A DNA stretch of 64,000 nucleotides, taken from NCBI GenBank assembly GCA_034436115.1, contig DAOTVY010000064.1, forward strand, positions 21,235 to 85,234, written 5' to 3'. This DNA comes from Chloroflexia bacterium. GTDB lineage: Bacteria; Chloroflexota; Chloroflexia; DTKN01. The notes below the pieces were generated by a model. The model had not been told where the DNA came from. It searched no databases and saw only the letters and a list, made by a program, of their open reading frames with translations. Made by a program: the position numbers and the translations under genes. Positions 1 through 64,000 of this stretch are shown here, piece by piece (position 1 is the first letter of the stretch; the number at the start of each line of letters is the position of its first letter).

Positions 1-947
1 GAGGGGTTGCCCGGACGCAGGTGGCGCTCCTGCTGGCCTGGGCGATCGGGGCGCTGCTCCTGTTGGGCGCGGTATGGGTGCTCGCCGGGGCAGCCGGAGC
101 CAGAAGCGAGCTTCCGTTCCTGGTGCTGGGAGGAGTAGGGGCTGCGGCTGTGGGGGTCCTGGGCTCGGTCCTCTCGTTCCAGAAAGCATACGGCCAGTGG
201 GGATGGCTCTACCTGCCGCTCGGGCTGGTGGCCGGGCTGGCGATCGCACGCACGATCCTGTTGGGCCGGGCGGCGCTGCGTAGCGCCGTACTCCTCCCGT
301 TCGCTATCCTTTGCGCGTGCAGCGTCTCGAGCGCCTGGAGGCTGACCTATATTCTCAACGACACGCCGGTGGAGATGCTGGTCTATGTGCAGAGCTCTTC
401 GGACGTGCAATGGGTCATGGAGGAGTTGCGCGCACTCTCCACTTTGACCACCGGCGGGACCGAGATGCCCTTTCTCTACGATAGCGAGGTCGCCTGGCCC
501 CTGGAATGGTACTTCCGCAACTATACCCAAAAATGGTACAAGCCGACGATCGCTCCTCCCTTCGAGCGGCCCGTGGAGGAAGCCGGGATGGCGCTGGTCT
601 ACCGCTCCTATGGGGAATCCGAGGACAGCGCCAAGGCGTATCTGGAGGGCAAGTTCTACGCGTTCCGCTATTACGCCTTCAACTGGTGGTTCCCCGAGGA
701 GGTGATGCGCAGCCCGCGGGCCTTTGTGCGGTGGGCTGCTCCCCAGCTCCTCCCGGCGCAACAGGAAGCCACTTGGTGGGACGTCCTGCGCGCCCTGGGC
801 ACGGCTTCCGGCCAGATGAAGGTTTGGCGCTACTACCTGTTCCGTGAACCGCCGGCCCCGCTCGGCGCGCGCGAGTTCGCCGTCTATGTGCGCAGGGACC
901 TCTTGGCCCCGCTCGAGTGGGTAAGCGATGCCTTGCCCCGGCGGTAG
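1..947 (+). CDS. 5'-truncated C-terminal part of a TIGR03663/GT39-like (PMT/ArnT-type) membrane glycosyltransferase, tandem paralog of the next gene
   Basis: The reading frame is open to base 1. Multiple hydrophobic helices. The segment YILNDTPVEMLVYVQSSSDVQWV...WPLEWYFRNY parallels YHGDTPVEMLVYTQTAPDVPWV...WPFNWYLREF in the middle of the downstream 1068-aa protein. Confidence 0.5.
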   Translation, partial: GVARTQVALLLAWAIGALLLLGAVWVLAGAAGARSELPFLVLGGVGAAAVGVLGSVLSFQKAYGQWGWLYLPLGLVAGLAIARTILLGRAALRSAVLLPFAILCACSVSSAWRLTYILNDTPVEMLVYVQSSSDVQWVMEELRALSTLTTGGTEMPFLYDSEVAWPLEWYFRNYTQKWYKPTIAPPFERPVEEAGMALVYRSYGESEDSAKAYLEGKFYAFRYYAFNWWFPEEVMRSPRAFVRWAAPQLLPAQQEATWWDVLRALGTASGQMKVWRYYLFREPPAPLGAREFAVYVRRDLLAPLEWVSDALPRR

Positions 948-977
948 CCGGGCCGATGAGCCAGACCGGGGGTATGC

Positions 978-3900
978 ATGAGTCACGGCCACGGTTCTTC
1001 CACCCCTGAACAGGAGCACTGGTTGAATCGCAGGATCGACTTGACGCGGGTGGACCCGCAGATCGTCCTTTTCCTCCTGTTCATAGCCCTTGCCGCCGTG
1101 CTGCGGTTCTCCCACCTTGGGGTGCGCGCGATGCACCACGACGAGGCGATCCACGCCTGGTATTCCTGGCGATTCTACACGGGGCAGGAGTTGTACCGCT
1201 ACAACCCCATTTTCCATGGGCCTTTCCTGTACCATATCACCGCCTTCTTCTACTTCCTGTTCGGGGTGAGCGATGCGATCGCCCGGGCGCCGGAGGCGCT
1301 CTTCGGCGTGCTCCTGGTCGCGCTCTGTTATCCCTTGCGGCGGTACCTGGGCCGGTATGGGTGGTTGATCGCCGCCGGGCTGCTCGCGATCTCTCCCTCG
1401 TTCGTCTATTTTTCCCGCTTTGCCCGACACGATGCCTTTGCCGCGACGTTTACCCTGGCGGCGACGATCTCGCTCTTTCGCTACCTGGAGGAGCGTCGGC
1501 CGCGCGACCTCCTCTGGGCCGCCGGCGCGCTGGCCCTTTCCTTCACCGCAACGGAGGTCACCTTCATCAGCACTTTCATCCTGCTCGTTTTCCTGGGCCT
1601 GGTGTACCTGTTGGATCGGCAGGGAGAGCGCCTGCGTACGGAGGGCCGGATCGTTGCGATCGTGCTCCTGGTTGCAGCGTGGCTGTGGGAGCTCCGTCTG
1701 GTCGCTGCCGGGGAGGGTGCTCCGGCGACGCACGTGGCGTTGGTGACGCTGGCCCTGCTCGCGCTGGCCTACGTGGGCCCCTCGTCGCTTTGCGCCCGCC
1801 TGTTTCCCCGTGGCACTTCCCCGGTGCGGAAAGCCGTGGAGGCCCTTGCCGCGCAGCCGCGGGTGCTCTTGTCCGCTGTGGGGGTCTTCTTGCTGCTCTT
1901 TGGGCTCTTCTTTACCACCTTCCTGACGTATCCCCGGGGCTTTGTGGACGGACTGGTGCAGGGGCTGCAGCACTGGACGGCACAACAGAATGTCCGCCGG
2001 GGCGACCAGCCCTGGTTCTACTACCTGCTCTTGCTGGCACTCTATGAGCCAGTGACGCTCACTGCCGGCGTGGCCGGCGCAGCGCTCGTCCTCTCCCGCG
2101 TGCGCCGCTGGCGGGCAGAGGCCGGCGCGGTTTCGGAAAACCTGCTCTTTCCCGTGTTCCTGGTCCATTGGGCGCTCTTCGCCCTGGTGCTCTTTTCCTG
2201 GGCGGGCGAGAAGATGCCCTGGCTCGTCCTGCACGTCGCTCTCCCGCTTGTATTCCTCGCCGCGATCGCGCTCGACCGCTTCTATGCCTGGATCCTGTGG
2301 CGTCCCCTCTGGCGTAGCGGCGATTGGGTCGTCGGGCCGCTCCTGCTTTTGGTCCTGTTCGCCCTGCGTGGGATGGGAAACGCGTTGTCCAGGATGCAGC
2401 CCGGCGGCACAGGAAGCCTGGAGGATCAGTACCTGATGCTGCAGGCCGTGGTTCTCGGGTTGATCCTGGTCGGTTTGATCGTCGCGCTCACCTGGCGGGT
2501 GTACCGTGTCGAAGGCCGGCACTTGGGGCAATCCCTGGCGTTGGTGGGCTTGGCGTTGCTGGCGATGTACACGGTGCGCAGTACCTTCCTCGCGAACTAC
2601 TACCACGGAGATACCCCGGTGGAGATGCTCGTTTACACCCAGACGGCGCCCGATGTGCCCTGGGTGGTGCGGCAGATCGAGCGGATCTCCATCGACCAGA
2701 CGCGTAAAGTGCGCACGGAGCAAGATCCCACAGGCGGGCACGGCTTACGCATCGCCATCGATACCTCACAGGGGCTGGAATGGCCGTTCAATTGGTACCT
2801 GCGCGAGTTTCCCCTGCTCTATTTTGATGGAGCCTTCAATCCACCTCCGGATGCCGACATCGTGCTGGTGTTGGCCGATCACGAGCCTGCGCTGCGCCCC
2901 TACCTGCAGAACGGTTACACGGGTTGGCGCCACAAGCACCGCTGGTGGTTCCCGGAGTACGAGACCTACAAGCGCTGGCGCCTCTGGGCGGCCGGGGTAA
3001 CGGAACTCGGCTATCCGACCGAGCCCTGGCTGCGGCTGCGCACCTACACCCCGGAAGGGTTGAGCCATTTGTGGCAGTACCTGACCAAACGGAAGCTCCC
3101 CTACGCCCTGGCGAGCCAGGACTTTTACCTGTATGTGCGCAACGAACTCCTGCCCGGCGCGAAGGCCGCGGTGGCCCCCGATCCTTACCTGGAAAAGCTG
3201 GGCCGGCGTCCCGCGATCGCCTTCTTCGGGAGCGCCGGAAGCGGGCTAGGGCAACTCGCCTTCCCGCGCGGGGTCGCGGTGGATGAGGCCGCAAACTTGT
3301 ATATAGCCGACAGCGGCAACCACCGCATCGTGCGCTTCGATGCCCAGGGGCAGCCCAGCGCCTGGGGGAGCCTATGTGTCCTGGAGACGGGAGCCGGCTG
3401 CATCGACCCGGACGGGGCCGGACCGCTTCCCCTGGGAGCGGGCCAGTTCAACGAACCGTGGGGCGTTGCGGTCGATCCCCAAGGGCGGGTGTACGTCGCC
3501 GACACCTGGAACCACCGGATCCAGGTGCTGGATGCGGAAGGAAATTTCCTGGGGGCGTGGGGCGAGGGCCGGCTCATCGATGTCGGGGCCGACGCTGCTC
3601 TCCGTGAGGCCCGACCCTTCGGCTTCTACGGGCCGCGTGGGGTCGCGGTGGATCCGCAAGGGAACGTGTACGTCACCGATACCGGCAACGAGCGCGTGCT
3701 CGTCTACCGGGTGTACAGCGATGCTGGCGGGGGCGTCCAGGCCGAGTACGCCTACCAGTGGGGAGAGACCGGCTCGGCCCCCGGGCAGTTCCTGGAACCG
3801 GTGGGAATCGCCATCGACGCGTCGGGGCGGGTGTACGTAGCGGACACCTGGAACTTGCGGGTGCAGGTCTTTGCCCCGGGCCCCGACGGAAGAGTCTCGC

Positions 3901-4184
3901 CCATCCCGGTGGCTTCCATCCCCGTCACCGGCTGGGAAAGCGACTCCCGAGAGAACAAGCCCTACATCGCCGTGGACCCGGCAGGGCAGATCTACTTTAC
4001 CGTGCCAGAACGGAACTATGTGGCGATGGTCCGCCTGACCGGGGAGGTGCTGTCTGTGTGGGGAGGGTATGGGGTGGACCTGGCCTCGTTCCACCTGCCC
4101 ACCGGGATCGCGGTGGATGCGCGGGGCCAGGTGTACGTGAGCGACGCCGGGAACGGACGCATTCTCCTATTCCGCCTGCCGTAA
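978..4184 (+). CDS. Membrane glycosyltransferase (GT39/ArnT/PMT-like, TIGR03663-type N-terminal domain with DEAIHAWYSWRF motif) fused to a C-terminal NHL-repeat beta-propeller
   Basis: About 12 TM helices in the first ~600 aa. The C-terminus carries at least 5 NHL-type repeats (YIADSGNHRIVRFD, YVADTWNHRIQVLD, YVTDTGNERVLVYR, YVADTWNLRVQVF, YVSDAGNGRILLFR). Confidence 0.7.
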   Translation: MSHGHGSSTPEQEHWLNRRIDLTRVDPQIVLFLLFIALAAVLRFSHLGVRAMHHDEAIHAWYSWRFYTGQELYRYNPIFHGPFLYHITAFFYFLFGVSDAIARAPEALFGVLLVALCYPLRRYLGRYGWLIAAGLLAISPSFVYFSRFARHDAFAATFTLAATISLFRYLEERRPRDLLWAAGALALSFTATEVTFISTFILLVFLGLVYLLDRQGERLRTEGRIVAIVLLVAAWLWELRLVAAGEGAPATHVALVTLALLALAYVGPSSLCARLFPRGTSPVRKAVEALAAQPRVLLSAVGVFLLLFGLFFTTFLTYPRGFVDGLVQGLQHWTAQQNVRRGDQPWFYYLLLLALYEPVTLTAGVAGAALVLSRVRRWRAEAGAVSENLLFPVFLVHWALFALVLFSWAGEKMPWLVLHVALPLVFLAAIALDRFYAWILWRPLWRSGDWVVGPLLLLVLFALRGMGNALSRMQPGGTGSLEDQYLMLQAVVLGLILVGLIVALTWRVYRVEGRHLGQSLALVGLALLAMYTVRSTFLANYYHGDTPVEMLVYTQTAPDVPWVVRQIERISIDQTRKVRTEQDPTGGHGLRIAIDTSQGLEWPFNWYLREFPLLYFDGAFNPPPDADIVLVLADHEPALRPYLQNGYTGWRHKHRWWFPEYETYKRWRLWAAGVTELGYPTEPWLRLRTYTPEGLSHLWQYLTKRKLPYALASQDFYLYVRNELLPGAKAAVAPDPYLEKLGRRPAIAFFGSAGSGLGQLAFPRGVAVDEAANLYIADSGNHRIVRFDAQGQPSAWGSLCVLETGAGCIDPDGAGPLPLGAGQFNEPWGVAVDPQGRVYVADTWNHRIQVLDAEGNFLGAWGEGRLIDVGADAALREARPFGFYGPRGVAVDPQGNVYVTDTGNERVLVYRVYSDAGGGVQAEYAYQWGETGSAPGQFLEPVGIAIDASGRVYVADTWNLRVQVFAPGPDGRVSPIPVASIPVTGWESDSRENKPYIAVDPAGQIYFTVPERNYVAMVRLTGEVLSVWGGYGVDLASFHLPTGIAVDARGQVYVSDAGNGRILLFRLP

Positions 4185-5450
4185 AGGACGCAGGATCGCG
4201 TCGCTGATGCGTACAGCGCGCACCGCGGCCTGCACGTCGTGCACCCGGACAATGTCGGCGCCTCCGGCGACCCCCAGCGCGAGCGTGGCGAGCGTCCCTT
4301 CGAGCCGCTCTTGAGGAGGGAGGTTCAGCGTGAGACCGATGAACGACTTGCGCGATGTGCCCAGGAGGATCGGCCGGCCCAGGCTGCGCAACTCGTTCAA
4401 GCGACGCATCACCTCCAGGTTCTGTTCCGGGGTCTTGCCAAAGCCGATCCCGGGGTCGACGATGATCGACTCCCACGGGATGCCCTGAGCGACGGCGAAG
4501 GCGATGCTTTCCTCCAGGTCCGCAAAGATCTCGCCCATCAGGTCCCGATAGCGCACCTCGCGGTAGTGCCCGCCCAGCTCGCCCACGGTGGCCTGGGCGC
4601 GTCGGTTGTGCATGAGGATGATCGGCACCCCGGCGTCACGTACCACCGCGGCCAGCGCTTCGTTCCAGCCCTCTCCCTCCGGATCGCGTAGGCCCCAGAT
4701 GTCGTTGACCATATGGGCACCCGCCTGTAAGGCGGCCCGGGCTACCTCCGCCTTGTAGGTGTCGATGGAGATGGGGAGCGGGATCTCGCCGCGCAGGCGT
4801 TCGATCACCGGGACCACCCGCGCCATCTCTTCCTCCACAGGCACCCTGGGGGCCCCGGGGCGGGTCGATTCACCTCCCACGTCCAGGAGATCGGCCCCTT
4901 CTTCGGCAAAGCGTTGTGCCTGAGCCAGGGCGGCCTCCACTGGGGAGCTGCCGGCGCGCAGCAAGCCGTCGCCGGAGAACGAATCCGGCGTGAGGTTCAG
5001 GATGCCCATGACGAAGGTGCGTGTGCCCCAGCGGAAAGCGCGGCCGGCGATTTCCATCTCGCCCAGCGTCTCACCTTCGTAGCGACGGAGCAGCCTCTCG
5101 AGTTCCGTGGCCAGGGGGGCGAGCCCGAGGGAGCGAGGCTGAACCCGCAGTTTGGCGATCAAGGCGTGGAAGTGTCGTAGCGTCCCCAGGAGGAGGACAT
5201 CGCTGGTGGCCCCTGCCTCTGCGCGATAGGAAGTCCAGTTCAGCGCTGCTTCCCCCCCTTTGGAGAGCATCTCCTGCTTGATGATGTTCGCCTGAAAGGC
5301 GGGGACGCCCTGGATCTCGATGGCCCGGAAGACGCCTTTGGGCTGCATGATCGCCATCCCTTTGGCAGACACCCCGATGCGCGCCATTTCGCGGCGCAGA
5401 TCCTCGGGTGCATTCAAGCTGATGACACGTGCGTGGTACGATAGGGACAT
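4167..5450 (-). CDS. folP: Dihydropteroate synthase with ~140-aa N-terminal extension domain
   Basis: Classic DHPS motif GILNLTPDSFSGDG and a pterin-binding TIM-barrel C-terminal region. The 427-aa length exceeds a typical ~280-aa DHPS. Confidence 0.85.
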   Translation of the reverse strand: MSLSYHARVISLNAPEDLRREMARIGVSAKGMAIMQPKGVFRAIEIQGVPAFQANIIKQEMLSKGGEAALNWTSYRAEAGATSDVLLLGTLRHFHALIAKLRVQPRSLGLAPLATELERLLRRYEGETLGEMEIAGRAFRWGTRTFVMGILNLTPDSFSGDGLLRAGSSPVEAALAQAQRFAEEGADLLDVGGESTRPGAPRVPVEEEMARVVPVIERLRGEIPLPISIDTYKAEVARAALQAGAHMVNDIWGLRDPEGEGWNEALAAVVRDAGVPIILMHNRRAQATVGELGGHYREVRYRDLMGEIFADLEESIAFAVAQGIPWESIIVDPGIGFGKTPEQNLEVMRRLNELRSLGRPILLGTSRKSFIGLTLNLPPQERLEGTLATLALGVAGGADIVRVHDVQAAVRAVRISDAILRPLRQAE

Positions 5451-5499
5451 TCGGTTCCCTCCTCAGGGGGATGTTCTCTCCCGTGGCTGCGGGGCCGGT

Positions 5500-6849
5500 T
5501 CACGGTTCCTCCTTTTCGCGGGCCCGGAAGACGAGTTTCAGGGGCACTCCGGTAAAACCGAACACCTGGCGGATGCGGTTTTCCAGGTAGCGATGGTAGG
5601 AGAAATGGAGCCAATCTGGGTTGTTCAGGAAAAAGACGAAAGTCGGCGGCGCAACCGCTGCCTGGGTCGCGTAGTAGATCCGTACCTGGCGGCCTCGCAC
5701 CTTCGAGGGAGGCGCATGCGCCTCCACGGCGTCGCGCACTAGATCGTTCAGCAGCGCTGTGGGCACCCGCTTGCGGCGCTCCTGGTCGACAAAAAGCGCC
5801 GTCTCCACGGCCTTGGCCACCCGCTGCCCGGTCAGGGCAGAGACGGAAAGCACGGGGGCATAGTCCAGGAAGCGCAGGCGGGAACGCACCTCCTGGACGT
5901 AGGCGTCGTGCGTGCGGTGGTCCTTGGGGACGAGGTCCCACTTGTTCAGCAGGAGGACGATTCCCCGGTAGGCCTGAACCACATAGCCGGCGATGTGGGC
6001 ATCCTGCTCGGTCACCCCCTCGGTCGCGTCGAGCAAAAGGAGGGCCACGTCGGCGCGCTCGATCGCCCGTAGCGCCCGCATGACGCTGTAGCGTTCCACC
6101 CCGGTGCCGATCTTCCCTTTCCGACGGATGCCCGCGGTATCGATCAGCACGATCTCCCGATCCCCCCAGCGCAGGGGCGTATCCAGGGCATCGCGGGTGG
6201 TTCCGGGTATGGTGCTCACGATGGCCCGTTCCTGCCCCAGCAGGGTGTTGAGGAGCTGGGACTTGCCGACGTTCGGCCGGCCAACGATGGCGATGCGCAC
6301 CGCCTCCCCAGGCGGCCCTTCCTCTTCCGCAGGCGGGAGCAGGGGGACCAGCTCGTCCAGGAGCTCGGCGATGCCGCGGCCGTGGAGGGAGGAAATGGGG
6401 TGGGGATCGCCGAGTCCCAGGCGATAGAACTCGAACGCCTGCAGCCGCCGCTGCTCGTTATCCGCCTTGTTCGCGACCAGCAGGACAGGTTTGGTCGCCT
6501 GGCGCAAGAGCTGGGCGATCTCCTCGTCGCCGGGCGTGAGGCCGGCCTCCGCGTCCACCAGGAACAGGATCGCATCCGCCTCTTCGATGGCGAGCAACGC
6601 CTGTTCCCGCGTCCGACGGACGATCTCAGCGATCGGGAGGACCGCGATCTCCTCGTCGGAAAGGAGGAGGCCACCGGTATCCACCAGCACGAAGGAGGAA
6701 TCGCCCCAGTGGCACTCGCCGTAGAGGCGGTCGCGTGTGGTCCCGGGGAGGTCCTCGATGATCGCCTGGCGCTTGCCGAGCAGCCGGTTGAAGAGAGTCG
6801 ATTTGCCGACGTTCGGCCGGCCGACGATGGCGACAATCGGTTTGCCCAT
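5500..6849 (-). CDS. der: Ribosome biogenesis GTPase Der (EngA), tandem GTPase domains
   Basis: Two P-loops (GRPNVGKSTLFNRL and GRPNVGKSQLLNTL) and a KH-like C-terminus. Confidence 0.95.
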   Translation of the reverse strand: MGKPIVAIVGRPNVGKSTLFNRLLGKRQAIIEDLPGTTRDRLYGECHWGDSSFVLVDTGGLLLSDEEIAVLPIAEIVRRTREQALLAIEEADAILFLVDAEAGLTPGDEEIAQLLRQATKPVLLVANKADNEQRRLQAFEFYRLGLGDPHPISSLHGRGIAELLDELVPLLPPAEEEGPPGEAVRIAIVGRPNVGKSQLLNTLLGQERAIVSTIPGTTRDALDTPLRWGDREIVLIDTAGIRRKGKIGTGVERYSVMRALRAIERADVALLLLDATEGVTEQDAHIAGYVVQAYRGIVLLLNKWDLVPKDHRTHDAYVQEVRSRLRFLDYAPVLSVSALTGQRVAKAVETALFVDQERRKRVPTALLNDLVRDAVEAHAPPSKVRGRQVRIYYATQAAVAPPTFVFFLNNPDWLHFSYHRYLENRIRQVFGFTGVPLKLVFRAREKEEP

Positions 6850-7403
6850 CAGCCCCTACCCCGCGCCCTTTGTCCCAACCCGAGGCGCCGGAAAAAGCCT
6901 ACCTGGACAAGCAACCCGACCAAAAAGGCGATCGCCATCAGGTAGGTGTTCCCCGTAGCCTGGAAGATCAGGAACGAGCCGAGGACCACGGTGGCGAGGA
7001 TGATGATGTAGCGGTAGAGGAGGGCGGCCGCAACGCCGCCCGCGAGAGCAAGGGCAAAGGGCATCCAGGGCTCGCCCCACGGGCCGCCGGCGCCGGAGTC
7101 CAGCACGTAGCGCCCCATCACGTAGCCGAGCCCTGCGCCGATTAACAAGATCAGGAAGCGGTTGAGGGTGCGGAGGAAGAACCAGCCAAAGGCCGCCCCC
7201 AGGAGGGCGGCACCCAGGACGATGATCCACACCGTCGTGCGTTCCTGGATGTGGCCGAGATAGGCGGCAATGAGGCCGAGCAACGCGCCGAAGGTCCCGC
7301 CAAGCACCAGACCGACCAGCTTCAGGCTGCCCATGTACAGCGAGAAGCCGAACAGGCAGAGAAGGGCGCCCAGGACAAGCAAGAGCAACTGCGGGTGATC
7401 CAT
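6849..7403 (-). CDS. Small integral membrane protein (about 5 TM), function unknown
   Basis: The hydrophobic ORF most likely starts at MDHPQLLLLVLGALL (ATG at 7403) preceded by a GGAGGAAACA Shine-Dalgarno. The longer 296-aa ORF has a non-protein-like N-terminus. Confidence 0.55.
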   Translation of the reverse strand: MDHPQLLLLVLGALLCLFGFSLYMGSLKLVGLVLGGTFGALLGLIAAYLGHIQERTTVWIIVLGAALLGAAFGWFFLRTLNRFLILLIGAGLGYVMGRYVLDSGAGGPWGEPWMPFALALAGGVAAALLYRYIIILATVVLGSFLIFQATGNTYLMAIAFLVGLLVQVGFFRRLGLGQRARGRG

Positions 7404-7605
7404 TGTTTCCTCCGGCAAGCTTTCCCAAGGGTTAACGGCATCATACCATTGGGGAGTACCCTTGTCAAAAGCCGGCGGCAAGGGCCAGCCTGGTGAAACG
7501 CATCCCCATCTTGTGTCCGAATCTCCGGTTTGCGTTGCCCGGTGGCCTGGTGTACAATCGGGCTGCCCGTCCGGGTGTGTGAGACGGCGTTCGAAGGAGG
7601 CAGCC

Positions 7606-9186
7606 TTGCGCACATCCCGCTTTTTCTTGTTGCTCGTGGTGTTCCTGTGCGGTATGACCTCGATGGCGATCGAGATGACCGCTTCTCGCCTGATCGGGAC
7701 CTTTTTCGGAAGCCCGCTTCCGATCTGGGCGATCCTCATCGGGATGGTGATGATCTACCTCTCGCTGGGCTACACGCTGGGAGGCCGCCTGGCGGATCGA
7801 CGGCCCCACGCCTCCTTCCTCTATGGGCTGGTGGGCGTGGCCGCCGTGGCTACAGGGCTGATCCCTCCCCTGTCCCGCCCGCTGCTCGGTTGGGCGCAGG
7901 AGGGGCTAGCCAACGTCGCTGCCGGGCTTTACATCGGCGCGCTGGTGGGGGTACTGGTGCTCCTTTCCATCCCGATGGTGTTGCTGGGGTGCGTTTCGCC
8001 CTTTGCCATACGCCTGGAGATGATGGCGGTAGACCGGGCCGGGCGTACTTCGGGGTCGATCTATGCCCTCTCCACCGTGGGGAGCATCCTGGGGACTCTC
8101 TTGCCTTCCTTCGTGACGATCCCTCTTTGGGGGGTCTCGCTCACTTTCTATGCCTTCTCGCTGCTGTTGCTTCTGGTGCCGCTGATCGGGGTTCCGCGCT
8201 GGACCACGCGCCTGGTCTTCCTGTTGTTTCTGGTGGGGATCGGTGCCTTGGCCCTGCTTTTCCTATCCGGCCTCTGGCGCGGTTGGCGGGAGCCGCCTCC
8301 GGGGACGGTGTTGGTGGACGAGCGGGAGTCGGTCTACAACTACATCCAGGTGTATCGGGACGGGGACCGGATCTACCTGGCGCTGAACGAGGGGCTGGCG
8401 GTGCATTCCTACTATTCCCTGACCTACGGACGTACCGGGAACCCCTTCGACCTTCTTTCCTATGGCCCCTGGGACATCTTCCTCATCGCCCCCTATTTCG
8501 CGCCGGATGTGCCGGAGGGCGGCTTCTCCTCGATGTGCCTGATCGGTTCCGCTGCGGGCACGATCCCGAAACAATACGGCGCCGTCTACGGCGACCGGGT
8601 GCAGATCGATGGGGTGGAGTTGGATCCCGAGATCGTGGAGGTGGGCCGCAGGTATTTTCGCATGGGAGACGAGGAGGCGCGCGGGGTCCTGCGGGTCTAT
8701 GTACAGGACGGCCGCTATTTCCTGAGCACCGTTCCCCGCCGCTACGACATCGTGGCCGTCGATGCCTATCGGCAGCCTTACATCCCGTTCCACCTGACCA
8801 CCGAAGAGTTCTTCGCCCAGGTACGGGCCCACCTGAAACCCAACGGCGTGTGTGCGATCAACGTGGGGCATGTCGTCGGCGATGACCGCTTGGTCGATGC
8901 CATTGCGGCCACGATGCGCCGCGTGTTCCCCAGCGTCTATGTGATCGATCTGCCCGGGCATACGGTGACCAACAGCATCGTGGTGGCGACGGTGCGCGAG
9001 AGCTCTCTCGCAGACCTGGATCGGAACACCGCGCGCCTGGAACACCCGGTGCTGCGTCATGTGGTGGGCTACGTGCGGGGCCACACGCGGCTGTGGAGCG
9101 GGGAGGGGATTGTCTTCACGGATGACCGGGCGCCGGTGGAACACGTGGTCGACCAGATGATCCTCAACTACGTACAGGCGCGCTGA
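7606..9186 (+). CDS. Polyamine aminopropyltransferase (spermidine/spermine synthase)-like protein with N-terminal multi-TM domain
   Basis: A TTG start follows a GAAGGAGG RBS. About 7 TM helices, then a spermidine-synthase fold region (VLVDERESVYNYIQVY, MCLIGSAAGTIPKQY, VDAY). Confidence 0.7.
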   Translation: MRTSRFFLLLVVFLCGMTSMAIEMTASRLIGTFFGSPLPIWAILIGMVMIYLSLGYTLGGRLADRRPHASFLYGLVGVAAVATGLIPPLSRPLLGWAQEGLANVAAGLYIGALVGVLVLLSIPMVLLGCVSPFAIRLEMMAVDRAGRTSGSIYALSTVGSILGTLLPSFVTIPLWGVSLTFYAFSLLLLLVPLIGVPRWTTRLVFLLFLVGIGALALLFLSGLWRGWREPPPGTVLVDERESVYNYIQVYRDGDRIYLALNEGLAVHSYYSLTYGRTGNPFDLLSYGPWDIFLIAPYFAPDVPEGGFSSMCLIGSAAGTIPKQYGAVYGDRVQIDGVELDPEIVEVGRRYFRMGDEEARGVLRVYVQDGRYFLSTVPRRYDIVAVDAYRQPYIPFHLTTEEFFAQVRAHLKPNGVCAINVGHVVGDDRLVDAIAATMRRVFPSVYVIDLPGHTVTNSIVVATVRESSLADLDRNTARLEHPVLRHVVGYVRGHTRLWSGEGIVFTDDRAPVEHVVDQMILNYVQAR

Positions 9187-10139
9187 TGGCTGGCCTTCTG
9201 GACATTTTTCTCCGCGTGCTCTTGCCGCTCACCATCGTGTGGGGCGCGGGGTTTCTCGCGCGACGGCTCTTCCAGCTCGACCCCCGGCCGTTTTCGCGGG
9301 TGGCGTTCTACTTCCTGGCTCCATCGATTGTCTTTGTGTCGCTCATGGAAACCCAAGTGACGGCGGACGAGGCCGGCCGGATCTTCCTGGCTGTGCTCCT
9401 CCTCTTTGCCGTGCTGGCCGTCCTCTCCTCAGGGGTCGGGTGCCTCTTGCGGCTGCCGCCGCCGGAGCAGAGCGGGTTTGTGCTTTCGTCGGTGCTGATC
9501 AACTCGACCAACTACGGTTTTCCGGTGGTCTTGCTCGCCTTTGGCTCCGCAGGGCTCGAGCGGGCAGTCGTCTTTGGTATCGGCGCGGCGCTCCTGGCCA
9601 ACTCGTTGGGGGTGTATGTGGCGGCCCGTGGCCGTGCTGGGGGCACGAAGGAGGCTTTGAGGCAGGTGCTGCAGGTGCCGATGGTGTACGGAGTACTGCT
9701 TGCCCTGGTTCTGCGACTCTTGGGGCTGCGAGGGGGCGACACGATGGTGCTGGGAGGCCAGGAGATCGCCTGGCTGACCGGTCCCTACCGGGGGGTAAAG
9801 CTGCTCTCGCAGGCAGCCATTCCCCTTTTTTCCCTGGTGTTGGGCATGCAGCTCGCCGGGGACCAGCGTGCGGGCTTTTCCTGGCCGATGCTGCTTGCGG
9901 GGGCAATACGCCTGGCGCTGTCTCCCCTGGTTGCCTGGGGGCTGGTGCGGATGTTTGGCTTGAGCGGCCTGGCCGCCCAGGTGACCATCCTCGAAGCCGC
10001 GATGCCCACGGCGGTCATGTCGGTGATCCTCTCTACCGAGTTCGACGCAGCCCCGCGCTTCGTTTCCACGACCGTCGTCGGAACCACGCTGGCCAGCCTG
10101 GGGACGCTGACCGTCCTCCTGCATCTGCTGGGCGCATGA
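9186..10139 (+). CDS. AEC family (auxin efflux carrier-like) transporter
   Basis: A 10-TM hydrophobic profile and an N-terminus MAGLLDIFLRVLLPL typical of AEC/malate-permease family proteins. Confidence 0.8.
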   Translation: MAGLLDIFLRVLLPLTIVWGAGFLARRLFQLDPRPFSRVAFYFLAPSIVFVSLMETQVTADEAGRIFLAVLLLFAVLAVLSSGVGCLLRLPPPEQSGFVLSSVLINSTNYGFPVVLLAFGSAGLERAVVFGIGAALLANSLGVYVAARGRAGGTKEALRQVLQVPMVYGVLLALVLRLLGLRGGDTMVLGGQEIAWLTGPYRGVKLLSQAAIPLFSLVLGMQLAGDQRAGFSWPMLLAGAIRLALSPLVAWGLVRMFGLSGLAAQVTILEAAMPTAVMSVILSTEFDAAPRFVSTTVVGTTLASLGTLTVLLHLLGA

Positions 10140-10541
10140 GGCGGTGCCCACGGCCCAGCCGACGCTCGAGCCCAATGGTGGGGGGCCCAGAGCGCGTTTT
10201 TCTGGCGGGGGTTCAGGGGGAAGGCGGTTGCCGTGTCAGACCAGTGCCGCCAACGGCGTGGGGTAGCCCGGTCTGTGGGCGGTTGTTCCCTCCTGGCAGA
10301 GGGCTGGCCTCGGAGCGTCCGGGGAACCGGGGCAGCTCGCGCCCCTCGGCCGGCGCCCGTCAACGGGGCCGGGAAATGCCCGCTTCCCTGGAGGGCCTCG
10401 AATTCCCACTACCGGGGGCCGAGGCAACGCTGGCGCCTACCTTCGGGCGGAGGAAGCCTTGGGACAAGCAGGGCCTTGCGCCGGGGGCGAAGGCGATGGC
10501 AGGCGCATGGCGTACCCTGGGGATGTGGGTGTTCAGGGTGG

Positions 10542-10570
10542 TTGCCATTAGGTTCAGGCTGTGCTATACT
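10542..10570 (+). promoter_or_regulatory. Promoter TTGCCA-17-TATACT for the NarL-type two-component operon
   Basis: Hexamers with 17-nt spacing about 25 nt upstream of the GAGGAAA RBS and ATG 10596. Confidence 0.5.
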
Positions 10571-10595
10571 GAGACCAGAACGTGAGGAAACGCCC

Positions 10596-11651
10596 ATGGC
10601 TGGGTTGCTACAAGCCGAGGGCCCGGCGGAGAAAAGCGGCTACCTGACGCAGGCCGAGACGCTGGCGGAAAGCTTCTGCAGCAAATTGCGCGATCTCCTG
10701 GAGGCCGCGACCCGGCAACGGAATGCCCTGGAGGCGGAGCTCAGGCAGCTGGCCCGCCTGCGGGACGAAGTCGAAGTACGGCTGCGGTTCGCTCGCGAGG
10801 GAAACGCGCCCGCCGATCCCCAACTCCAGGAGAAACGAGACGCCCTCTGGGCAAACGAGCAACGGATACGCCAGGCGCTGGCGGAAGCCGAAGAGCATAC
10901 ACGGCGGCTCGAGCTGTTGTTGCGTCACGTCCAGATGAGCGCCCGTTCGCTTCGCTCGTCGCCGGCGGGCCAGCCGTACGACCCCTGGGAGATGGCCCTG
11001 CGTTCGCAGGCACTCTACGGGCGGGAGGCAGAGCGCAACGCCTTAGCGCGCGAGGTGCATGACGGGCCCGCGCAACTGTTGGCTTCCTTGGCATTGGGGC
11101 TGGAACAGCTGCGGGGGCACCTTTCTCCGCAGGAGGTTGCGCGAGAGGGCCTGGAGCGCCTGTTGCGGGATGTCCGTTGGGGCCTTCAGGAAGCGCGGCG
11201 CCTGATCTACGAATTGCGTCCATCTCCGTTCTCTGGGGAGACGCTGGGCAAGCAGGTCGAACGGTATGTTCACGATTTGGAAGCGGCCTATGGAATTGCG
11301 GTAGAGCTCCGTTGGGCGGATGCGCCGCGCGAGTTAACCCAGGAAGAGAAGGTGGCTGTTTACCGGATCGTCCAGGAGGCGTTGCGCAATGCCCACCGGC
11401 ACGCGCGCGCGAGTCGCATTGCTGTGGAAGCGTTTGCTGCGCCCACCGGCTGGACGGTCCGGGTCGTAGACGATGGCATCGGATTCGACCCTGACCTCCT
11501 TGGACAACAGCAGGATCATTGGGGCATCCGAGGGATGCGTGAGCGTGCCCAGCTGATCGGAGCGCAGCTCCGGATCGAGAGCCGTCGGGGCGAAGGGACG
11601 GCCGTGGTGCTGCATCTCCCTGAGGTGCCCGGTTCCACGGAGAGAGGATGA
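10596..11651 (+). CDS. Cytoplasmic sensor histidine kinase, NarL/DegS-type (HisKA_3 + HATPase_c) with N-terminal coiled coil
   Basis: H-box EVHDGPAQLLASL and an HATPase C-terminus. The ATG start follows GAGGAAA, and a TTGCCA-17-TATACT promoter lies upstream. The ORF-track extension to 10233 is Arg/Gly/Pro-rich junk. Confidence 0.8.
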   Translation: MAGLLQAEGPAEKSGYLTQAETLAESFCSKLRDLLEAATRQRNALEAELRQLARLRDEVEVRLRFAREGNAPADPQLQEKRDALWANEQRIRQALAEAEEHTRRLELLLRHVQMSARSLRSSPAGQPYDPWEMALRSQALYGREAERNALAREVHDGPAQLLASLALGLEQLRGHLSPQEVAREGLERLLRDVRWGLQEARRLIYELRPSPFSGETLGKQVERYVHDLEAAYGIAVELRWADAPRELTQEEKVAVYRIVQEALRNAHRHARASRIAVEAFAAPTGWTVRVVDDGIGFDPDLLGQQQDHWGIRGMRERAQLIGAQLRIESRRGEGTAVVLHLPEVPGSTERG

Positions 11652-11652
11652 G

Positions 11653-12390
11653 ATGATCCGAGGGAGCGAAGTGCTGACGGTTCTGATTGTCGACGATCAT
11701 CCGTTGTTCCGTCAAGGCGTCCGGGCGGTGTTGGAACGGGAGCCCGATCTGCGGGTCGTTGGCGAGGCCGGGGATGGACAGGAAGCGATCCGACTGGCGG
11801 AGCAATTGGCCCCCGACGTGGTGTTGATCGACATCAGCCTGCCCGGCCTGAACGGATTGGAAGTGACCCGGGTGATCAAACGCCGTCAGCCGCAGGCGGG
11901 CCTGATCGTGCTGACGGTCTACGAGGACGATGAGCAGCTGTTCAATGCGATCAAAGCCGGGGCTTCGGCCTATTTCTCCAAGGACATCCAGCCGCAGCAA
12001 CTGGTGCAGGTGATCCGGGAGGTTGGTCGAGGCACTTATCTGATCGACGAGCACGTGTTTGGCAAGCCTCACATCGCGGCCCGGGTGCTGAACCAGTTCC
12101 GGGAACTAGCGGCCGCGGAGGAAGAATTGGGCTCCATTTTCTCCCCGCTGACCAGCCGGGAGATCGAAATCCTCGATTGCATGGCCCAGGGGTTAACGAA
12201 CAAAGAGATCGCCGATCGGCTCTACATCAGCAGCCAAACGGTCAAGAACCACGTCACCGCGATCCTGCGCAAGCTTCAGGTGAACGACCGTACGTCTGCA
12301 GTCATCTATGCGCTGCGCCGCGGCTGGATCCGGGTCGCGGCACCAGGTCCGGCGGAGATTTCCCCGAGCAGCGAAGCCGGGGATGAATGA
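11653..12390 (+). CDS. NarL/LuxR-family response regulator (REC + LuxR HTH)
   Basis: [12 protein letters not shown] receiver signature and C-terminal [36 protein letters not shown]. Confidence 0.9.
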
Positions 12391-12416
12391 GGCACAGCCG
12401 AACGAAGGAGGGTTCC

Positions 12417-13346
12417 ATGCTAGTCATCGCCGAGAACATCCAGATCCGTGCCGTTCGGGTACAGCAGGCGATCGAGAATCGGGATGGGTCGTTCTTCCAG
12501 GAGTTGGCCCGACGGATGGTCGCTGCTGGAGCCCATGTGATCGACCTGAACATCGGCCCTCGGAAGAAAGACGGTCCAGAGGTGATGGCCTGGCTGGCCG
12601 GGACGATCGCAGAGGTTGTTGACGTGCCGCTCTCCTTTGACACGACCAACCTGGACGCGATCGAGGCCGGCCTGAAGGCAGTGCCCGGCCGTAAGCACAT
12701 CTTGAACCCGGGCTCGATCGCAGGCAACCCCGAGCGGACGGAGCGCGTCTTCTCCCTGGCCGTGGAGCACGGGGCAGGGGTGGTGGCGCTGACGCTGGAG
12801 CAGAGCGGCATGCCGGCCACTGCGGATGCCCGGATCAACATCGCGATGGAGCATCTGATCCCGGCGGCGCAGCAGTACGGCCTTCCGATGGAAGATCTGT
12901 ACATCGACCCCGTGGTGCTCACGGTCAAGGGGATGCAGGAGCACCCTAAGGAGGTCATCGAGGCCGTTCGGGCGTGCAAGTACCTCTGTGAACCGGCCCC
13001 CAGGACGACCTGTGGGCTTTCGAACGTTTCGAACGGCGTGCCCCACGAGAACCGGAGCCTGATCAACCGCACCTTCCTGGTGATGCTCCTGGCTGCTGGC
13101 CTGGATTCGGCCATCTGTGATCCCTTCGACCGGCAACTGATGGAGTGGCTGCGGATCGTAGAAGAGCGCGATGCCAGCACACCGGTGGGGCGCGTCCTCT
13201 TGCGCCTGTACGATGCCATCCAGGGCATGGGCGAGTTCGGACCGCAGGATGTGGACCTATCCGATCCAGCACAGGCGGAGATCTACAAGACGGTGCGCGT
13301 GCTGCGTAACGAGGTGATCTTTGCCGACGACTACCTGCGCTTCTAG
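12417..13346 (+). CDS. Pterin-binding domain methyltransferase (MtrH/AcsE-like methyl-tetrahydrofolate:corrinoid methyltransferase family; DHPS-like fold)
   Basis: A GAAGGAGGG RBS precedes the ATG. Motifs VIDLNIG, LSFDTTN and HILNPGS are consistent with a pterin-binding TIM barrel. Confidence 0.65.
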   Translation: MLVIAENIQIRAVRVQQAIENRDGSFFQELARRMVAAGAHVIDLNIGPRKKDGPEVMAWLAGTIAEVVDVPLSFDTTNLDAIEAGLKAVPGRKHILNPGSIAGNPERTERVFSLAVEHGAGVVALTLEQSGMPATADARINIAMEHLIPAAQQYGLPMEDLYIDPVVLTVKGMQEHPKEVIEAVRACKYLCEPAPRTTCGLSNVSNGVPHENRSLINRTFLVMLLAAGLDSAICDPFDRQLMEWLRIVEERDASTPVGRVLLRLYDAIQGMGEFGPQDVDLSDPAQAEIYKTVRVLRNEVIFADDYLRF

Positions 13347-13363
13347 CTCCGAGGAGGGGTGGA

Positions 13364-13750
13364 TTGACCGGTGAGGCGGTAGCCCGGCGGATTGCTGCCC
13401 GGGTACGGGAAGGGAAACTGCCCTGTGTGGAAGCCTTTGCCCTTGCCGAGGAACTCGGGATTCCGCCAGCCGAGGTGGCCGCTATTGCGGAAGCGGAAGG
13501 GTACCGCATCGGGTGGTGTCAGTTGGGCCTGTTTGGGGGCCGGGGGAAAGAGGCCCCGGCTGTCGCTGCGGTCGAGGTGCCCTTGCCGCTGCGCGAGCAG
13601 ATCCAGGCGCATTTGGAGGATGGGCATCTGCCCTGTCCTTCGGCGTGGGGGATCGCCCGGCGCTTGGGCGTGGAACGGATCGAAGTGGGCCGAGCCGCGG
13701 ATGCCCTGGGGGTGCGGATCAGCCGGTGTCTTCTGGGCTGTTTCTCCTGA
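13364..13750 (+). CDS. Small protein composed of two ~55-aa internal repeats, each with a conserved Cys (unknown function)
   Basis: Repeat 1 is GKLPCVEAFALAEELGIPPAEVAAIAEAEGYRIGWCQLGLF. Repeat 2 is GHLPCPSAWGIARRLGVERIEVGRAADALGVRISRCLLGCF. GAGGAGGGG RBS. Confidence 0.5.
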   Translation: MTGEAVARRIAARVREGKLPCVEAFALAEELGIPPAEVAAIAEAEGYRIGWCQLGLFGGRGKEAPAVAAVEVPLPLREQIQAHLEDGHLPCPSAWGIARRLGVERIEVGRAADALGVRISRCLLGCFS

Positions 13751-13767
13751 GGCCGGGGCTTGCGGGG

Positions 13768-14706
13768 CTAGTAGGTTCGCTCCACGACACGCCGGGCGAT
13801 CTCCTCGAGCGGGGAGCGTTGTTCCGGCTCGGTGACCACCTGCAGGTGTTTGAGGGCCTGTTCATAGTAGCGTAGCGCTTCTTCCCGGGCCAGTCGAGGC
13901 CCGGAGGAGTTCTGTACCCGCTGCAATACGGCCGCGAATTCCTCTGGCGGGAAGGGCTCCCCAAAACGGGCCACAGCGCGCCGGAGCAGGCCGTCGCTAT
14001 CGTCGTGGGCGACGGCATAGATCAGGGGCAGGGTGATCAGACCTCGGCGGAGGTCTCCCCCCGCCGGTTTGCCCAGGAGATGCTCGTCGCCCACATAGTC
14101 GAGCACGTCGTCCACGATCTGGAAGGCCATGCCGAGGGCATAGCCGAAAGCGCCCATGGCGGCCACGGTTTCCTCCGCCGCCCCGCCGCAGATGGCGCCG
14201 ATGCGCCCGGCTGCGCCAAAGAGGGAGGCCGTCTTCCGGCCGATCTTGAGGCGATAGCTTTCTAACGCCACCTCAAGCGGTTCCACCTGATCCACGGTGC
14301 TGATTTCCCCCTCGCAGATGGCCACAGCGGCTTCGGCGATCGCTTCCAGCACGCGGATCTCTCCCGTGAGCGCAATGGCTCGCGCGGCCAGGGCAAAGAG
14401 GTAGTCTCCGACCAGCACCGCGGCGTCGTGGTGCCACTTCTCATGGATCGTCGGCTGGCCACGCCGGTGGGGCGATTGGTCGATCAGGTCGTCGTGTACC
14501 AGGCTGGCGGCGTGCACCAGTTCCACTGCCGCTGCGGCATAGACCGTCTGGGGGGCAATCGGCCGGCCGCCCAGCTGAGCCGCGCGGAAAACCAGCGCGG
14601 CACGCAGCCTTTTCCCTCCGGCAGAGAGGAGGTGGCGGGCCGGCGCGGAAAGCCATAGCACAGGGGATTCCACCAGTCCCTGCATATAGGCTTCCAGGCG
14701 GGCCAT
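13768..14706 (-). CDS. Polyprenyl diphosphate synthase (trans-isoprenyl diphosphate synthase family)
   Basis: Both Asp-rich motifs are present (LVHDDLID and FQIVDDVLD). The start is taken at MARLEAYMQG (312 aa). The 653-aa ORF-track version is a spurious upstream extension. Confidence 0.85.
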   Translation of the reverse strand: MARLEAYMQGLVESPVLWLSAPARHLLSAGGKRLRAALVFRAAQLGGRPIAPQTVYAAAAVELVHAASLVHDDLIDQSPHRRGQPTIHEKWHHDAAVLVGDYLFALAARAIALTGEIRVLEAIAEAAVAICEGEISTVDQVEPLEVALESYRLKIGRKTASLFGAAGRIGAICGGAAEETVAAMGAFGYALGMAFQIVDDVLDYVGDEHLLGKPAGGDLRRGLITLPLIYAVAHDDSDGLLRRAVARFGEPFPPEEFAAVLQRVQNSSGPRLAREEALRYYEQALKHLQVVTEPEQRSPLEEIARRVVERTY

Positions 14707-14759
14707 GGCTTCTTCGATGCCGGTCAAGGAGTCCGCTCCTGCCACGCCTTTGGCCCTCC

Positions 14760-15074
14760 CTAAGGCATCACGGCAACCGTACGCGCTGCGCTCCAGAGGC
14801 GCTCCAGCTGGTAACGGTCGCGCTGGGCCAGGTTGAAGATGTGCAGCACCACAGAGCCAAAGTCCATCAGGATCCAGCCGCTTTCCGCCGTGCCCTCCAC
14901 ACGGCGCGGGGGCGCGTTTTCCTGTTCCGTCCTCTCCAGCACTTCGTCCGCGATGGCTTCCAGTTGACGCTCGCTCTCGCCGCTGCAGATCAGGAAATAG
15001 TCGGCGATCAAGGAAATGCCCCGCAGGTCCAGCAACACGATGCGGCTGGCTTTCTTGCCAGCCACCCACTCCAT
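14760..15074 (-). CDS. rsfS: Ribosomal silencing factor RsfS (Iojap family)
   Basis: ISLIADYFLICSGESERQLEAIADEV...DFGSVVLHIF...RYQLERLW matches RsfS. The start is uncertain: the ATG (MEWV) lacks an SD, while an in-frame ATC sits 6 nt after a perfect GGAGGAGG. Confidence 0.75.
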   Translation of the reverse strand: MEWVAGKKASRIVLLDLRGISLIADYFLICSGESERQLEAIADEVLERTEQENAPPRRVEGTAESGWILMDFGSVVLHIFNLAQRDRYQLERLWSAARTVAVMP

Positions 15075-15272
15075 CAATCGGTTGGCCAGTTCCCGAGGTT
15101 CGATCGTGTGCCTCCTCCGAGATCTGTTCGGGCACATAGGGAACGCCCGACCCCCAAAGGTCGGTTCGCAGCGGATTATACACCAAAGGAAACGCGGCGG
15201 CAACTGGCGCTTGCAGCGCGTGGAGGGGTATTGTACAATAGCCCACCAGGTAAAGACCGAAGGAGGATAACG

Positions 15273-15485
15273 ATGGCCCAGGTGCCGCAAGAGATTTCCC
15301 TGGAAGAAGCCTGGAAGCTGGCCATCCAGCGGGAAAAGGAAGCCCAGGAACTGTATCGCGACCTGGCGGAGCGGGTCGCGAGCGCGGAAGCGCGCGCCCT
15401 GTTCGCGTTCCTCCTGGAGCAAGAAAAGGAGCACGAGCGGAGGCTGCAGGACGAATTCGATCGCGCTTTTGCTCCAGAGTGGTAG
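15273..15485 (+). CDS. Small ferritin/rubrerythrin-like helical protein (70 aa)
   Basis: GAAGGAGGATAACG RBS. EEAWKLAIQREKEAQELYRDLAE...EQEKEHERRLQDEF resembles a rubrerythrin/DUF-type di-helix. Confidence 0.45.
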   Translation: MAQVPQEISLEEAWKLAIQREKEAQELYRDLAERVASAEARALFAFLLEQEKEHERRLQDEFDRAFAPEW

Positions 15486-15509
15486 AGAGGTTTTTGAGGG
15501 GAAAGCCGG

Positions 15510-16895
15510 ATGACCGGGCAGGAACTCCAGGCGCTTCTGGAGCAAGGGGAAGGGGAGACGCGCGTCTTCCTTCCGAGCCATAGCCGGCGCAGTGCCCTGG
15601 GAGAGGCGCTGGTCGCGCTGGCGAACACCCGGGGCGGCTATCTGGTGGTGGGCGTGCAGCGCTCGAAAAGCCGGGGCGGAGGTGTGGACACACCCGAGGA
15701 AGCATGTCGCGCCCTGCTGGAGGCGGCACAAGGTTGCCGCCCTCCCCTTCCCCTGCCGGTGCCAGAGGTGGTGCGGGTTGGGGAGCTGGCGTTCGTGGTG
15801 GCTCAGGTGCCGAGCGGTCTGGCCCACGTCTACCATTGGGAAGGGCGTTACCTGCACCGTGTCGGCGCGGCGACGCTTCCGCTGGAGCCGGGCGAACTCC
15901 GTGACCTGCTTCTGGAACGGAGCGAGGAAGGGTTCGATGGGCGGATCGTGCCTGGGGCGACGTGGGACGAGCTGGATATGGAGGAAGCCCGGGCCTACGC
16001 CCTGGCTTCAGGAGCCGATTCGACCGACCTCCTGGCCTGGTTGCGGGAGCGAGGGTGTGTCCGGGAGGTGGAAGGCATTGTGCGCCCCACGTATGCCGGG
16101 GTGCTGCTCTTCGGGCATAACCCGCAGGCGTACCTGCCCCAGGCCCGGATCCTCCTGGTCCATCGCGCCGGCACAGCAGAGGACGAAAACCTCCTAGCCT
16201 GCGAGGAAGCCGGCGGCACGCTCCCGGCGCAGGTCCGCCGGGCGGAGGCCTTTCTGGTGGAACGGATGCACCGGGGCCGGATGTGGGTGGGCGATGAGCG
16301 GGTGAGCGTGCCCGAATACCCCGTGGAGGCCGTGCGCGAGGCGCTGGTCAACGCCGTGGTGCATCGGGATTATGCCCGGCAGGGCGAGGAGATCCGGGTG
16401 ACGATGTGGGCGGACCGCATCGAGGTCTACAGCCCGGGCCGGCTTCCCGGATCGTTACGGGTGCAGGACCTCCCCGCGGCCCGATACGTCCGTAACCCGC
16501 GCATTGCCCGGATCCTGGGCGAGCTCGGCCTGCTGCAGGGGATCGGGGCGGGCGTGGGACGGATCCAGGCGCTCATGCGGGAGGCGCGCCTCCCGCCGCC
16601 GGAATGGCAGGAGAGCAGTACGGGTGTTCGGCTGGTCCTGTATGGGCCGAAAGGTGTGCCGTTGAGCACCTTTATGGCGGATCCGCAATCGCTGGCCCGC
16701 CTGGGGTTGAACGAACGCCAGGTGCAGATCGTGCTCAGCCTGAACGAACGAGGCCGGCTGACCAGCCGCGAGTGCCAGGAGCTGTGTCCCCAGGTGAGTG
16801 CGGAGACGTTACGCCGCGACCTGGCGGACCTGATCGCCCGTGGCCTGCTCCTGAAGGTCGGGGAAAGCCGGGCAACCTACTACATTTTGCGCTGA
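15510..16895 (+). CDS. AlbA_2/divergent-AAA (Schlafen-like AAA_4) + HATPase_c_4 + C-terminal wHTH putative transcriptional regulator
   Basis: Architecture typical of the 'ATP-dependent DNA helicase RecG C-terminal-like' family. The C-terminus LNERQVQIVLSLNERGRLTSRECQEL is a winged helix. Confidence 0.65.
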   Translation: MTGQELQALLEQGEGETRVFLPSHSRRSALGEALVALANTRGGYLVVGVQRSKSRGGGVDTPEEACRALLEAAQGCRPPLPLPVPEVVRVGELAFVVAQVPSGLAHVYHWEGRYLHRVGAATLPLEPGELRDLLLERSEEGFDGRIVPGATWDELDMEEARAYALASGADSTDLLAWLRERGCVREVEGIVRPTYAGVLLFGHNPQAYLPQARILLVHRAGTAEDENLLACEEAGGTLPAQVRRAEAFLVERMHRGRMWVGDERVSVPEYPVEAVREALVNAVVHRDYARQGEEIRVTMWADRIEVYSPGRLPGSLRVQDLPAARYVRNPRIARILGELGLLQGIGAGVGRIQALMREARLPPPEWQESSTGVRLVLYGPKGVPLSTFMADPQSLARLGLNERQVQIVLSLNERGRLTSRECQELCPQVSAETLRRDLADLIARGLLLKVGESRATYYILR

Positions 16896-16913
16896 TGCCG
16901 CAGGCGGTGTGGG

Positions 16914-17405
16914 ATGATGAAGGCAAGGACGGTGTTCGTGGTCTTGGGGTTGCTGGCGGTTCTGGGCTGTGCGGGCGGGGCGTTGAAGAAAGGGGATCCT
17001 GCACCGGAGCTGGTGTTGGAAAGTCTGGACGGGAGCACCGTGCGCCTGAGCGACTACCGTGGCCGGCCGGTGCTGATCAACTTCTGGGCCTCATGGTGCG
17101 CGCCGTGCCGTGAGGAGATGCCGGAACTGCAGAAGGTGTTTGCCGCCCAGCAAGCCGACGGCCTCGTGATCCTGGCGGTGAATACGACCTTCCAGGATCG
17201 AGTGGAAGATGTGAGACGCATGCGCACGGAGCTGGGGCTGACCTTCCCGATCCTCCTCGACCGGGACGGCAAGGCGGCGGCCGCCTACCGGGCGAGCGCC
17301 TGGCCGACAAGCGTCTTTGTGGACCGACAGGGACGCGTCCATCTGGTGCAGGTAGGTCCGATGAGCTGGCGCTTTGTGGAGAGCGTGCTCAGGGAGATCC
17401 GGTAG
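16914..17405 (+). CDS. TlpA/ResA-like thiol:disulfide oxidoreductase lipoprotein (redoxin)
   Basis: Lipoprotein signal LAVLGCAGG and a thioredoxin-fold active site WASWCAPCREE. Confidence 0.85.
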   Translation: MMKARTVFVVLGLLAVLGCAGGALKKGDPAPELVLESLDGSTVRLSDYRGRPVLINFWASWCAPCREEMPELQKVFAAQQADGLVILAVNTTFQDRVEDVRRMRTELGLTFPILLDRDGKAAAAYRASAWPTSVFVDRQGRVHLVQVGPMSWRFVESVLREIR

Positions 17406-19086
17406 GGAAAAAGAGCTGCTCGAGCAGCCGCCGCACTTCCCACAGGGACAACCATTTCCCCAGATACGATCCGTCGACGACTACCTCAAAGTGCAGGTGG
17501 GTTCCCCGCTGGGACCCCTCGGCCCCTTCCGAGGTCCCTGAATTGCCCGCATAGCCGATCACCTGCCCCTGCTGTACGAGCGTCCCGGAGATGACCTCAT
17601 CCGGGATGCCGGCCAGGTGAACGTAGCGCGTGACCAGGCCGTCGCCGTGGTCGATCCACACCTGCCGGCCGCGGAGACGGTCGAGGATTTCCGGGGGCGT
17701 GCGGTGCAGCCGGACGCACTCGGCGACGAGCGCTTCCCACTCGTCCAGGGTCATCTCCTGGTAGCCGTGATCGGCACGGATGACCCGTCCCGCGGCCACG
17801 GCGAGCACCGGCGTGCCGTAAGGGATTTCCACGCCCGCTGTGCCCCCGTACAGGTCTAGCCCTTGATGGATGCCAAAGCGGTAGACCCGGGGACTTCCGG
17901 GAAGAAGGGAGTCGCGCTCTGGGAGATACTTCAGCCCGGCGATCGGCGGGATGAACGGCCCCAGCGCGCTCAACCGGCGCAGGTCGTCCGGCCGCTCTTC
18001 GGGCAGGGGGCCCTCGGCACCACGGATGGAGTAGGTCTCCCCATAGCCAGGGTAGACGTACAGCGCCCCGGGCGTGCTCAGGTACAGGCGTCCTTCCCAG
18101 AGGAATGCGCCACGCATCTCGACGCTTTCGTCGGCAAAGGCAAGGACGGCTAGCGGCCGGGCGGAGCTTCGCTCGAGCGCCTGAAGGCGATGCCCGTCGC
18201 GATCGATCACCAGGATGACGTCACCCCCATTCGGTGCGAGGTACAGGAAAGTCGGGCGCTCGAGCGTCGCGGCAAATGCGGGATCCGGTGCGGCGGAAGC
18301 GCCCAGGAAGCGGAGCAGGCCCGCGGGCCCGTCCTGTCCTTCGCGCAGGAGGACGTACACGTCGCCGTCAACCCCCAGGCCGATCCCTCGCGCGAGGTCC
18401 GGCACGCCCTCTTCCGGCAGGTAACTTTCCCGGACCCCGTCCCCGTAGGGGTGTCGCCAAATCTGGCGGTAGCCGGTATCGAGGAGGTAGATACGCCCGT
18501 CAAAGGCAGCCAGAGCGGGAAAGACCGGGTTGGGGGAAACGCGGCGCTGATCGATCGGCCGTTCCAGGCTCCACTGCCCGCTCGCCGGATCGTAGCCGTA
18601 TACGTCTCCCCGCTTGTCCAGAAGGAAAAGGCGGTTGCCATCGGTGGTCAGCGCGATGAGCTCCCCAATCTGGAACTCGCCCACGCGCCCCTCTCCTGGA
18701 TAGAACCGTGCAGCCGCAGCTTCGCCCTGTAGCGGGATGGCGACCAGTTCCCCGGCGTCGATCAGGTAGGCGGTCCCGGCAACGATCGCAAGGCCATGGG
18801 GATGCGGGAGGGCACCGGGCTCGAGCTGGTAGCGGTCGGTGTTTTCCGGGCTTAGCGTAACCGTTCCAGTGAGCAGGCTTGGGAGAGGGGGGAAGGGGGG
18901 TGTGGGGGTAGCCGTCGGATACGGGGTGGTCGTCGGGACCGGGGAAGCGGCCGGGAGGGCAGAAGGGAAAGCCGAGCTGGGAGATGATAGAGGGGGCGTT
19001 CCTCGGTCACAGGCTGCAGGAAGAAGGAGCAGCAAGAAAAGCAGCCGCGCTAGGGCAAAACGGGGCAAAGCCGAGAGGGTGCTCAT
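17389..19086 (-). CDS. Secreted M23-family metallopeptidase with N-terminal signal peptide, Pro/Thr-rich linker and a large middle (possibly beta-propeller-like) domain
   Basis: C-terminal LytM motifs (GLDLYGG, HGDGLVTRYVHL, GNSGTSEGAEGSQRGTHLHFEV). The start MSTLSALPRFALARLLFLLLLLPAAC (ATG 19086) overlaps the rex stop as ATGA. Confidence 0.8.
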   Translation of the reverse strand: MSTLSALPRFALARLLFLLLLLPAACDRGTPPLSSPSSAFPSALPAASPVPTTTPYPTATPTPPFPPLPSLLTGTVTLSPENTDRYQLEPGALPHPHGLAIVAGTAYLIDAGELVAIPLQGEAAAARFYPGEGRVGEFQIGELIALTTDGNRLFLLDKRGDVYGYDPASGQWSLERPIDQRRVSPNPVFPALAAFDGRIYLLDTGYRQIWRHPYGDGVRESYLPEEGVPDLARGIGLGVDGDVYVLLREGQDGPAGLLRFLGASAAPDPAFAATLERPTFLYLAPNGGDVILVIDRDGHRLQALERSSARPLAVLAFADESVEMRGAFLWEGRLYLSTPGALYVYPGYGETYSIRGAEGPLPEERPDDLRRLSALGPFIPPIAGLKYLPERDSLLPGSPRVYRFGIHQGLDLYGGTAGVEIPYGTPVLAVAAGRVIRADHGYQEMTLDEWEALVAECVRLHRTPPEILDRLRGRQVWIDHGDGLVTRYVHLAGIPDEVISGTLVQQGQVIGYAGNSGTSEGAEGSQRGTHLHFEVVVDGSYLGKWLSLWEVRRLLEQLFFPTGSP

Positions 19087-19721
19087 GCAGGCTCCCCACT
19101 GGAGGCCAGGTAGTACGTCATGCTCTCCAGGGCGGCCAAGGGGTCCATCTGACGTACCCACACGCCCTCGGGCACCTTGAGGGTTACCGGAGCATAGTTC
19201 AGGATCGCCCGAACCCCGGCGCGGATCAGCAGGTCGGTCACCTCCTGGGCCTTGTCCGGCGGCACCGCGAGAAGGGCGATGCGGATGCCCATCTCCGGGA
19301 TGATATGTCCGATCTCGGTGTCGTTATGGACGGTCAAGCCCTGGACGCGGGTACCGACCTTGCGCGGGTCGGTATCGAAAACGGCGACGATGCGAAAGCC
19401 TTCTTCGGCAAAGCCCTGGTAGTGGAGGAGGGCGTGCCCCAGGTTCCCCAGGCCAACCAGGGCCATCGGCCAGGTGCGGTCCACACCGAGGATACGGCGG
19501 AGTTGTTCCAGAAGCACGGGCACGTTGTAGCCGATGCCCTGTTTGCCAAAACCGCCGAAGTACGAGAGGTCCTTACGGATTTGTGCGGCCGTCAGGTTCA
19601 GCATCTCCCCCAACGCCTGGGAGGAAACGATATCGATCCCCCGGTCGCGACAGGAACAGAGGGCGCGGTAGTATTGGGTTAGACGTCGCACGGCGACATC
19701 GGGCACGGATCGCGGACACAT
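19083..19721 (-). CDS. rex: Redox-sensing transcriptional repressor Rex
   Basis: Winged helix plus Rossmann fold (ALVGLGNLGHALL). Family signatures RLTQYYRAL and IRKDLSYFG. Confidence 0.9.
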   Translation of the reverse strand: MCPRSVPDVAVRRLTQYYRALCSCRDRGIDIVSSQALGEMLNLTAAQIRKDLSYFGGFGKQGIGYNVPVLLEQLRRILGVDRTWPMALVGLGNLGHALLHYQGFAEEGFRIVAVFDTDPRKVGTRVQGLTVHNDTEIGHIIPEMGIRIALLAVPPDKAQEVTDLLIRAGVRAILNYAPVTLKVPEGVWVRQMDPLAALESMTYYLASSGEPA

Positions 19722-19847
19722 CTTGTCCTCCTTCAGGCAGCGAAATGGGCATCGCGGCGATGTGCAGATGCCAGACCTCAGATCCGGAGGGGTATCGCCA
19801 AACCCAGGGTGGCCAGGATGGCCTCACTATAGCGGAAAAAGGCACAA

Positions 19848-19867
19848 TTGTCAAGGAGAGTTGACAG
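19848..19867. promoter_or_regulatory. Candidate Rex operator TTGTCAA-N6-TTGACAG in the rex/amidase divergent intergenic region, overlapping a TTGACA-17-TATGCT promoter (19861-19889)
   Basis: An inverted repeat one base per half-site away from the Rex consensus TTGTGAA-N6-TTCACAA. It lies 126 nt upstream of the rex start and overlaps the -35 of the plus-strand promoter. Confidence 0.45.
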
Positions 19868-19922
19868 GGGAATATGAATCGAGTATGCTAACAAAGGGTA
19901 AGGTGCGCGAAGGAGTTTGCCT

Positions 19923-22616
19923 GTGGGCTGGCGGCGTAAGGCCTTTGCAGTCCTGGGGTGGGTAGTTGCAAGCGGGCTGATGTGGCTTTTCCTTTATAAG
20001 CCGGCGCACCCCGTGATGGCCCGAAGCAGGCAGGGAAGCCGGGGGCAAGGGGGAGCCCCGATCCTGGCGCAGGATCTGACGCTGCAAGGGGTAGACCTGG
20101 GGCAGGGAGAGACGAAGGGACCCTTGGAAAAAGATGCGGGTCTGGTTTTGACCCTGCCGGCGACCGCGGTTTACACATCCCCGGTGTTGCTGGCCCCGAT
20201 GCCGTTCTCCGACCTGGGGAGCGTCTGGGAGGCCGAGCTACCAACGGGTACTTCCCTTTTCCTGGAGGTCCGCACCAGTCCCGATGTAGAGGGAGAGCGG
20301 TGGACGCCCTGGCAGTGGATCGAGGAGGAGGACGATGCGCCTGCGATGCCCTACGGGCTGCACGCCGGAAAGCTGCTCTACGTTCCTCAGCGCGACGGGG
20401 TGCACCGGAGGCTGCAGTTCCGCTTTTTCTTCTCTTCCAGCCGGGAAGGAGCGCGACCGGCCCTCAGGAAACTAACCTTCACCTTTATCGACGCGCGCGC
20501 AGGGCCAAGCACACGGGCGATCATGGAAAAGCAGGGTCCGGCGCCTAAGGGGCCGGGGCTGGAAAAGCCCCGAGTGATCCGGCGGGTGGATTGGGGCTGC
20601 CCGGATGCAGAAGGAAGCCCTCGCTGGCCGCCCGAATATGCGCCGGTAACCCACATCCTCTTGCACCACACGGTAACCCCGAACGACGACGTGGACTGGG
20701 CGGCGCGGGTGCGGGCCATCTGGTATTACCATACCTATACGCGGGGCTGGGGGGATATCGGCTATAACTACCTGATCGATCCCCTGGGGAATATCTACGA
20801 GGGACGCGCCGGGGGCGAGGACGTCGTGGGGGGGCATGCTCGCGGGTACAACCGCGGGACGATGGGGGTGGCCTGCATGGGGACGTACGCCCGCGTGGCA
20901 CCCCCGCCCGCGCTGGAAGAGAGCCTGGTGGCGCTCCTTTCCTGGAAAGCTGCCGAGCGAGGCATCGACCCCTTGGGCCAGGGTTTTAACGGGCACAAGG
21001 TTTTCCCTTATATCGCCGGGCATCGGGATGTGGGGCAGACCGCATGCCCTGGGGATGCGCTCTACGGACGGCTGCCCACGATCCGGGAGGCCGTGCGAGC
21101 ACGGCTCGAGGGACAGGCGCAATGGATCATCGTCGAGGAGCTCGACCCCGGCTTTGGCCGAAGCGAGGCCTACTGGCACGACGGATGCGGCCGAAAGGAC
21201 CACTCCTGGTGGACGCATACCGTGACCGACCCCTCGCTCTCCGCGAACTGGGGAGCGTGGCGGCCCGATCTTCCTCGGAGCGGCTGGTATGAGGTCCTGG
21301 CCTACGTCCCGTCCTGTAGCGGGGAGGGCATCCCGGACTACACCGCGGATGCACGCTACCGCCTCTACTATCGGGGGGGCGGTACGCTCGTTTCGGTCGA
21401 TCAAAAGGCCCAGCGGGGCCGTTGGGTGTCGCTGGGGACCTACCCCTTTTCTAAGGGGACGGCGGGGTATCTCTACCTGGACGATGTCGCTGGGGACCAG
21501 TGGCGGTCCCTCTGGTACGACGCGGTGGCGTGGGTGCTGCGGGTTCCTCTGGAAGAACAGCCACCGGTGCCCACCGGGTTGATGCCGGGCGATGGTTCCT
21601 GGGTGAACCGCCGGGAAATCACCCTGACCTGGAGTATCCCGGTGACAGCGACGGTGGATGGGTATCACCTGATCGTGTCAACGGATGCGGCCCTCAGCCG
21701 GCCGCTCGTGGATGCGGAGGTGCGGGCGGGTGAGTACCATCTGGCCCTGGTGCGCGACTATCCGGCACTCTATTGGACCGTCCGCGCCCGGCAGGGCAGC
21801 CTCTATGGCCCCTTTGCTCCGGTGCAGCGCTTCGGTGTGGACAGCGAGCCGCCCCGGGTGGAAATCTTGGGCTTCCACCGGGATCTGGCCGGGCGATACT
21901 GGTTGCGGTGGGTCGGTAGCGACGGGGGAAGTGGAGTTGCGGGGTATTCTGTGGAAGCACGCGACGCCCCCACAGAGTCCTGGCGCAGCCTGGGTGTGGA
22001 CCCTTCGGCCACCAGCGTGGTGCTGAGCGTTCCAGAGGGCGTAGTGCGGGAATTTCGCATCCTCGCGCGTGACCGGGCGGGGAACATCGGCCAGGCGCCA
22101 GGACCCGGGAGCGTGCTTTCGAGTGCCGCCGCAAGCCTGTTGGGAGGCGTGGGGTATCTGCCGCTCGTGTTACGCGGGGAGGTGCTGCCTGGGCCGCGGC
22201 CCTGGCCGACAGCGAGGCCCACCCAGGAGGTAACGCCAAGCACGCCCCTGCCTGCTGGGCCGGACCTGGTGGTGGTTGCGGTGCGCTCGAGCCAGAGCAC
22301 GCCCTTTGACTGCGACCGGCCGACCGGGATCGCGGTGGAGGTGCGCAACGTGGGCACGGCTGCGGCCGGCCGCTTCTTTCTGGCGTTGTTGGGTGAGGGA
22401 TTGGAGGAGTGTCGGTGGTTGAGCCCAGGCCTGCTTCCCGGGCAAAGCGCGGAGTACATTTGCCCCACGGTTGTGCTGAACACGGCCGTTCGGGCGGTAG
22501 TAGATCCCGAGGGGATGGTCGTCGAAGTGGACGAAGAAAACAACACGCTCGACACGTGGGTGAGCGTGCTTTTGCTTCCGCCCTGTACGCCCCGACCGGA
22601 ACCGATTCGTCCGTAG
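19923..22616 (+). CDS. Large cell-surface protein: N-acetylmuramoyl-L-alanine amidase (PGRP/Amidase_2) domain + fibronectin-III-like domains + C-terminal CARDB-like domain
   Basis: An N-terminal TM/signal anchor. HHTVTPND...GWGDIGYNYLIDPLGNIYEGRAGG...GGHARGYNRGTMGVACMG is an Amidase_2/PGRP signature. FN3-like repeats and a CARDB-like tail follow. The GTG start sits 8 nt after AAGGAG. Confidence 0.7.
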   Translation: MGWRRKAFAVLGWVVASGLMWLFLYKPAHPVMARSRQGSRGQGGAPILAQDLTLQGVDLGQGETKGPLEKDAGLVLTLPATAVYTSPVLLAPMPFSDLGSVWEAELPTGTSLFLEVRTSPDVEGERWTPWQWIEEEDDAPAMPYGLHAGKLLYVPQRDGVHRRLQFRFFFSSSREGARPALRKLTFTFIDARAGPSTRAIMEKQGPAPKGPGLEKPRVIRRVDWGCPDAEGSPRWPPEYAPVTHILLHHTVTPNDDVDWAARVRAIWYYHTYTRGWGDIGYNYLIDPLGNIYEGRAGGEDVVGGHARGYNRGTMGVACMGTYARVAPPPALEESLVALLSWKAAERGIDPLGQGFNGHKVFPYIAGHRDVGQTACPGDALYGRLPTIREAVRARLEGQAQWIIVEELDPGFGRSEAYWHDGCGRKDHSWWTHTVTDPSLSANWGAWRPDLPRSGWYEVLAYVPSCSGEGIPDYTADARYRLYYRGGGTLVSVDQKAQRGRWVSLGTYPFSKGTAGYLYLDDVAGDQWRSLWYDAVAWVLRVPLEEQPPVPTGLMPGDGSWVNRREITLTWSIPVTATVDGYHLIVSTDAALSRPLVDAEVRAGEYHLALVRDYPALYWTVRARQGSLYGPFAPVQRFGVDSEPPRVEILGFHRDLAGRYWLRWVGSDGGSGVAGYSVEARDAPTESWRSLGVDPSATSVVLSVPEGVVREFRILARDRAGNIGQAPGPGSVLSSAAASLLGGVGYLPLVLRGEVLPGPRPWPTARPTQEVTPSTPLPAGPDLVVVAVRSSQSTPFDCDRPTGIAVEVRNVGTAAAGRFFLALLGEGLEECRWLSPGLLPGQSAEYICPTVVLNTAVRAVVDPEGMVVEVDEENNTLDTWVSVLLLPPCTPRPEPIRP

Positions 22617-22638
22617 AGGGCGGCATTTTTGCCGCCCT

Positions 22639-23784
22639 CTACTCCAGGAATCCCCGCAGTTTTTTGCCGTAGTGGGGATGTCGTAACTTGCGCAGGACCT
22701 TTGCCTCGATCTGGCGGATCCGCTCGCGCGTGATGCCGAACTCCTTCCCCACTTCTTCCAGCGTACGGTAACGGCCGTCGTTCAGCCCAAACCGTAGCTG
22801 GATGATCCGCCGCTCCCGATCGGGGAGTTTCTGGAGCACCTCGTTGATCTGCTCGCGCAGCAGCTGGTAGGAGGCCGCATCCAGGGGGGCTGCTACACGG
22901 TCGTCCTCGATAAAGTCCCCCATACGGCTGTCGCCCTCTTTGCCCACGGGCATCTCCAGGGATACAGGGGTCCGGGATACCTCGATGACGCGCCGTACCT
23001 TTTCCGAGCTGATGCCCATGGCTTGCGCGATTTCATCGGTGGTGGGCTCCCGCTCCATCTGTTGCTGCAAGCGGTGGGAAACCCGCTTCACCCGGTTGAT
23101 CGTCTCCCCGACGTGCACCGGCAGGCGGATGGTCCGGCTCTGGTCGGAGATGGAACGGGTGATCGCCTGGCGGATCCACCAGGTGGCATAGGTGGAGAAC
23201 TTGTAGCCGCGGGTGTAATCGAACTTTTCCGTAGCCCGCATCAAGCCGATGTTCCCTTCCTGGATCAGGTCCAGGAACGACATCCCCCGGCCAATATACT
23301 TCTTGGCGATGCTGACCACCAGGCGTAGGTTGGCCTGGATGAGGTGTTGCCGCGCCTCCTCACCGGCAAAGATGCGCTGCTGGAGGGCCTGTTTCTGGGC
23401 TTCGTCGAGTTCGTGCTCTTTCTCTTGCAGTTCCCGGTAGGCCTCTTCGCCGTCGCGCAGACGGGTGGCCAGCTCGACCTCTTCCTCAGGGGTCAGGAGG
23501 GGTACGCGGCCGATCTCGTGCAGGTACAAACGGACCGGGTCGTCAATGCTGATCCCCTCGAGGTCCATCTCCGGCGCGGCGAGAAGGGCCTCCTCGGGGG
23601 GGGCCTCCGCTACAGCGGCAGGCTGCTCGGTCCCATCCAGCACGGGGATGCCGAGCTCTTGCAGCGTGCTGTAAAGCTCGTCGATCTCGTCCAAATGATA
23701 CTCGAGGTCCGGGAAGACCTCGAGGATCTCGTCCAGGGTGATCTCACCCTGAGCCTTTGCCCGTTCGATCAGTTCTTGAACCAT
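22639..23784 (-). CDS. rpoD: RNA polymerase primary sigma factor (sigma-70/SigA)
   Basis: Regions 1.2 through 4 are present ([78 protein letters not shown]). Confidence 0.95.
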
Positions 23785-23879
23785 AGGTCTGCCCCAAGTA
23801 GAAGTTGCGGGCTGCCGCCCCCAAGATCGATTTCACACGCGCCGCTAGGCGCATCCTGGCAGAATTGCTAAACTATGTA

Positions 23880-23908
23880 AACATAGCACATCTCCAAGAA
23901 AAAGTCAA
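23880..23908 (-). promoter_or_regulatory. Putative rpoD promoter (TTGACT-17-TATGTT on minus strand)
   Basis: The reverse complement reads TTGACTttttcttggagatgtgcTATGTT, about 95 nt upstream of the rpoD start, within an unusually A/G-rich low-GC tract. Confidence 0.45.
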
Positions 23909-24034
23909 GAAACAAAGGGAACGAAAAGGAAAGAAAAATAAGGAAAATAAAAAGAATGGTGAAGAAGGGGGATCACCAATGGAGAGCATCCCTATTTTGT
24001 TTGCCTATTGTTGCATCTGCACTTGCCACGCTAT

Positions 24035-24063
24035 TTGCACTTTTCTCGCCATTGCAGTAAGAT
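24035..24063 (+). promoter_or_regulatory. groESL sigma-A promoter (TTGCAC-17-TAAGAT)
   Basis: Hexamers with 17-nt spacing immediately upstream of the CIRCE element. Confidence 0.6.
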
Positions 24064-24072
24064 AAGGGGCGG

Positions 24073-24099
24073 TTAGCACTCTCCGGGCAAGAGTGCTAA
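24073..24099 (+). promoter_or_regulatory. CIRCE element (HrcA operator), perfect TTAGCACTC-N9-GAGTGCTAA
   Basis: Exact inverted repeat ttagcactc tccgggcaa gagtgctaa between the promoter and the groES RBS. Confidence 0.92.
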
Positions 24100-24149
24100 T
24101 ATTGCGCCCCGAAGGCCTTCGGGAGAATCTCAAAAGGAGGTGCGTCACC

Positions 24150-24452
24150 ATGGAGATCAAGCTTAGGCCGCTCGCGGATCGGGTTGTCGTGAAGCCGATT
24201 CCCCGCGAGGAGAAAACCAAGAGCGGCATCATCCTGCCCGACACGGCCGCCAAAGAAAAGCCCCAGGAGGGCACGGTGATTGCCGTGGGGCCGGGTCGCC
24301 TGCTCGACAATGGCACCCGCGTTCCGATCGATCTGGCGGTGGGTGACCGTGTCCTCTTTGCCAAGTATGCGGGGACCGAGTTCAAGAGCGAGGACGATGA
24401 GGAGTTCATCATCCTCAGCGAGAAGGATGTGCTGGCGGTGATCGAACGCTGA
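24150..24452 (+). CDS. groES: Co-chaperonin GroES
   Basis: A 100-aa protein with AAAAGGAGG RBS and the mobile loop [22 protein letters not shown]. Confidence 0.97.
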
Positions 24453-24478
24453 TCCCCTGTGGAAAGCTTCTGCGATAA

Positions 24479-26128
<1,650 letters not shown>

Positions 26129-26147
26129 ACCGTGCATCGTGCGACCG

Positions 26148-26186
26148 GAAAAGCCGCAGGGCGCCGGCCGGCGCCCTGCGGCTTTT
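26148..26186 (+). terminator. Rho-independent terminator after groEL
   Basis: A perfect 15-bp stem GCCGCAGGGCGCCGG/CCGGCGCCCTGCGGC followed by TTTTCC. Confidence 0.8.
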
Positions 26187-26274
26187 CCGCGCCTCCCGCG
26201 CGCACCCAGCCGCGGCGCCCAAGCGCTTTCGTGGGCCGGGGGCGATCTTCCCCCTTTCGGACGCTTCCGTATAT

Positions 26275-26303
26275 TTGACCCTCCCTGGCCCGCGTGATAC
26301 AAT
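26275..26303 (+). promoter_or_regulatory. Putative promoter TTGACC-17-TACAAT (extended TGa) for the threonine synthase-like gene
   Basis: Hexamers with 17-nt spacing, about 55 nt upstream of the GTG start. Confidence 0.45.
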
Positions 26304-26356
26304 GCCCCTGCCGACGTCGGCCCGGGCGGGACCAAGGGGCGAACTGGAGGAGGTCT

Positions 26357-27622
26357 GTGGGCGGTGTGATCGAACTGCGGTGTGTGCGTTGCGGGCGACG
26401 TTACCCCCCCGATGAGGTGGCCTACACCTGCCCCAGTTGCGGGGACGAAGGGACTCTGGATGTCCTCTACGATTACCCGGCGCTTCGACGGGAACTGGAT
26501 CGGGAACGCCTTTCCCGCAACCCCGAGCGTACGATGTGGCGCTATGCACCGCTCCTGCCAGTCCAGCAGCTACGGCTGGCGGCCCCGCTGACGGTTGGAT
26601 GGACGCCGCTCTACCGCGTCGATGGGCTGGCCTCGGAGCTTGGACTGGCCCGCCTCTACATCAAGGATGAGGGGCGCAATCCTTCCGCTTCCCTCAAGGA
26701 TCGGGCGAGCGCGGTCGCGCTTGTCCGCGCGCGCGAAGCGAGCGCGCCGGTGATCGCCGCGGCTTCCACTGGAAACGCGGCCTCCTCGCTTGCCTGCCTT
26801 TGCGCCGCCGTCGGCCAGCGTTGTGTGCTTCTGGTTCCGGAAACTGCGCCACCGGCCAAGGTGGCCCAGCTGCTGATCTTCGGTGCCGAAGTACGGCTCG
26901 TCCGCGGCACGTACGACGATGCCTTCGACCTCTGTATGGCCGCCTGCCGCGCCTACGGCTGGTACAACCGCAATACGGGCGTCAACCCTTATCTGGGCGA
27001 GGGGAAGAAGACGGTCGCCCTGGAGATCTGCGAGCAGCTGGAGTGGCAGGCTCCGGACCTGATCTTTGTCCCGGTGGGCGATGGGTGCATCCTGGGCGGG
27101 GTGGACAAAGGGCTGCGCGACCTCCTCTCGTTGGGCTGGATCGAGCGGATGCCCCGTCTGATCGGCGTCCAGGCGGAAGGGTCTGCGGCCCTGGCGAATG
27201 CCTGGCGCCGGGGCAGCACGGCGGTCGAACCGGTCATCCCCCAGACGCTGGCGGATAGCATCTCGGTCGGCCGGCCACGGGACGCGCTCAAGGCCCTGCG
27301 CGCGGTGCGCGAAAGCGGGGGGGCCTTCGTAACCGTCTCCGATGCCGAGATCCTGGAGGCCATGCAGCTCCTCGGCCGCTCCACCGGGGTCTTTGCCGAG
27401 CCGGCCGGTGCGGCTGCGTTGGCCGGCCTGATGTGCATGGCACGCAGAGGGGATCTCCCCGGCGACCAGACGGCGGTGGCGCTGATCACCGGCAACGGCC
27501 TCAAGGATATAGCCAGCGCTCTGCGGGCGGTGCCCGAACCCCCACGGATCGAGCCCAGCCTCGAAGCCCTGCGCCAATCCCTGGCTGCCGGGGGGATACG
27601 CCTTCACAGGGGTTCCCAGTGA
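26357..27622 (+). CDS. Threonine synthase-like PLP (fold type II) enzyme with N-terminal Cys4 zinc ribbon
   Basis: A GTG start follows GGAGGAGG. CVRCGRRY...CPSCGDEG zinc ribbon, SLKDRASAV (PLP lysine) and ASTGNAASS. Confidence 0.7.
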   Translation: MGGVIELRCVRCGRRYPPDEVAYTCPSCGDEGTLDVLYDYPALRRELDRERLSRNPERTMWRYAPLLPVQQLRLAAPLTVGWTPLYRVDGLASELGLARLYIKDEGRNPSASLKDRASAVALVRAREASAPVIAAASTGNAASSLACLCAAVGQRCVLLVPETAPPAKVAQLLIFGAEVRLVRGTYDDAFDLCMAACRAYGWYNRNTGVNPYLGEGKKTVALEICEQLEWQAPDLIFVPVGDGCILGGVDKGLRDLLSLGWIERMPRLIGVQAEGSAALANAWRRGSTAVEPVIPQTLADSISVGRPRDALKALRAVRESGGAFVTVSDAEILEAMQLLGRSTGVFAEPAGAAALAGLMCMARRGDLPGDQTAVALITGNGLKDIASALRAVPEPPRIEPSLEALRQSLAAGGIRLHRGSQ

Positions 27623-27669
27623 TTCCATCTCGCCCGACTGCCACAGCATTCGATCAGCGGAGGGGGAAC

Positions 27670-29067
27670 ATGCCCGAATCCGGTATCGTTGTCGGTCCGA
27701 CCTTCGAAGAGATGCTTCATCCGGAGCGCATCCCGCCCGACATCCGTACACGGGCGTTGGAGATGCAGGTGCGCGATCCCCTGGATCCGATCAACCTGTA
27801 CAACATTACCTGGCGCGACGGGGAGAACCGCATCTTCTACGAGGTGCTCCCGCCCCAGCTCACTGGGGTCGAAACCCCGATCGTCGTCCTGTACGCCAAG
27901 GACTTTCCCACCGGAAGCCACAAGGTCGGTGCGGCCTATGCGGTGCTCGTGGAGATGGAGCTGACCGGGGAAGTGGATCCCTCCCGACATACGCTTGTCT
28001 GGCCTTCTACCGGCAACTATGGCATCGGGGGGGCCTACGTCGGCTGCCGCATGCGCTTCGATAGCGTGGTCATCCTCCCCATAGGGATGAGTGCGGAACG
28101 CTTTGAACGCATCCGCTCCTACGGGGCGCGGATCATCGCCACCCCGGGTTCCGAGAGCAACGTGAGGGAGATCTATGACAAGTGCAAAGAGCTCAAGGCA
28201 GCCGATCCGGAACGCGTCCGGATCCTGAACCAGTTCGAAGTCTTTGGCAACTACCGCTTCCACTACTACGTCACCGGAAACACGGTCGTGGAGCTGGCCC
28301 AGGAGCTCGCCCGGCAGGGGATCGGCCGGGGCAAGGTGTCGGCCTTTGTCTCGGCTATGGGATCGGCCGGTACCATCGCTGCCGGCGACCGCTGCAAGCA
28401 GGTCTGGCCGGATCACCGCATCGTCGGGTTGGAGCCGATCCAGTGCCCTACCCTCTTCCTCAACGGCTACGGGAGCCACGACATCCAGGGGATCGGCGAC
28501 AAGCACGTGACCTGGATCCACCATGTGGGCAACATGGACGCCCTGATGTGCATCGACGATCTGGAGTGCAAGAAGGGCTTGCAGCTCCTCACCGAGGAGG
28601 CCGGATGGCGGGTGCTGATCGACCGCTATGGAATCCCGGAGGAAAAGGTCCACCGCCTGGCGGAGATTTTTGGCATCTCGGGGGTGTGCAACGTCCTGGG
28701 AGCGATCAAAACTGCGCGCTTCTACAGGTTCGGCCGGGACGACCTGATCGTCACCGTCTGCACGGATGCCATCGACCGTTACCGCTCGGTGATGGCCCAG
28801 TTGACCGCCCAGTACGGCCCGATGGACGAAACCGAGGCCATCGTGCGCCTGGAGAGCATCTTCCACGGCCAGAAGCTAGACTGGATCCAGGAGGGTACGT
28901 GGGAGACGCGCGCCCGCTGGCACAACCTGAAGTACTTCACCTGGGTGGAGCAGCAAGGCAAGACGGTGGAGGAGCTGGACGCCCAGCGGGACCCGGCCTA
29001 CTGGGAAGCCCATCAGGCTCGCGTGGCCGAGGTAGACCGCTTGATCCGAGAAGCTCGGGGCTGGTGA
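27670..29067 (+). CDS. PLP-dependent fold-type-II (tryptophan synthase beta/cysteine synthase-like) enzyme with ~130-aa C-terminal extension, specificity unknown
   Basis: GSHKVGAAY (PLP-Lys), PSTGNYGIGGAY and a glycine-rich SAMGSAGTIAAG loop. ATG start after GGAGGGGGAAC. Confidence 0.6.
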   Translation: MPESGIVVGPTFEEMLHPERIPPDIRTRALEMQVRDPLDPINLYNITWRDGENRIFYEVLPPQLTGVETPIVVLYAKDFPTGSHKVGAAYAVLVEMELTGEVDPSRHTLVWPSTGNYGIGGAYVGCRMRFDSVVILPIGMSAERFERIRSYGARIIATPGSESNVREIYDKCKELKAADPERVRILNQFEVFGNYRFHYYVTGNTVVELAQELARQGIGRGKVSAFVSAMGSAGTIAAGDRCKQVWPDHRIVGLEPIQCPTLFLNGYGSHDIQGIGDKHVTWIHHVGNMDALMCIDDLECKKGLQLLTEEAGWRVLIDRYGIPEEKVHRLAEIFGISGVCNVLGAIKTARFYRFGRDDLIVTVCTDAIDRYRSVMAQLTAQYGPMDETEAIVRLESIFHGQKLDWIQEGTWETRARWHNLKYFTWVEQQGKTVEELDAQRDPAYWEAHQARVAEVDRLIREARGW

Positions 29068-29085
29068 GGACGCACGGAGGAGACC

Positions 29086-29571
29086 ATGGCCGCGGAAACG
29101 CTCGAGGCGCGCGTCGGTTCCTGCCTGCGCGCCCGGGGATGGAGGTTGGCAACCGCCGAATCGTGCACCGGAGGCTTGTTGGGGCACCGCCTGACCGATG
29201 TGCCGGGGAGTTCCGACTACTACCTGGGCGGGGTTGTCGCCTATGCGGATGAGGTCAAGGTCGCCCTGCTGGGGGTCAGCCCGGAGCGACTGGCGCGCGA
29301 AGGGGCAGTGAGCGAAGGGGTTGCCCGGGAGATGGCGCTCGGCGTGCGCCAGCGCCTGGGCGCGGAGGTGGGTGTGGGGATCACCGGCATCGCTGGTCCG
29401 AGCGGAGGCACGCCCGAAAAACCGGTGGGCCTGGTGTTCATCGCGGTGGCCAGTCCCAGCGGCATCCGGTGCGAGCGTCACCGCTGGCCCTACGACCGCG
29501 CGGGCAACAAGGAAGCTTCGGTACGGCGTGCTCTGGAGATGGTGGTGGAAGTGTTGGAGAAGGAGCCCTGA
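29086..29571 (+). CDS. CinA C-terminal domain protein (nicotinamide-nucleotide amidase PncC-like)
   Basis: [13 protein letters not shown]...GGVVAY...[10 protein letters not shown] are CinA_C signatures. Confidence 0.8.
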
Positions 29572-30855
29572 GTGTACACCCGGACGGTGCTGCCCAACGG
29601 GTTGCGCATCCTTACCTGCGCGATGCCCCATATCCGTTCCGCGACGCTCTGTTTCTACATCGCCGCGGGTTCCCGGGTAGAGCCGGACGAGCGGGCCGGC
29701 GTGGCGCATTTCCTGGAGCACATGCTCTTCAAGGGGACGGCCCGTTATCCTACGGCTCGCGAGGTCTCCGAGGCCATCGAAGGGGTAGGTGGGGTGCTGG
29801 ACGCGCAGACCTCCCCGGAGGTCACAGCCTATTGGGCCAAGGTGCCGGTGCAGCATTTCCCTCGTGCCCTGGAGCTGCTCACCGAGATGCTTCGCTTCCC
29901 CCGCCTGGACCCGGCCGAGATCGAGAAAGAACGCCAGGTGATCGTCGAGGAGATCCATATGATCATCGACTCCCCGGCCGACTGGGTTGGGGAACTGCTT
30001 GGGGAAGCGCTGTGGCCGGGCCATCCCCTGGGCCGTGATGTGGCCGGCCGGGAAGAGACGGTCCGCGCCATCGCGCGGGAGGACCTGGAGGCATACCGGG
30101 CCACCTACTATGTGCCCGGCCGTATCGTGGCCGTGGTGGCGGGAGCATTGCCCGCTTCCGAGGTGGAAGCGGCGCTCGCCGACGCACTGGGCGATCTGGG
30201 CGTAGCAGCACCACCGTCGCTGGATGTTCCTCCTCCCCGCACCCGAGGGGCACAGCTGTTGGTCCGGTATCGGGAGTGCGAGCAGGCGCACCTCTGCCTG
30301 GGCCTCCCTGCCCTGTCCTATCGCCACCCTGACCGCTATGCGCTCCTCCTGTTGGACACGATCCTGGGCGCAGGGATGAGCTCGCGCCTGTTCCTTTCCA
30401 TCCGCGAGGAGCGCGCGCTGGCCTACAACGTCTATTCCGCGCTGCGCCAGTTCGCCGATTGCGGCGCCGAGACGATCTACGCCGGGGTCGCACCGGAGCG
30501 CGCCGGGGAGTGCCTGGCCGCCATCTGGGAAGAGCTGGAGCGGCTGGCCACGGAGGGTGTTCCGGAGGAAGAACTCCAACGTGCCAAGGAGTATACCAAG
30601 GGGCGCATCCTGCTGCGGATGGAGGATTCCTACGGGGTGGCCTCCTGGTACGGGGCCCAAGAAACTCTCCTCCAGCGGATCGAGGAGGTGGATGAAGTGA
30701 TCGCGCAGATCGAGGCCGTGGAGCCGGCCGACCTGCAGCGTCTGGCTGCCCTCCTTTTCCGGCGGGACGCGCTTTGCCTGGCCGCGGTTGGCCCTTTCCC
30801 GGAGGATGCCCCGTTCCGTAGGGCACTCGGCCTGGATAGCGTGGCGGTGGTGTGA
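29572..30855 (+). CDS. M16-family zinc peptidase (insulinase/pitrilysin-like)
   Basis: The inverted zinc motif HFLEHMLFKGT. A GTG start overlaps the upstream stop (GAGAAGGAG RBS). Confidence 0.85.
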   Translation: MYTRTVLPNGLRILTCAMPHIRSATLCFYIAAGSRVEPDERAGVAHFLEHMLFKGTARYPTAREVSEAIEGVGGVLDAQTSPEVTAYWAKVPVQHFPRALELLTEMLRFPRLDPAEIEKERQVIVEEIHMIIDSPADWVGELLGEALWPGHPLGRDVAGREETVRAIAREDLEAYRATYYVPGRIVAVVAGALPASEVEAALADALGDLGVAAPPSLDVPPPRTRGAQLLVRYRECEQAHLCLGLPALSYRHPDRYALLLLDTILGAGMSSRLFLSIREERALAYNVYSALRQFADCGAETIYAGVAPERAGECLAAIWEELERLATEGVPEEELQRAKEYTKGRILLRMEDSYGVASWYGAQETLLQRIEEVDEVIAQIEAVEPADLQRLAALLFRRDALCLAAVGPFPEDAPFRRALGLDSVAVV

Positions 30856-30867
30856 CCGCGACGAGGC

Positions 30868-30979
30868 GGGGAGCAAGGGGTAGTCGAGGGATCCGCCTGC
30901 CGCACCGGTGTTCCCAGGTCGCACGCATGGGGAAGACCACCGGGAGCAAGGGGGAGTCGAGGGATCCGCCTGCCGCACC
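30868..30979. repeat. Two near-identical ~38-nt direct repeats (GGGAGCAAGGGGKAGTCGAGGGATCCGCCTGCCGCACC), 74 nt start to start, in a ~475-bp non-coding region
   Basis: Copy 1 is ~30868-30906 and copy 2 is ~30942-30979, with a single mismatch. They lie upstream of the putative promoter (TTGACG-17-TATAGT at ~31273-31301) of the RACo-like gene. Confidence 0.6.
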
Positions 30980-31330
30980 TCCTTGCAGGGGGCCTCCGCC
31001 CCCTGGCCGTGCGACGCGGGGAGCATCTGCCCATCTCGCGCCGCTCCGGAGGCCGTTTTGGCGCCGCCGCCGCTGGTCCGGCTACAAGGCTGCTTACAAT
31101 GCCTGCGGCCTGGCCGGGTGCGTCCCCTTCGTGCTGCACGTGCCAGTGGCTACGACGGGGCAGCGACCCGGGCAAGCGGCGCGACCCCTCCATCCCCTGG
31201 ATGGGCCGCGAATCGCTGACCGGTCGGTGTGGCGCTCCCTGGAGAGGAGGAGGCCTCGCTTCGGTACGCCGGTTGACGCGGGGTATGGGATATGTTATAG
31301 TGCGGGCAAATCCCGTAGGGAAACCGAAGC

Positions 31331-33235
31331 ATGTCCCTTCGTGTGACCTTTCTACCCCAACGCCTGACCGTGGAGGTGCCTCTCGGGACGACGATCCTGG
31401 AGGCGGCCGCACGGGCCGGGATCGAGATCGCTGCGCCCTGCGGAGGCCAGGGCCGCTGTGGGCGCTGTCGCGTCCAGCTGGAAGAAGGGCTGGTCGACCA
31501 GCCGGAGAATGCGCACCTCTCGGCTGCAGACCGGGCCGAAGGATATGTCCTGGCGTGCCAGGCGCGGCTCCTGGGGCCGGCCTCGGTACGGGTACCGGAG
31601 GCGGTGCCGCTGGAACGGGTGGTCGCGGGAGTCGGGGTGACCGATTTCCAGGCCCTGAGTCCGGCCTGCGACTGGAAGCATTCGCCGACCCTTCAGGTGC
31701 TCTATGTGGAGTGCGATCCCCCCTCCCTTGCGGACAACACGAACGACCTGGACCGCCTCCGCCGCGCGCTGTCGCAACGGCACGGGGTTGCGCCGGTCGA
31801 GATCGGCCTTCCCCTGTTGCGCATGCTCCCGCAGCGGCTGCGGGCCGAGGGGTGGCGCGTCACGACGGTCCTGGAACCGCGGGAGGGAGGATTTCGGCTG
31901 GTCGACGTGCTCCCGGGGCGGCCCCCGGAGCGTGTGTACGGTGCCGCAGTGGATATCGGCACCACCACGGTGAAACTCTTCCTGGTGGACATGCTCACCG
32001 GCGAAGTGGTGGACAGCGCCTCGGCCTACAACGCTCAGATCTCCCGGGGGGAGGACATCATCTCCCGCATCATCTTTTCCCAGAAAGAGGGGGGATTGGA
32101 GCACCTGCAGCGCCTGGCGCTCAAGACGATCAACGGTTTGCTCGCCGAGGTGGCGCGGCGGCAGGGCATCGACCTGCGGCAGATCCAGGCGTTCTCCGCC
32201 GCCGGCAACACCACGATGACCCAACTCTTCCTCGGGGTGAACCCCAAATACATCCGGGAGGAGCCCTATCTTCCGACGATGGCCCACGCCCCCCGCATGA
32301 CCGCGGGCGAGGTCGGCCTGGCGATCAACCCGAACGCGCCGGTGTACTGCGCCCCTTGCGTGGGGGCCTATGTGGGTGGGGATATCGTGGCCGGCGTGCT
32401 CAGTTCCGGCATGTACCGGACGGATCGCCTGACCCTCTTTATCGACGTGGGGACGAACGGGGAGATCGTCCTGGGAAACAGCGACTGGCTGATCGCCTGT
32501 GCCTGCTCGGCCGGCCCGGCCTTCGAGGGTGCGGGCGTGCGCTGTGGCATGCGGGCGACCGACGGGGCGATCGATGAGGTGATCATCGATGGCCGGACGC
32601 TGGAGGCGACCTATCGCGTCATCGGTGGGACCGAGCCCCAGGGGATCTGCGGTTCGGGGTTGCTTTCGGCCCTGGCAGAACTGTTCGTGACGGGGGTCGT
32701 GGACAAGGCTGGTCGCATTCGGCGCGATCTCCCTTCCCCGCGCATCCGGATGGGGGAGCACGGCCCGGAGTATGTGATCGCTTGGGGTAGGGACGGCCGA
32801 CCGGACATCGTGCTCACCGAAGTGGACATCAACAACTTGATCCGCGCCAAAGGGGCGATCTACGCTGGCTTTTCCATCCTCCTGCGGAGCCTGGAGCTCG
32901 ATTTCTCGATGGTCGAGCAGATCCTCATCGCCGGTTCCTTCGGCCAGTACATCAACATCGAGAAGGCGATCCAGATCGGCCTGCTCCCCGACCTGCCGTG
33001 GGATCGCTTCCGGTACCTGGGCAACACCTCCCTCTTGGGGGCCTACCAGACCCTCCTCTGTCAGGAAAGCCGGGATATTGCCGACCAGATCGCCGCCCGA
33101 ATGACTTACCTGGAACTATCGGCCGATAACCGCTTCATGCACGAATATACCTCCGCCCTTTTCCTCCCGCATACGGACCTGGAAGCTTTCCCCTCTGTGA
33201 AGGCTCTCCTCCAACGGGTGCGCTCCTTTGCCTGA
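31331..33235 (+). CDS. ASKHA-domain (DUF4445) protein with N-terminal plant-type [2Fe-2S] ferredoxin domain; RACo-like reductive activator of corrinoid enzymes
   Basis: N-terminal CGGQGRCGRCRV...LACQA ferredoxin, then an acetate/sugar-kinase-like fold (DIGTTTVKLFLVD, AGNTTMTQLFLG). The 634-aa size matches RACo. Confidence 0.65.
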   Translation: MSLRVTFLPQRLTVEVPLGTTILEAAARAGIEIAAPCGGQGRCGRCRVQLEEGLVDQPENAHLSAADRAEGYVLACQARLLGPASVRVPEAVPLERVVAGVGVTDFQALSPACDWKHSPTLQVLYVECDPPSLADNTNDLDRLRRALSQRHGVAPVEIGLPLLRMLPQRLRAEGWRVTTVLEPREGGFRLVDVLPGRPPERVYGAAVDIGTTTVKLFLVDMLTGEVVDSASAYNAQISRGEDIISRIIFSQKEGGLEHLQRLALKTINGLLAEVARRQGIDLRQIQAFSAAGNTTMTQLFLGVNPKYIREEPYLPTMAHAPRMTAGEVGLAINPNAPVYCAPCVGAYVGGDIVAGVLSSGMYRTDRLTLFIDVGTNGEIVLGNSDWLIACACSAGPAFEGAGVRCGMRATDGAIDEVIIDGRTLEATYRVIGGTEPQGICGSGLLSALAELFVTGVVDKAGRIRRDLPSPRIRMGEHGPEYVIAWGRDGRPDIVLTEVDINNLIRAKGAIYAGFSILLRSLELDFSMVEQILIAGSFGQYINIEKAIQIGLLPDLPWDRFRYLGNTSLLGAYQTLLCQESRDIADQIAARMTYLELSADNRFMHEYTSALFLPHTDLEAFPSVKALLQRVRSFA

Positions 33236-33300
33236 TCCGCCCGGGCGGCCCGCCCAGTGTTATGGTATAATACCTCCGACACCGTTTGCGAGGGACGAGC

Positions 33301-35130
33301 GTGTCCAACCGCCCGGAATTCGAGGAACGCTTGCGCGCCCTTCCGGAACAGCCGGGGGTCTATCTGTTCAAGGACGCCCAGGGCAAGATCCTCTATGTCG
33401 GCAAGTCGGTGTCCCTGCGCAACCGCGTGCGGGCCTATTTCGGGTCGCCGCACAACCTGGATGCCAAGACGCGCGAACTCGTCGCCCGCATCGCCGATTT
33501 CGATATCATCCTCACGGACAACGAGCTGGAAGCGCTGATCCTCGAAAGCACCCTGATCAAGGAGCACAAACCCCGCTACAACATCTCCCTGCGCGACGAC
33601 AAGGGGTACCCGTTCATCAAGGTGACGCTGAACGAGGAGTGGCCGAGGGTCATCAAGGTACGCCGTGTGGAGGACGATGGGGCGCGCTACTTCGGCCCCT
33701 ACTCGAGCGCTGGCTCCGTGAACCGCACGCTGGAGCTGTTGAAAAAGACCTTCCCCTACCGAGGTTGCGATGAACGGATCGATGGGCGCCGCAAACGCCC
33801 CTGCCTGGACTACCACATCGGCCGCTGTCTGGCTCCATGCGTGGGCCTGGCGGATCGTGCCGCTTACATGGAGGCGATCCACCAGGTCATCCTTTTCCTC
33901 GAGGGGAAGGGAGACCAAGTGGTGCGACGGGTGCGGCGGCAGATGGAGGAGGCGGCGGCGGCGCTGGAGTTCGAGCGGGCCGCGCTGCTGCGCGATCAGC
34001 TGAACGACCTGGAGCACGTGCTGGAACGCCAGAAGGTCGTGTCCATGGTCGCCGGGGATAGCGATGTGATCGCCTTTGCCCGGGACGACGGGGAAGCGTG
34101 CGTGCAGGTCTTTTTCATCCGGCGCGGTCGCCTCATCGGGAACGAGACGTTCGTCCTTCAGGGGACGGCCGAGGCGGAGCCGCAGGAGATCATGGCTTCG
34201 TTCGTCACCCAGTTCTACCAGACCGCGGCGCAGGTGCCCCCGACCATCCTCCTGCAGCACGAGTTGGCCGACCGTCGGGTGATCGAGGAGTGGCTGCAGC
34301 GGAAGCGGGGAGGGAGGGTCGCCCTCCGGGTCCCACGGCAGGGAGAGAAACGCCAACTCGTGGAGCTCGTAGCGCGGAATGCCGGGGAGGCGCTTGAGCA
34401 GATGCGCCTGAAGTGGTTGAGCGAGCGCCAGCGCCAGGCGGGGGCACTGGCTGAGCTGCGCGACCTGTTGGGCCTGTCGGCCATGCCGAGGCGCATCGAA
34501 GGATTCGACATCTCCACCCTGCAGGGAGCAGCGGCTGTGGGGAGCATGGTGGTCTTTGTAGATGGGGCCCCCAGGCGCAACGCCTATCGGCGCTTTCAGA
34601 TCCGCACCGTGGCCGGCCAGGACGATTACGCGATGCTGCAGGAGGTGCTCAGACGCCGCTTCCGCCACGTTCCCCAGACCGCCGAGGCGGACGAGGCCTG
34701 GGAATTGCCCGACCTGGTGCTCGTGGACGGGGGACGTGGGCAGGTGAATGCCGCGGCGCAGGTGCTTCAGGAGGCGGGAATGGGCCACCTCCCCTTGCTC
34801 GGCTTGGCCAAGCGGGAGGAAACCGTCCACGTAGCGACGCGGCCTGAACCGCTGCTCCTGCCGCGCGATTCGACGGCCCTTTACCTCCTGCAGCGCATCC
34901 GCGACGAGGCGCATCGTTTCGCCATCACCTACCACCGCGCGCGGAGGGAGAAAGAAGTCGTCTCTTCCCGGTTGGAGGAAATCCCCGGCATCGGCCCGCG
35001 CCGCCGCGCCGCGCTGCTCCGGCGGTTTGGGAGTATCGATGCCATTCGCCAGGCCACCGTAGAGGAACTGGCGGCCGTGCCGGGCATGAACCGGGCTGTG
35101 GCACAACGGCTAAAGGAGCTTCTCGGTTGA
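33301..35130 (+). CDS. uvrC: Excinuclease ABC subunit C
   Basis: GIY-YIG domain (PGVYLFKD...ILYVGKS), UvrBC-interacting region and a C-terminal (HhH)2 domain. The GTG start is preceded by an extended -10 TGgTATAAT. Confidence 0.95.
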
Positions 35131-37319
35131 GGCCAAGTGCGGTACGTCCTCCAGCGGTGCGACAGGCCCAGCAACCGCGTCACCGCTTTTGGCGCGATAG
35201 CTACATGGTGACGGTCACGGCTTTGGCACTGGCGCTGCTGGGGTGGCACTGGGAAGCCTGGCAAGGCACGGACGCTGAAGCGTGGCTCCTCTTCCTGGCT
35301 TTGGCCCTCGGTGCCGAAATCCTGGGCGTAACGCTCCCGAACGGCGCGCGCATCGTGTTCGGTATGGTGGTGGCCCTGCCGGCCACGGTGCTCTTCGGTC
35401 CGCTCCCCGGGGCGAGCGTGGGCGCGGCATCCAGCCTCCTGTGGCGGATCGCGCGCTCGTTGTGGCGGGAGCGGCGCTTTCCCTCCCCTTTGGTCGCTGG
35501 CTTTGCGGCCTCGCAGTACCTGATCGGCTATGCCCTCGCGGGTGCGGTCTACCATGCTTTGGCCCCGGGCACGGCCGCTTTGGCACCGACCGTGGGCGCC
35601 TATGTGTTTGCCGCCTTTGCCTTCAAGGCGATCAACGCGCTGCTGGTCGATCAGGCCTACAACCGCCTGCGTGGTTCCTATAGCCGCGAGCGCTTTATCA
35701 CCACCTTGGGCATCGAGAGCGCGATCCACCTGGCTACGGCCCCGCTCGGGCTGCTCCTGGTTTTGGTGTATCGCCTCCATGGCATCCCGGGCGCGCTGCT
35801 TAGCTTTGCGTCCATGGTCATCGCGGGTTTTGCCATCCGTCGCTACGTGCAGGTGCAAGAGCTGAACCGCCTGCTGGAGCAGCGGGCCACGCAGATGGCC
35901 CAGATCCTGCGCATCAGTGAGACGTTGCGTACCGATCTCGAACTGGACGCCCTTCTACGGCGCATCGTGGAAGCGGTCCACCACAGTTTGGGCTTTCGCG
36001 TGGTGCTGCTGAGCCTGCTGGATGAGGAGAACGGCTGTTTTATGCGCCGTGCGGCGGCTGGGCTTACGTCGGAAGAGTACGCGGCTCTGGAAGCGCAGCC
36101 CGTGCCGCGCCGGGAAGTCGAGCGTTTTCTCGAAGAACGCTTCCGGGTGGGCCACTGCTATCTGGTGTGCCACGAGGCCGGAGAGCGGAGCCCCTATAGT
36201 TACGTCCTCCGGCTCCCTGTGCGTACGGACCCCGGTGCCTGGCATCCAGAAGACCTCCTTCTGGTGCCGCTCTATGGGCGCCAGGGAGAGTTGATCGGGG
36301 TTATGTCGGTGGACGATCCGCTGGACGGACGCCGCCCGCAGCCAGAGACCTTGCGCGCACTGGAGATCTTTGCCCATCAGGCCGCTCAGGCGATCGAGAA
36401 CGCCCGCCTGTATCACGAACTGCGGGAACGCTACCGTTCCCTGGAGGAAGCCCACCGCGCGATTCGCGAGGCGCAGGAGGAGCTGGCACGCTACAGCCGT
36501 TCGTTGGAAGAGATGGTCGCGCAGCGGACGGCGCAGCTCGAGGAACGGAGCCGTCAGCTCGAAGACGCCCTGCAGCGGGCCAGGGAGGCCGATCGGATCA
36601 AGGGCGAGTTTCTCGCCACCATGAGCCACGAGCTGCGCACCCCGCTGAACGCGATCATCGGCTTTTCCCGCGTCATCCTGAACCGGATCGATGGGCCGCT
36701 GACCGAACTCCAGGAAGCCGACCTGCGCACCATCTACCACAGCGGCCTCCACCTGCTCGGCCTGATCAACGACATCCTGGACCTTTCCAAGATCGAGGCA
36801 GGCTATCTGGAGCTGCGTCGCGAAGCCTGTGCTCTGAGTCCCTTGATCCAGGAAGCGTTGGACAGCTGTGCCGCGCTGGCACTGGAGCGGCCGATCGCTT
36901 TGCAGGAAGAGGTGCCGGCCGACCTTCCCCTGGTCGATGCCGACCCCACCCGTGTGCGCCAGATCTTGCTGAACCTGCTCAGCAACGCCATCCGATATAC
37001 CGAACGCGGCCAGGTCGTCGTTCGGGCCCGTCTTCAGGAGGGCGAGGTCGTGGTCAGCGTCCGCGACACCGGCGTAGGCATCCCGCCGGACCAACTCGAC
37101 CGGGTATTCGAGCCTTTCCGCCAGGCGAGCCAGGCCCTGGGGGCTCAGGGCATGGGGACCGGGCTGGGGCTGGCGATCAGCCGCCGGCTGGTGGAGATGC
37201 ACGGGGGCCGTATCTGGGTGGAAAGCGAGGTGGGTCGCGGTTCCACTTTCTTTTTCACGCTCCCGATCGCTAAAGTCCGGGGGGAGCTGCAGGGCGAGTC
37301 CCCGGTATGGGCGAGGTGA
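35127..37319 (+). CDS. Membrane sensor histidine kinase (multi-TM N-terminal domain + GAF + HisKA + HATPase_c)
   Basis: H-box [19 protein letters not shown], with N/G1/G2 boxes, and a GAF region upstream. The start is either the TTG at 35127 (TTGA overlap with uvrC) or the ATG at 35205 (MVTVTAL). Confidence 0.8.
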
Positions 37320-37323
37320 GACC

Positions 37324-38151
37324 GTGCCGGGATGGAGCGTATGGCGCCTGGCCTGGGGAGCCGTGCTCAGCCTGACGATCGCTGGACTTGCCCGGCGATG
37401 GCGCGCGCTTTCGCGCGATGGCTTTTGGGGGGCGCTGCTGACGGGAACCTTGACCCTGGGGTTTGGCGGTTGGGCCTGGGGGGTGGCGCTGGTCGCCTTT
37501 TTCCTCACCTCGACCGCGCTCACCCGCTGGCACAGGGAAAGCAAAGCGGCATTGGCGCGTTTCGGAGCGAAAGGGGGCGAACGCGACCTTGGCCAGGTCC
37601 TGGCGAACGGAGGGGTGGCGGCTCTGCTTGCCGTGCTTTCGGCCCTGCTTTCGCAGCGGCTGGTTGCGGTCGCCTTTGCCGGGTCCCTTGCCGCAGCCAC
37701 AGCGGATACCTGGGCCACCGAGGTGGGCGTGCTGAGCCGCACGCCACCGCGCCGTATTGTCGACGGCCGCGTGGTGCCTCCCGGGACGTCGGGAGGGGTG
37801 ACCCCGATGGGCTGGCTGGCCGGAGCCGCTGGAGCGCTCTTTCTTCCCGCCTTTTTCTTCCTGCTCGCGCGGGGGGAAGCGGCGCTCGCCGGCCTGCCGG
37901 CCCTGCCGGTGAGGGATGCGCTCCCCGCTGCCCTGGGGGGTGTGGTGGGGATGACCGTCGACAGCCTGCTCGGGGCGACGTTGCAGGGGTGCTATCGTTG
38001 CCCGGCCTGCGGGGAGATGACGGAGCGCCGGGTGCACTGCGGCCGGCCGGCGCTCCGGCAGCGGGGATGGGCGTGGCTGGACAACGACGGGGTCAACCTG
38101 GCGGCCACGATCACCGGCGCCCTGGTCGCAACCGCCTGCGCCTGGGGATGA
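37324..38151 (+). CDS. DUF92 (TMEM19-like) integral membrane protein with C-terminal Cys4 zinc ribbon
   Basis: Hydrophobic. Motifs GGVT.MGWLAG and DSLLGATLQ. C-terminus CYRCPACGEMTERRVHCG. Confidence 0.65.
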   Translation: MPGWSVWRLAWGAVLSLTIAGLARRWRALSRDGFWGALLTGTLTLGFGGWAWGVALVAFFLTSTALTRWHRESKAALARFGAKGGERDLGQVLANGGVAALLAVLSALLSQRLVAVAFAGSLAAATADTWATEVGVLSRTPPRRIVDGRVVPPGTSGGVTPMGWLAGAAGALFLPAFFFLLARGEAALAGLPALPVRDALPAALGGVVGMTVDSLLGATLQGCYRCPACGEMTERRVHCGRPALRQRGWAWLDNDGVNLAATITGALVATACAWG

Positions 38152-38153
38152 GC

Positions 38154-38182
38154 TTGACGAAATTCGTCATTTGTGGTAGACT
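38154..38182 (+). promoter_or_regulatory. Putative hydrogenase-operon promoter TTGACG-17-TAGACT (extended TGg), overlapped by the 15-bp palindrome TGACGAAATTCGTCA (38155-38169)
   Basis: Hexamers with 17-nt spacing. A perfect 7-1-7 palindrome covers the -35 and spacer. Confidence 0.5.
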
Positions 38183-38321
38183 TCACACGGAACAGGGCCT
38201 CAGCGAGGAGGTGGTGTTAGATGGAAGTCCAGGACAATGGTGTCTTGGCAGATGGACACAGTGCTTTCCCGCCGCGGAAAGTAACTGTGGTTTTTTTGTG
38301 AGTCCAGGTTAGGAGGCGATC

Positions 38322-39356
38322 ATGGCCCTTTTTGTTCTGCCCAAGGAACGGGTGGCCGACTGGGTGCGGCAGTTGATGGCCGAGTACGAGGTCGTGGGTC
38401 CAGTGGCGAAGGACGGTGCTTTCGTTTTCGCTCCATTGGAGGGGCCGGAAGCGCTCCGGCTGGACTACCCGATCACCCTGCAGTCGCCCAAGGCGTTCCT
38501 CTTTCCTCCTGAAGAGACGCTGCTGCGCTTCCGCCGTGGCAGCCCTCCGGAGGTCGAGCCGGTGCGCGACGCGCGTCCGCGCGTCCTCTTCGGTGTCCAT
38601 CCCTGCGACTTGAACGCGACCTGGCTGTTGGACCTGGCTTTCTCGCAGGATACGCTGGATACCCCCTATATGGAGCGGCGTGGGCGCACCCTGATCGTCG
38701 GTCTGGACTGCCTGAAGCCGTGCGATGCCCATTCGTTTTGCAAGAGCATGGGGTCGCTTGAGGTGACCGGCGGGTACGATCTCTTCCTGACGGACCTGGG
38801 CGATGCCTACGCGGTCGAGGTGGGCACCGATGCGGGCCAGGCGTTGCTCGAGCGTGCGGAGGGAGCCCAGCCAGCTACGGAGGCGGATATCGCTCGCCTG
38901 AACCTGGTTCTGAGCGAGAAATGGCCCCGCTTCCCCTTGCGGCTCGACCTGGACCCCAAGGACTTGGCGAGCATCATGGAGCTCACCTACGATAGCCCGC
39001 TCTGGGAGGAACTGGCCCAGAAGTGTCTGGGGTGCGGCTCCTGCAACCTGGTCTGCCCGACCTGCTACTGCTTCGACGTTCAGGACCGGCTGGGGCTGGA
39101 CCTGCGCTCGGGCAAGCGGGTACGGCTGTGGGACGGCTGTATGCTGCGCGACTTTGCACGCGTGGCTTCGGGAGAGAACTTTCGCGAGCACCGTTCTGCC
39201 CGCCTACGCCACCGTTTCTACCGCAAGGGGAAGTACCTCCTGGAGGACTATGGGCGCGTCGGGTGTGTGGGCTGCGGACGGTGCGTGCGCGCCTGCCTGG
39301 TGAAGATCGACCCGGTGGAGGTCTTTAACGCCCTGAAGGCTGCCTGCACCGTCTAA
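38322..39356 (+). CDS. hydB: Cytoplasmic [NiFe]-hydrogenase (group 3b/sulfhydrogenase-like) beta subunit, 4Fe-4S protein
   Basis: VLFGVHPCDLNA...CLGCGSCNLVCPTCYCFD...CVGCGRCVRACLVKID. The first gene of a beta-gamma-delta-alpha operon. Confidence 0.7.
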   Translation: MALFVLPKERVADWVRQLMAEYEVVGPVAKDGAFVFAPLEGPEALRLDYPITLQSPKAFLFPPEETLLRFRRGSPPEVEPVRDARPRVLFGVHPCDLNATWLLDLAFSQDTLDTPYMERRGRTLIVGLDCLKPCDAHSFCKSMGSLEVTGGYDLFLTDLGDAYAVEVGTDAGQALLERAEGAQPATEADIARLNLVLSEKWPRFPLRLDLDPKDLASIMELTYDSPLWEELAQKCLGCGSCNLVCPTCYCFDVQDRLGLDLRSGKRVRLWDGCMLRDFARVASGENFREHRSARLRHRFYRKGKYLLEDYGRVGCVGCGRCVRACLVKIDPVEVFNALKAACTV

Positions 39357-39394
39357 GCGGTCGATCGTTAGGCCGGATTGAGGAGGAGCCGACC

Positions 39395-40237
39395 ATGGTC
39401 GAACAAACCCCAACGAGCGGATCGCTGTACCTGCCCCGTATGGCGGAGGTGCTCCGCATCCGGACGCTCACGGAGAAGGAGAAGGTATTCACCCTCCGCC
39501 TGGAACAGGGCCAGTCGCTGGCCCACCAGCCGGGGCAGTTTGTAGAAGTTTCCCTTTTCGGCATCGGCGAGGCCCCGATCTCCGTTTCCTCTTCTCCCAC
39601 GCGCAACGGCACCTTCGAGCTGTGTGTGCGTGCGGTGGGCGATGTGACTAATGCCATGCACCGCCTCCAGGAGGGAGACTGGGTTGGGATTCGGGGGCCT
39701 TTTGGGCACGGCTTTCCGGTGGCCAAGATGCGCGGCAAGGACCTCTTGTTTGCCGCCGGGGGCCTGGGGTTGGCCCCGTTGCGCTCGCTGATCCAGTTTG
39801 TCTTGGATGAGCGGCCGTCCTTCGGGCGGGTGATCATCCTCTACGGCGCGCGCAACCCCGGGGAGCTCCTCTTCCGCGACGAGCTGGAAGAGTGGGCGCA
39901 CCGAAACGACGTGGAGTTCCACCTCACGGTCGACCGCGCGGATGCCTCCTGGACCGGCCACGTCGGCGTGATCACTACCCTCTTCCCGAAGGTCGCGGTG
40001 AATCCCCGGAGCACCGTAGCCGTGACCTGTGGACCGCCGATCATGTACCGGTTCGTGTTGATCGAGCTTTTGGCCAAGGGCCTGCCGGAGAACCAGATCT
40101 ACCTCTCCCTGGAGCGCCGGATGAAGTGTGGGGTCGGGAAATGCGGCCACTGCCAGATCAACGGCGTCTACTGCTGCCAGGAGGGGCCTGTCTTCTCGTA
40201 CGCCCAGGTGAAAGGGCTGAAGGAGGCGATCGGATGA
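39395..40237 (+). CDS. hydG: Hydrogenase gamma subunit: FAD/NAD(P)-binding oxidoreductase with C-terminal [2Fe-2S] (sulfhydrogenase gamma/anaerobic sulfite reductase B-like)
   Basis: Ferredoxin-reductase-type fold (RPSFGRVIILYGARNPGELLF) and C-terminal CGVGKCGHCQINGVYCCQEGPVF. Confidence 0.8.
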   Translation: MVEQTPTSGSLYLPRMAEVLRIRTLTEKEKVFTLRLEQGQSLAHQPGQFVEVSLFGIGEAPISVSSSPTRNGTFELCVRAVGDVTNAMHRLQEGDWVGIRGPFGHGFPVAKMRGKDLLFAAGGLGLAPLRSLIQFVLDERPSFGRVIILYGARNPGELLFRDELEEWAHRNDVEFHLTVDRADASWTGHVGVITTLFPKVAVNPRSTVAVTCGPPIMYRFVLIELLAKGLPENQIYLSLERRMKCGVGKCGHCQINGVYCCQEGPVFSYAQVKGLKEAIG

Positions 40238-41010
40238 AGCCGAAGGTGGCCGTCTTCGAGTTCGGCTGCTGCGAGGGATGCCAGCTGCAGATCGTGAACC
40301 TGGAGGAGGAGCTGCTCGACCTCCTTGGCGTGGTGGAGGTGGTAACGTGGCGGGAAGCGATGAGCGAGCAGTCCGAGACCTTTGACATCGCCCTGGTCGA
40401 AGGCTCGATCACCCGTGAGGAGGAGATCGAGCGGCTGCGCGGCATCCGAGAGCGGGCGAAGGTGCTCGTGGCCATCGGCGCCTGTGCTTGCATCGGTGGC
40501 ATCAACTGCATGAAGAACCGCTTCGACCTGGAAGAGGTTCGTCGCTACGTCTACGGCGAGCACGCCCAATGGTTCGATACCATCGCCACCCGGCCCCTGA
40601 GTGCGGTCGTCCCGGTGGATGCCGAGGTGCCGGGTTGCCCCATCAACCGCCAGGAACTGGTGGAGATCGTCAAAGCCTTGCTCTTGGGGAAGAGGCCGGC
40701 CTTGCCCACTTATGCCGTCTGCGTCGAGTGCAAGCGCCGCAACAACGTGTGCGTCTTTGACCGGGGCCTGGTGTGCCTGGGGCCGGTCACGCGCGCCGGT
40801 TGCAACGCCATCTGCCCCACTTACGGCAACCGCTGCGTCGGCTGCCGGGGGCTGGTGCCCGACCCGAACCTGAACTCCCATCGTGAGGTGCTCGCCCAGC
40901 ATGGCCTTTCTCCGGAGGACATCCTGCGCTTCTTCCACCTGTACGGGGGGTGCCTGCCGGAGATCGGCTGCCTGCAGGGGGCCTTGGAAGCATCTGGAGG
41001 ACGGCCATGA
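40234..41010 (+). CDS. hydD: [NiFe]-hydrogenase small (delta) subunit
   Basis: MKPKVAVFEFGCCEGCQLQIVN, the NuoB/20-kDa-like proximal cluster ligands. ATGA overlap with the gamma gene. Confidence 0.85.
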   Translation: MKPKVAVFEFGCCEGCQLQIVNLEEELLDLLGVVEVVTWREAMSEQSETFDIALVEGSITREEEIERLRGIRERAKVLVAIGACACIGGINCMKNRFDLEEVRRYVYGEHAQWFDTIATRPLSAVVPVDAEVPGCPINRQELVEIVKALLLGKRPALPTYAVCVECKRRNNVCVFDRGLVCLGPVTRAGCNAICPTYGNRCVGCRGLVPDPNLNSHREVLAQHGLSPEDILRFFHLYGGCLPEIGCLQGALEASGGRP

Positions 41011-42308
41011 AGGATGGGACGATCCACGTCCATTACCTGACCCGTGTGGAAGGCCACGGCAACATCCACGTGGAGGTGGAAGGCGGGGCCCTGAAGGCGT
41101 TCCGCTGGGAGATCCCCGAAGCCCCCCGGTTCTTCGAGGCGATGGTCCGAGGACAGAGCTATGCGGACGTGGCCCATATTGTCTCGCGCATCTGCGGCAT
41201 CTGCTCCATTGGACACACCCTCTGCGCCCTGCAGGCGGTCGAGAACGCGCTGGGCGTGAGGCCTTCCGAGCAGACGGTGCTGCTGCGCAAACTGCTCCTC
41301 CACGGGGAGACGGTGCAGAGCCATGTCCTCCACGCGGGCTACCTTGCAGCGCCCGACTTTTTCGGGGTACCCAGCGTGGTCCCTCTGGTGGCCAGCCATC
41401 GCGAGGCCGTGCTCACGATCGTACGGCTCCATCGCCTGGCCAACGAGTGGTGTGACCAGATCGGCGGTCGGACGACACATCCGATCACCCCGGTGGTGAA
41501 CGGGTGGACCCGGCTTCCGACCCCCGAGGAGCTGGCCAACCTGCGTGCGCGCATCGAGGCCGGGATGGCCGACGCCTGGGCATTGGTGGAGATCTTTCGC
41601 ACGCTTGACATCCCCGATTTTCAGCGTCCTACCGAGTACATTGCCCTGAAACACCCCGAGGAGTATGCGTTCTACGAGGGAGTCATCGCTTCCACCGACG
41701 GCGACACGACCGCCGTGCCGGATTACCGGCAAAAAGTGCACGAGTTCGTTGTGCCGTATTCCACCTCGAAGCGAGCCCGGGCGAACCGCAACTCCTTTGC
41801 TGTGGGAGCCCTGGCGCGTTTCAACAACAACGCCGAGCAGCTTTCCCCCCAGGCGAAAAAGGCTGCAGAAGCGCTCGGGCTGCGTCCGATTTGCACCAAC
41901 CCGTTTCTGAACACCGTGGCTCAGGTGGTGGAAGTCGTGCATGCGCTGGAAGATAGCCTGCGCTTGATCGACCTGCTCCTGGCACGCGGGATCGAGCCGG
42001 AGGTACCTTGGGTGCAGGTGCGCGCAGGCCGGGGTGTGGGGGCGGTCGAGGTGCCCCGGGGCATCCTGTTCCACGAGTATACCCTGGACGAGACCGGGCA
42101 CGTGGTGGACGCGAACATGATCATCCCCACCGGCCAGAACCATCAGAATATCGAGGACGACATGGCCGTCCTGATCCCGCAGATCCTGGACCGGCCGGAG
42201 GAGGAGATCCGCCTGCGTCTGGAGATGCTCGTGCGCGCCTACGACCCCTGCATCTCCTGTTCCACCCACCTGCTGCACCTGGAGCTACGCGGAGGAAAAT
42301 CGCGGTGA
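41007..42308 (+). CDS. hydA: [NiFe]-hydrogenase large (alpha) subunit
   Basis: N-terminal RICGICSIGHTLCA (L1 CxxC) and C-terminal DPCISCSTHLLH (L2 DPCxxC). ATGA overlap with the small subunit. Confidence 0.9.
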   Translation: MKDGTIHVHYLTRVEGHGNIHVEVEGGALKAFRWEIPEAPRFFEAMVRGQSYADVAHIVSRICGICSIGHTLCALQAVENALGVRPSEQTVLLRKLLLHGETVQSHVLHAGYLAAPDFFGVPSVVPLVASHREAVLTIVRLHRLANEWCDQIGGRTTHPITPVVNGWTRLPTPEELANLRARIEAGMADAWALVEIFRTLDIPDFQRPTEYIALKHPEEYAFYEGVIASTDGDTTAVPDYRQKVHEFVVPYSTSKRARANRNSFAVGALARFNNNAEQLSPQAKKAAEALGLRPICTNPFLNTVAQVVEVVHALEDSLRLIDLLLARGIEPEVPWVQVRAGRGVGAVEVPRGILFHEYTLDETGHVVDANMIIPTGQNHQNIEDDMAVLIPQILDRPEEEIRLRLEMLVRAYDPCISCSTHLLHLELRGGKSR

Positions 42309-42799
42309 CGGACCGGCGACGTGCCCCGGTGCTCGTCCTGGGCCTGGGGAATCCCTACTGGGGCGACGATGGCGTAGGGCAGGCGGCGTTGGAAGCGCTC
42401 TCCCGCCGATCGTTGCCCCCTGGGGTGGAAATACGCGATGGCGGCACTGGCGGCCTGCTCCTCCTGGATGTGATCGCCGACCGCGAACACCTGCTGGTGA
42501 TCGACGCCGCCGATTTCGGCGAGGCACCGGGCACGGTTCGTGACTTTTCGCCAGAGGAGGCTGGCCTCTGTCGCGCCGATCGGCCCCTTTCGTTCCACCA
42601 GGCGGGGCTGGCCGAAGTGCTGGATCTTGCGCGCAAGCTCGGCATGGCTCCCCGGAACGTGCACTTATGGGTCGTCCAGCCGGGCCGGTTGGGCCCGGGA
42701 CGTGGGTTGAGTGACCCGGTCCAGGCAGCCCTGCCTGGGTTGGTGGATTCGGTGTGCCGCGCGCTCGGGGCGTTGCTTCCCGAGGCGGCGCGCGTTTGA
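42305..42799 (+). CDS. Hydrogenase maturation endopeptidase (HycI/HoxW family)
   Basis: VLVLGLGNPYWGDDGVGQAA...LLVIDAADFG. A GTG start overlaps the large-subunit stop (GTGA). Confidence 0.8.
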   Translation: MTDRRRAPVLVLGLGNPYWGDDGVGQAALEALSRRSLPPGVEIRDGGTGGLLLLDVIADREHLLVIDAADFGEAPGTVRDFSPEEAGLCRADRPLSFHQAGLAEVLDLARKLGMAPRNVHLWVVQPGRLGPGRGLSDPVQAALPGLVDSVCRALGALLPEAARV

Positions 42800-42811
42800 G
42801 GAGGATAGCCG

Positions 42812-43216
42812 ATGCCAAAGAAGATCCTCGTGGTGGATGACGACCCGGACACGGTCGAAGTGATCCGCCTGACCCTGGAGAGCGCAGGCTATGAGGTAGT
42901 CAGCGCAGCGAGCGGGGAGGAAGGGCTGCGTCGGGTGGTGCAGGAAAAGCCGGACCTCATCATCCTGGACGTGATGATGGATACCACGACCGAGGGGTTC
43001 CACGTTAGCCTGCAGCTGCGGAGCCCTGACCCGGCCTCGCCCTACGCCGATTTCCGGCAGATCCCCATCCTGATGCTCACCGCGATCCACACGACCACGC
43101 CGCTGCGCTTTGCTCCGGATGCGGACTACCTGCCGGTGGACGAATTTGTGGAAAAGCCGATCGCCCCGGAGGCGCTTCTCGCCAAGGTAGAGGCGCTGCT
43201 TGCGGGGAAGAAGTGA
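42812..43216 (+). CDS. Stand-alone response-regulator receiver (CheY-like) protein
   Basis: KILVVDDDPDTVEVIRLTL...DLIILDVMMD...KPI. No output domain. Confidence 0.8.
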   Translation: MPKKILVVDDDPDTVEVIRLTLESAGYEVVSAASGEEGLRRVVQEKPDLIILDVMMDTTTEGFHVSLQLRSPDPASPYADFRQIPILMLTAIHTTTPLRFAPDADYLPVDEFVEKPIAPEALLAKVEALLAGKK

Positions 43217-43697
43217 GGCACGAGCTTTGGGCAAGATCCAGATCGGCGGCATCCTGCAATTTCGGGATCTGGCCTTGATCCAAGTGCTGGGGCTTCCGCA
43301 GAGCGCAGCCGTGGCCACGTTGTTGCGAGCGCTGGGCGACCGCGGGATCCCGGCTCAGGCGGTCGTCCAGTGCCAGGAATCGGGCGGCCGCTACGCCTTG
43401 GCCTTCACCGTGGCCGAGGTGCACCGTGAGGAAGCCCGGGCGATCGTGGAAGAGCTGGCCCGCCGCGGCGGTGCGTGCGAGGTGACCGTGCGCTCGCCGG
43501 TCGGGATGGTGGCCGTCTTCGGGCCCCATTTCCGGGATCGGCCGGCGATCGCAGGTACGATGTTCAGCGCCCTGGTTGCAGCCGAGGTGGAGGTGTTGGC
43601 CATCAGCACCTCGATCTCGACCGTGGCCGGTGTCGTTGTCGCCGAGGAGATGGACCGCGCGGTCGCCATCCTGCGGGCGACGTTTGAGCTCCCATAG
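43200..43697 (+). CDS. Stand-alone ACT-domain protein (aspartokinase regulatory-domain-like)
   Basis: Two ACT-like segments (GKIQIGGILQ...; VGMVAVFGPHFRDRPAIAGTMFSALVAAEVEVLAISTSISTVAGVV). The start codon is uncertain and overlaps the upstream gene end. Confidence 0.55.
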   Translation: MRGRSEARALGKIQIGGILQFRDLALIQVLGLPQSAAVATLLRALGDRGIPAQAVVQCQESGGRYALAFTVAEVHREEARAIVEELARRGGACEVTVRSPVGMVAVFGPHFRDRPAIAGTMFSALVAAEVEVLAISTSISTVAGVVVAEEMDRAVAILRATFELP

Positions 43698-43713
43698 CTT
43701 GCGGCCGGCCTTG

Positions 43714-43722
43714 TGGTAGAAT
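43714..43722 (+). promoter_or_regulatory. Extended -10 element TGgTAGAAT upstream of hdrC
   Basis: A perfect extended -10 about 68 nt upstream of the hdrC ATG (43790), with no good -35. Confidence 0.4.
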
Positions 43723-43789
43723 GTTGCATATTGAGAGATCCTCGGGGCACGGCGGCGCGGTTGGTTCGGGCCCTGACGTGGAGGCATAC

Positions 43790-44362
43790 ATGGTGGAGAA
43801 TCCTCTACTCCGGCTAGATCTGCGCCACAAATCCCTGGCGCAGGCGATCCTGCGCCGGCTCCAGGTGGATGTGCGCGCGTGCTACCAGTGTGGGCGCTGT
43901 ACCGCCGGCTGCCCGGTGGCATATGCGATGGACGCAGGCCCGCACCAGATCCTGCGCGGCATCCAGCTGGAACTGCACGACTGGGTGCTCAGCCGCAATA
44001 CCTACTGGATTTGCGCCAGTTGCGTGACTTGCACCACCCGCTGCCCCTGCGAGGTGGATGTCGCCCGGGTGATGGACGGCCTGCGCGAGCTGGCGCTGCA
44101 GGAAGGCATTCGCCCTTCGGAGCAGACGGTCAAGGTGTTCCACCAGGTGTTCCTGGAGTGGGTGCGCCTGACCGGCCGGATGTACGAGGCGGGCCTGGTG
44201 GGGCTCTACAACCTGCGTTCGCGCGAGTTCCTGGCCAGCGCAGACCTCGTCCTTCCGATGCTGACCCATAACAAGGTCCCCCTCCTGCCCCGGCGTTATC
44301 CTGCCCAGGCGGAGGTCGAGCGCATCTTCGAGCGTGCGCGTGCCCTGGAGGAGAAGCGATGA
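43790..44362 (+). CDS. hdrC: Heterodisulfide reductase subunit C-like (two 4Fe-4S clusters)
   Basis: CYQCGRCTAGCP and CASCVTCTTRCP. ATG after GGAGG. Confidence 0.85.
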   Translation: MVENPLLRLDLRHKSLAQAILRRLQVDVRACYQCGRCTAGCPVAYAMDAGPHQILRGIQLELHDWVLSRNTYWICASCVTCTTRCPCEVDVARVMDGLRELALQEGIRPSEQTVKVFHQVFLEWVRLTGRMYEAGLVGLYNLRSREFLASADLVLPMLTHNKVPLLPRRYPAQAEVERIFERARALEEKR

Positions 44363-45237
44363 CCCGTTACGGCTACTACCCTGGCTGTTCCCTGGAGGGG
44401 ACGGCACGCGAGTACGATGTGTCGACGCGCATTGCCTGCCAGGAGCTGGGGATCGAACTTGTGGAGTTGGAGGGGTGGAGCTGTTGCGGGGCCTCTTCGG
44501 CTCACGCGACCCGTTACTGGCTCTCGCTTGCGCTGCCTGCCCGGAACCTCCGCCTGGCCCAGGAGCAGGGTTTTTCCGCCCTTGTGGCTCCCTGCGCCAT
44601 GTGCTATGCCCGGTTGCGCCATACGCAGCATGCCCTGCGGGATCCCGCGGTACGGGAGCAGGTGAACAGCCTCCTCGATCGGCCCTTGCAGGATGCTGAG
44701 GTCAAGGTGCATTCGCTGGTCGACCTCTTCTCGGAAGAAGAGCGGCTGAACCTGTTGCGCAGCAAGGTGCAGCGCGACCTTTCGGGGCTGCGGCTGGCCT
44801 GCTACTACGGATGTCTGCTCGTGCGGCCCCCGGAGGTTCTGGAGCCGGATGACCCGGAGTACCCCACCATGCTCGACCGGATCGTCGAGGCTGCCGGCGC
44901 TACCGTGGTCGATTGGCCGCTGAAGACAGAGTGCTGCGGGGGTAGCCTGTCCCTGTCCCGCACGGACATCGCGCTCGAGCTCACGCGTCGTCTGCTCGAG
45001 GATGCCCTGTGCCGTGGGGCCAACGGCATCGTCACCGCCTGCCCGATGTGTCACGCGAACCTGGACATGCGGCAGCAGCAGATCAACCGACGGTACGGCA
45101 CCCAACTGGACCTGCCGATCCTTTACTTCACCCAGCTTGTGGGGTTGGCAACCGGACACGCCCCGAAGGAGCTGCTCCTGCACCATCATCTGGTCGAACC
45201 CTGGTCGCTTCTCGCCCAGGCCGGCATTCCGGCATAG
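44359..45237 (+). CDS. hdrB: Heterodisulfide reductase subunit B-like (two CCG domains)
   Basis: YYPGCSL...CCGAS...CAMC and YYGCLLVRP...CCGGS...CPMC. Confidence 0.9.
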   Translation: MTRYGYYPGCSLEGTAREYDVSTRIACQELGIELVELEGWSCCGASSAHATRYWLSLALPARNLRLAQEQGFSALVAPCAMCYARLRHTQHALRDPAVREQVNSLLDRPLQDAEVKVHSLVDLFSEEERLNLLRSKVQRDLSGLRLACYYGCLLVRPPEVLEPDDPEYPTMLDRIVEAAGATVVDWPLKTECCGGSLSLSRTDIALELTRRLLEDALCRGANGIVTACPMCHANLDMRQQQINRRYGTQLDLPILYFTQLVGLATGHAPKELLLHHHLVEPWSLLAQAGIPA

Positions 45238-45255
45238 GGCATGGGAGGTCGTTCG

Positions 45256-47283
45256 ATGGCCCGAGTCGGCGTTTTCGTCTGCCATTGCGGAAGCAACATC
45301 GCGGCGACGGTGGATGTGGCCAAGGTGGCCGAAGAAGCGGTCAAGATGGACCACGTCGTGTATGCCACGCACTACGTGTACATGTGCTCTACCCCGGGGC
45401 AGGAGTTGATCCAGCAAAAGATCCAGGAGTACCAGCTGGACCGGGTAGTGGTGGCGGCCTGTAGCCCGCGGATGCACGAGCGCACCTTCCGCAAGGCCAC
45501 CGCTCAGGGAGGGCTGAACCCCTACCTGATGGAACAGGCGAACATTCGGGAACACGATTCGTGGGTGCATGCGGACATCCCGGTGGCCACGGAGAAGGCG
45601 ATCGAGATCGTGCGCATGGCGGTGGCCAAGGCGGTGGGGCTGGCCCCCCTGGAAGCGGCCCAGGTGGGGATCACGAAGCGCTGCCTGGTGATTGGCGGCG
45701 GCATCGCCGGGGTGCAGGCGGCGCTGGATGTGGCCGAGGCCGGGTATGAGGTGGTGATCGTCGAACGCGAGCCCTCGCTGGGCGGGCATATGGCCCAATT
45801 GGACAAGACCTTCCCCACCCTGGACTGCTCAGCCTGTATCCTCACACCAAAGCTTGTCGACGCGGCCCAACACCCCAAGATCAAACTCTATACCTATTCC
45901 GAGGTAGTCGGCGTCAAGGGCTTTGTGGGGAATTTTCAGGTGACCATCCGGCGCAAGCCCCGTTACGTGGACGAAAAGCTCTGCACCGGGTGCGGCATCT
46001 GCTGGAACAGCTGCCCGCTGCGCCCGCGGGTGCAGGAGGACGGCACGGTCAAGGGCGGCTTCCCTTCCAAGTTCGAGGCCAACCTGGGCCGCCGGGCGGC
46101 CATCTATGTGCCCTTTGCCCAGGCGGTGCCGCTCGTGCCGGTGATCGATACGGAGCACTGCACCTGGTTCGTGAAGGGGGGCAAGTGCGGGCTCTGCGCG
46201 CAAAAGTGCCCACGGGGTGCGGTCAACTATACCCAGAGCGAGGAATTGATCACCGAGCCCTTTGGGGCAATCATCGTTGCCACCGGATTCGACCTGTTCG
46301 ACGCGCGGGCCCTAGGCGAGTACGGCTACGGACGGTACCCGGATGTGATCACGGGCCTGGAACTGGAACGGTTGATGAACGCTTCCGGGCCGACGCACGG
46401 CCACGTCCTGCGCCCTTCCGACGGCCGGCCGCCGAAGACGGTGGTGCTCGTCTCGTGCGTGGGCTCGCGCGATGAGAAGATCGGCCGGCCGTACTGCTCG
46501 GTCGTCTGCTGCATGTACCTGGCCAAGCACGCCATCATGCTCAAAGAGCACGACCCCGAGGTCGAGGTCTATAACTTTTACATGGACATCCGCGCCGGTG
46601 GCAAGGACTATGACGAGTTCACGCGCCGCGCGATCGAGCAGTACGGTGCCCACTACCTGCGCGGACGCGTCTCCCAGGTCTACGAGCGGGATGGGAAGTT
46701 GATCGTCGAGGGAGTGGACACGCTGATCGGCCGGCCGGTGGAGATCCAGGCCGATCTGGTGGTGCTCGCCACCGGCATCACTGCCCCTGAGGGGGCACGC
46801 GAGCTCTTCCAGACGCTGAACATCTCCTATAACCAGTACGCCTTCATCAACGAGGCCCATCCGAAGCTCCAGCCGGTCGAGACGAACACCGACGGGATCC
46901 TCCTGGCTGGTTGCGCGACTGGCCCCAAGGATATCCCCGCTACCGTGGCCCAGGCGAGCGGGGCTGCTGCCAAGGCGATCGGCATCCTTTCCAAGGAGAC
47001 GCTGATCGCCAACCCGATGGTCGCGGAGGTGAACGAGCGCGAGTGCGTGGCCTGCCAGCTGTGTGTCCAGGTGTGCCCCTATCGCGCGATCGAGATGACC
47101 ACCACCCGGCGCGGTAAACCGGTGGCCCACGTGAACCCCAGCGTCTGTAAGGGTTGTGGTCTCTGCGTGAACGCCTGCCGCGGTGGGGCGATCAACCTGA
47201 AAGGCTTTACCGATCAGCAGCTGGTCAGCCAGGTGAGCGCTCTCCTCGCCGAACCACTGGCCGAGGTCCTGGACGAGCGCTGA
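45256..47283 (+). CDS. hdrA: Heterodisulfide reductase subunit A-like flavoprotein (FAD + multiple Fe-S)
   Basis: CLVIGGGIAGVQAALDVAEAGYEVVIVE dinucleotide fold. Several CxxCxxC(P) ferredoxin motifs and an N-terminal CHCG...C cluster. Confidence 0.9.
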   Translation: MARVGVFVCHCGSNIAATVDVAKVAEEAVKMDHVVYATHYVYMCSTPGQELIQQKIQEYQLDRVVVAACSPRMHERTFRKATAQGGLNPYLMEQANIREHDSWVHADIPVATEKAIEIVRMAVAKAVGLAPLEAAQVGITKRCLVIGGGIAGVQAALDVAEAGYEVVIVEREPSLGGHMAQLDKTFPTLDCSACILTPKLVDAAQHPKIKLYTYSEVVGVKGFVGNFQVTIRRKPRYVDEKLCTGCGICWNSCPLRPRVQEDGTVKGGFPSKFEANLGRRAAIYVPFAQAVPLVPVIDTEHCTWFVKGGKCGLCAQKCPRGAVNYTQSEELITEPFGAIIVATGFDLFDARALGEYGYGRYPDVITGLELERLMNASGPTHGHVLRPSDGRPPKTVVLVSCVGSRDEKIGRPYCSVVCCMYLAKHAIMLKEHDPEVEVYNFYMDIRAGGKDYDEFTRRAIEQYGAHYLRGRVSQVYERDGKLIVEGVDTLIGRPVEIQADLVVLATGITAPEGARELFQTLNISYNQYAFINEAHPKLQPVETNTDGILLAGCATGPKDIPATVAQASGAAAKAIGILSKETLIANPMVAEVNERECVACQLCVQVCPYRAIEMTTTRRGKPVAHVNPSVCKGCGLCVNACRGGAINLKGFTDQQLVSQVSALLAEPLAEVLDER

Positions 47284-47298
47284 TTTCGGGAGGACAAG

Positions 47299-47733
47299 AT
47301 GTCCGAACCGTTCGAACCCCGGATCGTCGGATTCCTGTGCAACTGGTGCTCCTACGCGGGCGCCGACCTGGCGGGCACCTCTCGTATCCCTTACCCGCCG
47401 AACATCCGTATCATCCGCGTACCCTGTTCCGGCCGGGTGGACCCGATGCTGGCCATGAAGGCCTTCCTGGAGGGGGCGGACGGGGTGATCGTCCTGGGCT
47501 GCCATCCAGGCGACTGCCACTATAGCGAAGGCAACTACCACGCCCGCCGGCGGCTGGTCCTCTTCCACCGCCTGCTCGAGTTTTTCGGCGTCGAGCGCGA
47601 TCGTTTCCGCCTGGACTGGGTGTCCGCCTCCGAGGGGGTTCGTTTCGCCCAGGTCGTGGGCGAGTTTACCGAGGCGGTGCGGCGGTTGGGGCCGCGGCGC
47701 CGGCCCGAGGCCGTTCTCGAAGGGTCGCGATGA
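47299..47733 (+). CDS. mvhD: MvhD/FlxD-type [2Fe-2S] electron-transfer subunit
   Basis: IVGFLCNWCSYAGADLAG...RVPCSGRVDP...VLGCHPGDCHY. Confidence 0.85.
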   Translation: MSEPFEPRIVGFLCNWCSYAGADLAGTSRIPYPPNIRIIRVPCSGRVDPMLAMKAFLEGADGVIVLGCHPGDCHYSEGNYHARRRLVLFHRLLEFFGVERDRFRLDWVSASEGVRFAQVVGEFTEAVRRLGPRRRPEAVLEGSR

Positions 47734-48146
47734 GCGTGGTACGTTCGGGGCCGGGTTGTCTGCTTCAGTTTCTATGGTTCGTCTTCGTGGGCTGGTGGCT
47801 TGGGTTTATCTGGGTCGCCATTGCCTGGTTGCTGAACTTGACCCTCATCGGGCTGCCGTTGGGGGTGTGGATGCTCAACCGCATCCCCCAGGTGATGTTG
47901 CTGAGGGATGAGCCTTGCCTGACCACGGTCGTACGGGCCCCGGACGGAAGCCTCGTCCTGCGGCAGAGCGAGCTGCCGCAGCGTCCCTGGTGGCTGCGTG
48001 CCCTATGGTTTCTCCTGATTGGCTGGTGGCTTTCCTTGTTGTGGCTCCTAATGGCCTGGTTGCTTTGCGGGACCATAATCCTTCTGCCGCTGGGGATGGC
48101 GATGTTCGATCGCGTTCCGGCGGTGGTTTCGCTGCGTCGAACCTAG
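47730..48146 (+). CDS. YccF-like (DUF307) inner-membrane protein
   Basis: Two repeats with GWWLGFIW...LIGLPLG and GWWLSLLW...ILLPLGM. Confidence 0.7.
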   Translation: MSVVRSGPGCLLQFLWFVFVGWWLGFIWVAIAWLLNLTLIGLPLGVWMLNRIPQVMLLRDEPCLTTVVRAPDGSLVLRQSELPQRPWWLRALWFLLIGWWLSLLWLLMAWLLCGTIILLPLGMAMFDRVPAVVSLRRT

Positions 48147-49016
48147 TTGCCCGGCGGCATGGACCGAGACAGGAGGCTGTGCTTGAGCACGAGCGATGAC
48201 ATCCGTCGCGTTGCACGAGAACTGCTGGAAAAAGGGGAGGTGGCGCGCATCTACGGGTATGCGGAGGGCCGGCGGGGCCAGGTGCGCCCCTTTATCGCCC
48301 GTACGCCCGCGGAGGCGGAACGCCTTCTCTTCGATCGAAGGTGTGTCCACAACCTGGCCCTCTATCTCCTGGACCTGAAGGCAGAGGGCGCCGAGGCGCC
48401 CCGCGTGGGCGTGGTCATGAAGCCGTGCGATGCGCGCGCGCTGAACGTGCTGGTGCTGGAGCACCAGCTCGACCGTGCCCAGGTGCATGTGATCGGCGTG
48501 CCCTGCAACGGTGTGGAGGGAAAACGCGCCTGTGGAACGTGCCCAGACCGCACCCCGCCGACCTACGATACTCTCGTTGGCGAGGTGCCGACGGAAGAAC
48601 CCGGCCAGGCAGCGGAGGACGAACTCGCCCGTCTGCTCGCCCTCCCTCCCGAGGAGCGCCGGCGCTTCTGGGCGGAGCAGTTCGCGCGCTGCATCCGGTG
48701 TTACGCTTGCCGGCAGGTCTGCCCGATGTGTTACTGCGAGGTCTGCATCGCCGAGAAACTCGACCCGCCCTGGGAGAGCATCGCCATTGCCCCGTCGGAG
48801 AACGAGTTTTACCACGTGTTGCGGGGCTACCACCTGATCGGGCGCTGCATCGAGTGCGGCGAATGTGAACGGGTGTGCCCGATGGGCATCCCGGTGTTTC
48901 TCTACCAGCGTTATCTGGCGGAGGAAGTGCGCCGAACCTTCGATTTCCGACCCGGTATGGATGCGGAGACGCTGGCGCCGTTCATGACGTTCCGCAAGGA
49001 GGAACTGGAAGGGTAA
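48147..49016 (+). CDS. FrhB/FdhB-like iron-sulfur (flavo)protein, FlxB-like
   Basis: VVMKPCDARALNVLVLE...VIGVPCNG N-terminal domain, plus CIRCYACRQVCPMCYC and CIECGECERVCPMG. Confidence 0.6.
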   Translation: MPGGMDRDRRLCLSTSDDIRRVARELLEKGEVARIYGYAEGRRGQVRPFIARTPAEAERLLFDRRCVHNLALYLLDLKAEGAEAPRVGVVMKPCDARALNVLVLEHQLDRAQVHVIGVPCNGVEGKRACGTCPDRTPPTYDTLVGEVPTEEPGQAAEDELARLLALPPEERRRFWAEQFARCIRCYACRQVCPMCYCEVCIAEKLDPPWESIAIAPSENEFYHVLRGYHLIGRCIECGECERVCPMGIPVFLYQRYLAEEVRRTFDFRPGMDAETLAPFMTFRKEELEG

Positions 49017-49042
49017 ACCTTCCGTTCGGTCGAGGTGTTTCG

Positions 49043-50086
49043 ATGCCCCAACGGCTGCTGAACCCCGAAGAACTGCTTGCATGGGTGGACCGCTTGCTCC
49101 CGGGCTACCGGGTCGTGGCTCCGGTGCGGGAGGGCGAGGGACGGTTCTTCCTTCGCCCGATCGGAGGCGCCCAGGAGATGGACCTTTCGGTGACCCGGAC
49201 GGTAAACAGCCTCAAGGAGTACTTCTTCCCCCCCACGGAGGCGATCGTGCAGATCCGCCGCGGGAAGACGGCGGTGCGCCTGGAGGTGCCCGTTCCGGAA
49301 GAGCGGCAGCTCCTCTTTGCCGTCCGCCCCTGCGATGCCGCCGCGTTGGCCTCTATGGACGCGCTTTTCCTGGGGGATCCGGCCGACCCCTACTATGGCG
49401 CGCGCCGCCGGCAGAGCGTGCTCGTGGGGCTGGCCTGTTTGGAAGTACCCACGCCCGAGTGCTTCTGCACGACCACCGGCGGCTCGCCCATCGGGACGGC
49501 AAACCTGGACCTGATCCTCTACCGGGTACCCGAGGGGTACATCGTGGAGGCTCTGACCCCGCGGGGGGAGGAGCTGTTCCAGGAGGCCTCCGGCCGACCG
49601 GTCGAGCCACCCTTCCGCCCCCAGGCGCCGGGGCTTCCGGCCTATCCTTGCCCGCCCCAGGAGGACTGGATCCGCGTCTTCACCGATCCCCTGTGGGAAG
49701 AGCTAGGCGAGCGTTGCCTGGGATGCAAGATCTGTACCTACGTCTGCCCGACCTGCTACTGCTTCGACATCCGCGACCGGGGGGCCGGGGGACGGGTCGA
49801 GCGCCTGCGTGCCTGGGATGCCTGCACTTCCAAGCACTACTCCGTCGAAGCCAGCGGCCACGACCCGCGGCCGACGCGGGGGACGCGGCTTCGCAACCGT
49901 TTCTGTCACAAATACTACTACTTCCCGTGGCGCTACCAGGGTACCCTCCTTTGCTCGGGATGCGGCCGCTGTGTGGCGGCCTGTCCGGTGAACATCGACC
50001 TGACGGAAGTCCTGGAAGAAGTGGCTACCCGATCCCGGGTGGATCGCTCAAGCGGGCGCAACCAAGCACAGGGATTGGACCATTAG
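49043..50086 (+). CDS. 4Fe-4S protein paralogous to hydrogenase beta subunit (FlxC-like)
   Basis: FAVRPCDAAAL...CLGCKICTYVCPTCYCFD...CSGCGRCVAACPVNID, with domain order matching the 38322 gene. Confidence 0.7.
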   Translation: MPQRLLNPEELLAWVDRLLPGYRVVAPVREGEGRFFLRPIGGAQEMDLSVTRTVNSLKEYFFPPTEAIVQIRRGKTAVRLEVPVPEERQLLFAVRPCDAAALASMDALFLGDPADPYYGARRRQSVLVGLACLEVPTPECFCTTTGGSPIGTANLDLILYRVPEGYIVEALTPRGEELFQEASGRPVEPPFRPQAPGLPAYPCPPQEDWIRVFTDPLWEELGERCLGCKICTYVCPTCYCFDIRDRGAGGRVERLRAWDACTSKHYSVEASGHDPRPTRGTRLRNRFCHKYYYFPWRYQGTLLCSGCGRCVAACPVNIDLTEVLEEVATRSRVDRSSGRNQAQGLDH

Positions 50087-50121
50087 GACAAAAAGGTGCC
50101 TGGCAGAGGGGAGGTGGTCCG

Positions 50122-50511
50122 GTGACCACTCGTGCGCAAGACTGGCTCCGTCAGGCCGTACGGGATCTGGAGCACGCCATCGACTCGCAGGGGTTGGGGC
50201 GACACGAATGGGCCTGCTTTGCCGCACATCAGGCCGCCGAAAAGGCCGTGAAGGCCCTCCATTTGCACCATGGTCAGGAGGCCTGGGGGCACCTGGTGGC
50301 CAGGCTCCTTCGAGAGTTGCCCGGGGCGGTCATAGTTCCTGCGATGCTCGTCGAGCAGGCTCGCGTGCTGGATACGTTTTACATCCCCACCCGCTATCCC
50401 AACAGCCATCCGGAGGGGCCGCCCTTCGAGCATTATGGCCCTCTGCAGAGCGAGGAGGCGATCCGTTATGCCCGTGCGATCGTTGAGTTCGTCCGTTCTC
50501 AAATGGCCTGA
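50122..50511 (+). CDS. HEPN-domain protein (putative toxin of a HEPN/MNT pair)
   Basis: A GTG start follows GGGGAGGTGG. Rx4H motif in TRYPNSH. An all-helical ~129-aa protein. Confidence 0.7.
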   Translation: MTTRAQDWLRQAVRDLEHAIDSQGLGRHEWACFAAHQAAEKAVKALHLHHGQEAWGHLVARLLRELPGAVIVPAMLVEQARVLDTFYIPTRYPNSHPEGPPFEHYGPLQSEEAIRYARAIVEFVRSQMA

Positions 50512-50860
50512 TGCCCGGGAGGTCGTGGCCGCGGTACAGCGTTGGGCGGAGCGTAAAGCCCGGGAACACCCGGAGGTCGTGCGGATCGGGTACCTGGGTT
50601 CTTACGCGCGCGGCGATTGGGGTGTCGGCAGCGATGTGGATCTGCTGATCCTTGTCGAGCATTCTGGTGTTCCCTTCGAAGGCCGCGGTGCCCAATGGGC
50701 ACCGGACGAACTACCCGTTCCGGCCGACGTGCTGGTCTATACGCTGGCCGAGTGGCAATCCCTTCCCCGGGAGGGGCGGTTCTATCGCACCGTGATGCGC
50801 GAGGCGGTGTGGGTTTGGGAGCGCGGCACCGGAGAATCCCGGGGGCAACCCGAGGAGTGA
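50468..50860 (+). CDS. Minimal nucleotidyltransferase (MNT; putative antitoxin partner of HEPN)
   Basis: GSYARGDWGVGSDVDLLIL is the GS-x9-DxD polymerase-beta-like NTase motif. It overlaps the HEPN gene 3' end. Confidence 0.7.
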   Translation: MPVRSLSSSVLKWPDAREVVAAVQRWAERKAREHPEVVRIGYLGSYARGDWGVGSDVDLLILVEHSGVPFEGRGAQWAPDELPVPADVLVYTLAEWQSLPREGRFYRTVMREAVWVWERGTGESRGQPEE

Positions 50861-50876
50861 ACAAGGAGCATACCCG

Positions 50877-51707
50877 ATGTCCAATCCGTTCTTGCCCTTT
50901 GTCGGTACCCTGACTGAAGTGCGTGACCTGGCGCTCGGCATCCGGTTGCTGCGGGTGCGGCTGGAGGACGAGGCCGGCCGGGCGGCCTTTGCGGACTATC
51001 GGCCGGGGCAGTTCGCCTTCCTTTCCGCCTTTGGCGTGGGCGAAGTGCCCTTTGGGTTGGCATCGACGCCGGCGCGGAGCGCGGAATTGGAGTTTGCTGT
51101 CGCCCGCGTGGGCACGGTGACCTCTGCCCTGCACAACCTGGAGGTAGGGGCGCCGGTGGGCGTGCGCGGGCCTATGGGCAACTCCTTCCCGATGGAGGAG
51201 TTCCGCGGCCGGAACCTGGTGATCATCGGCGGGGGCATCGGTTTTGCACCGCTTCGCCCGGTGATCCAGTACGCGCTCGACCACCGCGCCGACTACGGCC
51301 ACCTCACCATCCTGGCCGCGGCCCGCGCCCCCAACCTCCTGGTGTTCCGCGAGGAGTACGAAGAGTGGGCCTCGGCGCCCGATACCGAGTTGCACGTGAC
51401 CGTGGACGTGGGGGACGAGACCTGGACGGGGAACGTAGGCCTGGTAACCGAACTGCAGGCCAAGGTGGCTCCGTCGCCGGATAACGCCATCGCGATCACC
51501 TGTGGCCCGCCGATCATGATCAAGTTTGTGGTACAGCTGTTGCAGAAGCAGGGATTTGCCCCGGAGCAGATCTACACCACGCTCGAGATGAAGATGAAGT
51601 GCGGCCTGGGGAAATGTGGCCGCTGTAACATCGGCGAGCGCTACGTCTGTGTGGACGGGCCGGTCTTTAGCCACGCCCAGATCCTGCAGTTCATCGATTC
51701 CTTCTAG
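50877..51707 (+). CDS. FAD/NAD(P)-binding oxidoreductase with C-terminal [2Fe-2S], paralog of hydrogenase gamma (FlxA-like)
   Basis: Same architecture as the 39395 gene. The C-terminus is CGLGKCGRCNIGERYVCVDGPVF. Confidence 0.8.
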   Translation: MSNPFLPFVGTLTEVRDLALGIRLLRVRLEDEAGRAAFADYRPGQFAFLSAFGVGEVPFGLASTPARSAELEFAVARVGTVTSALHNLEVGAPVGVRGPMGNSFPMEEFRGRNLVIIGGGIGFAPLRPVIQYALDHRADYGHLTILAAARAPNLLVFREEYEEWASAPDTELHVTVDVGDETWTGNVGLVTELQAKVAPSPDNAIAITCGPPIMIKFVVQLLQKQGFAPEQIYTTLEMKMKCGLGKCGRCNIGERYVCVDGPVFSHAQILQFIDSF

Positions 51708-51933
51708 GGTGTTTGGGGCAATGGGGCCGGTGCCCAAGCCGCCCGCCCCAACCCTCTTTTGCTTCTCCCAAACGGGGGCTGGCACGGACCGCATTGCCCC
51801 CCGAACCTCTTTGCGCCCGGGGTGAGGCCGAAACACCCTGGCGGAGTTTCCTCTTGCGACGGGTTGCTCAAGGCTACTTCTCACCCCAGAGCGGGTGATC
51901 CACCGCGGATAGCCGCCGGACCCCTAAAGCCGT

Positions 51934-51962
51934 TTGACGGTCTTCCATGTATCTGTTAAGAT
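51934..51962 (+). promoter_or_regulatory. Putative promoter TTGACG-17-TAAGAT for the PAS/GAF kinase operon
   Basis: Hexamers with 17-nt spacing in a 340-bp intergenic region. Confidence 0.4.
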
Positions 51963-52047
51963 GTTTTGGGAGGCGGCGTGGAGCAAGACGATCTTTCACT
52001 AGCGGAGTTCTGGGACTGGGTAAGGCATCGGCTGTAAGGCTTGATAG

Positions 52048-54207
52048 ATGCCGCGAGGGGAAATGTGCCCGGGTGAGGACCCCTATCCTCGACAGCTGTG
52101 GCTGCAGCAGCTTGAGTTCATCGTCAACCGGAGCCCTGCGGTTGCCTTCCTGTGGCGCGCCGAGCCGCGCTGGCCGGTAGAGTTCGTTTCCGAGAACGTG
52201 CGCCAGTTCGGTTATACGGTCGAGGAGTTCCTGTCCGGTTCCCTGCTCTACGGCGATATCATCCACCCGGACGATCTTCCACGCGTCGTGGATGAGGTGG
52301 AGCGCTATACCTGCGAGGGACGCAGCGAATTCCTTCAGGAGTACCGCATCTTGACCCGCTCGGGCGAGCTGCGCTGGGTGGACGACCATACCTGGGTGCG
52401 CCGTGGTCCGGACGGCCGCGTGACCCACTACCAGGGGATCGTTCTGGACATCACCGCCCGCAAGCAAGTCGAGTCCGAACTCCAGCGGGAACGGGATCTC
52501 GCGCGCACGCTGATCGAGGCCTCGCCGGCCTTTTTTGTGGCCATCGCTCCGGATGGCCGCACGATCGCCATGAACCGGACGATGCTCGAAGCGCTAGGCT
52601 ATAGGGCCGAAGAGGTGCAAGGGACCGACTACCTGAATACCTTTGTCCCCCTGGAGGACCGCCCCTTGCTGGCCCGCGTGTTTGAGCAGCTGGCGCAAGC
52701 GCGGGTGCCCACAGTCAACCAGAATCGGGTGCTCACCCGCGACGGACGGATGCTCTGGGTCGAATGGCATGGTACGCCGGTGCTGCGCGCGGATGGGACG
52801 CTGGACTATTTCTTCGGCCTCGGGATCGACGTCACCGAGCGCAAGAAGGCACAAGAGGAGCTCGAGCGACGCTACCGTACCTTAAGCCTGCTGAACCGTC
52901 TGGGCACGGCTCTGGGATCGACGCTGGAGCTGCCCGAGATCTACCGGATCGCCTACGAGCATGTTTCCCAGATGGTGGATTGCGCCAACTTTTGCATCTC
53001 GCTTTACGACCCGGCGGAGCGCGTGCTGCGGGCAGGCTTTGTACTGAGCGACGGCCAACCCTTGGACCCTTCCCTCTTTCCTCCGCTGCGGATCGAGGAA
53101 GGTGAGAGGCTCGCGGGGCGGGCGCGTGCGCTGCTCAGCGGGCAGGTGGAAATGGTGGAGGACCTGGAGCGAGCACGCGCTGCTGCGCGCCAGGCGGGGG
53201 AACCAGTGCACCTGGTGGGGGAGGGGGAGGAGCCGCTTTCGGCGGTCTATGTCCCGATGTGGGTCGCGGGGCAGGTGCTCGGCCTCCTGGAGCTGCAGAG
53301 CTACCGCCGGCACGCCTATCGCGAGGAGGATGTCGCCCTGCTTGCTCCGGTGGCCAATCAGATCGGGCTCGCCCTGGCCAACGCACGCCTCTACGAGCAG
53401 GTGCGCCAGCAGGCCCGCGAGCTGGAGCAACGGGTAGCGGAGCGCACGGCACAGTTGCAGGCGGCGAACCAGGAGCTGGAAGCCTTTACGTACACCGTCT
53501 CCCACGACCTGCGGGCCCCGCTGCGGGCCGTCGCGGGATTCTCGCGCCTTCTCGAGGAGGCCTACGGCGATCGCCTGGACGACAACGGGCGTCATTACCT
53601 GGACGAGATCCACAAGCAGGTGGGACACATGGAACGGCTGCTTTCCGGCCTCTTGGCGTTCTCCCGCCTGACCCGGCAGCCGCTGCGCTTGGAGACAGTT
53701 CCTTTGCGGGAGGTGGTGGAGTCGGCATGGCAGGAGCTCGCCCCGGAACGGGAGGGCCGGCAGGTCGAGCTGGTCGTGGGGGACCTCCCGGTTTGCCAGG
53801 GGGATCCGCTGTTGCTGCAGCAGCTCTTCGTCAACCTGCTTTCCAACGCCCTGAAGTTCACCCGGCCCCGCGAGGTGGCACGGATTGAGGTGGGTTGTAA
53901 GGAGATGGGCGCGCCGGGTGCCCCTGGGCAACCGGTGTTCTACGTTCGCGACAATGGCGTTGGTTTTGACATGCGCTACGCCAAGGGGTTGTTCGGCGTC
54001 TTTCAGCGGCTGCATCGGGAAGAAGAGTTCGAGGGGACGGGCGTGGGGCTGGCCATTGCGCGGCGGATTGTCCAGCGGCACGGGGGGGAGATCTGGGCAC
54101 AGGGGGAAGTAGGCCAAGGGGCGACCTTTTCCTTTACCCTGGGAGGTGAACACCATGTCAGCCATCGAGACGGCGGACATCCTGCTCGTGGAGGACAGAG
54201 AGAGTGA
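52048..54207 (+). CDS. Cytoplasmic sensor histidine kinase with two PAS domains, GAF, HisKA and HATPase_c
   Basis: H-box FTYTVSHDLRAPLRAVAGFSRLL, with N/G1/G2 boxes. No TM segments. Confidence 0.85.
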   Translation: MPRGEMCPGEDPYPRQLWLQQLEFIVNRSPAVAFLWRAEPRWPVEFVSENVRQFGYTVEEFLSGSLLYGDIIHPDDLPRVVDEVERYTCEGRSEFLQEYRILTRSGELRWVDDHTWVRRGPDGRVTHYQGIVLDITARKQVESELQRERDLARTLIEASPAFFVAIAPDGRTIAMNRTMLEALGYRAEEVQGTDYLNTFVPLEDRPLLARVFEQLAQARVPTVNQNRVLTRDGRMLWVEWHGTPVLRADGTLDYFFGLGIDVTERKKAQEELERRYRTLSLLNRLGTALGSTLELPEIYRIAYEHVSQMVDCANFCISLYDPAERVLRAGFVLSDGQPLDPSLFPPLRIEEGERLAGRARALLSGQVEMVEDLERARAAARQAGEPVHLVGEGEEPLSAVYVPMWVAGQVLGLLELQSYRRHAYREEDVALLAPVANQIGLALANARLYEQVRQQARELEQRVAERTAQLQAANQELEAFTYTVSHDLRAPLRAVAGFSRLLEEAYGDRLDDNGRHYLDEIHKQVGHMERLLSGLLAFSRLTRQPLRLETVPLREVVESAWQELAPEREGRQVELVVGDLPVCQGDPLLLQQLFVNLLSNALKFTRPREVARIEVGCKEMGAPGAPGQPVFYVRDNGVGFDMRYAKGLFGVFQRLHREEEFEGTGVGLAIARRIVQRHGGEIWAQGEVGQGATFSFTLGGEHHVSHRDGGHPARGGQRE

Positions 54208-54607
54208 TGCCGAACTTGCCCTCCGGGTATGGACACGGGAACGGTTGAGCGAGCGCGTTCGGGTCGCGCGCGACGGTCCGGAAGCCCTGGAGTACCTCTC
54301 GGCCTGTGCGGAGGCAAATGGGTTGCCGAGGGTGGTGGTATTGGACCTGAAGTTGCCCCGCATGCATGGCCTGGAGGTACTGCGTCGCATCCGCGAGGAC
54401 ATGCGCACCGTTTACCTCCCCGTGGTCGTGTTGAGTTCCTCCTCCGAAGAGGCCGACATCGCCGGGAGCTACCAGGCGGGCGCGAACAGCTATGTGGTGA
54501 AACCGGTGATCTACGATCGGTTCGCCGAGATCGTGCGCGAGGTAGGGCACTACTGGCTTTGCGTGAACCGGTTGCCTCGCCCGGAGTGGGCCCGCGGTCA
54601 GCGCTGA
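54155..54607 (+). CDS. Single-domain response-regulator receiver
   Basis: ATG (MSAIET) 6 nt after GGGAGGTG. ILLVEDRESDAELA...VVVLDLKLP...KPV. Confidence 0.8.
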   Translation: MSAIETADILLVEDRESDAELALRVWTRERLSERVRVARDGPEALEYLSACAEANGLPRVVVLDLKLPRMHGLEVLRRIREDMRTVYLPVVVLSSSSEEADIAGSYQAGANSYVVKPVIYDRFAEIVREVGHYWLCVNRLPRPEWARGQR

Positions 54608-54630
54608 TCTTGGTGGCTCGGAGGTGTGGA

Positions 54631-56031
54631 ATGGCCACTCCCTTACGGGTGCTGATTCTAGAGGATCGGGAGGCGGATGCGGAGCTTCTGGCGCTGGAGC
54701 TGAGCCGGGCCGGCTTTGCCCCCGAGTGGACCCGGGTAAGCAGCGAAGCGGAGTACCTGGCCGAGTTGGAGAAGGGCTATGATGTGATCCTGGCCGACTA
54801 CCGCCTGCCCCAGTTCGACGGGCTACAGGCGCTTCAGTTGATGCAGGAGCGCGGCCTGGATATCCCCTTTGTGCTGGTCTCGGGGACGATCGGTGAGGAT
54901 CTGGCCGTGGAGGCGATGAAGCGGGGAGCGGCCGACTACCTGCTCAAGGACCGGCTGGCACGCCTGGGAGCGGCGGTTGCCCGCGCTCTAGAAGAAAAGC
55001 AACTGCGCGAGGCCAGGCAGCGAGCGGAGGCATCGTTGCGCGAGGCCGAGGCGCGCTACCGCACCCTGTTCGAGGGGATGCCCATCGGGCTATACCGCAC
55101 CAGTCCAGACGGCCGTATCCTGGAGGTGAACGCGGCGCTGGCCCAGATGCTGGGGTTGCCGGACCGGGAAAGCGTGTTCGCGCACTACCGGCGTGCCGAG
55201 GAATTCTACGTCCATCCGGAAGAACGGGCGCGGTGGAAGGCTTGGATCGAGCGCACGGGTGTGGTTCGGCAGTATGTGGCGCAGTGGCGGCGGGCCGACG
55301 GCTCGGCCATCTGGGTGAGGGAGAGCGCGCGGGCGATCCGCGACGGGCGGGGGGAGACGGTCTACTACGACGGTGCGGTGGAGGACATCACCGCGCTGGT
55401 GCTGGCGGAGGAGGAGCGGCAGCGCACCCTGGAGCGGCTGCGGCGGATGGTGGAGGGGACGGTGCGCGCCCTGTCGGCCACGGCGGAGTATCGGGATCCC
55501 TACACGGCTGGCCACCAGCGACGGGTGGCGCGGCTGGCGGCGGCGATCGCCCGTGAGATGGGGCTTTCCCCCGAACAGGTCGAAGGGGTGGAGGTGGCCG
55601 GCATCGTGCACGACATCGGCAAATCCACCGTGCCTACGGAGATCCTGAGCAAACCCGGGCGCCTTTCGCCCGAGGAGATGGCCCTGGTACGGATGCATCC
55701 GAGGGCGAGCTTCGAGATCTTGCGCAAGATCGAGTTCCCCTGGCCGGTGGCGCTCGTTTCCCTGCAGCACCACGAACGGCTCGACGGTTCGGGCTATCCG
55801 GAGGGACTGGCTGGGGAACAGATCCTCCTGGAAGCGCGCATCCTGGCGGTGGCCGACGTGGTGGAGGCGATGTCCTCCCACCGTCCTTACCGGGCAGCGC
55901 TGGGGCTGGAGCGAGCTTTGGAGGAAGTCCGGACCCAGCGCGGCATCCTCTTCGAGCCGCAGGCTGTGGACGCCTGCCTTCGCCTCTTTGCGACGGGGTT
56001 CAAGCTCGATGAGCCCAACGGGCGGGACTGA
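54631..56031 (+). CDS. Response regulator REC-PAS-HD-GYP (putative c-di-GMP phosphodiesterase)
   Basis: VLILEDREADAELL receiver, a PAS core and the HD-GYP signature HDIGKS...HHERLDGSGYPEGL. Confidence 0.8.
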   Translation: MATPLRVLILEDREADAELLALELSRAGFAPEWTRVSSEAEYLAELEKGYDVILADYRLPQFDGLQALQLMQERGLDIPFVLVSGTIGEDLAVEAMKRGAADYLLKDRLARLGAAVARALEEKQLREARQRAEASLREAEARYRTLFEGMPIGLYRTSPDGRILEVNAALAQMLGLPDRESVFAHYRRAEEFYVHPEERARWKAWIERTGVVRQYVAQWRRADGSAIWVRESARAIRDGRGETVYYDGAVEDITALVLAEEERQRTLERLRRMVEGTVRALSATAEYRDPYTAGHQRRVARLAAAIAREMGLSPEQVEGVEVAGIVHDIGKSTVPTEILSKPGRLSPEEMALVRMHPRASFEILRKIEFPWPVALVSLQHHERLDGSGYPEGLAGEQILLEARILAVADVVEAMSSHRPYRAALGLERALEEVRTQRGILFEPQAVDACLRLFATGFKLDEPNGRD

Positions 56032-56043
56032 CGGAATCCGTCA
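56029..56043. promoter_or_regulatory. Perfect 15-bp palindrome TGACGGAATCCGTCA (copy 1 of 3)
   Basis: Begins with the stop codon of the HD-GYP gene. It lies 47 nt upstream of the TTGACA-17-TAACAT promoter (56090-56118). Confidence 0.5.
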
Positions 56044-56089
56044 ATATTGGTCTCTATGTTGCCCCTTTGGGTCGTTATTTTGCATCTGC

Positions 56090-56118
56090 TTGACAGATTT
56101 CGTTTCCTATGCTAACAT
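56090..56118 (+). promoter_or_regulatory. Promoter TTGACA-17-TAACAT for the AsnC-REC / GcvH-kinase genes
   Basis: Consensus -35 with 17-nt spacing in an AT-rich tract. Confidence 0.55.
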
Positions 56119-56159
56119 GAGTTCAGATATCGTGACCGGTCGCACAAGGAAGTGCCCGA

Positions 56160-57017
56160 ATGTATCGCCTGGATGCCCTGGACCGCCAGATCATTCTACA
56201 TTTGCAGCGCGACGGGCGTATTCCCTATGTAGAGTTAGCTCGTTTGGTAGGGGTAAGTGAGGCTACTGTCCGGAGGCGGGTAGAGCGTCTGATTGCGGAA
56301 GGGGTGATCGAGGTTGTCGCCTGTGTCGAGCCGCGCAAGGTGGGGCTGGGAGTCGAAGCGCTGGTCTACCTCCAGGCAGAGTTGGACAAGCTGACGCACA
56401 TCGGCCAGACCCTGGCGGCCATGCCGGAGGTGCGGGAGGTGATTTACACTTCCGGGGCGCACGATCTGGTGCTGCGGGTGGCGCTGGCCTCGAACGATGA
56501 CCTTTTGCCCTTCCTGACCCGCCGGGTGGCGACGATTCCGGGAGTCAAGGCGACCCAAACCTCCTACGTTCTGCAGACGGAAAAGCACATCCACGATTGG
56601 CAGCTGCCGGAGCGGCCGGTGGCTCCGCAGCCATCTCAGGCCCGGCCCTTGATCCTGGTGGTGGATGACGACGCCGACTTTTGTGCTGCGGCCAGCATGG
56701 TGCTGGAAGCTGAGGGCTATCAAGTGATGGCCTCCTGCAATGGGCGAGAGGCAAAGGCCATATTGCAGGAGCAGACGCCAGCGCTGATCCTGCTGGATCT
56801 CATGATGGAGACGCCACTGGCCGGGCTGGAGGTATTGCAGGCCGTACGGGACGACCCACGTCTCTGTGGGATCCCTGTGCTGGCCATTTCGGCTATTCGC
56901 TCGAGCGAATGGGCAAGCGCCATCCCATCGCCGGAACAGCTGCCTTTCGACGGCTTTGTGGACAAGCCGATCGAGCCAGGGCTGCTCCTGGAGAAGGTGC
57001 ACCGACTGGTCGGCTAG
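56160..57017 (+). CDS. Lrp/AsnC-family transcriptional regulator (HTH + RAM domain) fused to a C-terminal receiver-like domain
   Basis: The N-terminus LDRQIILHLQRDGRIPYVELARLVGVSEATVRRRV is an AsnC HTH. The C-terminus LILVVDDDADF...ILLDLMME...KPI is REC-like. Confidence 0.75.
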   Translation: MYRLDALDRQIILHLQRDGRIPYVELARLVGVSEATVRRRVERLIAEGVIEVVACVEPRKVGLGVEALVYLQAELDKLTHIGQTLAAMPEVREVIYTSGAHDLVLRVALASNDDLLPFLTRRVATIPGVKATQTSYVLQTEKHIHDWQLPERPVAPQPSQARPLILVVDDDADFCAAASMVLEAEGYQVMASCNGREAKAILQEQTPALILLDLMMETPLAGLEVLQAVRDDPRLCGIPVLAISAIRSSEWASAIPSPEQLPFDGFVDKPIEPGLLLEKVHRLVG

Positions 57018-57035
57018 CTGCCCCTGGGGAAAGCG

Positions 57036-58754
57036 GTGCAAATCGAGCGCTACCATTTCCCGGAGGATCGTTTCTACGACCGCCAGCACAATTGGGTGCG
57101 AATCGAAGACGGCCTGGTCGTTCAGGGATTGTCCGACTATGCCCGCCAGTCCAGAGGGCCGGTGCTTTGCCTGGATCTGCCTCGCCCTGGGCGATGGGTC
57201 GCGCGGGGTGAACCGTTGACAGTTCTGGAGGCGGAGCAAGGGATCATCCGCGTCCTTGCGGCTGTCAGCGGCGAGGTGGTGGCGATCAACGAGCAGCTAC
57301 GCGACAATGCCGGCCTGGTGTACGAGGATCCCTACGAAGCGGGCTGGCTGGTGAAACTCTGTCCCACCTCTCCCGAGGAGCTCGCGCAGTTGACCCGCCC
57401 GGACGATCCGGCATTCAAGGAGTGGTTCCTGGTCTGCCTTTCTGGGGAGATCTCGCGCCAACTGGGCCGCCCGGAACGGGAGGTGCTCTCCCTGCGGCGG
57501 GACCTGGAGCGTGCCTATCATCGGCTGGAAACGCTTTACCAGATCGGCCGGGCCACGACCTCGACGATCCATCTGGAGCAAGTGCTGCAAATGGTCGTTC
57601 GTCTGACTGCCGAGGCGCTTGACGCCAAGGGATGCTCCATTCGCCTTCTGGACGATAGTGGCCAAATCTTGCGGATTGTAGCGGCCTGGGGTCTGAGTGA
57701 TCAGTATCTGCAGAAGGGACCGGTGGAGGTACGGCACAGCCTGATCGATCAGGAAGCACTCCGGGGCAAGCCGGTGATCGTGCTGGAAGCGCCTTTGGAT
57801 CCCCGGTTCCAGTACCCGGAAGAGATCGAGCGAGAGGGCATCTGTTCCGTCCTGTGCTGTCCGCTGATGGTACGGGGGCAAGCCATTGGCGTGATCCGGA
57901 TCTACAGCGCGGCCTGCTATCGCTACGGCCAGGAGGAAGCCGACTTCTTGATGACGATTGCCAGCGAGGTGGCGGTGGCGATCGCGAACGCGATGGCCTA
58001 CCGGAAGCTGGAAGAGATCGACCGGGCCAAGTCCCAGTTTGTCCTCACGGTTACCCATGAGCTTCGCTCGCCTGTGGCCACGGTACAGAGCCTCCTGCGG
58101 GTCATTTCGGGCGGGTATGCAGGCCAGGTATCCTCCAAGCAAAAGGAACTGATCGAGCGGGCCGAACGCCGGATCCTCTTCCTGCAGCAGCTGATCGACG
58201 ACCTTCTGGACCTCGCTGCGGGGAAAACGGAACATCTCACGGAGACCCCGCGACCGGTGACGGTGAATCCGGTTGTGACCAAAGTGGTCGCCCAATTGCG
58301 CCCGGTGGCCGAGGAAAAGTCGTTGGATCTGCGGGTCTATGTACCCCACGAGGCCCTTTCCGTCCTCGCTGTAGAGGACGGAATGGAGCGCATCGTGGTC
58401 AACCTGGTGGGCAATGCGATCAAGTACACGCTTCCCGGGGGGCGCGTCGAGGTCACCCTGGAGCGCCGCGGGAACGAGGCCGTGTTGATCGTGTCCGATA
58501 CCGGCATTGGTATCCCGCAGGATGCGCTGCCCCATCTGTTCGAGGAGTTCTTTCGGGCGGAGAATGCCCGGGCGATCGAGCGGGAAGGTACCGGCCTGGG
58601 CCTTTCGATCGTCAAGAACCTGGTCGAGCGGTACGGAGGCAGGATCGCAGTGGAAAGCCAGCTGGGCCAAGGGTCGACCTTCACCGTGCGCTTCCCGCTC
58701 CTGGGGACCGGAACGGTCGATGGCGGAATTCGTAAGGAAACGTCATTATCATGA
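57036..58754 (+). CDS. Histidine kinase with N-terminal glycine-cleavage H-protein (GcvH)-like domain lacking the lipoyl-lysine, followed by GAF, HisKA and HATPase_c
   Basis: The N-terminus YDRQHNWVRIEDGLVVQGLSDYA...AVSGEVVAINEQL...EDPYEAGWLVKL matches the GcvH fold, with ESVK replaced by EAEQ. H-box TVTHELRSPVATV. Confidence 0.75.
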   Translation: MQIERYHFPEDRFYDRQHNWVRIEDGLVVQGLSDYARQSRGPVLCLDLPRPGRWVARGEPLTVLEAEQGIIRVLAAVSGEVVAINEQLRDNAGLVYEDPYEAGWLVKLCPTSPEELAQLTRPDDPAFKEWFLVCLSGEISRQLGRPEREVLSLRRDLERAYHRLETLYQIGRATTSTIHLEQVLQMVVRLTAEALDAKGCSIRLLDDSGQILRIVAAWGLSDQYLQKGPVEVRHSLIDQEALRGKPVIVLEAPLDPRFQYPEEIEREGICSVLCCPLMVRGQAIGVIRIYSAACYRYGQEEADFLMTIASEVAVAIANAMAYRKLEEIDRAKSQFVLTVTHELRSPVATVQSLLRVISGGYAGQVSSKQKELIERAERRILFLQQLIDDLLDLAAGKTEHLTETPRPVTVNPVVTKVVAQLRPVAEEKSLDLRVYVPHEALSVLAVEDGMERIVVNLVGNAIKYTLPGGRVEVTLERRGNEAVLIVSDTGIGIPQDALPHLFEEFFRAENARAIEREGTGLGLSIVKNLVERYGGRIAVESQLGQGSTFTVRFPLLGTGTVDGGIRKETSLS

Positions 58755-58770
58755 CGGAATCCGTCTTTTT
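58752..58770 (+). terminator. TGACGGAATCCGTC palindrome (copy 2 of 3) followed by TTTTT; a weak intrinsic terminator or operator
   Basis: Begins with the kinase stop codon. A 5-6-bp stem (GACGG/CCGTC) plus a T5 run. Confidence 0.45.
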
Positions 58771-58791
58771 CGGGCATTTGTCCCAGGATTT

Positions 58792-58820
58792 TTGACAAAT
58801 GTCCCGGATTGTGCTATGAT
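58792..58820 (+). promoter_or_regulatory. Promoter TTGACA-17-TATGAT for the HdrD-like operon
   Basis: Consensus hexamers. Flanked and overlapped by direct repeats TTGTCCCAGGATT / ATGTCCCGGATT. Confidence 0.55.
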
Positions 58821-58856
58821 TCTCGATGTGGCCACGGAGCTGGCGAGGCGGGGGGC

Positions 58857-60209
58857 ATGGCGCTAAAGACGTTCGACCTCACCCGCGAGATGTTGGACCA
58901 TGCCTTCCCGGATGTTGTTGCTCCGGATAAGGAAAGGCTGCTGACTTGCATCCAATGTGGCACCTGTACGGCTTCCTGTCCAACCGCCTATGCGATGGAT
59001 TACACGCCTCGCCAGCTGTGGCGCCTGATTCAGGTCGGTCTGCGCGAGGAAGTCCTTCTGAGCAATTCGTTTTGGCTTTGTGCGGCCTGTTATGCGTGCA
59101 ACACGCGTTGCCCTCGCGGCATCCCCACCATGGAGACGATGCTAGAGCTGAAGGTGCTGGCATCGCGCGAACGGGGCGTGATGCCGCTTCCGCTGCGAGA
59201 GCGCTGCCAGCTGGTGGCGGGCACGCACAACGTAGCCGGAGAAGACAACGCCCTCCGGCTCTCCTGGGCGCTCAACCTGCCGGGGGGAAGTGGACGGTAT
59301 ACCGGGCCGCGCCGGGCAGAACTTGCCTACTTTGTTGGGTGCTATGCGGCCTTTTTCCCGCTGGCTTTCGGTGTGCCCCAGGCGATGGTGCACTTGCTCG
59401 AGCATCTGGGGCTTTCGTTCACCACGCTGGGCACGGAAGAGTGGTGCTGTGGCTACCCTTTGCTCGTCGCCGGCCGGCGCGAGGAGGCGGCAGCGCTGGC
59501 GCGTCACAATCTGGAGGTAGTGGAGCAAACGGGCGCCTCACGTCTGGTTACGGCCTGTGCGCATTGTTACCGTGTCTGGCGGGAAATCTACCCCCAGCTC
59601 CTGCCCGGCCGGAGCATTCCTCCGGTGGAGCACTCGAGCACCCTGCTCCTGGAGGAGTTCACTCGCCAGGGGATTGCTCCTTTCCCCGTGGAGGCCGTCG
59701 TCACCTTCCACGACCCCTGCGATCTAGGCCGGCAGGCAGGGCTGTACGAGCCGCCGCGGAGGCTTTTGGAAATGATCCCGGACCTGAAGCGGATCGAGAT
59801 GGCCAACTCGGGCGAGGGGGCCATCTGCTGTGGCGGGGGAGGGAACCTGCCCTGGTTGCGGGACGATGTGGTCATGGAACTGGGCCGTCGGCGGCTTGGA
59901 CAGGCGCTCGATGTACGCGTGAGCGCCTTGATCACCGCTTGCCAGCTATGCCGTCATACCTTAAGTCGGACGGCTTACCGCTGGGGGGCGCGTTTGCGGG
60001 TTTACGATCTGGTCGAGCTGGTTTGGAGCGCTCTCTCGGCACAGCCGCTCGACATTCCTGGAGCGAGGTGGCCCACTGTGCGCCATCCGGGCGCCTCGTC
60101 CCTTGGCGCCTGTTCCGAGCCGCCTTCTGGGTTCACCGGAGGGCCGCGCCCTCCGGAGGGTGGGGAACAGACCGCGCAGGCGGGCGATGATCGGGGGCCG
60201 GCCATCTAG
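58857..60209 (+). CDS. HdrD-like fused Fe-S oxidoreductase (N-terminal HdrC-like 2x[4Fe-4S] + two CCG domains; GlpC/LutA/DsrK-type)
   Basis: CIQCGTCTASCP and CAACYACNTRCP, then CCGYP...CAHC and ICCGGGGN...CQLC. Confidence 0.75.
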   Translation: MALKTFDLTREMLDHAFPDVVAPDKERLLTCIQCGTCTASCPTAYAMDYTPRQLWRLIQVGLREEVLLSNSFWLCAACYACNTRCPRGIPTMETMLELKVLASRERGVMPLPLRERCQLVAGTHNVAGEDNALRLSWALNLPGGSGRYTGPRRAELAYFVGCYAAFFPLAFGVPQAMVHLLEHLGLSFTTLGTEEWCCGYPLLVAGRREEAAALARHNLEVVEQTGASRLVTACAHCYRVWREIYPQLLPGRSIPPVEHSSTLLLEEFTRQGIAPFPVEAVVTFHDPCDLGRQAGLYEPPRRLLEMIPDLKRIEMANSGEGAICCGGGGNLPWLRDDVVMELGRRRLGQALDVRVSALITACQLCRHTLSRTAYRWGARLRVYDLVELVWSALSAQPLDIPGARWPTVRHPGASSLGACSEPPSGFTGGPRPPEGGEQTAQAGDDRGPAI

Positions 60210-60291
60210 TGCGGGTCGAGCCACCGATGGTTTGGAGTCGTGGAGGATACAGGGCTCTTTCCGCAAGAAGTTCTGGAGGAGGTAAGCTACC

Positions 60292-60879
60292 ATGGCCCTT
60301 CAGTCGTTCAACCTGACCCGGGAGATGCTTGACCACTCCTTCGCCGAAACGGTAGCCCCGGACCGGGAGAAGCTGCTCACCTGCATCCAGTGCGGCACTT
60401 GCACCGCTTCCTGTCCTACCGCTTACGCGATGGAGTACACGCCGCGGCAGCTCTGGCGGCTGATCCAGGTGGGGCTACGCGACGAGGTGCTGCAGAGCGA
60501 TACCTTCTGGCTCTGCACGACTTGCTACTCGTGCACCATCCGCTGCCCGCGCGGCATCGCGGTCACCGAAACCATGGCCACGTTGAAGCGGCTCTCGGTT
60601 GCCGAGGGCGTGGAGAAGAAGGACCGTAGCGCGCGCTTCTACGAAAGTTTCATGGAAGTGGTCCACGATACCGGGCGTATGCACGAGACGCTCTTGATGT
60701 TGCGCTGGCTGCTGAAGACGAATCCGCTGCAGGCCTTTTCCTTCGCCCGGCTAGGCCTGGCGCTCCTGCGCAGGGGGAAGATGCCGCTGCGGCCCACGCG
60801 CATCCGAGGGCTGGACCAGATCTGGGCGATGTACGACAAGGTGCGCGAGATGGAGCAGAAGGAGGAGATCCTGCGATGA
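60292..60879 (+). CDS. HdrC-like 4Fe-4S protein (copy 2)
   Basis: The first ~85 aa are about 85% identical to the N-terminus of the upstream HdrD-like protein. CIQCGTCTASCP and CTTCYSCTIRCP. Confidence 0.8.
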   Translation: MALQSFNLTREMLDHSFAETVAPDREKLLTCIQCGTCTASCPTAYAMEYTPRQLWRLIQVGLRDEVLQSDTFWLCTTCYSCTIRCPRGIAVTETMATLKRLSVAEGVEKKDRSARFYESFMEVVHDTGRMHETLLMLRWLLKTNPLQAFSFARLGLALLRRGKMPLRPTRIRGLDQIWAMYDKVREMEQKEEILR

Positions 60880-61754
60880 AGTACGCTTACTATCCCGGCT
60901 GCACGTTGGAAACGGCTGCGCGCGAGTACGATGTCTCAGCCCGCGCGGTCTTTCGGGAATTGGGAGCGGAACTCGCTCCGATCCCCGACTGGAGCTGCTG
61001 CGGTTCGTCTCCAGCCGAATCGGTGGATTACCTGCTTTCCATCGCCCTGCCTGCCCGGAACCTGGCCCTGGCCGAGCAGATGGGCCTCGACATCATCGCG
61101 ACCTGTAGCTCCTGTTACCTGAGCCTCTTCAAAGTGGAGAAACATTGTCAGCGGGATCCTTCCTTGAGGGCTCGTTTGAGCGAGATCCTGGGCGCAGCCG
61201 GCCTGACCTACCAGGGCAAGGTACGGGTTCGCCACATGCTCGACGTCATCGCCAACGATATCGGTCCGGAAAAGATCCAGGCCCGGATGCGGCGCAGCCT
61301 AAGAGGACTCCGCGTGGTGCCCTACTACGGTTGCCAGACGGTGCGCCCGTTCATGGAGTACGATGGTCCCGATCTTCCCGAGTCGATGGACCGGCTTCTG
61401 GCGGCGATGGAAGCTGACGTCGTGCCCTATCTCTATAAGACGCGCTGCTGCGGTGGCATTCTGATCACTTCGACCAGAGACGTGGGCATTAAGCTGGTGT
61501 CCGACCTCCTGGCCGAGACCGATGGGGCCGACTGCGTCGTGACCGTTTGCCCTCTATGCCAGATGAACCTGGATGCCTACCAGGCAGAAGTCTCCCGGAA
61601 ACTCGGGCGCCGGGTGAACATTCCCGTGCTCTACCTGACGCAGCTGATGGCTCTGGCTTTCGACCTTCCGGATAGCGAGATCCTGCTTCAGAGGAACATT
61701 GTCTCGCCCAAGCCGGTGCTGGAAAAGCTGGGCATGCTCGGAGGGGGACGGTAG
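60876..61754 (+). CDS. HdrB-like CCG-domain protein (copy 2)
   Basis: YYPGCTL...CCGSS...CSSC and YYGCQTVRP...CCGG...CPLC. ATGA overlap with hdrC2. Confidence 0.85.
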   Translation: MKYAYYPGCTLETAAREYDVSARAVFRELGAELAPIPDWSCCGSSPAESVDYLLSIALPARNLALAEQMGLDIIATCSSCYLSLFKVEKHCQRDPSLRARLSEILGAAGLTYQGKVRVRHMLDVIANDIGPEKIQARMRRSLRGLRVVPYYGCQTVRPFMEYDGPDLPESMDRLLAAMEADVVPYLYKTRCCGGILITSTRDVGIKLVSDLLAETDGADCVVTVCPLCQMNLDAYQAEVSRKLGRRVNIPVLYLTQLMALAFDLPDSEILLQRNIVSPKPVLEKLGMLGGGR

Positions 61755-61800
61755 AGCTCCGGGTAGGCACGCGGAGGAGCCTGTTCCTCCGGCGGTCGGG

Positions 61801-62205
61801 ATGAATCGGATGAAACTGCGGGAGATTGTCGAGATCGTCGAGGGCACGCCGGTGTTTGAAACCGACCTGGATCTCGAGATCGGTTGCGGTGCTGCAGCGG
61901 ATCTGATGAGCGATGTGCTGGCGCTGGTGGAGCCGGGTGCCGTGTTGCTGACAGGGCTGTGTAATCCGCAGGTGGTGCGTACGGCGGAAATGGCCGACAT
62001 CACGGCCATCGTCTTTGTCCGCGGCAAGCAGCCGATGCCGGAGACCATCGCCCTGGCCAAGGAGAAGGGCATTCCGCTGGTGACCACCGCGCTTCCGATG
62101 TTCGAAGCCTGCGGACGGCTTCATCAGGCCGGCCTGCGGAGCTGCGATATCTCCTGTCGCATTCCCTGGCGGACCCCGGATGGCCCGGACGAGCTATCCC
62201 AGTAG
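61801..62205 (+). CDS. DRTGG-domain protein
   Basis: IGCGAAADLMSDVLA...VLLTGLCNPQVVRTAEMADITAIVFVRG...PLVTT matches the DRTGG fold seen on phosphotransacetylase N-termini. Confidence 0.6.
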   Translation: MNRMKLREIVEIVEGTPVFETDLDLEIGCGAAADLMSDVLALVEPGAVLLTGLCNPQVVRTAEMADITAIVFVRGKQPMPETIALAKEKGIPLVTTALPMFEACGRLHQAGLRSCDISCRIPWRTPDGPDELSQ

Positions 62206-62211
62206 GTTGCG

Positions 62212-63150
62212 ATGGCCGAGATCACCCGTCTTCAGGAACTTGCCTACGAGGTCAAGATCGGAGAGGTGATGACGAAGGACGTAGTCACGGTAACGCCTCA
62301 GAATACCATGGCCGAGCTCCGGGTGATCCTGCGCGACCACCGCATTTCCGGTGCACCTGTCGTGGAAGGCGGGGAACTGGTGGGGATCATCAGCGTCGAG
62401 GACCTCATCAAGGCACTGGCGGCCGGCGAGATGGATGCCCAGGTGGGGACGAAGATGACTCCTCGCCCGGTGACGGTTCGGGCCGACGAATCGGTCGTGA
62501 TGGCGATCCGCTACTTCAACCGACATGGGTACGGCCGTTTCCCTGTGGTGGATCGCGCAGGGAAACTGGTCGGCATCCTCACCCGGGGGGATATCATCCG
62601 CGGGCTGCTCAAGCAACTGGAGATGGAATACCATCGCGAGGAGGAGCTGCGCTATCGGTTCAGCCACATCTTCGAAGAACTGATTTCCGATCTCACCAGC
62701 ATTACCTTGCGTTGCCGGGTGGAGGCTCAGGACTTTGACCGTGCCGGTGAGGCCTCCAGCAAGATCAAGCGGGCGCTCACCCGCCTGGCGGTTGCCCCGC
62801 AGCTCGTCCGGCGGGCGGCGATCGTTACCTACGAACTGGAGATGAACATCATCATCCACACCACGGCAGGCGGCGAGATCCTGGCCGAAATCCAGCGCGA
62901 CCGGATCATTATCCGGGCGATCGACAGCGGTCCGGGCATTCCGGATATCGAGCAGGCGCTGCAGCCGGGCTTCTCCACCGCTCCGGACTGGGTGCGAGAG
63001 ATGGGGTTTGGGGCCGGCGTGGGGCTGAACAACGTGCAGCGTTGTGCGGACGAGATGTTGATCGAGTCGCCGGGTGCCCAGTGGACCTCTGTGAAGGTGG
63101 CGATCTACCTGAATCGGGAGTGCCTGGAGGCCGGGAAAGCGGCGGCCTGA
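62212..63150 (+). CDS. CBS-pair + GHKL (anti-sigma-factor/RsbW-like HATPase) protein
   Basis: Two CBS motifs (VMTKDVVTV..., ISGAPVV...LVGIIS; MTPRPVTV...GKLVGILTRGDII). The C-terminus AIVTYELEMNIIIHT...IRAIDSGPGIP...GFGAGVGL is HATPase_c_2-like. Confidence 0.7.
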   Translation: MAEITRLQELAYEVKIGEVMTKDVVTVTPQNTMAELRVILRDHRISGAPVVEGGELVGIISVEDLIKALAAGEMDAQVGTKMTPRPVTVRADESVVMAIRYFNRHGYGRFPVVDRAGKLVGILTRGDIIRGLLKQLEMEYHREEELRYRFSHIFEELISDLTSITLRCRVEAQDFDRAGEASSKIKRALTRLAVAPQLVRRAAIVTYELEMNIIIHTTAGGEILAEIQRDRIIIRAIDSGPGIPDIEQALQPGFSTAPDWVREMGFGAGVGLNNVQRCADEMLIESPGAQWTSVKVAIYLNRECLEAGKAAA

Positions 63151-63167
63151 TGCAGGGAGGCCGGGCG

Positions 63168-63515
63168 ATGAAGCTGGAAACGGTGGTTCGGGAACTTGCC
63201 CTGGAGGTCCGCAGCGCCGCAGGGAATCTGGGGCGCGAGGTCACCGGCGGTTACGCCGCGGACCTGTTGAGTTGCGTCATGGCTCGGGCTCAGCCCGGGA
63301 ATATCTGGGTTACGCTCCAGGGCCATCCGAACATCGTTGCCGTGGCCAGCCTCCTGAACCTGGCGGCCATTGTGGTGACCGAGGGCGTTGCACCTGACCC
63401 GGCGACCCTTTCCAAGGCCGAGGAGGAAGGCATCCCGATCCTGACCACACCGCTCACCACGTATACCGTGGTGGGAAGGCTCTTTGGATTGGGCATCCGG
63501 GGGCCGGAACGGTGA
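63168..63515 (+). CDS. DRTGG-domain protein (paralog 2)
   Basis: ATG after AGGGAGG. TGGYAADLLSCVMARAQPGNIWVTLQGHPNIVAVASLL...ILTT. Confidence 0.65.
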   Translation: MKLETVVRELALEVRSAAGNLGREVTGGYAADLLSCVMARAQPGNIWVTLQGHPNIVAVASLLNLAAIVVTEGVAPDPATLSKAEEEGIPILTTPLTTYTVVGRLFGLGIRGPER

Positions 63516-63550
63516 AGGCGATGTCTTTTTGGGAGCGGCAGCGGTAGGGC

Positions 63551-64000
63551 ATGCGCGAATTGAGCCTCCATATCCTAGACGCCCTGCAGAATGCGCTGGA
63601 GGCGGGTGCCAGCCGGGTTGAACTGGTGATCGAAGAGGATCCGAAAGCGGATCGATTGCACATTACCATCCGAGACAACGGTCGCGGGATGAGCGCAGAG
63701 CAGCTTGCTCGGGCTTTCGACCCCTTCTATACCACCCGCAAGACGCGCCACGTCGGATTGGGCCTCCCGCTCTTCAAGGCGGCGGCGCAACGTTGCAATG
63801 GCGATGTCACCCTCATCTCCGAGGAAGGCAAGGGGACAACGCTGCAGGCGACGTTTCGGTACAGCCACATCGACCGTGCCCCGATGGGCGATCTGCCGGG
63901 CACGTTGTTGGCCTTCCTCTTGAGCGGGGGATGCGACCTGGCTTACCGCCACCGGGTGGGCGACCGGGAGTTTGCCTTCGATACCGCGGAGATCCGTGCC
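63551..64000 (+). CDS. GHKL-type ATP-binding protein (HATPase-like; 3'-truncated by the window end)
   Basis: N-box LHILDALQNALEAGAS, G1 RDNGRGM and G2 GLGLPL. Open to the window end. Confidence 0.5.
   Translation, partial: MRELSLHILDALQNALEAGASRVELVIEEDPKADRLHITIRDNGRGMSAEQLARAFDPFYTTRKTRHVGLGLPLFKAAAQRCNGDVTLISEEGKGTTLQATFRYSHIDRAPMGDLPGTLLAFLLSGGCDLAYRHRVGDREFAFDTAEIRA

Follow-up and report, generated by a model that had tools for sequence, protein, structure and literature searches.

The window analyzed here is a 64,000-nucleotide stretch of a Chloroflexia contig, and positions 58857-64000 at its end hold seven genes, all on the + strand, encoding HdrD-like, HdrC-like and HdrB-like proteins followed by DRTGG-1, a CBS-GHKL fusion, DRTGG-2 and a GHKL ATPase (GHKL-2) truncated by the window end (Table 1). 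Profile searches, together with a fold match for DRTGG-1, confirm this arrangement as an earlier sequence-only reading had described it, and its domain calls hold; the interpretation attached to it is partly supported. That reading expected the system to continue beyond the window, and it does so in contig L001, which is near-identical to the window (5 of 11789 positions differ; window position = L001 position + 52211) and supplies the downstream genes. L001 prolongs the operon with genes for a PHP phosphoesterase, a weak PP2C/SpoIIE-like protein, a split selenocysteine HdrA, NuoE, a 2Fe-2S ferredoxin, a NuoF-GltD fusion and MvhD, and sibling contigs end with MvhD plus the small and large subunits of a [NiFe]-hydrogenase. 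The four small genes of the window are thus the front part of a cassette composed of DRTGG-1, CBS-GHKL, DRTGG-2, GHKL-2 and PHP, with the PP2C-like gene added in this lineage.

Table 1. Features at the end of the window, in window coordinates.
Feature	Coordinates	Strand	Evidence
Terminator-like hairpin, then T run	58753..58765	+	consensus match (L001 6542-6554)
Sigma-70-like promoter, TTGACA-17-TATGAT with TG	58792..58820	+	predicted; ~37 nt 5' of the HdrD-like ATG
HdrD-like iron-sulfur protein	58857..60209	+	HdrC-like Fer4 dicluster N-terminus and two CCG domains (CCG E 1e-32)
HdrC-like 4Fe-4S dicluster protein	60292..60879	+	TIGR03290 98 bits (cut-off 160)
HdrB-like protein	60876..61754	+	two CCG domains; TIGR03288 198 bits (cut-off 345)
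DRTGG-1, small stand-alone DRTGG-fold protein	61801..62205	+	Pfam DRTGG 25.5 bits; Foldseek
CBS-GHKL, CBS pair with SpoIIAB/RsbW-type GHKL ATPase or serine kinase	62212..63150	+	CBS E 1.4e-33 (two matches); HATPase_c E 1e-7
DRTGG-2, DRTGG-1 paralogue	63168..63515	+	Pfam DRTGG 36.1 bits (cut-off 25.2)
GHKL-2, stand-alone histidine-kinase-type ATP-binding (CA) domain	63551..64000	+	HATPase_c E 2e-21; cut by window end

Inspection of the DNA preceding the first gene reveals a terminator-like hairpin directly 3' of the upstream GcvH-GAF histidine-kinase gene, which likely ends the preceding transcription unit, where the count of terminator-like sites in the region is not above that in shuffled sequences. 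The predicted promoter that follows, its sequence confirmed by eye, matches at 11 of 12 positions, is the top site within 17 kb and is the probable operon promoter. The HdrB-like start and the hdrC-like stop share a 4-nt overlap, and the gaps joining the small genes to the Hdr-like genes and to one another are 6-46 nt. Given these gaps and the single strong sigma-70-like site before the HdrD-like gene, the Hdr-like genes and the cassette look co-transcribed. Genes for two-component and AsnC-type regulators lie just upstream of the operon in the window; they are not conserved together with the cassette.

The three leading genes were considered as genuine CoB-CoM heterodisulfide reductase subunits HdrB, HdrC and HdrD, and this assignment was rejected: although CCG and Fer4 domains are found, all three proteins score below the NCBIfam equivalog cut-offs, and the best NCBIfam match of the HdrD-like protein is TfrB (140 bits, cut-off 385). 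'Hdr-like' is therefore the right term, and the names hdrC2 and hdrB2 used previously are not established. The 5' ~290 nt of the HdrD-like gene are ~75-80% identical to hdrC-like by eye, where the alignment itself reports 85% mean column identity over 345 columns. Further along L001, adjacent NuoE-like (2Fe-2S_thioredx, E 8e-50) and NuoF-like (Complex1_51K + NADH_4Fe-4S) genes and a 589-aa protein with a Fer2_4/HoxU-like N-terminus, representing a NuoG-N/HydA-N-like subunit, give the operon the gene content of the putatively bifurcating Bfu type (NuoE/NuoF core). The best explanation of these genes is a putative assembly of Mvh-type [NiFe]-hydrogenase, split HdrA, NuoE-Fd-NuoF(GltD) and HdrBC(D). 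Such an assembly shares HdrA, MvhD, [NiFe] small and large subunits, NuoE/NuoF/NuoG-N modules and CCG proteins with complexes of the Mvh-Hdr, NiFe-HydABCSL (Bfu) and BamDEFGHI types, and it joins HdrA and Bfu modules as proposed for Bam-Bfu (PMC9304861). In contrast to all of these, HdrA here contains Sec and lies in parts on either side of the nuoE/fd/nuoF genes, and NuoF and a GltD-like domain form a single protein.

CBS-GHKL is the cassette's core sensor-kinase. Its GHKL half is closest in fold to SpoIIAB/RsbW, as opposed to histidine-kinase, GyrB or Hsp90 domains, and has the E..N and DxGxGIPDIExAxQPxFxTxP motifs in common with them, such that the RsbW/SpoIIAB-like kinase named in the sequence-only reading is present by both fold and motifs. 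The N-box (E..N), G1 (DxGxG) and G2 (GxGxG) are intact, and E208, N212, D238/G240/G242 and G265-G271 are 100% conserved across 81 loci. The window protein scores 17.8 bits against Pfam HATPase_c_2 (cut-off 27.4), while most homologues carry a precomputed PF13581 match. In the CBS pair, both canonical adenosine-binding G-h-h-S/T-x-x-D motifs (GIISVED and GILTRGD, retaining S61/D64 and T124/D127) are conserved, and the fold matches ligand-bound CBS pairs, resembling AMP-, ADP-, ATP-, Ap4A- and SAM-binding Bateman modules. By motifs and fold the pair thus fits an adenosine-ligand Bateman module, of the adenylate-binding kind proposed before, with binding itself predicted. Identity of 62-87% across phyla indicates strong constraint on the whole protein.

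For DRTGG-1, the Pfam DRTGG (PF07085) score is borderline (cut-off 25.2), and the assignment is settled by fold: the AF2 model (pLDDT 85) has 2ioj as its best Foldseek match (E 1e-7, TM 0.72/0.80), followed by the DRTGG domain of CBS-PPase and the N-domain of HPrK/P. Pfam Hpr_kinase_N also matches in the profile search. Foldseek returned neither a STAS nor a DNA-binding fold for the model; JGI labels DRTGG-1 homologues 'predicted transcriptional regulator'. Judging from its homologues, DRTGG-1 may in truth start at the ATG at 61810 (MKL...). DRTGG-1 and DRTGG-2 are 39% identical (E 7e-21) and have lost the name-giving G-D-R of the family. DRTGG-1 carries an invariant ADLMSDVL motif instead, DRTGG-2 has invariant D32 and S35, and the D-L-x-S common to both paralogues is placed in a lower-confidence loop or short helix, where the generic DRTGG protein AF1212 has MSPQS. 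The suggestion of redox sensing finds no support, as family members do not share the DRTGG-1 cysteine motif.

Complete GHKL-2 is a 188-aa protein (L001 11340-11906) with conserved N, G1 and G2 boxes, and the YycG, KinB and ZraS CA domains are its best PDB matches. A two-component sensor histidine kinase was rejected, since HATPase_c is followed only by a tail of poor conservation and a DHp/HisKA domain is missing. CBS-GHKL and GHKL-2 are only 24% identical over 71 aa, one SpoIIAB-like and the other histidine-kinase CA-like; of the two paralogous DRTGG/GHKL pairs proposed earlier, the DRTGG members are indeed paralogues, but the GHKL members are not paralogous partners. PHP (Pfam PHP 33.6 bits in L001) has metal ligands H11, H13, D45, H46, E71, H157, D209 and H211, each with conservation of 98% or more over 69 loci, and its N-terminus resembles nucleotide/RNA phosphoesterases (TrpH/RNase AM, pAp-phosphatase and TrlF type), unlike protein phosphatases. 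PHP and GHKL-2 form a single ORF in four Planctomycetota loci. The 374-aa PP2C-like protein has a weak SpoIIE match (E 8e-4, 19.8 bits, cut-off 25) seen in two of four orthologues and no PDB match, and outside L001 and its sibling contigs its gene occurs in 3 of 80 loci.

At least 594 bacterial species, spread over more than ten phyla, carry the cassette, and all 80 loci fetched from more than ten phyla contain it, a recurrence far beyond chance. Neighborhoods were counted in 43 well-flanked loci, which hold DRTGG-1 in 42 cases, DRTGG-2 in 41, PHP in 40 and GHKL-2 in 37. A NuoE/ferredoxin/NuoF module lies beside the cassette in 39 of the 43, a [NiFe]-hydrogenase in at least 24 and Hdr genes in 21, or about half. 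That is to say, attachment to the Hdr-like genes describes this operon, but what accompanies the cassette constantly is the NuoE/ferredoxin/NuoF module. Nor is the Hdr setting without precedent, as had been supposed, since Planctomycetota, Bacteroidota, Acidobacteriota and Cloacimonadota, among others, have versions linked to Hdr. The tandem order of DRTGG/GHKL, DRTGG/GHKL is likewise real here but confined to this lineage; in other loci DRTGG-2 and GHKL-2 are parted by PHP and often by NuoE as well. The commonest order is PHP > NuoE > GHKL-2 > Fd > NuoF, which places GHKL-2 between nuoE and the 2Fe-2S ferredoxin gene. In four loci a minimal pair of DRTGG-1 and CBS-GHKL lies directly upstream of a NuoEF-free group-3 [NiFe]-hydrogenase operon with its own HycI maturation protease, an arrangement that suits a portable regulator more than it would a dedicated subunit. 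Domain searches found no STAS protein, sigma factor or HTH/DNA-binding domain in the 21-kb locus or the conserved cassette. No H-cluster (Fe_hyd_lg_C) protein occurs in L001 or L085, and just 2 of the 80 loci show the H-cluster motif.

Among known systems, the SpoIIAB-SpoIIAA-SpoIIE and RsbW-RsbV-RsbU modules share with the cassette an ATP-lid motif, small partner proteins encoded alongside, and a gene of phosphoesterase or PP2C-like type. They differ in that the partners here have a DRTGG fold and not a STAS fold, the kinase bears a CBS pair at its N-terminus, PHP and not PP2C is the phosphoesterase that is conserved, and the module is embedded in redox-enzyme operons with no sigma factor. 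Of partner switching, as first proposed, the locus has a SpoIIAB-type kinase, a phosphoesterase (PHP) and, in this lineage, a weak PP2C-like gene, but it lacks the defining STAS antagonist and sigma factor of the classical type. Family II (CBS-) pyrophosphatases have a regulatory CBS-DRTGG-CBS insert in which the same two domain types work together under the control of AMP/ADP versus ATP/Ap4A, and 3l2b/3l31 resemble the DRTGG and CBS parts structurally. Here, in contrast, the domains belong to different polypeptides, a GHKL of the kinase type is attached, and ADLMSDVL has replaced G-D-R. HPr kinase/phosphorylase is a metabolite-controlled serine kinase whose N-terminal domain has a DRTGG-like fold (1knx and 1ko7 matches), but its kinase is of the P-loop type and not GHKL, its domains are fused and its substrate is HPr. 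A Halanaerobium HydABC operon includes genes for PHP, a 'histidine kinase' and an 'anti-sigma Ser/Thr kinase', and the order of Halsa_1862-1871 (anti-sigma kinase ... [quoted passage not shown] Compared with these accessory genes of bifurcating [FeFe]-hydrogenase (HydABC) operons and with the putative sensory hydrogenases HydS/HfsB, which have kinase or phosphatase genes nearby, the present locus has no H-cluster protein, its kinase carries a CBS pair, its enzymes are of [NiFe]/Hdr/NuoG-like types, and DRTGG-2 sits where Halanaerobium has HydS-like and FeS genes.

From the gene content, folds, intact ATP- and metal-binding motifs, conservation and neighborhood described above, we infer a ligand, a kinase-substrate pairing, a role for PHP and an output. 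Lying within operons for hydrogen- and NAD(P)H-linked redox complexes, the cassette probably tunes these to the nucleotide status of the cell. Our preferred reading, which we hold tentatively and at somewhat less than even confidence, is a kinase switch that senses adenine nucleotides, acts on DRTGG proteins and serves cytoplasmic NAD(P)H/ferredoxin-linked hydrogenase/Hdr complexes. The CBS pair would bind an adenine nucleotide (AMP, ADP, ATP or Ap4A-like) and thereby set the state of the fused SpoIIAB-like domain, which would bind one or both DRTGG paralogues and probably phosphorylate the invariant serine in their D-L-x-S loop. PHP, possibly together with GHKL-2 and in this lineage with help from the PP2C-like protein, would reset the switch. 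Because the cassette lacks a DNA-binding or sigma component and its genes travel with enzyme genes, the output would most likely be post-translational and act directly on the enzyme complex, setting its activity, direction or assembly state. Against this reading, a DRTGG substrate is not known for any GHKL serine kinase, DRTGG is not STAS, the PHP N-terminus is nucleotide/RNA-phosphoesterase-like, the PP2C-like match is weak, and HATPase_c_2 falls below its cut-off in the CBS-GHKL protein of the window.

Three other explanations were considered. An assembly or maturation cassette, where the GHKL proteins are ATP-driven chaperones, the DRTGG proteins scaffolds and PHP a cofactor-processing phosphoesterase, would build the flavin/iron-sulfur NuoEF-HdrA-hydrogenase complex with no regulation. 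Strict co-localization within structural operons would suit assembly factors equally well, GHKL-2 in particular being interleaved between structural genes, and PHP does resemble nucleotide phosphoesterases. We nevertheless consider this unlikely: the fused GHKL belongs specifically to the SpoIIAB/RsbW signaling kinase class and is not Hsp90- or MutL-like, CBS sensor modules are typical of allosteric regulation, and the minimal pair also heads the NuoEF-free operons that bring their own maturation protease. A survey of the Bfu family calls such genes 'processing or regulatory', undecided between the two (PMC9304861).

Less probable again is classical transcriptional partner switching, with CBS-GHKL as anti-sigma for a sigma factor or regulator encoded elsewhere and the DRTGG proteins as antagonists controlling operon expression. 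The SpoIIAB/RsbW fold and motifs, the JGI name and the regulators just upstream would all suit it, but the domain searches recovered no HTH domain, STAS protein or sigma factor in the locus or cassette, the DRTGG model lacks a DNA-binding fold and the upstream regulators do not accompany the cassette elsewhere. We assign a similarly low probability to a nucleotide-signal circuit without protein phosphorylation, where the CBS and GHKL domains would do no more than bind nucleotides, PHP would break down the signal (e.g. pAp, Ap4A or a short oligonucleotide) and the DRTGG proteins would relay the bound state by protein-protein contact, in the manner of the family II pyrophosphatase insert. The PHP matches, the adenylate/Ap4A-regulated CBS and DRTGG module of CBS-PPases and the reported response of AcuB-type CBS adaptors to Ap4A (PMC13039410) agree with such a circuit. 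Every catalytic GHKL motif (N-box Glu/Asn, G1 and G2) is, however, invariant in both GHKL proteins and would be unneeded for pure binding, and the invariant serine of both DRTGG paralogues suggests a modification site.

The seven closely packed genes that lie 3' of a block of signalling genes in the window were assigned to domain families in the sequence-only reading, and Pfam and NCBIfam upheld these assignments (see the table). The label Hdr-like is apt for the first three because their scores do not reach the thresholds for true CoB-CoM heterodisulfide reductase. Intergenic gaps in the block span 6-46 nt, or the genes overlap. Inspection of 17 kb for sigma-70-like sites places the top match just 5' of the HdrD-like ATG and just 3' of a terminator-like hairpin, and this predicted arrangement fits an operon that begins at the HdrD-like gene. 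About 290 nt at the 5' end of the hdrD-like gene (58857-59150) and the start of the hdrC-like gene (60292-60585) are roughly 75-80% identical as estimated by eye; an alignment of the two starts gives 85% mean column identity over 345 columns. The HdrD-like protein looks like a duplicated HdrC joined to two CCG domains.

Positions and properties of features in the window and in L001, the near-identical contig that continues the operon
Feature	Position	Strand	Remarks
Receiver-PAS-HD-GYP protein	window about 54631-56031	+	
AsnC/Lrp-type HTH + receiver-domain fusion	window 56160-57017	+	
GcvH-GAF-HisKA-HATPase fusion	window 57036-58754	+	includes a glycine-cleavage H-protein-like domain
Terminator-like hairpin	window 58753-58765		consensus match only
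Predicted promoter	window 58792-58820		TTGACA-17-TATGAT with TG; consensus match only
HdrD-like	window 58857-60209	+	Fer4 dicluster + two CCG domains (Pfam, NCBIfam)
HdrC-like	window 60292-60879	+	Pfam, NCBIfam
HdrB-like	window 60876-61754	+	Pfam, NCBIfam
DRTGG-1	window 61801-62205	+	borderline Pfam score, 25.5 bits vs cut-off 25.2
CBS-CBS-GHKL	window 62212-63150	+	Pfam, NCBIfam
DRTGG-2	window 63168-63515	+	36 bits
GHKL-2	window 63551 to beyond 64000	+	incomplete at window end
GHKL-2	L001, first gene 3' of DRTGG-2		complete, 188 aa
PHP phosphoesterase	L001, 3' of GHKL-2		255 aa
374-aa protein	L001, 3' of PHP		weak SpoIIE/PP2C match, E 8e-4
HdrA N-terminal part	L001 13903-14751 (window-equivalent 66114-66962)		in-frame UGA
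NuoE	L001, 3' of HdrA N-part		
2Fe-2S ferredoxin	L001, 3' of NuoE		121 aa
NuoF-GltD fusion	L001 15742-18858		1038 aa
HoxU/NuoG-type N-terminus + C-terminal two-thirds of HdrA	L001 18870-20639 (window-equivalent 71081-72850)		589 aa
MvhD (FlpD)	L001, 3' of 589-aa protein		

That the system runs past the window end, as had been proposed, is borne out by L001, the fetched part of a 78-kb JGI contig encoding CBS-GHKL (window position = L001 position + 52211), which matches the window at all but 5 of 11789 overlapping bases and carries further operon genes. HdrA is divided over two of these, with nuoE, the ferredoxin gene and nuoF-gltD in between. The UGA in its N-terminal part (DKTFPTLDCST-U-ILGPK) sits at what we take to be the usual Cys/Sec position of HdrA sequences and is followed by a hairpin whose apical loop reads GGUC (dG -20 kcal/mol, z -1.7); an Rfam search of L001 detected no RNA family, riboswitches included. 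The NuoF-GltD fusion joins Complex1_51K and NADH_4Fe-4S domains to a GltD/NfnB-like module of Fer4_20 and Pyr_redox_2, which suggests an NADPH site besides the NADH site. An exact-match scan of metagenome contigs to extend L001 returned 0 matches, and the genes downstream were taken from sibling contigs reached through P0241. These have identical gene order, with a 589-aa protein 96% identical to that of L001, and their operons end with the small (324 aa) and large (494 aa) subunits of a [NiFe]-hydrogenase, followed by a convergent gene. Together, this gene content puts the four small genes midway along an operon encoding an Mvh-type [NiFe]-hydrogenase/HdrA/NuoEF/HdrBC(D) assembly.

The signalling block on the 5' side holds genes for two histidine kinases (PAS/GAF and GcvH-GAF), a response regulator, the receiver-PAS-HD-GYP protein and the AsnC-HTH/receiver fusion. 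The AsnC/receiver fusion and the HD-GYP protein lie directly 5' of the operon, together with the two histidine kinases; both are candidate transcriptional controllers of the operon, and neither is conserved with the cassette. Alignment with Thermus thermophilus GcvH (1onl) reveals EAEQ in place of ESVK at the lipoyl-lysine site, and the GcvH-like domain therefore cannot be lipoylated; it may act as a sensor domain. We rejected the GcvH-GAF kinase as a conserved partner, as no copy occurs beside the cassette in 80 other loci.

The cassette is widely distributed. CBS-GHKL has relatives in 3895 clusters at E <= 1e-5, whose sole names are 'CBS domain-containing protein / anti-sigma regulatory factor'; the nearest named ones belong to Chloroflexia MAGs, and identity is 62-87% even in Deltaproteobacteria-type MAGs. 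Relatives of DRTGG-1 fill about 8000 clusters, under the names 'predicted transcriptional regulator' or 'hypothetical'. When one genome per species was scanned, the cassette turned up in at least 594 species, and the best 80 of these, which are the closest relatives and may not represent the whole family, span Chloroflexota, Desulfobacterota, Planctomycetota, Bacteroidota, Cloacimonadota, Nitrospirota, Acidobacteriota, Gemmatimonadota, Spirochaetota, Fidelibacterota and TA06. The L001 proteins were mapped onto all stop-to-stop ORFs of these 80 loci. Among the 43 loci flanked by 8 kb or more on each side, DRTGG-1 is present in 42, DRTGG-2 in 41, PHP in 40 and GHKL-2 in 37, accompanied by NuoE + NuoF in 39, the 2Fe-2S ferredoxin in 39, any Hdr gene in 21 and the PP2C-like gene in 2. 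The most constant neighbour is thus NuoE/Fd/NuoF, with Hdr frequent and not obligatory. Three gene orders recur. The commonest (24 loci) is DRTGG-1 > CBS-GHKL > DRTGG-2 > PHP > NuoE > GHKL-2; in 13 loci PHP is followed by GHKL-2 and a NuoG-N/HdrA fusion, usually with HdrC-HdrB-[HdrA-N/NuoE]-Fd-NuoF ahead; and the order of the window, DRTGG-2 > GHKL-2 > PHP > PP2C-like, is found in 4 loci including L001.

Same-strand [NiFe] small or large subunits occur in at least 30 of the 80 loci and at least 24 of the 43 well-flanked ones, counts that are lower bounds because the [NiFe] genes of the window's lineage fall past the 10-kb flank. Four loci (L009, L014, L016 and L020) hold the DRTGG-1 + CBS-GHKL pair alone, with no DRTGG-2, PHP or GHKL-2. 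The pair stands directly 5' of a Fer4_22 / FAD-NAD / [NiFe] small / [NiFe] large / HycI operon lacking NuoEF (9563-15393 in L009; group-3-type [NiFe]-hydrogenase), followed by a response regulator and a GAF histidine kinase. Locus L007 has a formate-dehydrogenase-like gene after MvhD in place of the [NiFe]-hydrogenase (19431-20903; translations read by eye as an FrhB-like Fe-S protein and the N-terminal part of a molybdopterin protein resembling formate dehydrogenase), so that in some lineages formate may feed the cassette and its Hdr/NuoEF core. A hidden [FeFe] sensory hydrogenase was rejected: an H-cluster motif regex matched only L013 and L077 among the 80 loci. By eye, the 'BfuA-like' proteins outside these two loci look NuoG-/FdhA-like or are HdrA fusions; those of Anaerolineae-type loci look NuoG- or FdhA-like and lack H-cluster signature motifs. 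It is well supported that the cassette is conserved and not a chance juxtaposition, that its core is DRTGG-1 with a CBS-gated SpoIIAB-type GHKL, and that it is devoted to cytoplasmic hydrogenase and Hdr complexes of the NAD(P)H/ferredoxin-linked kind.

The N-terminal half of CBS-GHKL is a canonical Bateman module that keeps both G-h-h-S/T-x-x-D motifs and is similar to CBS pairs solved with AMP, ADP, ATP, Ap4A or SAM. Sequence alignment reveals that the protein and SpoIIAB have in common the E..N box and the lid motif DxGxGIPDIExAxQPxFxTxP, and its N, G1 and G2 boxes are invariant across 81 loci. A structure model of DRTGG-1 (pLDDT 85, pTM 0.80) matches AF1212 (Pfam DRTGG structure 2ioj, E 1e-7), the DRTGG domain of a CBS-pyrophosphatase and the HPr kinase N-domain; its fold is distinct from STAS. 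DRTGG-2 is a paralogue of DRTGG-1 (39% identity, E 7e-21). Invariant in both proteins is a D-L-x-S motif (ADLMSDVL in DRTGG-1, S37 98%; D32/S35 100% in DRTGG-2), which in the DRTGG-1 model lies in a lower-confidence loop or short helix. AF1212 has MSPQS at this place and keeps the name-giving T-G-G-D-R, where the cassette proteins read T-G-L-C-N-P-Q; the D-L-x-S motif therefore characterises the cassette subfamily. An Fe-S or redox-sensing site common to DRTGG-1 was rejected, with a C-terminal CxxxC in 4 of 73 loci. Among close relatives only, C-D-I-S-C (residues 115-119, window 62143-62157), C29 and C104 are near-invariant and may form a lineage-specific metal or redox site.

GHKL-2 consists of an ATP-binding domain of the histidine-kinase type that stands alone (top PDB matches YycG, KinB and ZraS) and in which every nucleotide-binding box is conserved and no DHp/His domain was found. 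Its identity to the GHKL of CBS-GHKL is 24% over just 71 residues. Of the two paralogous DRTGG/GHKL pairs proposed earlier, the DRTGG half therefore stands and the GHKL half is wrong. PHP and GHKL-2 share one ORF (407-449 aa stop to stop, about 11210-12560 in each) in four Planctomycetota loci (L049, L064, L065 and L080), a gene fusion that ties the two together functionally. The 374-aa protein is weak as a PP2C (Pfam E about 1e-3), and a four-sequence profile gave no useful match against the PDB.

A related arrangement has been described in Halsa_1862-1871 of Halanaerobium hydrogeniformans, which encodes HydA, NuoF, a ferredoxin-like protein, a histidine kinase, NuoE, PHP, an Fe-S hydrogenase, an Fe-S protein, an anti-sigma Ser/Thr kinase and an ORF (PMC4237134). 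Its skeleton is that of the commonest cassette order among the 80 loci, so that the earlier pointer to genes of this type at sensory [FeFe]-hydrogenase loci proved a good lead; the locus in the window is the [NiFe]/Hdr-linked, CBS-bearing, HydS-free version of that cassette. In a Bfu-family survey, 'processing or regulatory' genes carry no label (PMC9304861). Earlier operon descriptions name 'kinase', 'PHP' and 'anti-sigma' genes without analysis, and the literature searched mentions such genes only in passing. Of the 18 papers found to mention DRTGG, none treats stand-alone DRTGG proteins beside kinases. Our searches also gave nothing relevant on DRTGG with hydrogenase, no paper linking partner switching with hydrogenases, and none on histidine kinase-like genes in electron-bifurcating operons.

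The cassette lacks any STAS protein, sigma factor or DNA-binding domain and travels with structural genes of several enzyme types, which makes a nucleotide-controlled kinase switch the most economical reading, one that we hold tentatively. The CBS pair would bind an adenylate; the GHKL would bind or phosphorylate the DRTGG paralogues at the invariant serine; PHP, plus the PP2C-like protein in the window's lineage, would reset the switch; and the output would fall on the enzyme complex itself. The partner switching suggested earlier holds for the kinase family, whereas membership of the classical type fails because STAS protein and sigma factor are absent. Classical transcriptional partner switching through an unlinked sigma factor is quite improbable. 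PHP keeps all its metal ligands, and its N-terminus is similar to nucleotide/RNA phosphoesterases (pAp phosphatase, RNase AM, TrlF). A nucleotide circuit that dispenses with phosphorylation and whose ligand PHP degrades is distinctly unlikely. An assembly or maturation role is unlikely.

Within the kinase-switch reading, a sharper version is speculative and rather doubtful: the DRTGG proteins would be phospho-acceptors of the CBS-gated SpoIIAB-like kinase, forming an adenylate-reading 'partner switch' free of STAS and sigma factor that gates the direction or activity of the bifurcating hydrogenase/Hdr complex. Anaerobes depend on electron-bifurcating hydrogenases and Hdr complexes to set their balance of H2, ferredoxin and NAD(P)H, and to our knowledge the control of these enzymes' activity is largely unknown. 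One cross-phylum cassette with a defined core and named candidate target serines offers new starting points and makes this question of regulation directly testable. The kinase-switch reading would also be the first function proposed for the stand-alone DRTGG proteins of the cassette family. If the partner-switch version is true, it would represent a widespread and so far unrecognised post-translational control of anaerobic H2/ferredoxin metabolism in more than 10 phyla.

Follow-up and report, generated by a model that had tools for sequence, protein, structure and literature searches.

HdrD-type proteins are fusions of HdrC and HdrB. This holds for the HdrD of the methanogen HdrDE enzyme and for HdrD-like proteins generally (PMC9012536). 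The locus that we analyzed here lies in a window of 64,000 nucleotides from a Chloroflexia bacterium (the whole stretch of DNA under study) and encodes an HdrD-like protein which, like methanogen HdrD, begins with a ferredoxin domain for two [4Fe-4S] clusters and continues with two CCG domains, all with complete cysteine motifs. In contrast to HdrDE, no gene for an HdrE-type membrane cytochrome b is adjacent; the neighbors are a histidine kinase gene and hdrC2, and the genomic partner of the fused gene in relatives is hdrA. A further difference from HdrD is that the N-terminal domain shows an unusually high identity (72-80%) to the free-standing HdrC of bacteria. CoM-S-S-CoB is an unlikely substrate in a Chloroflexota bacterium.

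The genes hdrC2 and hdrB2 next to the fused gene can be compared with the HdrABC-MvhAGD complex of methanogens (PDB 5odc, 8rvu, 7bkb). The entire HdrB2 sequence can be aligned with methanogen HdrB structures (E 1e-49 to 1e-51) and the N-terminal domain of HdrC2 aligns with HdrC structures (E ~1e-21 to 1e-23), and the window also holds hdrA, an mvhD-like gene, and NiFe hydrogenase genes. But the host is a bacterium, hdrC2-hdrB2 lies 13 kb from the full-length hdrA, and the curated equivalog cut-offs are reached by none of the proteins. TIGR03290, the HdrC profile, has a cut-off of 160 bits, against which HdrC2 reaches 98.3 bits and the fused N-terminal domain 92.5 bits; for HdrB2, the score on TIGR03288 is 197.9 bits (cut-off 345 bits). 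Judged by these profile scores, HdrC2 and the fused N-terminal domain are homologs, not equivalogs, of methanogen HdrC.

For the HdrD-like protein itself, the EtfD of Mycobacterium smegmatis (PDB 9ojn) gave the best fold match (TMq 0.70 over 442 aligned columns for an AF2 model with a pLDDT of 76) and, among solved relatives, also the best sequence match to the CCG half. The best NCBIfam profiles were TfrB (E 8.5e-41) and GlpC (E 6e-30), together with LdhH, with scores below every family cut-off. However, EtfD is a membrane protein of 1042 residues, and its first cluster motif barely aligns with the N-terminal domain described here (2 bits). The sulfur-oxidizing sHdr-LbpA system (PMC6067878) resembles our locus in that two HdrC/HdrB pairs and HdrA occur in one genome region and a GcvH-like (lipoate-binding-protein-like) element accompanies an Hdr-type enzyme; relatives of the locus add a dedicated lipoate-protein ligase. 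Unlike in that system, a contiguous hdrC1-hdrB1-hdrA-hyp-hdrC2-hdrB2 operon is absent from the window, which has a hydrogenase and mvhD context instead, and the GcvH-like domain, here part of a kinase, is without the lipoyl lysine. A search of the window for a lipoate-protein ligase (tblastn with the ligase from relative L087) was negative.

The original prediction had placed three open reading frames at the locus, for the HdrD-like protein, HdrC2, and HdrB2, and their coordinates were confirmed. They are given here together with the surrounding features:

43721-47283, + strand: second, divergent hdr set (hdrC1 43721-44362, hdrB1 44359-45237, hdrA 45241-47283)
57036-58754, + strand: histidine kinase with an N-terminal GcvH-like domain, then GAF, HisKA, and HATPase (domain searches)
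58753-58765: terminator-like hairpin after the kinase stop codon (read from the sequence)
58792-58820, + strand: promoter-like site before the HdrD-like gene, TTGACA-17 nt-TATGAT, TG-extended, 11/12 consensus matches
58857-60209, + strand: HdrD-like soluble iron-sulfur protein, 450 aa, HdrC-type ferredoxin domain and two CCG domains (Pfam, NCBIfam)
58857-59150, + strand: HdrC-type N-terminal domain of the fused protein, residues 1-98 (alignment, HdrC profile)
58947-58982 and 59079-59114, + strand: CxxCxxCxxxCP motifs of this domain, C31-P42 and C75-P86 (motif reading)
59340-59567, + strand: first CCG motif of the fused protein, C162...C197C198...C234xxC237 (motif, Pfam CCG)
59718-59951, + strand: second CCG motif of the fused protein, C288...C324C325...C362xxC365 (motif, Pfam CCG)
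60057-60206, + strand: low-complexity C-terminal tail of the fused protein, residues 401-450, predicted to be disordered (pLDDT ~30)
60292-60879, + strand: HdrC2-type protein, 195 aa (Pfam, TIGR03290 profile, motifs)
60292-60606, + strand: HdrC2 ferredoxin domain, residues 1-105, two CxxCxxCxxxCP motifs placed as in the fused protein
60876-61754, + strand: HdrB2-type protein, 292 aa, two complete CCG motifs (two Pfam CCG domains, TIGR03288)

The ATG start of the HdrD-like gene gives a protein of 450 amino acids, and relatives begin at the same MALKTFD. Pfam assigns Fer4_8 to residues 28-89, with Fer4_17 and Fer4_9 as further matches, and two CCG domains (1.2e-32), which agrees with the two CxxCxxCxxxCP motifs and the two complete C...CC...CxxC domains. 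The C-terminal tail is lineage-specific, and relatives have none or a different one. HdrC2 shows the features of bacterial HdrC2-type proteins, namely a length of ~190-200 aa, two [4Fe-4S] motifs, a C-terminal arm (residues 106-195), and hdrB directly downstream, and the same C-B pairing was found in the related loci L084 and L085. The fused and the split forms each retain the full set of eight ferredoxin cysteines and two intact CCG motifs. The locus does contain, as had been proposed, both versions of one domain composition (Fer4 dicluster and two CCG domains). Hydrophobic or membrane segments were found in none of the three proteins. The start of hdrB2 overlaps the stop codon of hdrC2 (ATGA), and no terminator-like site was found between the HdrD-like gene and hdrC2. 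The three genes probably form one transcription unit, for which the site at 58792-58820 may serve as promoter, given its consensus match. A comparison of the 5' untranslated regions of the HdrD-like gene and hdrC2 revealed no likeness.

Near-identity of the N-termini of the HdrD-like protein and HdrC2 (~85% over 85 residues) was the starting point of the analysis. The likeness is real and far beyond chance (BLASTP E 6e-56), but this figure was too high: 66 of the first 85 residues are identical (77.6%), and a comparable value is reached only over residues 1-65 (54/65, 83.1%), the part whose letters the original prediction had written out. Over residues 1-105, identity is 73.3% (77/105), and past residue 105 BLASTP gave no significant alignment. 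Soluble HdrD-like proteins of Chloroflexota, the fused protein among them, form a large and old family with 1095 members at E<=1e-10 and at least 592 confirmed loci among species-representative genomes. Among 67 related loci with enough downstream sequence, the gene directly after that of the HdrD-like protein is hdrA in 26 cases, and 28 loci of this set contain FlpD/MvhD. The CCG fold of the AF2 model matches EtfD, HdrB, and LutA. By sequence, the CCG half is of the TfrB/GlpC/EtfD type and not HdrB2-like: over 90 aa, its identity to the adjacent HdrB2 is 27% (E 0.006), and the HdrB profile gives it 29 bits, compared with 198 bits for HdrB2.

An assembly artefact, or a very recent duplication or conversion, has nothing but the likeness itself in its favor. 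In the shared domain, nucleotide identity is 71-75% and third-position identity 48%, and the longest identical run of DNA is 11 nt. Synonymous sites are saturated (pS 0.68-0.70; JC dS ~1.8-2.0), while dN is 0.12-0.18 and dN/dS 0.06-0.10, according to our own Nei-Gojobori implementation. Saturation, low dN/dS, and the short longest run together mean that the likeness is due neither to faulty assembly nor to a recent event of duplication or gene conversion. Nine independent contigs (JGI, Logan, and NCBI assemblies) also carry this protein and locus in identical form, and the arrangement is conserved in the relatives L001 and L086; an artificial or very recent origin thus has a negligible probability. 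The earlier claims that the DNA has diverged at synonymous sites and that the duplication is old and conserved are borne out by these values. Furthermore, 19 fixed D-versus-C paralog differences are the same in three related genomes, which share the gene order and whose orthologs are themselves synonymously saturated. The locus had also been read as a snapshot of gene fusion or fission, with the fused gene recently joined from copies of hdrC2 and hdrB2, or with its neighbors split from a fused copy. The common domain composition, the adjacent genes on the same strand, and the high N-terminal identity would suit such an event, but the saturated synonymous sites speak against it, the CCG halves fall into different subfamilies, and the arm of HdrC2 has no counterpart in the fused protein. 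In addition, our survey of related genomes showed that most HdrD-like loci of this old family are without adjacent hdrCB of this type, and HdrC2 and HdrB2 have full-length orthologs of 57-93% identity in many phyla (more than 100 for HdrC2, across Chloroflexota, Acidobacteria, and Dehalococcoidia). We therefore regard a fusion or fission snapshot as very improbable.

We consider it probable, if by no means certain, that the two N-termini are anciently diverged paralogous HdrC-type ferredoxin domains with two [4Fe-4S] clusters, one on the HdrD-like protein and one on HdrC2, and that the fused gene is neither source nor product of hdrC2-hdrB2. A domain of this kind is found in the HdrD-like family of Chloroflexota as well as in HdrC2-type proteins, and the N-termini would be alike because of very strong purifying selection on this domain throughout the bacterial HdrC2-type family. 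Their shared motif is the consensus of that whole family in several phyla. Compared with 121 other HdrCs, residues 1-98 of HdrC2 are on average 80% identical and the fused N-terminal domain 72% (maximum 79.6%), and the latter is 75.5% identical to its own HdrC2 over 98 aa, with several foreign HdrCs being closer. An interchangeable Fe-S entry domain, the other reading proposed initially, is functionally plausible, but the likeness is not specific to this pair. A possible, though rather doubtful, alternative is that, in the window clade's ancestor, an hdrC2-type gene, perhaps the adjacent one, replaced or recombined with the 5' end of the HdrD-like gene, and that the synonymous sites of both copies then became saturated. 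Physical adjacency to hdrC2 would have given the opportunity for exchange, and the N-terminal domain of the window clade is indeed 72% identical to HdrCs but 58.5% on average to the N-terminal domains of other HdrD-like proteins, a difference that is larger in residues 1-28 (60% versus 34%). In an exhaustive phmmer search (1.84e9 representatives), the closest matches were HdrC-type proteins of 180-196 aa, and the best fused protein reached only 53%. A neighbor-joining tree of the domain (Kimura distances, 500 bootstraps) nested the fused proteins of the window clade within the HdrC clade with bootstrap values of 66% and 76%, although 98 conserved residues resolve phylogeny weakly. Five of the seven family-signature positions are HdrC-like and two HdrD-like, too few to decide. 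This nesting and the signatures would fit a later domain replacement better than simple vertical retention. On the other hand, HdrC-like states are shared by 1-19% of the remaining HdrD-like proteins and could be ancestral states kept by a slowly evolving lineage, and the closest HdrC is not the in-genome HdrC2. The 58.5% identity is not below the value predicted by overall divergence but equal to it or slightly higher, as HdrD-like pairs of 44-48% identity elsewhere show 52.6% in the N-terminal domain. Finally, there is no tract of low dS, and no conversion has occurred since the split of the three genomes. Other loci with an HdrD-like gene and hdrCB carry a more distant type of hdrC (30-45% identical to HdrC2) and provide no test of concerted evolution.

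On the reading that we favor, the domain would probably receive electrons in each enzyme from a flavoprotein of the HdrA type and relay them to the CCG domains, whose non-cubane [4Fe-4S] clusters would reduce a disulfide or oxidize a dithiol. In most relatives, the HdrD-like gene takes the place of hdrBC directly upstream of hdrA. A need for docking on HdrA, which the gene neighborhood suggests, would explain why the N-terminal domain is HdrC-like throughout, including its first 28 residues, which bind no cluster. The HdrA/NuoEF-type modules encoded nearby could have the HdrD-like protein and HdrC2/HdrB2 as alternative heads for disulfide reduction. The HdrD-like gene of this genome does not adjoin the full-length hdrA; HdrA-like, NuoE, and NuoF genes lie just downstream, and the HdrA-like protein there contains selenocysteine. 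The full-length hdrA belongs to the second set, whose HdrC1 shares only 37-41% identity with HdrC2 and with the fused N-terminal domain. Between this C1B1A set (43.7-47.3 kb) and C2B2 (60.3-61.8 kb), we found mvhD-like, Fer4, toxin-antitoxin, and signaling genes.

Genomes rich in Hdr paralogs are common among anaerobes. The N-terminal likeness of the HdrD-like protein and HdrC2 is real but ordinary and adds little. The analysis makes a modest addition, namely that soluble HdrD-like proteins are widespread in Chloroflexota as a family whose N-terminal domain is 60-80% identical to free-standing bacterial HdrC and which is usually encoded beside hdrA. The HdrC-like domain and the adjacency to hdrA argue that, for docking on bifurcating flavoproteins of the HdrA type and for electron relay, fused and split heads can rely on one and the same module.

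More interesting by-products of the analysis are the fusion of a lysine-less GcvH-like domain to a kinase and the gene clusters of relatives, in which lipoate ligase, GcvH-like, HdrD-like, HdrA, and MvhD genes follow each other in a row. The kinase gene is located where relatives hold the standalone GcvH-like gene, upstream of the HdrD-like gene. At the lipoyl-lysine position, its GcvH-like domain has a glutamine, and relative L001 has an arginine. A protein search with the kinase N-terminus returned a single match, a GcvH of 124 aa, and missed the protein from which the query was taken, so that it is uninformative on the spread of the fusion. We found no description of such a cluster in the literature on GcvH together with HdrD or HdrA in Chloroflexota, which is weak negative evidence. 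To our knowledge, sHdr-LbpA is the one system for which a lipoate-Hdr partnership has been described to date. As a speculative and on balance improbable scenario, the HdrC-type entry domain would be exchangeable, and the clade's ancestor would have re-installed it from an hdrC2-type gene on a CCG body of the TfrB/EtfD type. An undescribed bifurcating complex based on HdrA would have the HdrD-like proteins of this Chloroflexota family as its head for disulfide reduction, with the lipoyl group of a dedicated GcvH-like protein as substrate. In the window clade, this partner would have lost the lipoyl lysine and become the input domain of the GAF histidine kinase, sensing the state of the HdrD-like enzyme as a decoy substrate. 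If the link to the GcvH-like protein is true, the lipoate-Hdr partnership would extend beyond sulfur oxidizers, and the kinase would illustrate how a substrate protein can be recruited to serve as sensor domain.

The HdrD-like gene, which encodes the fused protein, lies in the following surroundings:

56160-57017, + strand: AsnC-type HTH/receiver regulator
57036-58754, + strand: histidine kinase with GcvH-like, GAF, HisKA and HATPase domains
58792-58820: strong promoter-like site (TTGACA-17-TATGAT) 5' of the HdrD-like gene
58857-60209, + strand: HdrD-like fused protein, 450 aa: 4Fe-4S dicluster domain at the N-terminus, then two CCG domains
60292-60879, + strand: HdrC-type protein (HdrC2), 195 aa
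60876-61754, + strand: HdrB-type protein (HdrB2), 292 aa, with two CCG domains; ATGA overlap with hdrC
61801-63515 and on past 64000, + strand: DRTGG, CBS+HATPase and DRTGG genes, 3' of hdrB2

A terminator-like hairpin is located behind the kinase gene, 5' of the HdrD-like gene, and no terminator-like site was found between the latter and hdrC. Because of this arrangement and the promoter-like site, co-transcription is plausible, and the HdrD-like gene, hdrC2 and hdrB2 may form one transcript. The DRTGG/CBS+HATPase/DRTGG triad, with HATPase and PHP genes behind it, is also kept beside the HdrD-like genes of distant relatives (L020, L024, L032, L035, L087) and is a recurrent module of regulatory appearance.

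The fused protein and HdrC2 align without gaps over residues 1-105 (BLASTP, 73% identity, E 6e-56), with no significant alignment past residue 105. Residues 1-65 are 83.1% identical, residues 1-85 77.6% and residues 1-105 73.3%. The similarity noted in the original prediction is therefore real, but its figure of ~85% over 85 residues was somewhat high. The DNA of the shared domain is 71-75% identical, and third codon positions agree at 48%. Between the paralogous segments, pS is 0.68-0.70 (saturated), dN 0.12-0.18 and dN/dS 0.06-0.10 (Nei-Gojobori), in agreement with the synonymous-site divergence that had been proposed. The saturated pS and a longest identical run of 11 nt rule out that the similarity stems from misassembly, recent duplication or a recent conversion tract. 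Nine independent contigs from several assemblies carry the identical locus. The fused protein and HdrC2 share the positions of all eight ferredoxin cysteines. The fused protein and HdrB2 each have two complete CCG motifs, and hydrophobic segments are absent from all three proteins. Third-position GC differs markedly, at 0.69 in the fused gene (58857-59171) and 0.87 in hdrC2 (60292-60606), segments only 1.4 kb apart in the same putative operon.

The whole HdrC2-type family has the N-terminal stretch FNLTREMLDHSFAETVAPDREKLLTCIQCGTCTASCPTAYAMDYTPRQLWRLIQVGLR as its consensus. Over residues 1-98, mean identity to 121 other HdrCs is 80% for HdrC2 and 72% for the fused protein; the closest of these HdrCs is 79.6% identical to the fused protein, its own neighbour HdrC2 75.5%. 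When fused residues 1-98 were searched exhaustively with phmmer against 1.84 billion representatives, the best matches were HdrC-type proteins of 180-196 aa (78, 76 and 67%), and the best match of at least 400 aa reached only 53%. Since the stretch is a family consensus and some foreign HdrCs are closer than the neighbour, the N-terminal likeness is a family property and nothing peculiar to this pair. The finding is real but ordinary: the paralogy of the two domains is ancient, and purifying selection on them is strong.

The locus had also been read as a snapshot of gene fusion or fission. This was not borne out, because the CCG half of the fused protein is unlike HdrB2 and the fused family is large. 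The match of this half to the adjoining HdrB is marginal (27% over 90 aa, E 0.006), and on the curated HdrB profile it scores 29 bits versus 198 bits for HdrB2. It is hit by the curated profiles TfrB (E 8.5e-41), GlpC (6e-30) and LdhH (7e-29). Its best solved relative is mycobacterial EtfD 9ojn (phmmer E 6e-28), which is also top by predicted fold (Foldseek TMq 0.70), with HdrB and HdrC chains ranked far lower. Furthermore, the 90-residue C-terminal arm of HdrC2 has no counterpart in the fused protein. Of the candidates scored, 1095 proteins fall into the fused family at E<=1e-10, and species-representative genomes contain at least 592 confirmed loci; nearly all are from Chloroflexota. Full-length orthologs of HdrC2 and HdrB2 (57-93% identity) occur in Chloroflexota, Acidobacteria and Dehalococcoidia. 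At the C-terminus of the fused protein is a tail of 50 residues rich in Gly, Pro and Ala (60057-60206), for which disorder is predicted (pLDDT about 30); its closest relatives lack this tail or have a different one.

The window, L001 and L086 come from related genomes (here the window clade) and have the full gene order in common. Among the three, identity is 78-82% for the fused protein and 92-93% for HdrC2 and HdrB2, and synonymous sites are saturated between these genomes too. In all of them the same 19 fixed differences set the paralogous domains apart, indicating no exchange since these genomes split. The window-clade N domain shows 72% identity to HdrCs against 58.5% to its counterparts in other HdrD-like proteins, and it nests within HdrC in a neighbour-joining tree (bootstrap 66% and 76%), which would speak for an old replacement from an hdrC2-type gene. 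However, 58.5% is what overall divergence predicts, family pairs of similar divergence showing 52.6%, and a small share of the other HdrD-like proteins also has the five HdrC-like signature states. A slowly evolving lineage with retained ancestral states therefore fits the data as well as the replacement does. We regard replacement as rather unlikely, and vertical retention of the HdrC-type N domain within the HdrD-like family as reasonably probable.

The fused protein has the architecture that defines the HdrD type, but no HdrE partner accompanies it as in canonical HdrDE. Homology of HdrC2 and HdrB2 to HdrC and HdrB of methanogens is clear, yet both fall under the curated equivalog cut-offs. 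An identity as sHdr-LbpA was rejected, since a contiguous operon, the lipoyl lysine and a ligase are all missing from the locus. A classical Mvh/Hdr-type cluster lies elsewhere in the window:

40950-47712: whole cluster, including a maturation protease
40950-42308: NiFe hydrogenase large subunit
43721-44362: hdrC1
44359-45237: hdrB1
45241-47283: hdrA
47314-47712: MvhD/FlpD-like gene

The set hdrC1-hdrB1-hdrA is divergent, HdrC1 sharing only 37-41% identity with HdrC2 and with the fused N domain. FlpD/MvhD genes are found in 28 HdrD-like loci of other Chloroflexota. On the simplest reading, the HdrD-like family would serve as disulfide-reductase head of HdrA-type flavin-based bifurcating complexes, replacing HdrBC. 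The fused N domain would then be under the same docking and electron-relay constraint as HdrC, and the source genome may hold three alternative heads (C1B1, the fused protein and C2B2).

The kinase carries its GcvH-like domain at 57036-57440 (Pfam GCV_H 1e-24), with Gln at the lipoyl-lysine position in the window and Arg in L001; the GcvH-like/kinase fusion is also present in L001 and L086. Its GAF-kinase part is 45% identical to the separate GAF kinase of the related cluster L087. Relatives (L087 4823-10248; L013, L021, L028, L030, L033, L053) have a standalone GcvH-like gene immediately 5' of the HdrD-like gene, encoding about 143 aa with the lysine kept (ESGKWVGR). This position, a lipoate-protein ligase gene within 11 of 79 HdrD-like loci, and hdrA immediately 3' of the HdrD-like gene in 26 of the 67 loci of other Chloroflexota with sufficient downstream sequence suggest a lipoyl-protein-linked HdrD/HdrA system in these clusters. 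No description of such a GcvH-like/HdrD-like/HdrA cluster was found in the literature searched. The lysine-less kinase domain and the relatives' GcvH/ligase/HdrD-like/HdrA clusters are more interesting than the N-domain finding itself.

L087 has the order NiFe hydrogenase, protease, receiver, GAF kinase, DRTGG, CBS/HATPase, DRTGG, HypA, lipoate-protein ligase, GcvH-like, HdrD-like, HdrA, MvhD-Fer4, Fer4_22 and NAD-binding protein, and orthologs of most of these genes were found in the window. There, a HEPN/NTP_transf_2 nucleotidyltransferase gene pair, a putative toxin-antitoxin module (about 50122-50860; 1266-2004 in the overlapping locus L080), splits Fer4_22 from the NAD-binding/DHODB gene, which adjoin in L087.

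Just past the window end lie an HdrA-N-terminal-like gene and NuoE-like and NuoF/GltD-like genes. The first of these (L080 17258-18108, some 7.3 kb 3' of the start of the HdrD-like gene) matches HdrA2 residues 1-191 (E 9e-79). An in-frame TGA at the cysteine of its FPTLDCSxCIL motif, with the frame reading on into a Fer4 segment, points to a probable selenocysteine-containing truncated HdrA-like protein. NuoE-like, 2Fe-2S ferredoxin and NuoF/GltD-like (>1038 aa) genes come next, and the same split ORF pair is present in L086.
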